47,497 nt of DNA from positions 1 through 47,497 of the forward strand of contig MEDY01000330.1 of assembly GCA_001724265.1 (NCBI GenBank), read 5' to 3'. The DNA comes from Rhizaria sp. SCN 62-66. Lineage: Eukaryota. The notes under the pieces were generated by a model. That model was not told the origin of the DNA and did not search any database. It saw only the letters and a program-made list of their open reading frames with translations. The position numbers and the translations under genes are program-made. Below are positions 1 to 47,497 of this stretch, piece by piece; the stretch's first letter is position 1; each line of letters starts with the position of its first letter.

Positions 1-3000
1 CGCGGCCGCCGCGTCGGCCGCGTCGCTGTCCGCGGGCGGTGGCGTGACGCCGACGTCGAGCGGGGCACTGGCGTTGAGCGCGCACAGCGGTGGCGGTGCG
101 CACGCGGCGACGCTGAACCTCACCAGCAGCACCACGGGTCCCGCGGGTTCCTTGCACACCACAACTATGAGCTCCGTTCACTACAGCACGATGACCAGCT
201 CGAGCACTCTCGGCAGCGGCAGTAGCTCTGGCGCCAGCAGCAGCAGCGGGAACGGCGACGGCTCGTCGTCAGAGGGCAACGTGGCGCTTGCCAAGGTGAC
301 CGCGATCCTGTCCCACCTCGGCTACGGGGCCAAGCAGCGCGCTGCGACGCCGCTGCCGCTGTGTCCGCTCTGCGGGCGCCAGGAGCCGCAGTTGCCACCC
401 AACGCGAACCCGTTTATCGTGTCCGCCCACGCCTCTGCTGCAGCGGCTGCGGCGGCCGCAGCGGCCGTCGTGTATGCGCCCGCCACCGAGGGCACTCCGG
501 CGGCTCAGGTCCGTCTTTGCTCTACGACTTGTAACGAAGACTTTTCGACTAAATAGCAAAGTCTAAACGTAAAACCTAAATATTTCATGGGTTAATTGTG
601 ATGTGTATTGCTATTACTTTGTTTCATTCTTACTTGTACTCATACCTGCCTCCATCATCCGATCATTGTTTTGTCCCTATGCAACCTTAGGGTCGTCGGT
701 CCGCGCTGTTCTCGCGCCACCTGCCGTGCGCCAGTCAGTACGCCCACCACCCGCCGTCGCTGCCGCACCACGGCCACCCGCGCGTGCCGGCCTCGACGCA
801 CACCGTGCTCAGCAACAACGCCGCCAGTCACAGCGCAAGCAGTGCCAGTAATGACAGTGTTCAGTCCCCGATGAATGCTAATAGTAATGTCAACGATGGC
901 GGCTCCGTGTTCTCGGCGGCCGTAGCCGCGGCGCACAGCGCCACCATCAGCCTCGGTCTCAGTCTTGGCAACAGCTCAAACAACAACAGCAGCAGGAACA
1001 ACAACGCCAACGACTGCTCGAACGCCGGCACGAGCAACCTCACCAGCAGCGTCGTGTCGTCCTCTGCGGCGACCGCGGCCAGCGTTCTCACTGCGTTCCA
1101 GCTTGCGCCCCTCGCTACCAGTTGCAACACCAGTAGCCAGAGCAACCCCGAGACGACCGAGAGCGATCTTTCTCGTAATCCTTCTAGTCCCCCTCTGGCG
1201 CCGCTCCCTGTGACCGCGCGCATCGAGCTCGTGGCCGCGCCTTCCACGGCCCCCGCGGTTGCGCCCGCGGTCGCCGCCGCGGCCGCCGTGGCCGCCACGG
1301 GCATGCCCGTCGGCAGCGCTCTCCCCGGTCAGCACCGGCCCCTCTGGGCCGCGGCCGCCGCCTACGCCACGGCGTGGCCGCTGCTGCGCTGGCGTCTGCG
1401 CGCCGCCGCGCCCGCGCTTGCCGCCGCGTTCCCGACCAGAGGCGGCGGCGGCGGCGGCGCCGGGGTAAGTGTAAGTGGAAGTGGAAGTGCCGCGGATGTA
1501 AGTAGCGTGCTGCCAACGCGCGTGTTTAACCCGCTCGTGTGGTGTTCGCTGCCCGCGACCGCGCACGTGCAGGTCTTTACCCCCGCAGCCGCCGCCACCG
1601 CCGCCGCGTTTCTCAAGTCGCAGCCGCGGTCTGCCGCCCCCGCCCTTGCCCAGAGCAGCCCCGAGCCCGCCGACGCGCTGTGCGCGGGCGAGAGCACCGG
1701 CTGCCCGGTGCCGATCGCGGGGCTGAACGTCGTCTCCGGCGCCGCCGCCGTGAGCGTTGGCGTGGCGCCCCAGCCGCTGTGCACGCTGCCCCCCGCGCCC
1801 GCGCCGCCGACGGCTTACGCGGGCCCCGACGCCGCGGCGAGCATCGTGTCCGCGCAGCCGCTGTCTGCGCCGCTGCCGTACCCGTTTCCGCCCTCCGCGC
1901 GGCTGGCCGTGGCGAGCGCGCGGGCGACGCGGCGCACGACGACGACCACCACCACGACGACCACGGTCATCATCCGCAACAAGACCGCCAAGCACGATGG
2001 CAACGGGAAGAAGCGGCGCGGCGCTGTGATGGGCAGCGGCAATAACAGCATCGCTGCCGAGAGCATCAACACCGATGACACCATCAACTCTGCTGCTGCG
2101 GCGGCGGCCGAGCTCAAGGAGGTCGAGACCGAGTCCGAGACGGCAACGGCACGCGAGACCGTTGTGACCCGTGTGGTCGTGCCTCTGTTCGGAGTCCGCC
2201 GCACGCAGGCCGCGCCGGCGCCGTTGTCGCTTGCCACCGCGGCGGCGGCGACGCCGCACATCGCGACCCCCGAGGACCTCCCATCCACCGCGGCGGCCAA
2301 GTGTGGTGCCACTGAAGACGCGCAAACCGCCGCAATCAACGGCGCTGGCGCGAGCCTGAGCTCCAGCAGTCTGCAGAGCTCCCCCAGCGGCGGCGCGCTG
2401 ACCGAGACGGAGGTTACGTCGAGCGTGAGCGTGGTCGTCGACTTCGCAGTCGACGCGCGTCTCTCCGCGGCCCCCGTCGAGCCCAGCCACGTGCTCTCCG
2501 TCCCGCTGCCACCGCTGTCCCTCGCACCGGCCCCTGCTGACGCCGCCGCCGCCGCCGCCGCTGCGGGCGCGGGCTCGGGCGGCGCCGGCGCAGTGTCCGT
2601 CGTCGCTGTTGCGGTCGCGGCCAGCGGCGGCAGCGGCGCGGGCGTCAGCTCGCCCAGTGCATCCGTGCTCGGCAGTGGCGCAGGCAGCGGCAGCCTCACG
2701 CTCAGCGGCGCGGGCGCCGGCGCGGGCGGCGCGGTGACTGCGCCCGCGATCAGCAGTGGCGGTAGCGGCGGCGGCGGCGCGGGCGGCAGCGCGGGCTCCG
2801 CGGGCGGCGGCGGCGTTGGCGGCGGCGTCGGCGGCGCGGGCGGCGGCGTGAGCGCCAGCGGGAGCAGCGCGCACCACCACGCGCTGCTGCCGCTGTCACT
2901 GACGGGGCCAGGGCTGCACACAGCGGGCGTGCCGTCGGCCGCGCTGGGGCTCGTGACCATCGCGGCGACCAGCAATAACAACATGAACGCCAGCAGCACC

Positions 3001-4488
3001 GCTGCTGCCGCCGCTGCTGCCGCGGGCAACAGCAACACGCTCGCTGCTCCCAATACCAGCGCAGTGAGCGTGAACAATAGCGGCAACACGTTGTTGACGC
3101 CGTCGTCGCTTACCCACGCGTCCAGCGCTGCGGGAAATAGCTCCGTCTCGGGGGCGGCCGCCACCGGCGCAGGTGCTGGCTCCGGCTCCGGCTCGCCGCC
3201 GCCGAGCTCGAGCTTCAGCGCAAGCGCCGCGGTGGCCGGCTGCCCGCTGTTCCTGTCCGCGCCGCTGCTGGCGCCGTCGGTGCAGGACCCGGCGGTGCTG
3301 CGCGCGCTCTGCTGGCGTGGCGTGCCGGCGGGCTACCGCGCGGCCGCCTGGCACGTGCTCGTGGGCTACGCGCGGCCCCCCGCGCACCCACCAGCGCCCA
3401 CGCCCTCGAACACCAGCGCCACCGCCGCAACGGCGACAACGGGCCCCGGCAGTGTGGCCGCTGTGGCGAGCGGCCTGGTTACTCCCAGCGTGGGCGCGGG
3501 TGCGGGCGCGGGTGTCGCCGCGGAGGACGCCGACGGCGCCGCTGGCGTGAAGCGCGACGCGCTTGTGAGCGCACTGGCGCGGTCTGCTGCGACGTCGCTG
3601 CCGACGCCCGTGCTGGCGGCGCCGCACCCCGTTCTGCCGCCTTCGTCGTACCCTCCCAACGCCAACGCCGGCTCCGCGGGCTCATCCAGCGCGGCCGCCG
3701 ATGCCGACGCCGGCGGCGGCAGCGGGGCCGGCGCGGGGACGGGACTCAGCGCTGCCTCGGCGACGGCGGGCGCGCTGTCGCGCCTCCCGCCGCGCCTGCG
3801 CCGCCGCCTCGAGTACCTCAGCAACACGGTCAACACGGACTGGGGCGTGGGACGGCCTGACTCGTTCCCGCACCTGCCCGCGCTGCGCGACGCAGAGGCC
3901 GCTCCGCCGGCGCTCGCAACCACCGCGGCCGCCGCCGCAGCGGCTGCGGCAGCGACCGCCGCAGCCAACAGCGCTGACCCGGCCGCCACCGCGGCCGCCG
4001 CCGCCGCAGCCGCGGAGGCCGACCTGTCGCTGTCCCTGGGCCTGGCCTCCGGCCCGTCGAGCTCGGGCCACTCGGCGACGGCGTCGCTGTGCGACTGGGG
4101 TCTGCTACCGCCGCTGGAGGCCGCGCTGGCGGGCGACGTGGCCGTCGATGTACCGCGCACGCTGCCCGCGCACCCGATCTTCCACTACCCACCGCTGCAG
4201 TCGCTGCTGATGCGGCTGCTCTACGTGTGGGCCGCGCGTCACCCCGCATCGGGCTACGTCCAGGGCCTCAACGACCTGCTCACGCCCTTCGTCACAGTGG
4301 CGCTCGAGCGCGCGACCGGTTTACCGCTGCGTGTGCTGGACCACCTCGCGGCCGTGGCGATTGGCCGGCCCTTCGCGTTCCCCTCGGATGCAGACGCCGA
4401 CCGCACGGGCTGTCTCGCCGTGGGCGCAGCTGTTGACGCAGCCAACGCGGCGGCGGCGGCGGCGGAATGCAACGAGGCCTTGTTCCTT

Positions 4489-4535
<47 letters not shown>

Positions 4536-6759
4536 TGGAGCGAGTAACTACGCTGACTCGCCCGCGTTCGCTGACGACCACAGCAAGAACTACAACTACA
4601 CCTCGCACCGCCGCTCCGTCACGACCTTTGCCAGCAACAGCAGCAGCGGCAGCGGCGGCAGTAGCGGCAGTAACAGCGGCAAGAGCATTCTGATCCCCGG
4701 CATCCCTGCCAGCGACGACCTGGACCTCGACTGGGCCGAAATCACCGCCAAGCGCTCCACCGCGGGCAACGGTGCCGCGCCGCACGCCAGCGCACTCGGC
4801 AACAACGGCACCAGCGCTGGCGGCACCAGCGGCATCGGCAGCGGCAGCGGCGGTGACGCGTGTGACTCGTGTCGCCGCGCCCGCCGCGCGCTGGTGCTGG
4901 CCTCGGCCGCCGCCAACAGCGCGGCCAGCGGCGGGACCGGCGGGCGCCCCGTGGCGCCGACCTCAGCCGCGAGCAGCAACACTGCGCACAGCGGGCGCGG
5001 CGACGTGTACTCGCCGCCGTCGCTCTCGGCCGACGCCTCGCTCGACGGCGTCGTGTCTCGCGTCGAAGTCACCGACGTCGCCACCGCCGCGCGCGTCTTC
5101 CGCGTCCTCACGGGCGCTTCGGCGCAGGCCGCGGGCCCGCTGTCCCAGTCCGCGGTCGAGCACGCGCTCGTGCGCGGCGCCGACAGCACCGCCGCACTCA
5201 GCGGCGCGGGAGCGACTGAGACGTGCGGCTGCGGCGCGGCGCTGAGCCGGTACCGCGCGTATGTGTACTACTTCGCGCACGCTAACGCGCTCTCGGCCGC
5301 GACCATCTCCGCGGGCGCTGAGGCGCTCTCGGGCACGCCGGGCGCCGCTGCCGCGCTGCCCGCCGGCTCACTAGCGGTAGCCTACCCGTTCCACCTCTAC
5401 GCGGATCCTGCTGCTGGCGACCGCGATAGCACCGTGCTGCCCGCCGCCGCGCTCCCCACCGCCGCCGCCGCCGCTGCGACAGCGGCCGCCGCCACCGCAG
5501 CCGCAGCCGCCGCATCCGCAGCCGCGCCCTGCAGCAACGGCTCCGGCGCTGCGTCGATGAATGCTGTGTCGACTGCGCTGCCGCGGCACGTGGTGTACCC
5601 GGGCGTCGCCCCGGGCACGGTCGTGGTGATCCCTGCGACCGCGACGGCGGCGCGCGCTGCACTCGACGCCGTGCTGCAGATCCCGTCGCTTTGGCACGAC
5701 GTCACCGCGCAGCTCCCCACCTCGGCGCTCGCCACGCTCGCCAACTCCACCACCAGCACCAGCGCAAGCACCAATCCTATGAGCGGCGCGTCCAGCTCTG
5801 CTAACGGGACTGTGGTGCTCGGCCTCCGCGCTGCGGCGGCGTCGGGGCTGGACCCCACGGCGGGCGGCGCGACCAACAACGGCCACGGCAGCGACGCGCT
5901 GTCTCTGCTCGGCTCGTCCAGCTCCACCAGCGTGCGCGGCGCCTCGCTGCGCGCCACCGCGGCCGCCGCGGGCGCCTCGGGCGACCGGCGCAACTCCGTC
6001 GTTGGCGGCGGCGCCGGCGGGAGCAGCGTGACGACAGTGCCGGTGCCGCCGCTCTTCACCCGCGCGCTGGCGTCGTCGCCGCTGCTGCAGACGGTCGAGG
6101 CCGACGCGTACTGGACCTTCTCCGCCGTCGTCGAGTCGATGCAGGACCACTACACGTTCGCGCAACCGGGCGTGCAGCGGATGATGTTCGCGTTTGAGGA
6201 CGTGCTGTACCGCGTAGACCCCGTGACGCACCGCCACATCACCAAAGAGCCCAACCACATTCCGTGCATGCAGTTCGCGTTCCGCTGGATGGCTTGTCTG
6301 CTCATGCGCGAGCTGCGCCACGACCTCACGCTGCGCCTCTGGGACACCTGTCTCGCTGAGGGGCTCGGCGCCGCGGGCGGCGCGGCCGCCACGGACAGCA
6401 GCGCGACCTCGGCGGCTGCGCACAGTAGCTACCATAGTGTGGCGACGCGGCCCAGCGCGATGAGCGTAGGCGGCGGCCAGCCCGTGCTCGCGGGCGGCAG
6501 CGCCATGGCGCCCGGCGCAGACGTCACGCGCGGCGGCGGCAACAACGGCTTCATCTCCTTCTTCGTCTACGTGTGTGTCGCGTTGTTGTTGCGATTCAAG
6601 TCGACGCTGCTGACGCTTGACGCGCCGGACAAGGTGCTGCGCTTTCTGCAGCACCTGCCCACGCAGAGCTGGACGGCAACCGACGTGGAGATGCTTGCCA
6701 GCCAGGCCTACGTCTACCAAGCCATGATCCAAGCCAAGGACAAACAGGAGCACCGGTGA
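1..6759 (+). CDS. TBC1D22: TBC-domain Rab GTPase-activating protein of the TBC1D22/Gyp1 type, 5'-truncated, heavily expanded by low-complexity insertions; exons <1..508, 691..6759
   Basis: Ordered TBC1D22/Gyp1 blocks: LRALCWRGVPAGYRAAAWHVLVGY; VAVDVPRT (IxxDxxR arginine finger); WAARHPASGYVQGLNDLLTPF (YxQ glutamine finger); VEADAYW...QDHYTFAQPGVQ; QFAFRWMACLLMRE; LRLWDTCLAE; FLQHLPTQSWT..DVEMLASQAY. A phase-0 GT..AG AT-rich intron at 509..690 joins ORF 44..556 in frame to ORF 784..6759. Ends TGA. Confidence 0.92.
4489..4533 (+). repeat. CAG/CAA trinucleotide tract encoding Q15 inside the TBC-domain insertion
   Basis: Read directly from the sequence (cagcaacaacaacagcagcaacagcaa...). Confidence 0.9.
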
Positions 6760-7065
6760 GATCTGAAGATTGTTTGGTTTGTAGATCTATAATTTGATTT
6801 TGTGACTTAAAATGTTGTATCTATGTTACTAATGTAACATATTGTTGGAGCAATTATAGCAATACAAGATCTGCTTTGTGCATCATGTAATCATCTTAAG
6901 TTACACTACACAGTTTGAAATACCGAATTCTATTGTCGCGAATGAGGTCATATATATCATTTCTATGACACCTAAATATCATATATTCACATTTGATGCA
7001 TACTATATGCCATATCTAGTTATTAACATCAATTTTCTGGTAATCGATATAACTGCATTTGCATA

Positions 7066-9478
7066 AGGTTCATAAGTTCACGCGCATCAGTGTCTCACAC
7101 ACGCCTGAACGAATCGAAGCACATGTACGAAGAGTTAGATTTGCACTGTTGACCTGGCTGCGGAATGGCATGTGTCTCAAAGCACTGCAACACATTTTCA
7201 TCAAAGGGATGCGCACTATTATCGCTTGTTGACGCAGTCTCCCCCCTCACATACGACATCACAAGCCCGACTGGCACCGCGCCGCGCAGCAAAGTGGCAT
7301 CGCAAGGCTTGAACACAATAAAACACGGTGAATCACACGCCCCCTGACCACTCGTTTTCTTACGAGGCACAACTTCGCGAGGATACATCAGTACGGTGCC
7401 AACTGGATATGTCACGTTTTCACTGGCAGCGGGCGCCGTGTACTCACCGTAAACAATGTCGATCTTAGGAAGTGTGATGGGCACCTTGGCACAGGAGGGT
7501 CCGGAGTGATAATGATGTAGTGTGACAAACGGTAGATGAGTGCCCGGGGACTGGCCAGAAGGAACAAAGCATTGGTGGAATTGGTAACCCAATGCGTAAC
7601 TCTGAGCTGCAGTGCGGAAGTGTGCGGCGTTATGAGGAAACTGCTTGTCGTCAAGACGGATCACCATGTGATGCTGGTCGTGGCCTGTGTTGCTTGCATT
7701 ACGGAACTTAACACGCATGACCACATCAGATGTCATGTTCGTCTTCAACTTCTGCATAGCGTATGTCAGAATGCGCTCGCGAGCCTGTGTTTGCAATAGC
7801 ATAAGTGCCGCAGGAGATGGGAACCCATAATCCCTCGCAGGAGCGGGAGACGGGGTGTACCCATCTACCGCTTCTTTTGCCTGTCGACAAGGATATCCAC
7901 ACTCCTCTAGGCTACATGCCATGTGAGAATCAAATGCAGCCTCCCAATCATCAGACAGGACAACTGACTTCCATGGTGCCTCTAGGACCGCCTCTAAAGC
8001 TGTCCTTACGGAAACTTTTGCTGTGGCTTCCGCAGCCGCCTTTGCAGCCCCTTCCGCCTCTGCAAAAGCCACAGCAGCAGCACTTTCTGTCCTCAAAATC
8101 CAGTCCACGGGAACAGCTTCCGCCAGCATATGCAGCGCGCGTTTCTCATGGAAAACGTCTGGAAACGCCACAGCGACACGCACACACCACTTCGCATCTA
8201 TAGACGCTGTCGTTACTCCCTGCCCGTCTGCCATCTGTGCAAAGACAACAGCAGCGGTGCGCTTATTGACATCTGTAAGCAGCATTGTAGCAACAAGACC
8301 AGAGCTGTCAGTGTTGTCATTGTCAGACTGAGCTCCTCCGCTGCTCTTGCTGTCATCATTGCGCAGCACTGTAAAGATTGCACGGACAGTGCCAAACTCG
8401 CAGGTGTTTTTACTAACAGCGTCGCCACAGTCAACTAGATCAGAAGTCGCAGAGATGTTCTTGCCAGTATCATTCGCTTTGTTGTCATTATCAATGCCAT
8501 CTTCAACGTCGTCGCTGTCCCCACTCTCGATCAGTTTGGTAACAGCCCTAGCACGTGCTTTGCAGGCGTCATAGCGTGTAGCAAGGCTTGCCGATAGAAT
8601 ATTCGCCGTGACCTCACCGACAAGCGCACATTTGCACTGCGGAAAAGGTGTTGCAGATGTTGTAAGACTTGAACCTTCGTTTGCGTTTGCATTGGACGGC
8701 TTGCCTTCAATAGCTGCGCCCGTAACGGCTCTATCTTCGCTATCTTGCAGTTGTGCCTGTTGAGACAGAAGCACTGGAGAAGCCCCGCAACCGCAGCCGC
8801 GGCGCACAGAGCACGCGAAACGCACGCCGCACAGCTCAACCGTGCCAATCTCAGCAACGAAGCCGTCGCCGCTAGATGCAGAGAGCAAGTCGGCGAGTGG
8901 CACATCAGCTTCGCACGTGACCTCGCACGGTACGAACCCATCAGTCGCATCGGTGGTCGCTGCCTCAAACGCAGCACGTGCAGCAACCCAGGGTGTGTTG
9001 GCAAGCGTATTATGGATCGCTTGCTCTTTAGGCCCACTGTCATCGAGGTCAACGCCTCCTGAGAAAGGCCAGACGGGCCGTGACGCTAGGAGCCGACTGA
9101 GACGTGTGATACTTGGCGCATCGGTGGCGCCAGACATGCTCGTAAGTGTGTTTTGCGTCAGCGTTAGAACCTCCTGCTCTTGCTTGGTGCGCTGTGACAG
9201 AAAACGTCGGAGCTGTTTTGACAACGCTGACACGGGAGCAAGCGCTTGGGATGGATACTGCTTAGTTGTGGCTAAAAGTGTGGCCAGCTTGGTTTCAGTT
9301 TGCGTGCGTAGGGCTTCAGTGAGTGCGATCTCATCCTTGAGCTGTTGCGCCAGTGTGGCAATGCGCGGGGCGAGAGTGGCAGCGTGAGAGCGGAGCTTAG
9401 CATACTGGGCGGCAACGGGGCGGATGGCGTGGTTATAGTGTTCACCGTTGATAAGCGCGCAGTGGCTGCAGACAACGT
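7066..9478. repeat. Copy 1 of a ~2.4-kb same-orientation duplication (copy 2 at ~45040..47497)
   Basis: Long near-identical nucleotide runs are shared, e.g. tgttgacctggctgcggaatggcatgtgtctcaaagcactgcaacacattttcatcaaa and gagtgcgatctcatccttgagctgttgcgccagtgtggcaatgcgcgggg. Similarity continues past the stop codon (cataagttcacgcgcatcagtgt). Confidence 0.95.
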
Positions 9479-10164
9479 TGACACATGTGTCGCACCAAAA
9501 AAGCATAAGCACGGGCTCGCCATGCTTGTAGCACCACTAGCACGTATAATACAAGTATGAATCATAGAAGGTAGTATGAGTGAGGACCAGTTGAAACAAC
9601 AAGTTTCTACATCGAAGAGATATCAATCCGAGCTTCAGTTGTAAGCGCTCGTTTTCGGAGAAGCACGTATAACACAGCAGTTTAATGTTGGCGCTGTATG
9701 ATATCTGCAGTCATGCTTGCTGCTGAGACGTACACTAGGGTCGCGGTGCGCGGACTGATTGAGAACGGAGACAGCAACACCATTTTTAGTACTACCATCG
9801 CTGCCACGGCTGTTGCCCTTGCCTGATGGAGTGTTGTGGCCATGGTGAGCGGACGAGAGATCGTCTTGCAGTTTAGTTTCGGCCTATGGCAGGAGAAGTG
9901 GTGAAGCAACATCAATGTTTAACAGTCGGTGAGATTTTCGTCTAAGTAAAGAGGCGATAGTGGTCTTTTTGATGCAACGATATTGAAGTTTGAGAGTCAG
10001 TTGATGCAGAGGAAGGTTATTTGCAAAATATTGAGAGCGAGCACGAGGAGTCGTAGCACTGCAATTACCTTGAAGCAAGCTTGACAAAGACTTGGGGGGC
10101 GATCTTTGCCTGTGGACTGCATTGTTTTGCCACATATCTTACAGATCGACACTCGTGATGTCAT
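7095..10164 (-). CDS. ~895-aa protein: N-terminal C4 zinc-binding motif, B-box, coiled coil, degenerate MATH-like region (TRIM37-like), then a C-terminal degenerate cyclophilin-like module; exons 10164..10069, 9883..9734, 9536..7095
   Basis: Exon 1 encodes MTSRVSICKICGKTMQSTGKDRPPSLCQACFK (CxxC-x15-CxxC). Two phase-0 GT-AG introns (donors GTAATT and GTACGT) keep the frame. B-box2 pattern CYKH-x9-CDTC-x4-CSHC-x6-HYNH. Heptad-rich helix follows. The C-terminal segments MVIRLDDKQFPHNAAHFR / GYQFHQCF / IVYGEY / VGTVLM / DSPCFIVFKPC / LLRGAVPVGLV follow the order of cyclophilin motifs. Ends TGA. Confidence 0.8.
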
Positions 10165-10809
10165 GTTGTTGGGTGCCTAATCAAAGCGCAACGTGCGAAA
10201 CAATGCAACTGGTTTCGAAAGTGAGCGAGACAAAGGACGACCTCAGGAAAATTGGCCGGTCGCAACCCAAAGTAATGTATCTTAAAGCGCAATAAACAGA
10301 ATATAGCAAGCGCATTGACTTAATTCCGTGGTACTTTACAATAATGTCATCTGACGAGGGACATGACACGATAATGACATTTTGGTGAAGCATGTCTCTA
10401 CATAAGCAATATTTTCCGGCTTGGCACATCATGCTTTCAATGATGCATTGCTGTAATGTGCGTCTATTCTATCAATATTCAATTGCAGTGAACAGGTACA
10501 TATATAATCTAAATTTTCTGTACCACACTTTTAAGTTGAATATCTCTCACTTTGAGCAATATATCCTTCAAAATAATTGTTTGGATTTGGTCTGCAGTTG
10601 TCGGAGCGCGTGAGGATCCGGTTCCAAGATAGGTAAGGGCCCAACTCTTCCCCATGCTCACAGTCATTTCAACATATCCTGTCGTTTATCTTTCCCATCT
10701 GTAAACGAGCGTCGGTATGAACTGTCCTGAGGGGTTCTTGATCAAAGCATGCCTAAGTCATCAGATGTGACGTTTTATTATTGGCAGTGCTGCTGTCTGC
10801 AAGAAGACT

Positions 10810-13467
10810 TCACCCGAACGGAGCGTACGATATCGTTGACGCCGCATGCTTTTTGCTTTCGCGACTGCAAGTTCCGAGCTGAGCAAATGACTCGAACCAC
10901 GCCCTCATTTCGCCGTCAAACGGCGGCATCTCGTCGGAGGAGTGTTCGCCAGCGCCACCATCGCTCGCAACCTCGCCTGCCCGTGCGCACTCGCGCACGT
11001 GGCCCACCGGCACAGCGCCCCGCAGCAGTGCCGCAGCGCAGGACTTAAACGCGATGTAATAGGGAATGGCCGAGCACGATTGCGGGGCCACCGTGCGCGG
11101 GACAAACAGCACCGTGCCGGGCGGGTACACCGTTGCAGTCTCGGCGGCATCGTCCTGCGGCGGCACGGTGTACTCGCCGTAGAGCGTGTCCCGCAGTGGT
11201 AGCGAGATCGGCATCGACGCGCACGGAATCGCCTCGCTGCCAGAGTACACGGTGACAAATGGCAGCTGCGCATGCGGCGTCGAACAGTCAGCAGGCGCAA
11301 AGCACGCGTGCACGTGGCTTCCCAACGCCGACTTCTGAGCCGCGACGGCGAAGTGCGCTGCGTGGCACGGCAGCACGCCTGCGGGAAACCGGATCACAAA
11401 AGTCCGCTTAACGCGGTCGCGCGTCCTGGCGTTGTACAGCTCGGCATGCATCGTGACCTGCCGCTCCAGCTTCTTTACGCGCTGGCTCGCCAGAATGCTC
11501 TCGCGCGCGCGGCACTGCAGCAGCGCCAGCGCCGCGGCGGTCGGCCCGGCCGCCGCAGCAGGCAGTGGCGGGTGAGTAACTGCAGTGTACTCGTGCGCGG
11601 CCGCGGAGTACTTGTACAGCGGAGGGTATCCCGCGCGCGCCAGTCCGTGCGCAACGAGAGCGTCCAGTGCGTTTTCCCAATCGACGAACGACTGGGTGAA
11701 TTCCCGCGCCTCAACCGCGGCCTCTGCCGCAGCCGCCGCCGTCGCGAGCTGCGCTGGAACAGTGGCGTCGTTGCCGCCGGTCGCCGTTGCAGTTAAACCG
11801 GCGCGTTCGAGCACAGGCAGCAGTTGCTGCAGCTCCTGTGACACTGGCCCGTCGGCTGTCGTACAGTCAGCTGTCATACAGTCAGCGCAGCGCATCAGTT
11901 CGATGGCTTGGCGCCCTCGTGCCGCAAGATACTCAGCGTTGACCGCGTCAAGAAAACTAGCGTCGCCGTTCTCAGCCGCCGTGGACGCGAGGAGAAGGAT
12001 GCGCCGCAGCACGCTTATCGCGGTGACTGCAATTTCGCCGCTGCCGCTGCCGTTACCTACCCAGAGCGCACATGCCATCACCGTGCGCGCCACAAACGAC
12101 GTCGCTTTACTGTCAACCAAACACTGCAGTAAAACCGCTTTGTAGTCAGCTCCAGCATCGGCGCTGTCCTCTGGCTCTGAGTCCGTGTCCTCTGGGATCA
12201 TAAAAGCGGCGCTGACAACCCCCGCGAGCGTTTGCACTGTATACGACGCAATTTCCCACAACACGGGCAGTTTAACCGCGCTCTGGTCAAGAGCATAGCC
12301 CAGCCGCAGCATGATCTGTGGCACGCCAGCATTTACCGCGCGCTGCGCCAGCGCCGGGGAGACTGAGACGAGGCGCGCGAAGAACGCGTTGAAAACCTTC
12401 CAGTTCTCGTGGCTAACAAAGCGAAAGCGCGAGCTCATCGTTCGCAGACGGACAACGCGGGGCGCGGTAAAGACGCGCTCGACGACGGTGACGTTGCCCA
12501 TCGACGCTGCGAGGCACACGAACCGGGGCACGGTGACGCGCGCGTCGCTGAAGGCATCAAAGTTCCGCAGGACGAACTCGGTTGCGTCACTCGTCGCAAC
12601 GGCCTCAATGTCCGCCGCAAACCGCGCGGGGTCGCTGTGGAAGACGTGGACGAGTGCGGTAAGGGCGGCGCGGATCAGTCCGAACACGACGTCATCGACG
12701 TCATTAACGTCGCCGTCGTCGCCGTCGTTGCCGTTATCGTCGTCGGCGGCGACGTTATCGTTAGCGCGTGGGAGGGCGGTGGCAAGCGCAAGGCGGAGCG
12801 CAGCCACAATTGCAGAGAGACTCTCCGTAGAGAGTAAGCTGGCGCCAGAGCCGGAGCCGGAGTCAGCGGCGGCGGCGGTGGCGGCAGGAGTCATGGTGAT
12901 GGTGGCCACGAGCTCGACCAGCTTGCCGCTCTCCTTAAGCGCCACAGGTGCAGTATCACCGTCGCAGACGAGGAGACAGCGTATGCGTGTGATAATGGCG
13001 TCGAGCACCGCGGGCGTGGCTAAACGCGCGCGTGCGGGTCGGTAATCGCGGGCGAGCTTGATCACCATGTCCAAGAGAGTCAGTTTCACGTTGTGAGGGT
13101 CGCGAGGGATGGCAAGCACGTCACACACGGCCTCAATAGCGCCGCTGTCGAGCAGCGCGGCGCAGCTGTCGTCCGCACGCGTGAAGTGGGTGAGCGTCTC
13201 GGTCACAGCCTGAGCCGTGAGTTTGAGTGCGGCGTACTCGGTTGAGGCATCGCTTGCGGCAACGGGGAGCTGCTTCAAAAGGACGAAGAGGACGTCGCTT
13301 TCCACGCACATCTGGATGCATTTCGCAAAGTCTTTGTCTCCTCGTATGTTCTCGAGAACTGAGCGAAGCCTCTAGACATTGATGTACGTGTGGGGATTAC
13401 ACGAAGGCGAGTTGACAAGGTCAAACAAGCTCGACTGAATCTCCAGAACATTCAGAGGCATAGGCAT
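10810..13467 (-). CDS. ARM/HEAT-like helical-repeat protein carrying the same C-terminal cyclophilin-like module; start uncertain (ATG 13467 with an in-frame TAG at 13374..13372, ATG 13311, or a spliced upstream exon)
   Basis: 833-aa ORF 13311..10810. The N-terminal part has ARM-like motifs (ALLDSGAIEAVCDVL, RAVNAGVPQIMLRL). The C-terminal part aligns by eye with the 7095 gene: DWENALD...LARAGYP, ALALLQCRARESIL, FVIRFPAGVLPCHAAHF, LPFVTV, LYGEYT, YPPGTVLFVPR, LLRGAVPVGHV, PFD. Ends TGA. Confidence 0.75.
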
Positions 13468-13790
13468 GTTCTTTCAAGCGTCTTAGGAAAGTCAGTCGCG
13501 TCAAATGTTGATATCAAGTGTGGCACACACGTGATACTCGTCTTGGTAATCAACCACCCAATACGAGCTACATTTGAGCGATAAAACAGGCACACAAAGG
13601 AGAAAGGTTAGTAGCGTGGTCGTACATTGAATGACTTGCTCGGCAGGATGTCAGTTGAAGCTACTGCTCGTAGTATTTTAGTATGCATATAAAAAATAAT
13701 GTTTTAAACTGGCTCGCTAGTCAGCGGACGCATTGACGATCAAACAACATAGATATCATCTTATGAATTATCTTGCTTGCGGTTTGTGGT

Positions 13791-13815
13791 GGGGGGGGGG
13801 GGGGGGGGGGGGGGG
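13791..13815 (+). repeat. G25 homopolymer in a divergent intergenic region
   Basis: 25 consecutive G between the 5' ends of the minus-strand ARM-like gene and the plus-strand small gene. Confidence 0.9.
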
Positions 13816-13973
13816 CGGTGGTGACGACAGACTGCTGCAAAAAGAAACATCAAGAACGGCGTTATTTAATCGTATATAATGTCAACGACAATGAATCCAG
13901 ATTTACTAGCTTATAACTTGACATCTCACCCTCTTCATTCTCCTTGAATCGTTGTTTTACCTCGACTCGCAGC

Positions 13974-14379
13974 ATGTCCACCCCTTGCGACCTCGCTAAG
14001 CTCGCTGAGCGCATTGCCGCCCTCGAGGCTGCTGCTGTGAAGGCTGAGAAGGTTCGTCCTAACTGCACACTCACGTGTTAATACCTCCAGTGCTTAAACA
14101 TCGATACCCGAGATGTCAGTTCCTACTGCGCCCATCTACGCTTCATTGTTACTTCCTTAACCCACACCTCCTACTTGCATTAGTTCACGCAACAACGCTC
14201 ACTCAACTTTTCTCTCGTGCCCCGCCACTTCTTTTGATCTCCACCTTTAGCTCGCTGCCGAGAACGCCGCTCTTAAGACCGAGAACGAGAAGCTCGCATT
14301 CCGTGTCAATATCCTCGTCCGCTCTCTCAACGAAGTTCAGGGCCGCACCCCCGCCGCCACCAAGAGCAGCACTCACTGA
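13974..14379 (+). CDS. 68-aa coiled-coil microprotein, absent from the ORF track; exons 13974..14051, 14251..14379
   Basis: MSTPCDLAKLAERIAALEAAAVKAEK|LAAENAALKTENEKLAFRVNILVRSLNEVQGRTPAATKSSTH*. Phase-0 intron AAG/GTTCGT...polypyrimidine tract...TTTAG. Strongly biased codons (GCT, AAG, GAG, CTC). Ends TGA. Confidence 0.8.
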
Positions 14380-14601
14380 GCACTCTCATCAGCAGCAACG
14401 CTAAAACATACGAATTAACTTCGATGTGATTCAATGGCCCAGATCTAACAATACATATGTATTCTTTTTTGTTTAAAACTTGTTTTAACGCGCATTTGAT
14501 GCGCGTAATGGCCCTGACAACGCAATAATACGGAGTTGGTTACTGCAGTGGCTTAAATATGACAGGACTGAATGAGCGGCGATCACGACTTGTACCTTCA
14601 T

Positions 14602-15781
14602 TCACTTGTTGCTGCCATTGTCGTTGACGTAGGCGGCGTACGCAGCGTCATCGTCGTCGTCCTGGCGGCGAAGCTTGCCCGCCGCAGCCATGTTCGCGCG
14701 GCTTTAGTCGAGAGCGATTCAACATCGCAGGGAGGAGACCAAAGGAAGATATATAGAACACAATATATGAGCGGACCAATCCAGAAGTGGCACAGAAGGT
14801 TATACACTAAAATTTACACAGAATAATCAATGTTATACTACAATGAACTTGGTATATCCAGACATCTTAGAGTACAATTTCGGAATAGAGTGAAGCAACG
14901 TACTTGGCGGCGAGCGAGGTGGCAAAGTCGGCTGTCTGCTTGCGCGCCGCCAACACGTCGGGGTTCGTCGTGTTGGGGTTGCCCAGCACGGTCTGCGCGT
15001 GGCCGGCGCGCGCGCGCTGCGCCTCGAAGGCCGCGAGCGACGCCGCCGTCGCCGGGGACGGAGGACGTGCTGTGTATGAAGTAAACATAGAAACAATGAG
15101 TCAGTAACGCAGCGGCAGTAACGCAGCGGCAAATTTAGATGCGAGTTGAACCATGGTAGGTGATGTAATAGAGTGATGCAAGTAAATCACCACATATATC
15201 AATAAAACGTGAAAATGCGCAATGATGTAGTATCGTTCGGATTACGTGATATATATGCTGTCAAATCGGTTGTTTAGTGCGAACGTACGGGCGACGAAGG
15301 TGGTGATGCGGTCGGCGATAGTGGTAACGCGTGCAGCGAACGACATCGACTCAGCAAGGTCCTGGCGGATCTCGCGCTCAATGCCCGTGCGGGTCAGCCC
15401 CATCGGGTCGTAAAAATACGTCGCTGAGAGTTGTGGAATGTGGTCACAGGCAGAACAGGAAGGAGACAAGCAAGAACGAGAGTCGAGTGAGGAGGCCGCT
15501 GGTGCGAAAACTTTCGAACGACTACCCGTCATTTTGAGGGTTTAATACGCTAATATCAGAAGTACGCCTATATAATCTACTGGCATATGCCTTAAATGCG
15601 TGGTCTTGTTATTGTGGAGCGGCGACGTACCGAGGGCAACACAGCCGAGGAAGATGCGGAAGCGGTGACGCTGGACGAACGGGATGTGCTTGAAGCCGGC
15701 ATAGTTGGCACCAGAACGAGGGATGAACGCGCCAACAGACCCGCGTCCAAATGGGGGCAAGTCGGGAACCGGGCGGGGCAT
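14602..15781 (-). CDS. ~183-aa hypothetical protein with one probable transmembrane segment; exons 15781..15631, 15423..15289, 15069..14904, 14701..14602
   Basis: Four GC-rich blocks are joined in frame by three introns, each with a GTACGT donor (phases 1, 1, 2). MPRPVPDLPPFGRG...RHRFRIFLGCVALATYFYDPMGLTR...YVNDNGSNK*. The last acceptor is AAG and is less certain. Ends TGA. Confidence 0.72.
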
Positions 15782-16854
15782 CTGTGTACAGGAGGAAATA
15801 GTGATACGGTGAGGGTGTGTGAGACGAGAGCGGAGGCGGGCGGAGAACTGAGCGTCGCGAGCAGAATAGACCATAATGTGACTTTTTGAACGTATACATG
15901 TGACACACTGGAAGTAAAATTAAAGGATGTATGGCAGCGATAGTGCATGTCTCTTTGATACGACAGGTGATGTGATTTTACGACTAGTTAATGTGGTTGC
16001 TTGCTTTGAAGTATCGCACCTTCCAGGGTCTTCTCTCGAAGACTGGCAGCGCTCCAACGGGCACTTCACAAGTCACCGCACTCTTCGATGCCAAAGAGAG
16101 TCTTGAACGATGCTAACTCTGACAAGGTCTTACAGGGGTATGAATCAATACATGACCTGTCACATATCTTAGATTTATTCGATTAGTCATCTGTCTTCAT
16201 CCTACACGCCGGCCATGTCCGCAATGCTCGCTTGAAGCATTTACGCTCGCCTGACACATGCGGAGCAGTGTTACAGCACGCTGCAAACAACTATGCCTGC
16301 TGCTGGTGATATATGCAGGTGTGCCAGTCTTAGACGCGCTTCATCACATATTCTTAACCTCCTCTTAACATCCCAGACGTCCGAAATGGCACCTGGGCAG
16401 TTGCTTATAATATCAACGGCAGAGCAGCTTTATGAAGCGCAGGTTGTACACAGGTTTTTGACATCATATTCAACGTGCACTATATAAAAGCCAGACAACC
16501 TCAACGATACATCGATACACAACGAGTATGCATGCTGATGGGATTGTTTCGAGTTCGTGGTGTCTGTTGCGGACGTCGAGGTCTCCTTTGGCAGCCGAAA
16601 CTTGTCTTATCCATTCACCTCAATACGGCTGTCAAAGTTGCTAATGACACAACTCCGCGATAGGAAATGCGTTTGAATCCTATTTTCAGAATTTAAGCTT
16701 TTTGTATTTGCGTTCTCATTCTTCTGCGCACCAAATACGTCGCCTCACTCCCCACTCTCGTTCTCTCTCCCACCCGCCCCGCCCAGCCCCTCCGTCCCAC
16801 TCTCTTCCTCCAACTTCCCCACGAACCCTTCACTCGCCGCTTTCCTTGCGCCGC

Positions 16855-18440
16855 ATGACTGACCTGGTCGGTTTCCGCCACGTGCTCGTGGTCGGCGCCG
16901 TCAAGACCGGCAAGACGACCCTTCTGGCCAACCTGTGCCACTCGCAGCAAACCGACTACGAACCGACTGTGTACGCGCAGAAGTTCGTCGACACCGAGCG
17001 CAACATCATCTTCATTGATACGCCGGGCATTAAGGACATTGTCCTCACGCAGGGCTCGGGGCTCAACGACCACAACCAGGGCCGTTTCGCGACCTTCGCC
17101 GATGATACGCTCGTTAAGGAGCTGCGCGGCGCGTACCTCGACCAGGATCAGTACCGCTTGCTGGCGGACCCCTACATCTCCAGCAAGATCGTCAACAACA
17201 TGAACTCGATTGACGCCGTGCTCATTGTCTACACGGACGACAAGCAGTCGCAACAGATGGTACGGCAGACCTGGCAAAGCAACACTCATCAGCCGACTCA
17301 TCAAGAAACCGTTCATTTCATATCCTGCACTCTAGAGTAACTTTACTGAAACAACTGGAAGCTAAAACCTAACGATTCTATCAATGCCTTTATAACCCAT
17401 TATAATTCACTATTTTTGTTTCTCTTCGCGTTGATTATATCATCAGGCTAAAGCGCTTCGTTTCCTGTTCCACCGCAAGATCAAGGAGGATCTGGAGCTC
17501 CGCAACGCACGCGCCGCCGCCACGGCCGCGGGTACCGCCGCAAACCAGCGCGAGGCCACCGCCGCCACGGCCACCGCTGCGGCCGCCGCGGCGGACACGT
17601 CCCCGCAGCTGCTGATTTTCACTGTGCGCAACACGGGCGACTTCGACCGCCGCGACGTGTTGGCGTCGTACTTCACTGCGCTCCACGCCAGCACAGCGCA
17701 CGCCGCCGCGGCCTCTGCCGTCGCCGCCGCTAACGTCGCCGCAAACGCGGCGGCCGCGGGCGGCGGCGCGGGCGGCAGCGGTGGCAAGGCGGCCGCGGCG
17801 GCGGCGGCAGCGGCTAGGTCTGCCGGCGGCGCTGGCGACAACATCCAGCTGCCCTTCCAGGAGGACATCGACGCCGTCTACAAGTACGCTTTCCTGCTAT
17901 CGCATCGAACAAAATGACTCCTATGATATATGGAGTTGTGTATTCTATTTTCGATTTGTTATTATGTATTTTACGCTCACTTGTGTTCATTTAACCCTTA
18001 ACCCAACGTGTCATCTCTCTCTCACGGTACTCTTTTTGTTTCCCAACCTCAGCGACGAGTCCGTCGTGGACCAGCGTTTGCGGTTCATCCCCAGCGTGGC
18101 CGTGCCCGACGTGAACGCCATGCGCGAGTCCTCGGTCGAGGAGGCGCTGTTCCGCGTACGCATGGAACTCAAGATGATCCTCAAGGAGGACCCTCGTATG
18201 GCGGACCAGGTACGCATGAAGATCAACAGCACACGTATTAACTCGTGTTTATTTATTATACAACTCACCCAATATGTCATTTCAACCCTCTTATTAATAT
18301 ACGTTCTCATACTTGATGTGTTTGTATCGCTTTTTGCTGTTTTTCTTGTTTGGGGCGTTTCATAGGCGGTTGCGGCGAGCACCAGCATCGACAAGTCTGA
18401 GCGCGAGCAGTGCGGCACCGGCGGCTGCACCGTCGCGTAA
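16855..18440 (+). CDS. Atypical Ras-superfamily small GTPase-like protein with a C-terminal CaaX motif, ~357 aa; exons 16855..17259, 17447..17883, 18053..18209, 18366..18440
   Basis: VLVVGAVKTGKTT (G1), YEPT (G2), FIDTPG (G3), DAVLIVY (beta-4), FTVRNTGD (divergent G4), DVNAM..SSVEEALF (G5 region), terminal CGTGGCTVA*. Three GTACG..AG introns preserve the frame. Ends TAA. Confidence 0.82.
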
Positions 18441-18706
18441 TCAACACACGACTCATTGTCGTGTAATGTACACAGCGTGACTTGGGGCGATCGTGATCCT
18501 GGAATCTCGGTGCATCCGTGTCATCACTGGGGTGGAAGATTAGTTTTAGCGGGGGAAATATAGTAATGAATAGTACAAAAGGTATGCGTTTATTTGGGTG
18601 AAATACGTAATAAATAATAAATAAATAAATCTTTAAAACACTATGTAGCTCGAATAAGTATTAATTTAACGTTAAATTGTTCGAAAGCGGGTATTTAATT
18701 ACAATC

Positions 18707-20332
18707 TCACTCCGGCTTGACCGTAGCCTCTACGCACGCCTTGGCCTCTTTGGCCTTGTCCGCGACCTTGGCTTTGTTGTTGGCGACAGTGCGCCGGTAC
18801 AGCGCCTTGGCCTCCGCAGCGCGCTGGCGAGCGTCGAGCGCGTCGTCGTCGAGTTCGAACCCCAGGCCGAGCGCAAGCCTGTCAATCACGACCACGTCTG
18901 ATGGCTGCATGGGGCGGAACGCGCGCACGCGGGTCATCAGGTCGTTATAGCCCTTTTCGGCATCAGCGCCGGTGTGAGCACCAGCATTACCGACAGAACC
19001 AGTGCCAGCGTTGGCCTCGGCACCACTGCTATCGTTGCTGTACCTCGTGTTGACGCTCTTGACGGGCGAGACAAAGCCGTTGGAGTCAGTCACATACTGC
19101 TGCAGTTGCCTCTGGTTCTATTTCTGCTGCTGTGCCGCATCGTTGGCGCGTTCTTGTTGCTGTTGCAGCTCCATCGAGGCACCGTGGAGCTGGAACCGGC
19201 TGATATCACGCTGCCTCCTGCGCTCTAGCATCGCCTCCACATCAACCTCAATGCTCAGCGAGTCATTTGACACAGAACCAGTGCCCTTGCCTGCAGCTGC
19301 CGTCTTACCGTTGCCAAACACGCCCCCGCCGCCGTTAGCAGCGTTGGCGGCGTCAGAATCCATCTGCTGACCTTGTTGTTCGAGAAGGGTCTCGCTGACG
19401 GCTTCGCGCGCGCGCTCGAACTCGGTGTTCAGTAGGTCGGCCCGGTAGCGCGCGTAGTCGAGCTCGAGGGAGCCGTCGCCGCCTGTGGCAGTGCCGCCCA
19501 GGGCGAGCAGCTCGTCGGCCGCGGTCACGACGTCATCGCTGCTGCTGCTGCTGCGGCGGCTGCTGCTGCTGCTGCTGTTGCTGTTGCTGGGGCTGCGGCT
19601 ATGAGTAGGGTCAGAGGCGGGACTGTGGGCGGGTGGCGTGGGGCGAGGGCTCGCGCTAGAGGCGGCGTGCGCGTCGCTAGCAGGAGCGTTGCTGCTGCTG
19701 TTGTTGTGGTGAGAGAACGAAGATGCGGGGCGCAGGGAGGAAAGACCACCACCAGCCGTCATGCGACTGCTGTTACTACTGCTGTTGCTGTTGCTGCTGT
19801 TTGCGCCAGTTGGTGGATGTGTGGACCGATGCTTGAAGGATTGCGCGGCGCGGAAAAAGAACTCATCGTCAGAGTCCTCCTCGTCTTCGTTGTATGAACC
19901 AGTCTTACTCGCATTCGCTCTCGCACTAGACGCGCTCGCTGCATTAGTGGTTGCTGAAGGCTTTGTCGTGATTGTGACTGAGCCGCTGCTCCTGGCTACG
20001 ACTGAAGATGCGGTTTGGGCGGCAAAGGGCTGCGGTGCTGGTGAAGCGGCACCTGAGACCTTGTCGGTATTACCGCCGCTGGTACCGGGATTTACGGTGC
20101 TGTTGTTTGCTGGAGACGAGCTTGAAGTGCTCATGTGACGGCACGGGTAAGGGTAAGTAAGCAGGACAGAGGCCACGCCACATGTCGTTGCGGTAACCCG
20201 CAGCGGGCCACCCGTAGCGCTCAGTGCTGGGGTTACGGTCGAGTAGGTTGCGAAGGCGCTGGACGGGACCAAAGCGGAGGCTATTGGCACCAGCCGCGTT
20301 GAGAGAGAGCGGAGAGCCCGCGCTGCGCGCAT
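18707..20332 (-). CDS. Hypothetical low-complexity protein with a mitochondrial-presequence-like N-terminus; one frame of ~541 codons interrupted by an in-frame TAG at 19120..19118
   Basis: MRAARALRSLSTRLVPIASALVPSSAFATYST is Arg/Ser/Ala-rich with no acidic residues. ORFs 19118..20407 and 18707..19093 share a frame and read QQQK*NQRQLQQYVTDSNG across the junction, with no intron-like sequence. AT-rich 3' flank starts only after the TGA at 18707. Confidence 0.65.
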
Positions 20333-20956
20333 GGTTTGCCACTTTAAAAAGAGCATTGAAGAAACAAGAGAAAATGAATTAGTAACAAACTGCACGATAT
20401 TGTACAATAATAGTGACTACGTCACTTTTAACGATCAAATGAAGGATTTATAGAAGACTCAATGTTCGCCGTCAGTAGGTGACCGTGAGACGGCTTGTCG
20501 GTCGGTTGTTGCACTCGCATTTGCTGACCGTTCGCAGGAATTCATCCGTGCACAATGCAGGCATCGTACAAACAAATTTAAACTTGATATCATAAATAAA
20601 CTGAATTAGAATCTTAAGTTCATTTAATACGCACTCAAAATAACGATGTTGATGCCACATAAATATGTCAAGAAGTGAGACAGCACCTTGGCTATTTTGC
20701 CTAGGCGCTTCCCTTTCCCCGTCTTCGTCTCACATCATATATGTCTCTCCCTTTCGAGTGCAGACCCCACAGGGCCCTTACCTCGCGTTTAACGTGCCCC
20801 GTTCTGTCCTTGGCTTGCCTGTTGTCAGCCCGGGTATCGCTCTCTGTACAGACGGACACCCGCCACACACCTCGGGCAAGGCGAAATCCACCAACCTGTC
20901 CCCTTCCTTCGACCCTCTGCTGCACTGCAACTACCTCCGCTCCGACTCCGACAAAG

Positions 20957-23861
20957 ATGCCCCGCTTGCGCGCGTCCGCGCTGACTCTTGCCGCCGCGCT
21001 CTGTGTCGCTCTCATCGCACTCATGCTCGCTGTCGTGCCCGCCGTCGCCGCTGGTGATTCTGCCACAGTCGATTCCCTTACCTCGCTGTCGACCGCTTCG
21101 AGCCACCCCCTGGCGGCCCGCTTCCGCGCCCTCGGCCTCGCCGCGGCGCCCCAGGACGACTCCGTTGTTGGCGCGGGCGACGATAAAGACGGTGGCACGA
21201 GCGGCGGCGACGGCGGCGGTAGTGGCGCTGAGGAAGAAACCGCGCCCATCCTTCCCCCCGCCAACGCGCTGCACTGCTCGCCGCCGCTGTTCGGCGTCCC
21301 CATCTTCGGCGGCGGCTCGCACTCGCGCTACATGCGCTCCACCTACCCCGAGCGCGCCACGATCGCCCAGCGCGGGGTCGGCGCGCTGCTGCTTGTCGTG
21401 CTGCTGGTCTGGGCGGCGGTGTTCGCCCGCAAGCTCGCAGTGCGCAAGGGCTTCGTCGTCACCGGCCTCATCCAAATGGCCACCGGGTATGTCTTCTATA
21501 CGTTCGTTATGATGAAAACATGATAAATCACGCTAATAGTAGATATTGTATAGTATATCGCTTCTTCACCACTGACACACTCATTTTGTCTTCTTATATT
21601 GTTGAATTGTCCTTTCTCCTCTCTTTGCGTTGTCGTTGTCTCGCAGCCTGTTCCTGCTCCTGTGGCTGACCGTCTTCCTTGCTCCCGGCGCGGGCTCGCG
21701 GCTGATGTGGTACCTCTGGCGCGACGTCTCCCAGTGGCAGAACGGCGCCATCGCGCTCTCACTACTCGCCGCGGGCGCCGTCGACCTCTCGATCGGCCTC
21801 GCCACGCTGTCCTCCCCGCGCTGGCACTTGGTCTGGGCCGCGCTCTGCGCCGCCGCTGCCGTTATGCACCTCGCACGGCTGCAGTCGCTGGCGAACCCCA
21901 TGCAGCTGAACGCACCCGAGGACAGCTTTGCGCTTCGGCTCGCGCTTGCAGCCGCCGCGCTGGTCGCGATCGGCGCCGCTGTCGTGATGAGGTACCAGGG
22001 CAACGGGTGGATGTGGGCTACGGCGGGCGCGCCCAACTGCTCGCTCACGGTCCTCGACGGCTCTGGCCTGCGCAAACACGTTGTCATTACCATCGCGGAC
22101 CCCAACGCTTCTGCTTCATCGACGAACAGTGTTGAGAACAGCGTCAACGGCAGCTCAAACACCAATCCCAATACCACTACCACTGCCGCTTCAGCTACTG
22201 CGGCCCCTGCGAAGGTTCCTAAGACTGCCAAGGGGAAGCGTCTCGCCGCCGCCGCTGCCGCCGCCGCGGCCGCCGCGCTGCCTCAGGTTCCCGCTGGCTT
22301 TACTCTGCTGCCGCCGCCGCCGCTGCCGCCGTTTTGGTCCCATCTGCCCACGCTCTCCGGCATCGCGGCCCTCGCGGTGGCGGCGTTGCTTCTGTTTCCC
22401 GCACTGCCCGCCGAGCAGTACCACTTCGGCGTCGGCCCCGAGTGCAACGGCCACGTCGTCCCCACGCTGCTGTTGGCCGTCTTCGCGCTCGGCGTCGTCG
22501 TCGCTGTCCTCACACTGGGCTGCTGGCGCGGCGTGCGCGCGCGGTTCCTCACCCACGCCATGCTCGTTGTGCGCCACACTCGCGAGGCCGACACCGCTGC
22601 CGCAGCCGCCGCGGCCGCGCAGGCGGCGCATGATGACGACGGCGAAGGCACCGGCGGCGGCAACACTCGTCGCCGCGGTGGTGGCAAGGCCGGAAAGGGT
22701 GGCGCTAAGGGCAAGAAGGGCTCAGCTGCTAGCGTCAAGAAGGGCGGACAAGGATCCAAGCCGGCCGCCGCCCGCATCAGCGCCCACAGCATCAATGGCA
22801 TCAACAGCAGCGCTCGTAGCAGTGAGGCGTCGCAGGGCAGCGTGAGTACCGGAACCCATGCCGGCGTGTTGACCGCTGGCGTCTCTGCGGGCAGCGCGGC
22901 CGAGGCCAAGGTGCTCTCCCGCTGGGACTACAGCTACGACGACGACCGGTTTCTGCTTTCCGACGCGTTCCTCACCGAGCACCACGGCCGCAGCGAGTTC
23001 TTGTCGTTCCTCTGGTGCCAGGGCAGCAAGCGCGCGCGCAAAGCCAACCGCGGCCTGTTGCTGACCGCCTCTGGCTCTGAGGCGCTCGAAGTGATCGCTC
23101 TGCCGTCCCGCCCCCAGCGCCGGTCCACGGCCCTCGCGTCTGCCGTCCTGCGGCGCTACGGCAAGTGCGGCATGCTCTGCGCGTTCTTGCGCTTCTCCAC
23201 GGTGTTTTGCTGCGGGTTCACCTACTTCGCGTGCTGCGTGACCGTGGGCGGCGCGTGCGTGCGGGGTGGCGGGCCGTGCTGTCGCGCCGACGCCAGCCGC
23301 TTCGGCGCCGACGGCGACGAGGGGACTGAGGACGGCGCGCTGGTTGGCGGCGATGACGAGGGCGCTGAGGCGCGGCGCGGGCTGAACAACAACGCGGCGG
23401 GCCGCTACAACGACGATCTTTTCGACAACGACGACGAGTCCAACGATGATGACGACGACGACGACGACGACGATGACGACGACGACGAGGATGATGAGGA
23501 CGAGGACAAGGAGGACGACGAGACGGACGTCGAGGTTGGCAGCAGCGGTGCCGTGAACAACGCTGCCGACGGCGACAGCGACGCTGGCACAAGCGGGACT
23601 AAGGGTGCTGACAAGAAGGGTAAGGGCGCCGCTAAGGGCCGCGGTGGCAAGTCCAAGGGCTCGTCTAAGGGCGGTGCGCTTGAGCTGGCCGCACTGCGTG
23701 TTTTCTCCACGGGCAACGCGGACAGCGAGGACGAGGACGACCGTAACAACAACGATGACGATGACGATGACCAAGACGACGGTCTCGGTCAAACTCAGCA
23801 CGCTGTTGCCGCCAATGATGGCTTCGATGCCATGTTCGGCACGGGTGTGTTTGAGATCTGA
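20957..23861 (+). CDS. ~914-aa multi-pass membrane protein with signal peptide and acidic C-terminal tail, family not recognised; exons 20957..21486, 21647..23861
   Basis: Hydrophobic leader MPRLRASALTLAAALCVALIALMLAVVPAVAA; about 7-8 hydrophobic segments; phase-2 intron GTATGT...TCGCAG; Cys-rich stretch VFCCGFTYFACCV; poly-Asp tract. Ends TGA. Confidence 0.8.
23444..23522 (+). repeat. GAC/GAT/GAG trinucleotide tract encoding a poly-Asp/Glu run
   Basis: gatgatgacgacgacgacgac... read directly from the sequence. Confidence 0.85.
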
Positions 23862-24781
23862 GTTAAAACACATGCGCTCGTCGGCTGCACTAAAACAACA
23901 GCTCTCGCTATGTACCAACATGTGCCTCTTTGTTCGGTTAGAAATACTTTTTCACTTAATATTTTGTTTTCTATTTTTTTGCCCTATTGTTGTCATCATA
24001 ATGCAACATTTGTGGTTTTATATGTCGTGGTTGTGGTTGTTTCACAATTGGTTGCTTTGATGTTGCCGTTGTGTTTCTGATGAGAAACGCAAACCAAACA
24101 CAACATCACCATTAGTATGAACAACAACGTTCCTTTGTGTGCCGTATTTTTTCAAAGCAACATATTTTTATTCGTTTGCCAATGTTATGTTTCTGTTCTG
24201 TCTCTTAAAAATAGGTTTAACTCGAACTGGTCACTCGCGTCATCAACAACTTCAGCGTCCCTAGACAGCGCTGTTTGAAGTGCTTGCAACTGTTGCTGTT
24301 GGTGATGATAATAGTGTCATCACGTTTACGCTTTTTTATATATTGTATCTGTCTTGTATTTTTTTGTTAATATGCATGCTTATGTGTGCATATGCTTTCA
24401 GTCCGTTTGTGGTCATCCATTCAAATGCAATAGCACCATAGTTCTATCGTCACGCCATCAACAACACCTAGGTAAGCATGCAAAGTCGTATCAAAGAACA
24501 AACAATAAACAACTTTTCTTGTCTCCACTCCGAATTCTTTCTGAGCACTGTACATCGACAGCGTTACAATATGTTACGATCGTTGTATTCACACAAATGA
24601 TAGATCTACAAGTTAGTCTTTGCAAGTAGTCGCAATAAGATGACTGGCCATGCACATCATGTTTAGCACATCACATTCGATCGAGATCATCATAGAAGAA
24701 GTCAAACCATCGTACGTGTTTGCGCTCACAGTCACAAACTGTTCACAGTCGCATTAGCTCTCTCGCAGGCAGCGAGTCACT

Positions 24782-26422
24782 TCAATCCTTGTTTTGGCTC
24801 TGGCTGAGCTTCTTCTCCTCCTCATCCCTGCGCCGCGCCTCAGCCGCGGCCCGGAAGCCCTTGTCACTGACGCCGAGCCACTCGAACGCGTTGCGCCACA
24901 GGATCCCCGCCTTCTCCTCCTCGGTCAGGATCGCGGTCTCGGCGACCAGCTTGCCGGGGGCCTGCTCGCCCAAGGGGAACGGGTAGTCGCTGCCTAGCAC
25001 GATCTTGCCGCCGGTTCCAAAAAGCGTGTTGATTGTGGTCAGCGCGGACTCGTCGTGCACCAGAGAGTCAATCCAGAACGAGTCCAAGTATTCGCGGGGG
25101 TTGCGCGCGCCGTCCACAGCGACCTGTAAGTGAAACATAAGCACATAACAATAAAGCAATTAAAGAGACTTGATAAGATGTGCTGCGGCAGAATTTGAGT
25201 TAAACGTATTAAATTTTGTCAAGATGCATTTGATTGAGTGATATATACTAGATTTCCATTTGCTTTGTGAAGAGTCGTTGGACGTACAAGGTCGGGGCGG
25301 CAGTTGAAGCCGTGCTCGATGCGTCCGAGCGTGCCAGGGAACGAGCCGCCGCCATGCGCAAACATCACACGCAGATTGGGCAACTTATCAAACATGCGGG
25401 AGAAGATGAGCGAGCAGATGGCCATCGTGGTCTCCATCGGCATGCCAACGAGCCACGGCAGCCAGTACTTGGACGTCGTCTCGGGCCGCGGCATGTTCCA
25501 CGGGTGGATAAATACGGCCGCGCCAATCTCAGCGCAGGCCTCAAAGATGGGATAGAACTCCGGGTCCGACAACTGGCGCCCGTTGACGTTGGAGCCGATC
25601 TCCACGCCCGCGAGGCCGAGCGCCATGAGGCGGCGCAGCTCGGCGACGGCGAGCTCCGGGTGGGTCATCGGCAGCGTGCCGAGCCCGATGAAGCGGGTCG
25701 GGTGGGCGCGACACACGGCGGCGATCTCGTCGTTGATGCGCTGGGCGAGATCGAGCGCGTCGTCGGGGTCGGACCAGTAGCTAAACATGACGGGGACCGT
25801 GGAGATGACCTGCACATCGACGTCCGTCGCCTCCATGTCGGCGATGCTGATCCGGCGAGAGGGAAAGGAGAAAAGGGAAAAGTGATGACGTGAGACAAAT
25901 ATGCATGGATTCCGATCATAAAATAACATTGTGCGAAGACATGATAAATGCAAGTGAATAGAGGATGTTAGCATTGCCAAAGTAGTCATTAAGTGCGATT
26001 CGGTAGTTGGAAGTATTGTCGGAGACGTACCGGGCCTCGGCAGAGAAGCAGTTCTCCTCAACCTCGCGGAAGAAGCGGCCGTTCTGGAACATCCTGACGT
26101 TGCAGGAGCCGGAGCAGGGCTCGAAGGAAACGTACTGCGGGGCTTGCTCGTTGGAGTTGGAGTTACCGTTCTCGCTCTCGCCGCCCGAGTTGTGCTGTTG
26201 CTGCTGCTGCTTGTAGGAGAGGTAGTAGTCCGGGGGCAGCGACGAAGGGAGGATGTGAGTGTGGCAATCAATGCGGAGGTGGCGGCGGTGGGCCGGGGCC
26301 GCGGCGCCGGCGTTAGACGCGGCAGGGGTGGCGACCGCGGTGTCGGGGCTGCCATGCGAGTGAGAGCACGGCTTCGCGCCGCCAGAGGTGGGCGTGGGGG
26401 AGGACTCAGGGTCGGTAGACAT
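24782..26422 (-). CDS. ACMSD: 2-amino-3-carboxymuconate-6-semialdehyde decarboxylase (amidohydrolase superfamily, kynurenine pathway), ~430 aa; exons 26422..26031, 25846..25288, 25123..24782
   Basis: RIDCHTHILP (metal-binding HxH), GRFFREVEENCF, VQVISTVPVMFSYW, RFIGLGTLPM, FIHPW, KYWLPWLVGMPMETT, FAHGGGSFPGTLGRIEHGF, DSLVHD, LGSDYPFPLGE. Two GTACGT..CAG introns keep the frame. Ends TGA. Confidence 0.95.
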
Positions 26423-27013
26423 GAGATACCTGCAGTGAACACGTGGTTGCAGAAGTAGAACGGCCGTAATGTGTGATTTGACGAATTTGAAGTGAGTATA
26501 TGTAAGAAAAAGAACAAAAAAGCGAAGAAACACAAAGGGACAAGGGGGGAGTAGGAAGAGACTTGAGGAGGGCGCTATAACGAGTAATTATAAGGTAACA
26601 TATAAAAATCAAAGGGTATCTGACACATAAAACCTGGATAATGTCGTTTAAGTCATGGTTGACGACGGTGAAGGGTAGACGAATGTCAGGATAAACGACC
26701 CAGTCAAAGGTCTTGGTCGCGTCAGAAACAAAATGCTGTATCCATGGACCGGAGCCACACGTCGAAATAAAGAATATTGAAGCTAAAACAACATTTCTAG
26801 AATTATTATATCTTATTTTGACTAGAAATCTCAAGTTTAAGTATCATTGTAAAATTAAGCTTCTGTTGACGATCATTGTGTGTTTCTATGAGCATTTTTC
26901 TCTCGTTGCTGACTCTCCCAAATTTGGAACACTCTTTTGCATCAACTCGTCCAGTAGCTCTGCCAAACCGTTCTGCATTGAGCTGCTGCATTGTTCAATC
27001 GCTGCTACTAAGC

Positions 27014-28005
27014 ATGTCCTTTCCTGTGTACGATGTGGACACGGCATCCGGTGCGCATACCCCGCGTGTGTTGTCCTTTTCGCATGCGCTGCCTCAGGGC
27101 CCTATTCGGTTACTCAAGGACCAGCTCCTCCGCCTCGCGGCGCATGACCTAACCCACATCCCTAGCTCTGTTGCGAAGCCAATCACGGGCTCGCCCGAAG
27201 AGGTGATGAATGGCGCAGGACTTGCACCGCTTAACGAGCTCCGCGCGACGGCACGCTGGCTCTCGCTGCCGTCACCTTCTCGGCTCTCAAACAGCGGCGG
27301 CAGTGACAGTGAGCCGCCGATGTTGACGTCAGTGGAGCAAGCTGTGCAGTGGCTCGACGCCGCCGTTGCGACGACCCTCTGCAGCAAGAGCACCACGGGA
27401 TACTGCGTTAATACGCCAGTTGAGGTTGTGTATAGCGTCTCGTTCGTCCGCAACGGCTCTGTCCAGAACACCCCTAGCGCGGGCAATGATAATGTCAGCA
27501 CCTGTGGCAACCCACTCATTGCTCACCCGCCTGCTCTTCCAGGTTGCGGCAGCAACGTCAAGGTGCGCGCTTTGCTCTCGCTTGGTCACATCACGCTGCC
27601 GTCCTCGAGCGCGAACAACACCAGTCGCAACAACAGCGTCAGCAGCGTGAGCCACGTCCAGGACATCGTGCTTCCCTCACTCAGCAGCAACGCGAACAGT
27701 CACGGCCACAGCTCGAGTGCGAGTGCAAGTGCCAGTGTGAGTGCGAACCCTGAGGCCATTGCATGGGCTCTCAAGCAAGTCTCCGCCCCTGCACCCGTCC
27801 CCGCCAACGCCAACGCCGACTCCAGTGCTGGGGTTCCTAACAGCAGCGCAGTGACCCAGCTCTGGCCTGCACTCGACAACAACACAAGCGATGTTGTTGC
27901 GGATAAGCATGGCACCGCCGATGGCGCTAGTGCTGTTAGAGGCAATAACGCGTGGGCAGTCGTGTACCCGCCCTCTCTTGCCCTCGCCCAGCTCCACTCA
28001 ACGCC

Positions 28006-28036
<31 letters not shown>

Positions 28037-31000
28037 TCTGTCCACGCGAGTGGCGCTGACGCCACGGCCAGTGGCGAGTCCACAGAGACCGCAGCGCACA
28101 CCGCGGTGGCACGCGCTCTCGGCGTGCACACTGCGCAGCTCCGCGCACTCGCGGCCTCAGTCTCCGCGGCGATGGACACGCCGCTCGATCTCTCGTCGAT
28201 GACGAGTGACTTGCAGCAGGCAATCGAGGCCAAGGATCGCGCGCGCGCTGCCGACGCCGCCGTCGCAGTGCTGCACGTTGCCTGGGTCAGTAGCTCCGCG
28301 GCCGCCACCGCAAACACCGCCGCTAGTAGAGCCAGTACTCCTGACCTCAGCGACTGCAACAGCAACAGCAACAGCGACAGCAACAGCGTTCGCGCGACGG
28401 AGAAGAACGCCGCGGCTAAGTCCGCGCTGTTCCTCCCGACGCTGACCGAGATGCTGGCGAGGGGCGCGTCTGTGAGCCAGTCTGCCGCCGCTAGCGCAAC
28501 TGCAGCGGCGCAGTCTGAAGTGCTGCGGTCCCTGAAGCCTCTGCATCCGCACCCGTTGAGCCGGCTCGAGCAGCTGCTGCGGGCCGGCGGCGCGCGGCTG
28601 CTGCGGCTGCCGTTGCCGCGCGCGCTGCCCGGCGCCGTCGTCGCGACGGTGACCGCGGACGGCGCTGTGAGCACGCCGGCCGCGGCCATGACTGCCACGG
28701 TCACAGCCCTGCCGTCGCTGGCCTCGGCAGCCCAGGGCGGGGTGCTCAGGACCGGCGCGAACGGCTCTGCTGCTGCGAATGCTGCGACGGTTGCTCCGAT
28801 CATCTTCTCGAATGACAATCCAAGTGCGTCTGGCGTCTCCAGCGCGACGATTGCCAATGCAAACGGTGCTCAGAATGTAAGGACTCCCGCCGCAAGTGTG
28901 AGTGCCGCCACACCTGCTGGATCCGCCCCGCTGCCCCGCTCTCACTCCCAACAGTCGCACTCCTTGTCACAGCAACAGCAGCAGCAGCATCAGCAGCAGC
29001 CCGTGCTTAGCGTCTGCAGTGACTCCATTGCAGGCGCGTTCATCGCTTCACGGAGCTTCCCCCGCGACGTCCCCCGCGCCGCGCTGCCGCCCGCCGCACT
29101 TGTCTCGGCCGCTCTCACGGGCCCCGCGGCGCTGGCTATTGCGCGCGCGCACTCCGCGCTTACGACGCTGTGCCCGGCGCTGCCGCTCGCGCGCTCCTGC
29201 GACTCCCTGCACTCCGCGAACCAGACTGCGACTGCGGCTGTGGGGCTCGCCGTCAGTGGCGGTGGACAGGAGAGCTGCTGGGTGCCGGCGCCCGCGGTCA
29301 GCGCGCCCGGGAGCCGGTACTGGCCACTGGCGCCGCGGCACCTGCTGCCGACGCTGCCGTTTGTCGACCTCGGCTTTGTCCCGGCCTGGGCGCTCGCCAC
29401 CGCTGCCGCTGTTCAAAACAGCGATTCCAACACGAACCCTGTGAATGTGGTCGCGGAGGCGAGTTCCATCGTCACTGCTGCTGTTGAGGGCAGTGTGGAG
29501 GTGATTCCCGCACGTATCGCGGTCGAGTCAAGTGCCGCAAATGCTTCCTCTGTGGTGTCACTGCCGCTGCTGAAGCCCGCTGCCAAGAAGGCTGGCGGCG
29601 CCATTGTCTGTCAATACTGCGCGAACAACGATGGTGGTAACACCACAACCAACGACGATGACGAGGATGAGGAGGTGCTGTGCTACCCAGTGTTTGCGAG
29701 CGAGTACATCACGCCCACGCCTCAAATCCTTGCAACGCTAAGCAATACTAACAGTGCGCACGCCACCAGTGCATCTGCGAAGCCTGCTCCTGGTAGCGGC
29801 AGTGTCGGCGTTAAGTTCAGCTTTGCGCGCAGCAACCGCGCCGGCGCCGACGCCACAGCCGCTGCCGCAGCCGCCGACCGTTCCTCTTTCACCACCGGCT
29901 CCAGCTCTAACGGCGCCATTGCTGGCAGTGGCAATGACAGCTCTCGTGGGTCCACTGGCGGCGCCTCTGGCAGCAGTGGTGCGGGCAGCGAGTGGGCTAG
30001 TGAGCTGCCCTTCGACGTCTGCGTCGGTTACCGCTGCAGCAACCCGCACTGCCCCGACGCCACCGCCGCCGCCGCCGCTGCAGCCGCGGCCGCGCCCACG
30101 CTCGGTTGCGCAGTGAGCGCGCTGCTGGCGCGGACCCTGGAGCTCCGCGCACGCGCTGCGACGCTGTTCTACTCGAAGCTCCTGCCACTTATTGCGCCCC
30201 GCTTAGCCAACACATACAGCGACTCTAATGCGGAAGCTGTGAGTCTATGCGGCGGCCGCGTAAGTGTGCGCGCCACGCACGTCGCTCTGCTGTCTCGTGC
30301 CCTCCGTGCAGCGCCGTTTTTTCTCGCTGGCAAGCCGTTCCCCGCGTCGATCAGCGCCCGCGCCGCCGCCGCCGCCGCGCATGCGGACGACGACACGGGC
30401 GCGCGCAGGGACGTCGGCGCCGCTCTCCGCGCATTGCTCTGCGACGCTAACGATCTTTTGGAGGAAGCCAACGACGCGCTTGGCGCGTCTCACTTCCTCT
30501 TTACTCTACTGCACGCAGATATTGCCGTTTTGACCGCGATTACCGCCCCCGTGAGCGACAACAAGCCTCACACCGGCGCCGGCGCTGGCGCTGGCGCGGG
30601 CTCTCACAGTGGAAGCACTGGTCCTGGCGCTAGCGCTGGCGCTGGTGACCATGGTACGGGCGCGGTCGCCGAGCTTGCGCCGGGCCGTGCGCCCGTGGAC
30701 GCGGCGTCGAGCGCCAGGTACGCGCGCGACGTCGCCGAGGAGCTGTGCTCGGACGTGCCGGCAGGACCTTTGCTCGCGCGTACCGCCACACATGACCTCC
30801 ACAGCCTCAGCAGCGCCGACGGTAAGGATACCGGTGTGAGCGCTCAGGAGCTGTTGGGCGTGCGGTCCACCGCGGCGGGCGCCGTGGCGGCGCTGCGACT
30901 GCTCACGGTCACACTGCTGGCGCGCGCGTGGCAGGGCACCGCGGCGGTTGAGGCCGCGCAGAGCGAGTACGGCCAGTGGTGGCCCGCGGGCGCCGCTGCC

Positions 31001-31717
31001 GCCGCGATGACGGCGCCGTCGCGCGGCAGCACTGCAGGGCTCGGCGGCGCTGCAGCGGCGGCTCTGGGGAAGGCGGTGACGGCGCCGTTCGTGGTTGCGG
31101 CGTGCTCAGCGTGTCCGCGCTCACACAGGCACGCGCGCTTCTTTGTCTACAACGGGCCTGGTGTCAGTGCGAGCTCTGCGGAGGCCACGGTGGGCGCTGT
31201 TAACGTGGGCCGCGGGAGATGGGTTGAGCTGGCTCTGAGCCCGGCCCTGCACCGGCAGCGCGACATCAGTGCACTCCCGGACGCGTCGTTGCTGCCGCAG
31301 ACACTTGCTCGTCTTGCTGCCGCACCGTGTCTCTGCCACTCTACATTTACGCGCGCTCAAAACGCCCAGCAGTCGACTGTCATGAGTGGACTCGGCGTCG
31401 ACGCTGGAGACGCGTATAGCCGCAGTACTAGCGGTGTCACGAGTTCCAGTGCAGCCGCGCTCGGCGCGAGTCCTGAGCTGCTGGAGGCGCCGCTGGGCTG
31501 GCGACTTTTTGCGTCATTGGTGCCCGCCGTGTCTGACGACTCCATCCCGGCGCCCGGCACGCTCTCCGGTCTGTCTAGCGCGTCCACGACCGGTGCGGTG
31601 GCTGGGGCTGGGGCGGCCGGTGCCGGAGCGACCGGAATCGGTGGAGCTGGGATGCACACGGGCTCGTTCAGGGCGCTCGCACAAGCGTTAGGCGCACAGC
31701 AACAACAACACAACTAA
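27014..31717 (+). CDS. ~1567-aa intronless hypothetical Ala/Ser-rich protein with scattered Cys pairs
   Basis: Long open frame from ATG 27014 (MSFPVYDVD) with coding-like GC content, flanked by AT-rich DNA. Cys clusters IVCQYC, YRCSNPHC, ACSAC and PCLC. No family recognised. Ends TAA. Confidence 0.75.
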
Positions 31718-32284
31718 AACTCAAGATTATATAAGACTCATGTGTATTCGCATGTCATTGTAGCGATCGGGCATTGGCACCCACGAACGAGTACTGCAAA
31801 GCAGGCAGAATCCAAACAATTGTTTTGAGAGATTTCGTCCTCAAATAACAAAAAATCAATCTTAAATAGTGATATGATACACAATGACTAATTGGGTATA
31901 TATGAACTCATCTTGCGTCCTTGTACAGCCCTCCCTCATCGTTCACCGCAAACAACCTGCACACGTTGGACGAAATTTTGTTAAATTGATGCTTGTGTTG
32001 GTTGTGAGATAATATTAACCTCAAATGCAACTACTCACCACATTTGTTTCGTCGTAGAGTGCTTCGTTTGAGTCGATCTGGCCTGTGTGAGACACTGATA
32101 GGGGTCATCATTGGTCATGGTGAACTTAAAGCGTGTCGGACGTGACTGCTGATAAGATAAAAATGATCGACAGTTCAAGTTTCACAGTGTACAAGTATGT
32201 AGAGAATATGTATTCAGACATCCAAACTAAAGAAAGTCGATGGTTTGCAAAATTAAAAGTGATTCGCTGTTTTGACGCCTAAAA

Positions 32285-35200
32285 TCATTGCTGAATGCGC
32301 GCATAAGATAGCGAGACTGCGGTAGGACCGGCGATGTTGGCATTGCTGCCACGGCGGCTCCATTGAACCTGTGGCGGCGGTTGCTGCGGTTGCTGTTGTT
32401 GTGAAGGCGGCGGGGCGGGAGCGGCGATGCTGATGCCACCAGGGCCAATTAATATGTGCTGCTGCTGTTGTTGCTGTTGCTCTTGCTGTTGTTGTTGATG
32501 CAAGTGCCATGGTTTCGCTTGCTGCGGTTGGAAATGCGGCTGCGGCTGCAACTGCTCCCCCAGCGGCAACGGTGGATACAGTTGTTGTTGACGTGGCATC
32601 ACCTGCTGATTGAGATGTTGCTGCGCTGGATGTTGTTGTTGCTGCTGTTGCGGCCAAGCAGTGTAAGCCTGCTGATACGGCGGCTGCCACTGCGGCAACT
32701 GCTGCGTGTACAGCTGCGCCTGGGTTTGGGCTTGCGACTGGGCGCTTACAGCTGAGTGTTGTTGATACAAGGGTTGTTTCTGGCTGCTGTAAACATAAGC
32801 AGGGTTCGAACTTGGTGCAAACTGATTGGGAGCAGGATGGTAACCGTGACCGTGAGCGTTTTGTTGACTGTTAGCAGCAGACTGCCAGGGAGGCAACGAC
32901 ACCGCAGCCGGCGCAGACAAAGGTGGCACTAGCGCTTGCCGCTGTGACACGGTTATTGCGGCACCGTTGGCAGCAGTTGCAATACCACCGCTGATGTAGT
33001 TGATCGCGTTCATCGAGCCAAAAGTTGATGGCGCTAGGGGATCGGCGTCCGCACTCGCTGCATCGGTCGTAGTCGCTGCCGGAACCTGGAAGCCCCAGCG
33101 CAAAGCAACAGCAGCCGCAAGCCCCGTCACACCGCTAACACCAGCACCAGCGCCGTTGTGAGGGCCAGTGTTGTTTGACGCCGGTGCAGAGTTTGAGATG
33201 AGAACGTTATTAACATCTGTCTGCGGAGGCACGTCGTTGATGCTTGTGTTGCTGCCCCTCCGGAGGCCTAACGACAACGCGTTCCGCGCTGACGCCAAAC
33301 CCACAGGACCGTCGCTCGGAGTGGTTTCAGAGAGGCCGGCATAGAACGCAATCTCGCGATTGTCAGGAGCAAGCTGGCCCACTGTCAGCTGCGACTGCGG
33401 CTGCGGCGGCAGGGGCAGGGCGTGAGCGGGCACTGTAAACCGCTTGTGCAGAGCCTTCGCAAGCGGAGAAGCGCCAAGCCCGCCGGCCGCTGCGCTCATA
33501 ACACCGACGCTGACACCAACTCTCATGCCAGCGCCAGTGCCAATACCGCTATTGACCGCAGTGCTGTTGTTGCTGGCAGCGGTGACCGCGGCTAAGAGCG
33601 CGCGCGTGCCCGGCGCAAAGGGGGACTTGACCGGGGATAGCTGGCTGCGCGCAGCGAAGTGACTGTGAGCAGATGGGTGCCCGTAGGTAGTGGCCGTCGC
33701 TGGCGTTGCCCGTCCGTGAGCCGCAGGGGTCTGGTGACCGTGGGCAGCGGCGGGCAGGTGACTGTACGCACGGGGGTGCGCCGGCGTGACGGGCGTCGGC
33801 GGCAGTGCGGCAGCGGGGGGCAGCGGGCGACGGCTATGCGCAACACTAGCCGCGCTGTCAGTGCTGACAGCGTTATTCGCGATAAGCCCGTGGTTTTGCT
33901 CTTCATGTTGCTGTTGTTGCTGTTGCTGCTGCTGTTGCTGATGCGGGGTGACCGGCTCATCGGCAGGATCGTTCGCATGCACAACACTAACATTTTCATC
34001 ACCAGCCACCTGAGAAGCAACAGCGCCGCGCAGAGGCGACAGAGACGCCAAGCCAAAGTACTGATGCGCGCGAGATTGGTGTTGCATTGGAGATGAAAGC
34101 GCGTGCGCTCGCTCCCGCGCCTGGGCGGCCTGGGCCAACTCATAGTGCATCGGTGCCGACTCGTTGGCTTGCAGAGGAGCCATGCGGCGCGAGCCCAACG
34201 ACAGCACCGCGGTCGCATGAGGCCGAGACAGAGCTGTCGGCACCTGGTGATGTGTTTGCTCTTGCTGTTGTTGTGGCTGTGGCTGAACTGAATGCGGCCC
34301 TTCTTGGTGAAGCTGCTGCCGATGGTACGCGGAGGGCGGCGTTCGTGGCTGCTCATCGCTCAGAGCCTGCTTCGTAGAGTTACTCGAACTCGCGGTCATA
34401 AGCAAAGGCATGTTCACGAACCCAGTGACGTTATTCGCGCTTGCGCTGCCAGAGCCCGCGGTGGTATCGCTGCTGGTAGCAGGAGGCGTGAGCAGAACGG
34501 GTGGCAGCGGCAGCGGCAGCCTGACCTTGGCAACCGCAGCGGACGCCACCGGGATGGGAAACACGACATACCGCGACGGCGACACGGCGAGCCCGCGCGC
34601 GGCGTCCACCAGCACGTTACCTTCTGCCGCCCCCGCCTCGGCCATAGTAATCACGGCGCGCTGTGGCGAGCGCGGGGAGAACACGCGGCCGTCGGAGGCG
34701 ACGAGCGGGGCGCTGACGTCAGCAAAGCTCGTGTTGGTGCTGCCCGCGGTGTTTGCTCTGCTGCCGCCGCGAACTAGAGGACTGAGGAGAGGAGAGCGCA
34801 CACGGCCCGGTGAGTGCGCGGCGGCGGGGGGAGTGTGCAGCTGAGGAGTGATCGAGAGATGGGCGCCAATGCGCACAAGCGGGTGACCGTGAGTGTCGAC
34901 GAACTGACCGTGAGCCTGAGTAGCGAACGCGTCAGAGTCGGGGCAAACCGCAAAGCTTCCAGCAGCAGCTGCGGCAGCACTGTCAACGTCGTTGTTGTCT
35001 TCGCCGTTATCATCGGTGACAGAGCCGAGAGCACTGCTCATGGGCTTGGCTGGCGACGACCACGGTGAGTGCCATGCGTTCCCGCTGCCCGAGCTGGCGT
35101 CACTGCTGCTCGCAGGCCTAGAGCGACCGTGCTGTTGCTGATTCTCTTGCTGCTGACGCTGCTGTTGCTGTTGCTCGCTGCGCATTTGGTTTGCGTGCCA

Positions 35201-38200
35201 CCGGCGGTACTCCTCGTCGGTGTCACTACCACCCTTAGACTGCGCGCCGTCATCATGAATATTGCTTGCCGGCACCGAGGGTAGCGAATACTTAGACTTG
35301 TTTTTCGAGGGCATATCGTCGTCAACGTCGGGGGTCTTGCCGTCCAAGTGCGCTGTGCTATAGGGGTCGCGCAGTCCTTCCCACAGTCGCGACCGCGGCT
35401 GCGGCTGCTGGCACTGCCCATGGTCGCCACGCGCGTGGTCCCGGTCACCGCCACCGGTGTCCAAGTCAAACTTGTTGCCGTCGGCGTCCGACGGGGACAG
35501 CAGAGAGCGCGCCATCTCAGCGAGGTCCTTGGCCTGTTGTGACGTGAGTTTGCTCGGCAGCGGAGACTTGGCGCTCCTCACGCCGCTCGCCGCGCGGTAG
35601 CTACGGTCAGCAGCTCTGTCGTTGGCGGCGCCGTCGCTGGTGCTCGCCAGACGGTCGTTGCCGATGACGCGGCGCAGACCGAGGCGCACCGCGGTCGCGG
35701 TCGCGGTGGCGTCGGCGCGTTGTTGCGCGAGCAGCGCTGCCACGACGGCGGCGACGTCGGCCGCGGTCGCGGTAGTCTTGCTTTTGGCCCTGTCGGCACT
35801 GTCACCGTTTCTATCACGGTTAGTGTCGTCATCACTGCTACGATTGACATCCCGAGCCGCAGTGTGTCTGTGGTTAAGCTTGTTGTCGCCATCATCATCG
35901 CTGTCGCCGTTCAGCAAGTACGTGTTGTGCTTCTGCTGACCGCTACCTCTGCGCGGGTCTATGTGCGGACTGCCGGTCGCGTCACTGCCAACGCCACGGT
36001 TGTTGCGAGCGCTGGGATGCGCGTCGCGGCCCCAGTCCTTCCAGTCCTTCAGCGCTGCGAGCATGCTATCGTCGCTGCTGGTAGCCCCGTCTCTAGCGTC
36101 ACGGTCGTTAGAGCGGACGTGGCCAGCGGCGGCGTGACTCTCGTTCATGCGGTCAATAACACTTTCGTCATCGTCACTCTGCTCGTTGTCGCGACTACGT
36201 GCGTTGACGTGGCTGTCGTCGTCGCCATTGTCGTTCACATCGTATCGGGCAAACGCGTTCGCGTCAGCTTCCTGCTCCTCGCCGTCAGTGTCACCAAACC
36301 ACTCACCTGTCTCTGGTGCACTCGGGCTGTCGTTGAGAGGCGGCTTCAATTTGATTTCGCCACTTGAGACACGAATCACGTCCGCGCCATCGTGCCCAGC
36401 GTCACTATCGCCACTGGGGTCGCCAGAATACCGACCGTTGGCATTGTTGCTCACAGCAGATTTGCCGCCGCGAGCACCGCGGGCAGAGTTATATGCGCCC
36501 TTGCGTTGCTTATACTTCGTGCGCTTTGCCTCAGCCGCAGCGGCCGCCTTGTGTTGTTGCTGCTGCTCCTGCAGCCGCTGGTGCTGCCGCTTTTGCAAGA
36601 ACGCCTTGCGCTCAGCCGCGACGGCCTTAGCACGCACGACGCTGCGGGTGAGCCGCAGCCAGTGCTTCAAGCAGTCACGCACAGTGCGCGGCCACCGAGC
36701 GTTGTCGCTCGCTGCGATCGGATGCGCATTCGCAGCAGCCCTGCTGTGACGAGCAGTGGAGTGAGTCCTGTCGACGCCACTCTTTGCGGCGCCAGCGTTG
36801 GTGTTCACGCTCGTGTTTAGGTGGAGGTTCGAGTGCTTGCGGACGTTGGGGCCCGTGGCAGCGGCGGCAGCGGCGGCGCTCGCAGTGCTGCGCATGTAAC
36901 TAGGCACAGACCCGCCGTCGGTTCCTGTATTCAGCATGCTGTTCTTATCGGTGGCACGGCGTGTGTTGACACCGCCACTAGCCTTCACGGCGGTGGTTTT
37001 TGCAGCCTCACGAGCACTCTCAGCGCTCTTGATGGGCTTCACGTCGATGCCGTTCTTCGATGTGGCCATGCTCAAGTCATCATCGTCACGGCCGTGATCT
37101 GCTTTAGCGTTGTTCTTATGATCGTTGGCGTCGTGTGGCTGAGCTTCAGGCTCAAACTCATCCTCGTAAACATCATTATCATTGTCATCATCAGCGTTGT
37201 CGCCATCTGTCTTCTCAACGGGAGTCGTGTCGTTCTTCGCAGTCGCTGGCTGAGGCTGTGCGTTAGCGTCATTCTCGGTGTTGTCAAAGACATCGCTCTC
37301 CACCTCAGCCACAGTGCCGCCGTCTAGCGGAGCCCACGCACGAGCGTTGTTAGGCTTGACTGCAGGCTTACTCTCGTTGACAGTGCTGGCGTTATGGCCA
37401 CCGCGACCCAGGCTCGCATCATTACCGTCCTCGTCGTCGTGCTCAACATCGTTGTTACCCGCGCTACTGTGATCTTTGTGTACGATAATAGCACGGGCCT
37501 TGTCCTCTTCTTCTTCGCTGTTACCAGCAGAATCAAAGAGCCCCTCGCGCTCACCAGAGTAGCCATCGCTGTCAAAGCCCTTGTTGCGCTCATCAACACT
37601 ACTGTTGTTGTTGTTGTTGTTGTTGTTGCTGTTGTTGTTGCAATTATACTGTGCGTCCTCGCCCTCGCGCAGCGCCCTGTCGCGCTGCCCGCGCTGCCAC
37701 GCCGCCTCAAGGACTGCCAGCTCCCTCTGCCGACTCACCCTGCCGGCCCACTCCTTCCACCAGCCTACCGCGCTCTGCAGCAAACGTAGGTTCTTCTTCG
37801 CACGCATCCACACGCCCATCGCCGCTGCGTGCCACGCGCGGAATGCGCGCGCGTGCAGGCCTTCGAGCCGCCACTTGGTGAACACGCGCTCGCACGACCG
37901 CAGCCACCGCGCCTTGTCGCGCCACTGCACGCTGCGAAACGCCCACTTCTGCAGCGCTTGCACAGCCGTGTGCCGGCGGAACTGGTCCGCGGTGCGCGCC
38001 AGCGCGGCCTCGCGGCGCGTTGCCAGCACGCCCTTCCAGTGGAACCACGCCTTGGCCACGACGCGGAGGTCGCCAATCACGCCAGCGCCGCGTTCGTCCG
38101 CCTGCTGCTGCTGCCGCGTCGCGAAGACACCGCGCCACTGCGCCCACGCCTTGCGCGCAAGCCGGCGCCGATGCTCCTGCCGCAGCGCGTCGGCGGCCTG

Positions 38201-40897
38201 GTTAGACTGCAGCGCCGCGAGCCTCAGCGCGGAGAAGGCGCGGACCATAGATCGCAATTCGCGGCGCCGCGCGATGACCGTGGCGGCCGTGCGGGCCTTG
38301 GAGACAACGCGCATCACGCAGTACGCGTCGTACACGCGCCGCTGGTTCGTCGTTTCGGCCAGGATCGCGCCCAGGAGACGCGTGCGGCGGATGCGGCGGG
38401 ACAACGTGCGCCATGCCTACAGTGGCACAAATAAGTGCAAAAATCATAAACGTGAAATTATAGCGCAATACAATGGTCATTAATGATACCGTGATCACGC
38501 ACAGATGTGAAATATCTGGAGTTTAAAACAAAGTTAAGTGGTTCAACGCAAAGAGATATCAAAATGTACCTGGAAAGTGGACTCTGCGACGCAGCGGCCG
38601 TGGATGGCGCGAAGAGCGCAGAAGCGGCGCCATGCGCGGAAATGCGCGCGCGCCGTCGCCACACGCGCGCGCAGAGCCAGCTCTTGGCGCCAGGCCTGCA
38701 GAGAGCGCGCGCAGAGCGAGCGGGTGCGAAAGCGGAGTGCGACAGACGACATGACAGCGTAGATAGAGCGGCTGTGGGCGCTGGCAAGGTCGGACGTCGT
38801 GACGCCCTCGAAGCTGACGCCGCCGCCGTCATCCTCGTCCAAGTCGACGATGTTGCGCTCATACGTGTTGCTGCGCGTATCATTCATCGCAGCGCTGGTG
38901 TTCGCGCTAGTGTAATGATGGTTGATGTTGCTATTATTATGAGAGACCCATGGCAGAGAGGACGCGAGTGCGGAGGACGGCCTACTTACATCGACCCCTT
39001 TAGACGGTCCTGCAGCGGCTGAACGCAGTCCGCCGCCAGTCACTGTATTCGCAATACTGCGCGCAGGGTAACGCGCACCGCTTAATGCAGTGTCATTCGC
39101 GTCGTTGGTGCTGTTGGTGCTATTTTTGTTGTCAAAGTGACCGTGTGCAGGAGGGTGATCAGTGCTCGCCAGATGGACATTGGCTTCATTGTACAGAATC
39201 ACGGTCTTATCGTCAGGGTTCGTCCTGCTTTCACTGCGCACAGAGTAAGCAGCGCGACTGATGCCGTTACTGTCATATTGACGCGAGTTGTTTACGTTAA
39301 CACTGACCGGCTCAGCATTGCGCTCTTGTTGTTCAGAATACGACTGCTCACCAAAGCCCGACTGCTCTCGCGCATTACGCTCAAAGCTCTTCTTGACACG
39401 CTGCTCAAACAGCTCTTTCTGCCCCATCTTAAGGAGCATCTCCGCCAGCACTCGCTCCTCCTGCGCTCGCCGGTCCAGCGGCACCCCGTCATGACTATGC
39501 GGCGCACTGCCTCGATCATGCCCCACGATCCTGTCCGCCCCCAGTCCGCGCTGGTGCTGGCGCGCCATCACATCCACAAACCGCCTCCCGTGAACTCTGG
39601 CGGCGGGCGGCTCAGTCGCGCGGCCCGGGTCTTCACTGCACGCCCCCACTGGCGGCGCCCGGCGCTGGTGCTGGGTGGCGGCCGCAGCGGCCGCTCGCCG
39701 CTGACGCTCTTGCTCCACCGCGTGCGCTTGCGCTGAATCTTGCGCCTGTGCCTGTTCTTGCGCGTGCTGTTGTTCACGTTGTATCCGCTGGCGCTCCAGC
39801 GATTCGGCCTCGCGGCGCAAGATGTCGCGCTCCTGCAGCTGTTCATGGTGCTGGCGCTGCGCATGCAGCAGCTGTTGTTGGCGCGCAAGCTGCTGCTGCT
39901 GCTGCTGCTGCGGCTGCTGTGGCGTGCGCGCGGTCTGATGGCTGCCGCCGTGGCCCAGAGCTGCGACTGCGGAGGCCGTGGGGTGGCCGGGCGCGAGGTG
40001 ACTGTGGGCCGCGATTGTGGTCGGCGCAGGAGGTCGCTGCGCAAAGTGACCGTGGACAGCGGAGTGACCGTGAACAGCAGAATGGTGACCGTGAGCAGCA
40101 GATGTGTTGTGTGCGGGGTAGTCGGAGGCGTCAGTGGGCAATTGTTGGCCGCGAAAAGACGTCGTTGCAGTCGCTGCCGCAGTGGGCTTGGGGGGATACT
40201 GCTCGACACCCTGGCCTCCGTGGTCATATTGACCGTGATAATCACCGTGATCATTGTCATATTCGTACTCGTACTCGCGGTTTATGGGAAACGGCTGCGA
40301 GAACACAGCAGCAGGGGCAAGACCGGGGCCGTATGCAGGGCGATGCGCAGCAGCAGTAGCCATCGCAGCGGCTCCAGAGTGACTGTGAGCGGTTGAGGGA
40401 GCGGGATGGGGTCCGATTATAGCGTTGCTGTGATGCAAGTCAGACAGACTAAGGGGAGACGACGCGCGCTCAACATCAGCACCATTATCCGTGCCATTCG
40501 GGGCAACAGAGGCAGTGGCAGCGGGTGGAGCTTTGTTATTGTGGTCAGCGTTGATGCGACTGAGCACGCCGGCGTAGGCGTGGGGCTGGAGGTTTTCGAC
40601 TGAAAAGGGCATCGAGTGCGCCAACGAGTACTCACGGTGCCTCGCAGCAGCGGCCGTGGCGGCAGAGGCAACGCGCGGGTCCGTATCGTCGTGGTACATG
40701 TGCGCGCGGGTCTGCGGGAGCCCGCGGCCTTGGAACCGCTGCTGTTGGGCATTCGAACCGGGGGGGGCAGGAGCGGTATCTGCTCCTATAGCAGCGCCCA
40801 GGCCACTCTGGGGGGCTGAATGTGGCGTCGGGAATACCGCAGTGTCCCGGGCAGGTTGTGCACTGGGCCGCAAGTGCGTGGGGCGCGTGGTGCTCAT
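32285..40897 (-). CDS. ~2819-aa largely disordered protein with a central Sfi1-repeat-like (putative centrin-binding) Arg/Trp helical region; exons 40897..38570, 38416..32285
   Basis: A phase-0 intron CAG/GTACAT...TGTAG joins the 784-aa and 2039-aa ORFs (STFQ|AWRTLSRR). Periodic motifs RSLQAWRQ, HFRAWRRF, TFQAWRT, RKAWAQWRG, KAWFHWKG, ALQKWA, RAFRAWH and AVGWWKEW match the Sfi1-type (F/L)xxW(R/K) pattern. The gene model is firmer than the Sfi1 label. Ends TGA. Confidence 0.68.
37603..37640 (-). repeat. AAC trinucleotide tract encoding poly-Asn
   Basis: (gtt)n run on the + strand, translated as NNNSNNNNNNNN. Confidence 0.85.
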
Positions 40898-41554
40898 GAG
40901 GAGACAACGCTAGGGTGAAGCTAGACGCGACGGTTGTGATCAAACGAGTCGCTTTCTTCGAGTCGGACAGAAAGAGATTTGAATCAAGGTATTTACGGGA
41001 ATAACAGTTAGCTGCTGAGCTGAAATACAAAATACAAAACACATCGTTCTTGTGATCTCTTAGATAGTTATTAGAATACAAATTTACGATCAAAATAAGG
41101 CGGTAGCACGAGGTCAATCGGGTTGTTGATCGAACGAAGCTCAGAGCCGTTGGCGAGTGGTGGTCGATTTTCTGCGAACCGTGGCCCTCGGCCGGAAATG
41201 CCGACGTGCTTGTCGAGGCTTGACCGGATCACAATTGCCTTTATTAAAGCAACATTATCCCTACGAAGTCGATTTAGTTGTTGTATTCCAAAAGAACTCA
41301 ATTGTTAGGTTTTGAATGTATTTTACGATTTATGGTCGAAATGGTTTCAGAGCAAGAAACTTGTCTTTCCGAGACTGGGTCATTGTCACTTGAGCTTGCG
41401 TCCGGTATATTCATTTTTGACTTGATTTGACGCCCCATTATCACAGTTCTTGGTTCAAAAACTTGAACACGACACGTTCACTTACCCAAGCTCCACATAT
41501 CCGCTGGTCTTTGTGCTTTCACTGGCTTTTCCTCTCAGTTTCTTCGCTTCCGCG

Positions 41555-44472
41555 ATGTCGCAGCCCTCGGTCGCGTCACCGCCGACAGAGTCGGAGCTTC
41601 AAAAGCTCTCTAAAGAGGACCTTATCCGTCTTCTCCTCACACTCACTCCTACCACCGGCTCCTCTGCGACCTCCGGTGCGTCTGCGACCTCCAATGAGGT
41701 TACAGATTTCTCCACAGAGCCCTTCTCGCGCCACACACTGTTCGACGAGGACGAAGTGCCGACCAAGATCTTATTCGACGGCCACACGCTGACTCCCGAG
41801 CACCTCGTCGCGATCGGCTACAACCGTGACATCGAGGTCGACCTCTCGCCCCTCGCATGGACCCGCGTGCGCCGTTCGCGCCAGATCGTCGACAACATCC
41901 TCGCCCGCAAGGAGACTGTGTACGGCATCAACACTGGTTTCGGCAACTTCGCCTCGGTCCGCATCAACGACGACCAGCTCCGCACCCTGCAGACGAATCT
42001 GATCCGCTCCCACGCCGCGGGCGTTGGCGAGCCCCTTTCGGTCGAGCAGGCGCGCATGCTCCTCGCACTGCGCATCAACGTCCTCGCCAAGGGCCACTCC
42101 GGCATCCGGCCTGAGTCCCTCCAGACGCTGCTCCAGTGCCTCCGCAAGAACTGCATCTCGCGCGTGCCGTGCCAGGGCACCGTGGGCGCGTCGGGCGACC
42201 TGGCGCCGCTGTCGCACCTCGCGCTGGGCATCCTCGGCGAGGGCCAGATGTGGGACCCGCGCACCGAGCGCTACGCCGACGCCGCCGCCGTGCTCGCAGC
42301 GCACGACATCGAGCCGCTGCGGCTCGAGGCCAAGGAGGGGCTCGCGCTCATCAACGGCACGCAGCTCATTGTCGCGCTTGGCTGTGAAGCCGTTGTGCGC
42401 GCCTCGCGCCTTGCGCGCCAGGCTGATGTTGTCGCAGCGCTGACTGTGGAGGCGTTGCGCGGATCGACCACGCCGTTTCATGCCTTCATTCACCAGGCGC
42501 GTCCTCACCGCGGACAGGTATGGCAGCCACTCATATATCACGGGAAAAATGAACAAAGATAGAATTTATGTATATCTCAATTTGCGTATCATATTTAATG
42601 TACCTATTATTCATCAAAGTTTAATTTTATTCCATTTAATTAACGTATTGTGCTTCAATTCCTTTGTTTTATGTAATATCCGCAGGGTCTCGTTGCTGCG
42701 CGCATGCGCCAGCTGCTGGGCTGGGCGCGCGGCAAGAGCGAGATCGCCGCCTCCCACGCCAATTGCTCCAAGGTCCAGGACTCGTACACTCTGCGCTGTA
42801 TCCCACAGGTTCACGGTGTCGTCAATGAGACGGTGCATTTCGTGTACAAGATTCTTCTCACGGAGATGAACTCGGCCACGGATAACCCCATGGTGTTTCC
42901 CTGGGGCGCCGCCGCCGACGTCCACTCGCTCTCGCAGGCACGCACTCACTTTGCGCTTAAAACAAGTCATATTAGCTGGATTGTGTTATATTGTTCTAAA
43001 TTTCACTTGTATTGTCATGTCAACACATTATTTATCAAAATGAAGTTTACTCACTAAAGTACACTGATGTTTTTTTGCTCACATGCTTTATGACATATGC
43101 AGGGCCAGATCGAGGCTCTGGAGCGCAAGGCGCGCGTGGAGGAGGCCCGCAAGCGCCGTCTGCTCCGCACCCGCGGCCACGGCGGCGACGACTCCGACCC
43201 CGACGACGCCGCCACCGACAGCGCCAGCCACGCGGGCGAGTGCACGCCGCGGTCCGCCGAGGCCGCGGCGGCGTTGGCCGAGGACGAGGAGGACGAGGAC
43301 GAGGACCACGTGCTTGCCGAGGCGCGGTCGTTTAGCTCGCTCGCGGACATGCACGCCTCGCAGCCCGACGCCGGCGCCGGCGCTGCTGGAGGTGTCAAGC
43401 GCATTTACACCGACAACAGCGCGGGCTGCAGCAACGCGGTCAAGGCAAGCGCGTGCGGGGCCAGTGCGCCGCAGCAGGCGGCGACGCCGGCGCGGAGTAC
43501 ACTGGTTGGCGCGTGCTGCCAGCCCACATCGACTGAGGCCGCCGGCGAGGACTCGGTCCCCGCCAACAAGTTCACTCTCCAGGTATGCAATTGCTCACAA
43601 TCGACACTAAAGGACTCTAATATGCTCGAACTAGTGTATATTTTTGTATTTATATTAAACGCAGACTTAGTATACTAAATTTCAATTTTAATTCCTAAAG
43701 CTCACATTATTACTTCATGTATCTTGCTACATCTCCTACTTTCTCTCAGGGCCGCGCCGCTGCATTTGCGGACTACGAGCACGTGGACGAAGGCATCATC
43801 CTCTCCGGAGGCAACTTCCACGGCGAGTACCCGGCCAAAGCGCTCGATTTCCTCGCCATCGCGATCCACGAGCTGGCTGCGATCTCTGAGCGCCGCATCG
43901 AGCGCCTCGTCAACGGCCACCTCTCCGGTCTGCCGGCGTTCCTGGTCCGTGAGGGCGGGCTCAACTCGGGGTTCATGATCGCCCATTGCACGGCCGCCGC
44001 GCTGGTGTCGGAGAACAAGGGTCTCTGCCACCCGGCGTCAGTGGACTCCATCTCGACCTCGGCCGCGCAGGAGGACCACGTCTCCATGGGCGGTTGGGCG
44101 GCTCGCAAGTGCGTGCGCGTCGTCTCCCACGTCGAGCAAGTGCTGGCCATCGAGCTGCTGTGCGCCGCGCAGGCCGTCGACTTCCTCCGGCCGCTGCGGT
44201 CGACGCCGGCACTGGAGCGCGTGCATGCCGCCGTGCGCGCGCGCGTGCAGCCGTGGGACTGCGACCGGTACATGGCGCCCGACATTGACGCCGCGCACGC
44301 GCTGCTCAAGAGCGACGCCGTGTGGGCCGCCGCAAAGGGGCACGTCGACGCGAAGCTCCACGCGTTTGTGCTTTCTCCCGGCGGCGCGCACAGTGTTGGC
44401 CACGGCAGTGTTCCGCGCGCTGAGGCCGCCGCGGGTGTGGAAGCCACGTCGTGCGCTGCGAAACGCGCATAA
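41555..44472 (+). CDS. HAL: Histidine ammonia-lyase (histidase), ~805 aa including a ~185-aa internal insertion; exons 41555..42517, 42686..42937, 43103..43582, 43750..44472
   Basis: [37 protein letters not shown] (MIO-forming Ala-Ser-Gly), [90 protein letters not shown]. Three phase-0 introns. Ends TAA. Confidence 0.96.
42938..43102 (+). other. Probable non-canonical GC-AG intron in HAL
   Basis: Composition switches from GC-rich to AT-rich at CAG/GCACGC, which is the local CAG/GTACGY donor consensus with T>C. The 165-nt length matches neighbouring introns and a phase-0 join to the acceptor at 43102 keeps the frame. Confidence 0.7.
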
Positions 44473-44644
44473 GATAATTTCGCGCCGCAACTGTGTTGGT
44501 GGAAAAGCTAATCTACTTGCCAGTTACTGTGTACTCTGAAGGAGCGAAGTGAAGAGTAGTGCGATTTTACTCAACTCGTCAAAAAATAGAATACATATTG
44601 TATGATGGAATTGCAGCAACGATTATTTATTCTTTGGGTGAATC

Positions 44645-44972
44645 TTGCATGGTCATGTGTGGACGCGTATCGAGTTCTCTTACATTTGGGAGTCACCAAA
44701 TGTCACTCTAGTAGCACGGATATGATGTCACAAAAAACATTTTGTTCAACGTATATTCACTGCATATAACGCAGGTAATATATCGGATGCGTTTGTTAAC
44801 CTTCATTTTCCGGCAAAACTCACACGCAATAGCTGCATTTGAACTTTGTGGTGAGGAAGCAAGATAGGGGAATTATTCCACAACATCAGTCATGTTCGTG
44901 ATGATGAAAAAATACTAATTCGAAAAGTTAAGGTTGCATGTCTGGACGCTTATTCAAGTTCTCCTACCATTT
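44645..44972. repeat. Degenerate ~40-nt direct repeat pair in the convergent intergenic region (~44645..44687 and ~44934..44972)
   Basis: ttgcatggtcatgtgtggacgcgtatcgagttctcttacattt versus ttgcatgtctggacgcttattcaagttctcctaccattt. Confidence 0.55.
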
Positions 44973-45070
44973 ACATCATTCTTTGCGGACTTTAAAACAG
45001 ATTCTATTGGTTTAAGTTGTGCTGACGTTGTAGTTGTGTAAGGTTGCATAAGTTCACGCGCATCAGTGTG

Positions 45071-47497
45071 TCACACAGGCATAAACTTCGAAAAAAACAT
45101 GTGCGATTGCGACCTGTACGAAGGGGTAGAGTTGCATTGTTGACCTGGCTGCGGAATGGCATGTGTCTCAAAGCACTGCAACACATTTTCATCAAAAGGA
45201 TGCGCACTATTATCGCTTGTTGACGCAGTTTCCCCCCTCACACACGACATCACACGCCCGACTGGCACCGCGCCGCGCAGAAAAGTGGCATCGCAAGGCT
45301 TGAACACGATAAACCACGGGGAATCAGCCGCCCCATCAATTACACACATTGTATCACGAGGCACAACTTCGCGAGGGTACATCAGCACTGTGCCAACTGG
45401 ATATGCCACGTTTGCGCTGGCAGCGGGCGCCGTGTACTCACCGCAAACAATGTCGGTATCAGGAAGCGTGATGGGTGACTTGGCACAGGAGGGGCCGCAG
45501 GCACGATGATGCAATGTGACAAACGGCAGACGCGTGCCTGGGGATCGACCTGAAGGAACAAAACATTGGTGCAATCGGCAACCCAAAGCCCCACCTTGAG
45601 CTGCAGTGCGGAAGTGCGCTGCGTTATGGGGGAACCGCTTGTCGTCAAGACGGATCACCATGCGATACTTTTCGGACGTTTTTTTGTTTGTGTCAGGTAA
45701 ATCAACTCGCATGACCACATCAGATGTTATGTGCTCTTTCCTCAACTTCTGCAGAGCAAATGCCAGGATGCGCTCGCGAGCCTTTGTTTGCAGTAGCGTG
45801 AGTGCCGCAGGAGGTGGGACTCCATGATCCCTTACAGGAGCGGGAGACGGCGTGTACGTAAATGATGCCACTTTTATTCGACGAGGGTACCCACACTCCT
45901 CCAGGCTGCAAGCAATGTGTGAATCAAATGCAGCCTCCCAATCACCAGACAGTACCACTGACTTCCACGGCGCTACTAAGGCCGCTTCTAAAGCTGCCCT
46001 TTCGGTGACTTTTGCTGCGCTTTCCGCAGCTGTCTTTGCAGCTGCTTCTGCATTTGCAGCCGCTGCAGCGGCGGCCTTTTCCGCAGCTTCTGCAGCCGCC
46101 TTTGCAGCAGTCTTTGCAGCAGCACTTTCATTCCTCAAAATCCAGTCTACCGGAACAGCTTCCTACAGCATATGCATCGCGCGGTTCTCATGGAAAACAT
46201 CTGGAAACGCAACAGCAACACGGACACACCATTTTGCATCCCTGAGCGCTGTCATCACTCCCTGCCCGTCTGTCACCTGTGCAAGGATAACAGCAGCGGT
46301 GTGCTTACTGACATCTGTAAGCAGCATTGAAGCGACAAGACCAGAGTTTTCGGTGTTGTTATCGTCAGACTGAGCTCCTCCGCTGCTCTTGCTGTCATTA
46401 TTGCGCAGCACTGTAAAAGTTGCACGGACAGTGCCAAACTCGCAGGTGTTTCCACTAGCATCGTCGCCACAGTCAACTAGATCAGAAGTCGCAGTGGTTT
46501 TCTCGCCAGTTTCCTTTGCTTCGAGATGATTGTCAATGCCATTTTCAACGTCGTCGCTGTCCCCAGTCTCAATAAGCTCAGTGACGGCCCTAGCACGTGA
46601 TCCGCAGGCGTCGTAGCTTGCTGCAAGCCTTGCTGACATAATGGTCGCTGTGACCTCACCGAGAAGCGCACATTTGCACTGAAAAAAAGGTGTTGCAGAT
46701 GTTGCAAGACTTGAAGGTGCGTCTGCGTTTGCATTGGATGGTTTGCCTTCAACAGATGCGCCCGTAACCACTCCATCTTTACTGTCTTGCAGTTGTGCCT
46801 GTTGAGACAAAAGCAACGGGGAAGCACCACAACCGCAGCCGCGGCGCACAGTGCACGTGAAACGCACGCCGCACAGCTCAACCGTGCCAATTTCAGCAAC
46901 GAAGCCGTCGCCCTTAGATGCAGAGAGCAAGTCGGCGAGCGCCAGATCGGCTTCGCACGTCACCTCACGCGGTACTAACCCAGCAGTCGCATCGGTGGTC
47001 GCTGCCTCAAACGCAGCACGTGCAGCAGCCCAGGGCGTGTCGGCAAGCGTATTATGGATCGCTTGCTCTTTTGATCCACTGTCTTCGAGGTTAACGTCTC
47101 CTGAGAAAAGCCAGACGGGCCGTGACGCTAGGAGCCGACCGAGACGTGTGATACTTGGCGCATCGGTGGCGCCAGTCATGCTCGCAAGTGAGTTTTGCGT
47201 CCGCGCTAGCGCTGCGACAAAAAGAGCCGCAGTTGCGATGCCAACGCTGACAGGGGAGCAAGTGCTTGGGATGGATACTGCGCTGTTGTGGCTGAGAGTG
47301 TGGTCAGCTTGGCGTCGGTCTGCGTGTGTAAGGCTTCAGTGAGTGCGATCTCATCCTTGAGCTGTTGCGCCAGTGTGGCAATGCGCGGGGTGAGTGTAGC
47401 AGCGTGAGAGCGTAGCTCAGCGTGTTTGGTTTTGACGCTGCGGATGGCGTGGTTATTGTGCTCACCGTTGATAAGTGCGCAGTGGCTGCAGACGACG
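45071..47497 (-). pseudogene. Damaged paralog of the B-box/MATH-like/cyclophilin-like gene at 7095..10164; 5' end lies outside the window
   Basis: Collinear homology from the B-box (VVCSHCALINGEHNNH) to the C-terminus. A 22-nt deletion at 47208/47209 (equivalent to 9167..9188) shifts the frame into a TAG and then a TGA. A second in-frame TAG at 46165..46163 replaces the paralog's GCG (Ala). Terminal TGA at 45071. Confidence 0.8.

Follow-up and report, generated by a model that had tools for sequence, protein, structure and literature searches.

TRIMCyp proteins combine a B-box and a coiled coil with a C-terminal domain of the cyclophilin fold, which binds the target. They have a RING, and the domain they carry is a retrotransposed, fully recognisable CypA of the active type. 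The cyclophilin of Mimivirus is not known to have PPIase activity. For TRIM Subfamily A (TRIM37-like), the available part of the published description leaves a cyclophilin-like C-terminal module unmentioned, the word "cyclophilin" having 0 occurrences there.

The window, which is the whole stretch of 47,497 nucleotides analysed here, contains a three-exon gene of an uncultured microbial eukaryote (10164..7095, minus strand, 895 codons; Table 1). Read from the N-terminus, the encoded protein has a conserved C4 zinc motif and a B-box2, then a heptad-rich stretch and a beta-rich middle domain, and finally an Ala-rich, EAAAK-like helix that leads into a C-terminal module of 284 aa. All elements listed in a first-pass annotation of this DNA were recovered where it had placed them, on the minus strand. 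That annotation took the gene for a TRIM37-like protein fused to a degenerate cyclophilin-like domain in the manner of TRIMCyp. Our preferred reading, to which we assign a probability of roughly 0.55, is a RING-less, TRIM-like scaffold of 895 aa carrying a pseudo-cyclophilin binding module, with a cellular function that can only be inferred.

Table 1. Coordinates of the gene, its predicted parts and related copies in the window
Feature	Position	Strand	Basis or remark
Exon 1	10164..10069	-	32 aa, start codon, MTSRVSICKICGKTMQSTGKDRPPSLCQACFK, C-x2-C-x15-C-x2-C
Intron 1	10068..9884	-	185 nt, GTAATT...ATAG, inferred
Exon 2	9883..9734	-	50 aa, low-complexity Ser/Gly/His-rich spacer
Intron 2	9733..9537	-	197 nt, GTACGT...CTAG
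Exon 3	9536..7098	-	813 aa, then TGA stop
B-box2-type zinc finger	9414..9533	-	exon-3 residues 2-41, Pfam PF00643
Heptad-rich helical region, probable coiled coil	9132..9416	-	residues about 41-135 of exon 3
Beta-rich middle domain, long low-complexity inserts	8127..8939	-	AF2: eight strands predicted, pLDDT 45.6
Ala-rich EAAAK-like helical linker	7950..8087	-	length varies among copies
Helical N-extension of module (DWEAAFDSH...; two helices)	7728..7949	-	AF2 and 24-member alignment
Predicted divergent cyclophilin-like barrel, catalytic Arg missing	7098..7727	-	AF2, Foldseek, hhalign
Adjoining gene, ARM-like N-terminus and same module	10810..13371	-	module 10813..11682; custom HMM: ARM-type
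Second B-box-type copy, damaged, continues past window end	45074..47496	-	tblastn

The first ligand of the B-box is located 9 residues upstream of the first Met of the ORF, and an upstream exon is therefore required. The exon 1 peptide is kept in four of 12 related metagenome loci (84% identity in L007, 78% in L002, 62% in L004 and 41% in L008), and all four of its Cys are retained in each of these. The exon 2 peptide, for which Pfam gave no match, is 78% identical in L007 and 74% in L002, and the reading frames of exons 2 and 3 differ. Furthermore, L004 retains the junctions AAG/GTA, AGT/GTACGT and TAG/, with divergent intron interiors. Intron 2 is bridged by a single contig of the cDNA-labelled run X1, which joins 9734 to 9536 and skips exactly 197 bases, the skipped ends being CT..AC on the plus strand and hence GT..AG on the gene strand. 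This contig has a depth of 3.1 and a short side of 41 letters, and run X1 is rated as "probably DNA". No joined contig was found for intron 1 among the read-derived contigs of the runs. RNA-labelled runs also contain unspliced contigs across both introns; those of the polyA run X4 span the boundary of intron 2 and exon 3 and sit inside intron 2. Runs X1, X2 and X4 leave parts of the gene uncovered.

A longer exon 3, obtained by reading the TAG at 9537-9539 as sense, was rejected. The 58 codons upstream of this TAG contain no Met, are non-coding-like in composition (GC1 0.40, GC2 0.32) and terminate at another stop. Scanning the window with Rfam and a tRNA search gave no matches. The introns are of the spliceosomal, eukaryotic type, and sequences of the organism occur in wastewater and activated-sludge runs.

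The best Pfam match of exon 1 is a weak one to Zn_ribbon_TiaS (E 0.021). No RING (C3HC4) family was matched in this exon, in agreement with the first-pass view that a canonical RING is absent, nor was one matched by Pfam in any of 11 family members scanned, most of whose ORFs are without exon 1. The B-box covers profile positions 6-42 of 42 of PF00643 (zf-B_box) with an E of 2.6e-4 and 21.5 bits, which is below the gathering score of 24.1, and zf-B_box was matched in nine of the same 11 members. All eight ligands are present (C2, H5, C15, C18, C23, C26, H33 and H36 of exon 3) in the pattern C-x2-H-x9-C-x2-C-x4-C-x2-C-x6-H-x2-H. The stretch that follows has 3 Pro/Gly in 95 residues, and a custom, crude heptad score peaks over residues 41-130, a value equalled by one of 300 shuffles.

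When the family profile was run against PDB, the B-box and coiled coil of TRIM3 were aligned over 106 positions (E 0.025). TRIM3, TRIM72, TRIM28 or PML also account for eight of the 12 weak phmmer matches in PDB. A B-box and, behind it, a helical region rich in heptads, as had been noticed at first sight, are supported. Nothing specific to TRIM37 was found behind the label TRIM37-like: this protein is not among the weak PDB sequence matches, which neither shows nor excludes an affinity of the B-box to it. A complex prediction with two copies of residues 1-175 scored 0.00, the partner fold having a pLDDT below 50, and speaks neither for nor against dimerisation. The probable coiled coil may mediate dimerisation.

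The middle domain had been expected to be MATH-like. Foldseek against PDB did return such folds, as 11 of the 44 listed rows, including six of the top seven, are SPOP MATH or TRAF4/6 (E 0.16-1.8). The target-normalised TM was about 0.4-0.5 in nine of these rows and 0.19-0.25 in three longer SPOP chains. No PDB row reached E<=0.001, the Atlas search gave no usable match and Pfam found no MATH in the window protein or the 11 family members scanned. With sub-threshold matches and a poor model, a MATH/TRAF-like sandwich is only hinted at. The Ala-rich linker behind this domain comprises 44 aa, compared to about 100 aa or more in the alignment for P0007 and P0006.

The C-terminal module was modelled with AlphaFold2 using 24 homologues, giving a pLDDT of 86.4 and a pTM of 0.90. 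Its N-extension forms helices at residues 2-16 and 46-71 (pLDDT mostly 73-97) and is kept together with the barrel in 24 of 24 members. In the barrel the elements run b-b-a-b-b-b-b-short helix-b-a-b, which we take to be the cyclophilin order, and the prediction has the eight strands and two capping helices by which a cyclophilin is recognised. In support of this, a cyclophilin is named in 38 of the 47 listed Foldseek PDB rows, which start at E 3.1e-4 and have Mimivirus cyclophilin 2ose at the top. The other nine listed rows belong to large complexes or to Nup358, and their titles do not give the identity of the chain. Most rows have a probability of 0.92-1.0 and a target-normalised TM of 0.45-0.54; the query-normalised TM is about 0.33, with an rmsd of 8-13 A and 10-17% sequence identity. 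In the viral library BFVD only four matches have E<0.01, all of them PPIases of giant viruses, and 13 of 30 language-model neighbours in the Atlas belong to PF00160 clusters. That the module adopts a cyclophilin-like barrel, as first proposed, is supported, on the basis of one unvalidated prediction, whereas the PF00160 match expected along with it was found in 0 of the 24 family members.

This null result holds for the window protein and all other members even at E<=10 in HMMER. A search of PDB with the family profile at E<=10 likewise gave no cyclophilin, and the 134 representative matches of the module include no evident one. Comparison with hhalign against 11 bacterial cyclophilins gave E 0.014-0.051 and a probability of 1-3% over 29-36 columns, which is not significant; with E. 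coli PpiB as the sole partner, the E was 0.85. The only alignment that hhalign reports covers the b1-a1-FHR motifs, in the register of the earlier match by eye, and an extended, low-confidence alignment places module residues 82-259 collinear with residues 1-162 of PpiB. At the level of sequence, the module is without recognisable cyclophilin character.

It could be argued that the likeness is an artefact of prediction or a convergence, the barrel being unrelated to cyclophilins and of independent origin. The HMMER nulls, the low hhalign probabilities, the 10-17% identity and the large rmsd would all fit this. However, the order of secondary structures agrees with that of cyclophilins, and the PDB and viral libraries give almost solely cyclophilins. 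Clusters of PF00160 also turn up by the partly independent method of language-model neighbours, and the hhalign match falls on the very motifs seen by eye and extends collinearly. An artefact or an independent origin therefore appears improbable to us.

The cyclophilin-like motifs listed in the first-pass annotation turned out to be the most conserved columns of the 24-sequence family alignment. Six residues, H125, C127, E169, A109, F111 and G121, show no variation among the 24 members; C153 is retained in 22 of them, and C216 and the GAVPVG motif in 23 each. In the hhalign alignment H125 stands opposite the FHR His of cyclophilins. The position after this invariant His, which we take to correspond to the catalytic Arg of CypA (R55), is Q in nine members, T in eight, K in two and A, N or G in the rest; R is found in none of the 24. 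Among the nine invariant columns of the bacterial cyclophilins, R43, F48, Q51 and Q97 are also without a counterpart in the low-confidence hhalign alignment. Since the catalytic Arg is missing in every member, a non-catalytic module is probably a better reading than a prolyl isomerase, and we infer a role in binding, as the substituted R55 position had already suggested.

Such tight conservation would be unusual in a mere scaffold, and the six invariant residues, the two retained Cys, the GAVPVG motif and the shared FHR His could instead belong to an enzyme of new activity, or to a metal-binding domain, built on the cyclophilin-like barrel and delivered by the B-box protein. Against this speculation, no known catalytic motif was found in the module, and neither Pfam, PDB nor Atlas gave a match to another enzyme class. 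We consider it unlikely, if worth keeping in mind, and the invariant His, Cys and Glu provide a clear biochemical target.

The module represents an unnamed family that was found only in metagenomes, with 134 representatives. Database searches gave no named relatives and no Pfam family. Classification of 49 full modules with a custom HMM and Pfam yielded 30 of the ARM type, 10 of the B-box type, 3 others and 6 short ones. Of the three others, one has a kinase domain (P0012), one has a repeat-rich N-terminus read by eye as a coiled coil (P0010), and one, P0033, is of unassigned kind. Pfam found nothing at E<=0.001 in 10 further family members, and at a limit of 0.01 only SEN2-like_N in P0036 (E 0.0099, below its cut-off). 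The gene adjoining ours is itself of the ARM type and shares the module at 38% identity over 274 aa (BLASTP, E 1e-38); no ARM-type neighbour was found upstream of the copy in L002. In a quick tree of the 49 modules, 22 of 45 inner branches were unresolved. The B-box-type modules require 5 changes on this tree, and its starred branches force at least 2. Judged from its sequence relatives, the module is a lineage-specific unit, carried mostly by ARM-like N-termini, and not a CypA insertion. To speak, as before, of a TRIM-cyclophilin fusion in the manner of TRIMCyp is misleading, given the lack of any HMMER match to cyclophilins and the ARM-like hosts of 30 of the 49 modules.

A second B-box-type copy is present in the same window. 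Here, tblastn aligned residues 21-116 of P0001 in frame -2 and residues 124-813 in frame -1, at 74% identity and with one stop. The damage consists of a frameshift near 47209 and an in-frame TAG at 46163-46165. Seven of the 12 related metagenome loci are 70-78% identical in protein, and several copies carry frameshifts or in-frame stops. The ORF of the gene described here is intact. In pairwise comparisons with three related loci its overall dN/dS is 0.43-0.48, with lower values in the B-box (0.14-0.36) and values of 0.47-0.67 in the middle and cyclophilin-like parts.

Two copies within 47 kb, numerous related loci, damaged copies, a variable linker, a fairly high dN/dS outside the B-box and giant-virus cyclophilins among the closest structural matches may all point to an expanding, fast-evolving recognition family. 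Such a family could act as an innate-immunity-like sensor convergent with TRIM5/TRIMCyp, binding a structure of a parasite or virus through its MATH-like and cyclophilin-like domains. However, neither a RING nor any other effector domain is present, and the loci may represent several strains and not paralogues. The binding face of the module shows a high conservation that is not typical of an arms-race surface, and the commonest architecture, the ARM type, has no immune flavour. We regard a sensor of this kind as very doubtful. In its most explicit form, this speculation would give an unsampled lineage its own TRIMCyp-like sensor: a RING-less B-box/coiled-coil lattice-former with MATH-like and pseudo-cyclophilin domains, from a fast-turnover family with dead copies, directed at a proline-rich or capsid-like target of a parasite or giant virus, and with TAG, as in the ORF at 18707..20434, possibly read as sense. 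This we consider just as doubtful. If the family were one of recognition or immunity, TRIM-like sensing would extend to protists, and a TRIMCyp-like sensor would mean that protists possess a cell-autonomous immunity which has converged on the retroviral restriction of primates.

Under the preferred reading of a scaffold with a binding module, the N-terminal part would comprise the small C4 zinc motif, a disordered spacer, the B-box2 and a coiled-coil-like helix. Two putative recognition domains would be kept apart by the stiff Ala-rich helix. The first would be a beta-sandwich, which may be MATH/TRAF-like, and the second a cyclophilin-fold barrel with a helical hairpin packed against it. Without the catalytic Arg, GxxxQGG and SQFF, this barrel would most likely be a pseudo-enzyme for binding or docking and not a prolyl isomerase. 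The module is shared by proteins with different N-termini (ARM-like, kinase and coiled-coil), suggesting that it probably recruits differing effectors to one ligand or complex. It would represent a very divergent, previously unnamed branch of the cyclophilin fold, apparently a pseudo-enzyme that has been put to new use as a portable module. Furthermore, this would be a second, independent route, outside animals, by which a B-box/coiled-coil scaffold gained a cyclophilin-fold domain.

Compared to the known systems, the protein resembles TRIMCyp in having a B-box and a coiled coil followed by a C-terminal domain of the predicted cyclophilin fold, and TRIMCyp cyclophilin domains are found among the Foldseek matches (4dgc_E, 4dgb_A and 4dgd; E 2e-3 to 1.5e-2). 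Unlike TRIMCyp, it has no RING, no sequence-level cyclophilin match and no catalytic Arg, it possesses an extra middle domain, and its module is shared with unrelated architectures. Nor is this a canonical cyclophilin inserted into a TRIM gene: the module is contiguous within exon 3, the exon that encodes most of the protein, and has a helical extension of its own.

With TRIM Subfamily A, as far as the available part of its description goes, the protein shares a single B-box, a helical region, a beta-rich domain with sub-threshold MATH/TRAF matches and a eukaryotic host outside the animals; the subfamily also offers a precedent for the lack of a RING. It differs from this subfamily in having no Pfam MATH, no TRIM37 among its sequence matches and long low-complexity inserts.

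Several traits set the module apart from the cyclophilin-type PPIases (PF00160). The catalytic Arg and the GFMxQGG motif are lost, as is the Gln of SQFF; an N-terminal helical hairpin is added; and the loops are much longer, the barrel having about 210 aa compared to about 165. The module also remains below every HMMER threshold. What it has in common with these enzymes is the predicted eight-stranded barrel, the same order of elements and a series of apparent cyclophilin remnants, namely F/A-P-x-N/T-x-x-x-F, the His of FHR, Y/I-G-E, G-T-x-x-M, F-F/I-I/V and L-x-G.

The C-terminal 284 residues of the B-box protein (895 codons in three exons) form a module that is, as modelled, a very divergent cyclophilin-fold domain. 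AlphaFold2, run on the module with the 24-member family alignment A1, returned a model (pLDDT 86.4, pTM 0.90) in which two N-terminal helices precede the order b-b-a-b-b-b-b-short helix-b-a-b, which we take to be that of cyclophilins. A cyclophilin is named in 38 of the 47 PDB matches listed by Foldseek, the other nine being either chains within large complexes or the C-terminal domain of Nup358. The top match was the Mimivirus cyclophilin 2ose (E 3.1e-4), and the PDB rows had target-normalised TM mostly of 0.45–0.54, identities of 10–17% and rmsd of 8–13 Å. Against BFVD, giant-virus PPIases were the only matches at E<0.01 (n=4), all others having a probability of at most 0.10, and 13 of 30 Atlas neighbours belonged to the PF00160 set. 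The chains ranking second and seventh in the PDB, 9e5c_3h and 9fqr_HZ, belong to axonemal doublet microtubules (T. brucei flagellum, bovine sperm); they are about 290–310 aa, near the length of the module.

None of the 24 members matched PF00160 at E<=10, and the family profile retrieved no cyclophilin from PDB sequences at E<=10. A profile search of 1.84 billion representatives gave 134 matches, all consistent with the module family itself. Comparison by hhalign with E. coli PpiB plus ten plasmid-borne bacterial cyclophilins gave E 0.051, or 0.014 (probability 3%) with a domain-only profile, which is not significant. The aligned stretch places MVIRLDD..FP.NAAHFR...G..H opposite IVIEL...AP.TV.NF...FHR, and a permissive run was collinear over module residues 82–259 and PpiB residues 1–162, pairing GTVLMYPR with GTLAMAR, PWFIVF with SQFFI and LLRGA..VPVG with FLD..YTVFG. 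The first-pass annotation had read degenerate cyclophilin motifs in this domain, and hhalign recovers the same register, at a non-significant E; the fold that it anticipated agrees with both the AlphaFold2 model and Foldseek. Its proposed loss of the CypA R55 equivalent extends to the whole alignment, where the corresponding site, directly after an invariant His, is Arg in 0 of 24 members. Judged by its sequence, the module is probably not a prolyl isomerase of known kind. In module numbering, no member departs from H125, C127 or E169; C153 is conserved in 22 of 24 members, and C216 and GAVPVG in 23 each. This strong conservation of the module's own residues keeps alive the alternative that it holds a new catalytic or metal site.

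The module is a unit shared across the family. A word-indexed search with these 284 residues found 23 relatives, none of them a named protein and only one with a precomputed Pfam domain (a kinase); the database searches returned no relative with a name or an NCBI/UniRef source. Self-made HMMs sorted 49 proteins with a full module into 30 ARM-like, the commonest architecture, 10 B-box-type, 3 other and 6 short fragments. The three others carry a kinase domain (P0012), a repeat-rich N-terminus read by eye as coiled coil (P0010) and an N-terminus of unknown kind (P0033). The ARM-like gene adjoining the B-box gene on the same strand ends in the module too (38% identity, E 1e-38), and its N-terminal domain had no Pfam match. 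The existence of diverged B-box-type members (P0025, P0043, P0061) shows that the B-box/module fusion is not recent; the branching of a quick module tree does not fix the number of fusion events.

Turning to the N-terminal half, the exon-3 ORF has its first Met within the B-box, after the zinc ligands C2 and H5, and the codon directly upstream of the ORF is a TAG doubling as AG acceptor, so upstream exons are needed. The gene model is phase 0 at every junction. Among 12 related metagenome loci (L001–L012), exon 1 lies upstream of the B-box in L007 (84% identity), L002 (78%), L004 (62%) and L008 (41%), all keeping its four Cys, and exon 2 is present in L007 and L002. Every locus reaching that far conserves the opening C-x2-H of the B-box, upstream of the Met, and L004 retains the splice junctions, with diverged and shorter intron interiors. 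Intron 1 is placed by conservation across these loci only, no joined contig having been seen in the reads. For intron 2, one contig of the cDNA-labelled run X1 (depth 3.1, 41 letters on the shorter side) joins 9734 to 9536, leaving out precisely 197 bases that begin with GT and end in AG when read on the gene strand. However, X1 is rated 'probably DNA' and the polyA run X4 has contigs that pass unspliced through the intron 2/exon 3 boundary, so that splicing of intron 2 is supported but not proven.

Features of the window and of the B-box gene
Feature	Coordinates	Strand	Remarks
RabGAP-TBC ORF	691..6759	+	2022 codons, single exon; PF00566, E 2.9e-28, near C-terminus
Exon 3	9536..7095	minus	stop-to-stop ORF, 813 codons + TGA stop
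Ala-rich linker	7950..8087	minus	EAAAK-like repeats; equivalents in P0004, P0006, P0007, P0009
Intron 2	9733..9537	minus	donor AGT/GTACGT
Exon 2	9883..9734	minus	50 aa
Intron 1	10068..9884	minus	donor AAG/GTAATT
Exon 1	10164..10069	minus	32 aa
ARM-like repeat protein + module	10810..13371	minus	adjoins B-box gene
Histidine/aromatic ammonia-lyase gene	41426..44472	+	PF00221, E 1e-92; at least 2 introns
Second B-box/middle-domain/cyclophilin-like copy	45074..47496	minus	74% identical to first; runs past window end

Exon 1 encodes C-x2-C-x15-C-x2-C, for which Pfam gave a weak Zn_ribbon_TiaS match (E 0.021) and no RING family. The B-box was matched just under the gathering score (E 2.6e-4, 21.5 against 24.1 bits, profile positions 6–42 of 42), and nine of the 11 family members that were scanned had it. 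A crude self-made heptad score peaks at residues 41–130, a value equalled in 1 of 300 shuffles, and the best PDB match of the family profile was the TRIM3 B-box and coiled coil (E 0.025, 106 positions). The N-terminal half thus combines a B-box2 of TRIM type with a probable coiled coil behind it and has no RING, as in the first-pass annotation. The proposed likeness to TRIM37 did not show up in a single-sequence PDB search: among its 12 weak matches (E 0.12–4.1), eight were TRIM3, TRIM72, TRIM28 or PML and none was TRIM37. The first-pass annotation also read the middle domain (residues about 170–485) as MATH-like. SPOP MATH domains fill six of the top seven Foldseek rows, and SPOP or TRAF4/6 account for 11 of the 44 matches listed, over about 260–270 columns with target-normalised TM mostly about 0.4–0.5 (0.19–0.25 for longer SPOP chains). 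Yet nothing reached E<=0.001, the model, built from 11 sequences only, is poor (pLDDT 45.6; eight predicted strands with low-complexity inserts between), no family member scanned matched MATH in Pfam, and an Atlas search returned nothing. We give a MATH/TRAF-like sandwich about even odds. Marin 2012 (PMC3503706) describes TRIM37-like Subfamily A proteins (RING-B-box-MATH) from several groups of non-animal eukaryotes, and forms lacking the RING from Trichomonas; a protist protein with B-box and MATH would therefore not in itself be new.

The second copy, whose frame shifts near 47209 and is interrupted by one TAG (46163–46165), is probably a pseudogene. Window 43423..46301 is matched by L010 at 100% identity. 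Seven further loci, at 70–78% protein identity and several with in-frame stops or frame changes, may be paralogues or related-strain copies. Pairwise dN/dS against the window gene was 0.44 for L001 (804 codons), 0.48 for L004 (468) and 0.43 for L007 (355); in these three, the B-box gave 0.14–0.36 and the middle and cyclophilin-like parts 0.47–0.67. The window copy is intact, and these codon comparisons indicate moderate purifying selection on it, within a family that shows turnover.

When the exon-3 protein P0001 alone was compared with the 12 loci, all ten in-frame stops were TAG (TAA 0, TGA 0); L001, L002, L005, L006, L009, L010, L012 and the second copy bear them. All proteins as queries gave 13 TAG and 5 TGA, and the sites backed by at least eight queries were TAG in 10 of 10. 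Out of frame, TAG occurs less often than the other stop triplets (66 times, compared with 100 for TAA and 334 for TGA). With eight close loci aligned, three of seven TAG columns (four of eight TAGs) stand opposite CAA/CAG Gln codons elsewhere, one of these being two changes away from CAA. Either the copies are oddly biased pseudogenes, or this lineage reads TAG as a sense codon, possibly for Gln. The minus-strand ORF 19118..20416 stops at a TAG in a Gln-rich stretch, between AAQQQK and NQRQLQQ, beyond which the frame stays open for 137 more codons of coding-like GC1/GC3 to a TGA (18707..20434, minus); other long window ORFs stop at TGA (9) or TAA. This fits the idea that TAG does not ordinarily act as a stop here.

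Elsewhere in the window, ammonia-lyase-like sequence carries on, by eye, in ORFs 42677..43057 and 43699..44472. The RabGAP-TBC ORF contains long runs of Ala, Gly, Ser and Gln; it has about 75% GC, in sharp contrast to the coding GC of about 50% in the neighbouring B-box gene.

The best-supported reading of the B-box protein is a RING-less TRIM-like scaffold. The B-box and coiled coil would probably oligomerise, and the scaffold would display the MATH-like domain and, on a stiff, variable-length EAAAK-like helix, a pseudo-cyclophilin binding module. Among the copies, linker lengths run from 44 aa up to about 100 aa or beyond, and the linker looks like a rigid spacer of tunable length. Because ARM, kinase and other N-termini all precede this module, a single ligand or complex shared by these proteins is its probable target. 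Our literature search listed no paper on a B-box plus cyclophilin-like protein outside the primate TRIMCyp work. The B-box protein falls outside PF00160, having neither HMM match nor catalytic Arg, and outside RBCC, being without a RING; it resembles TRIMCyp only in its architecture.
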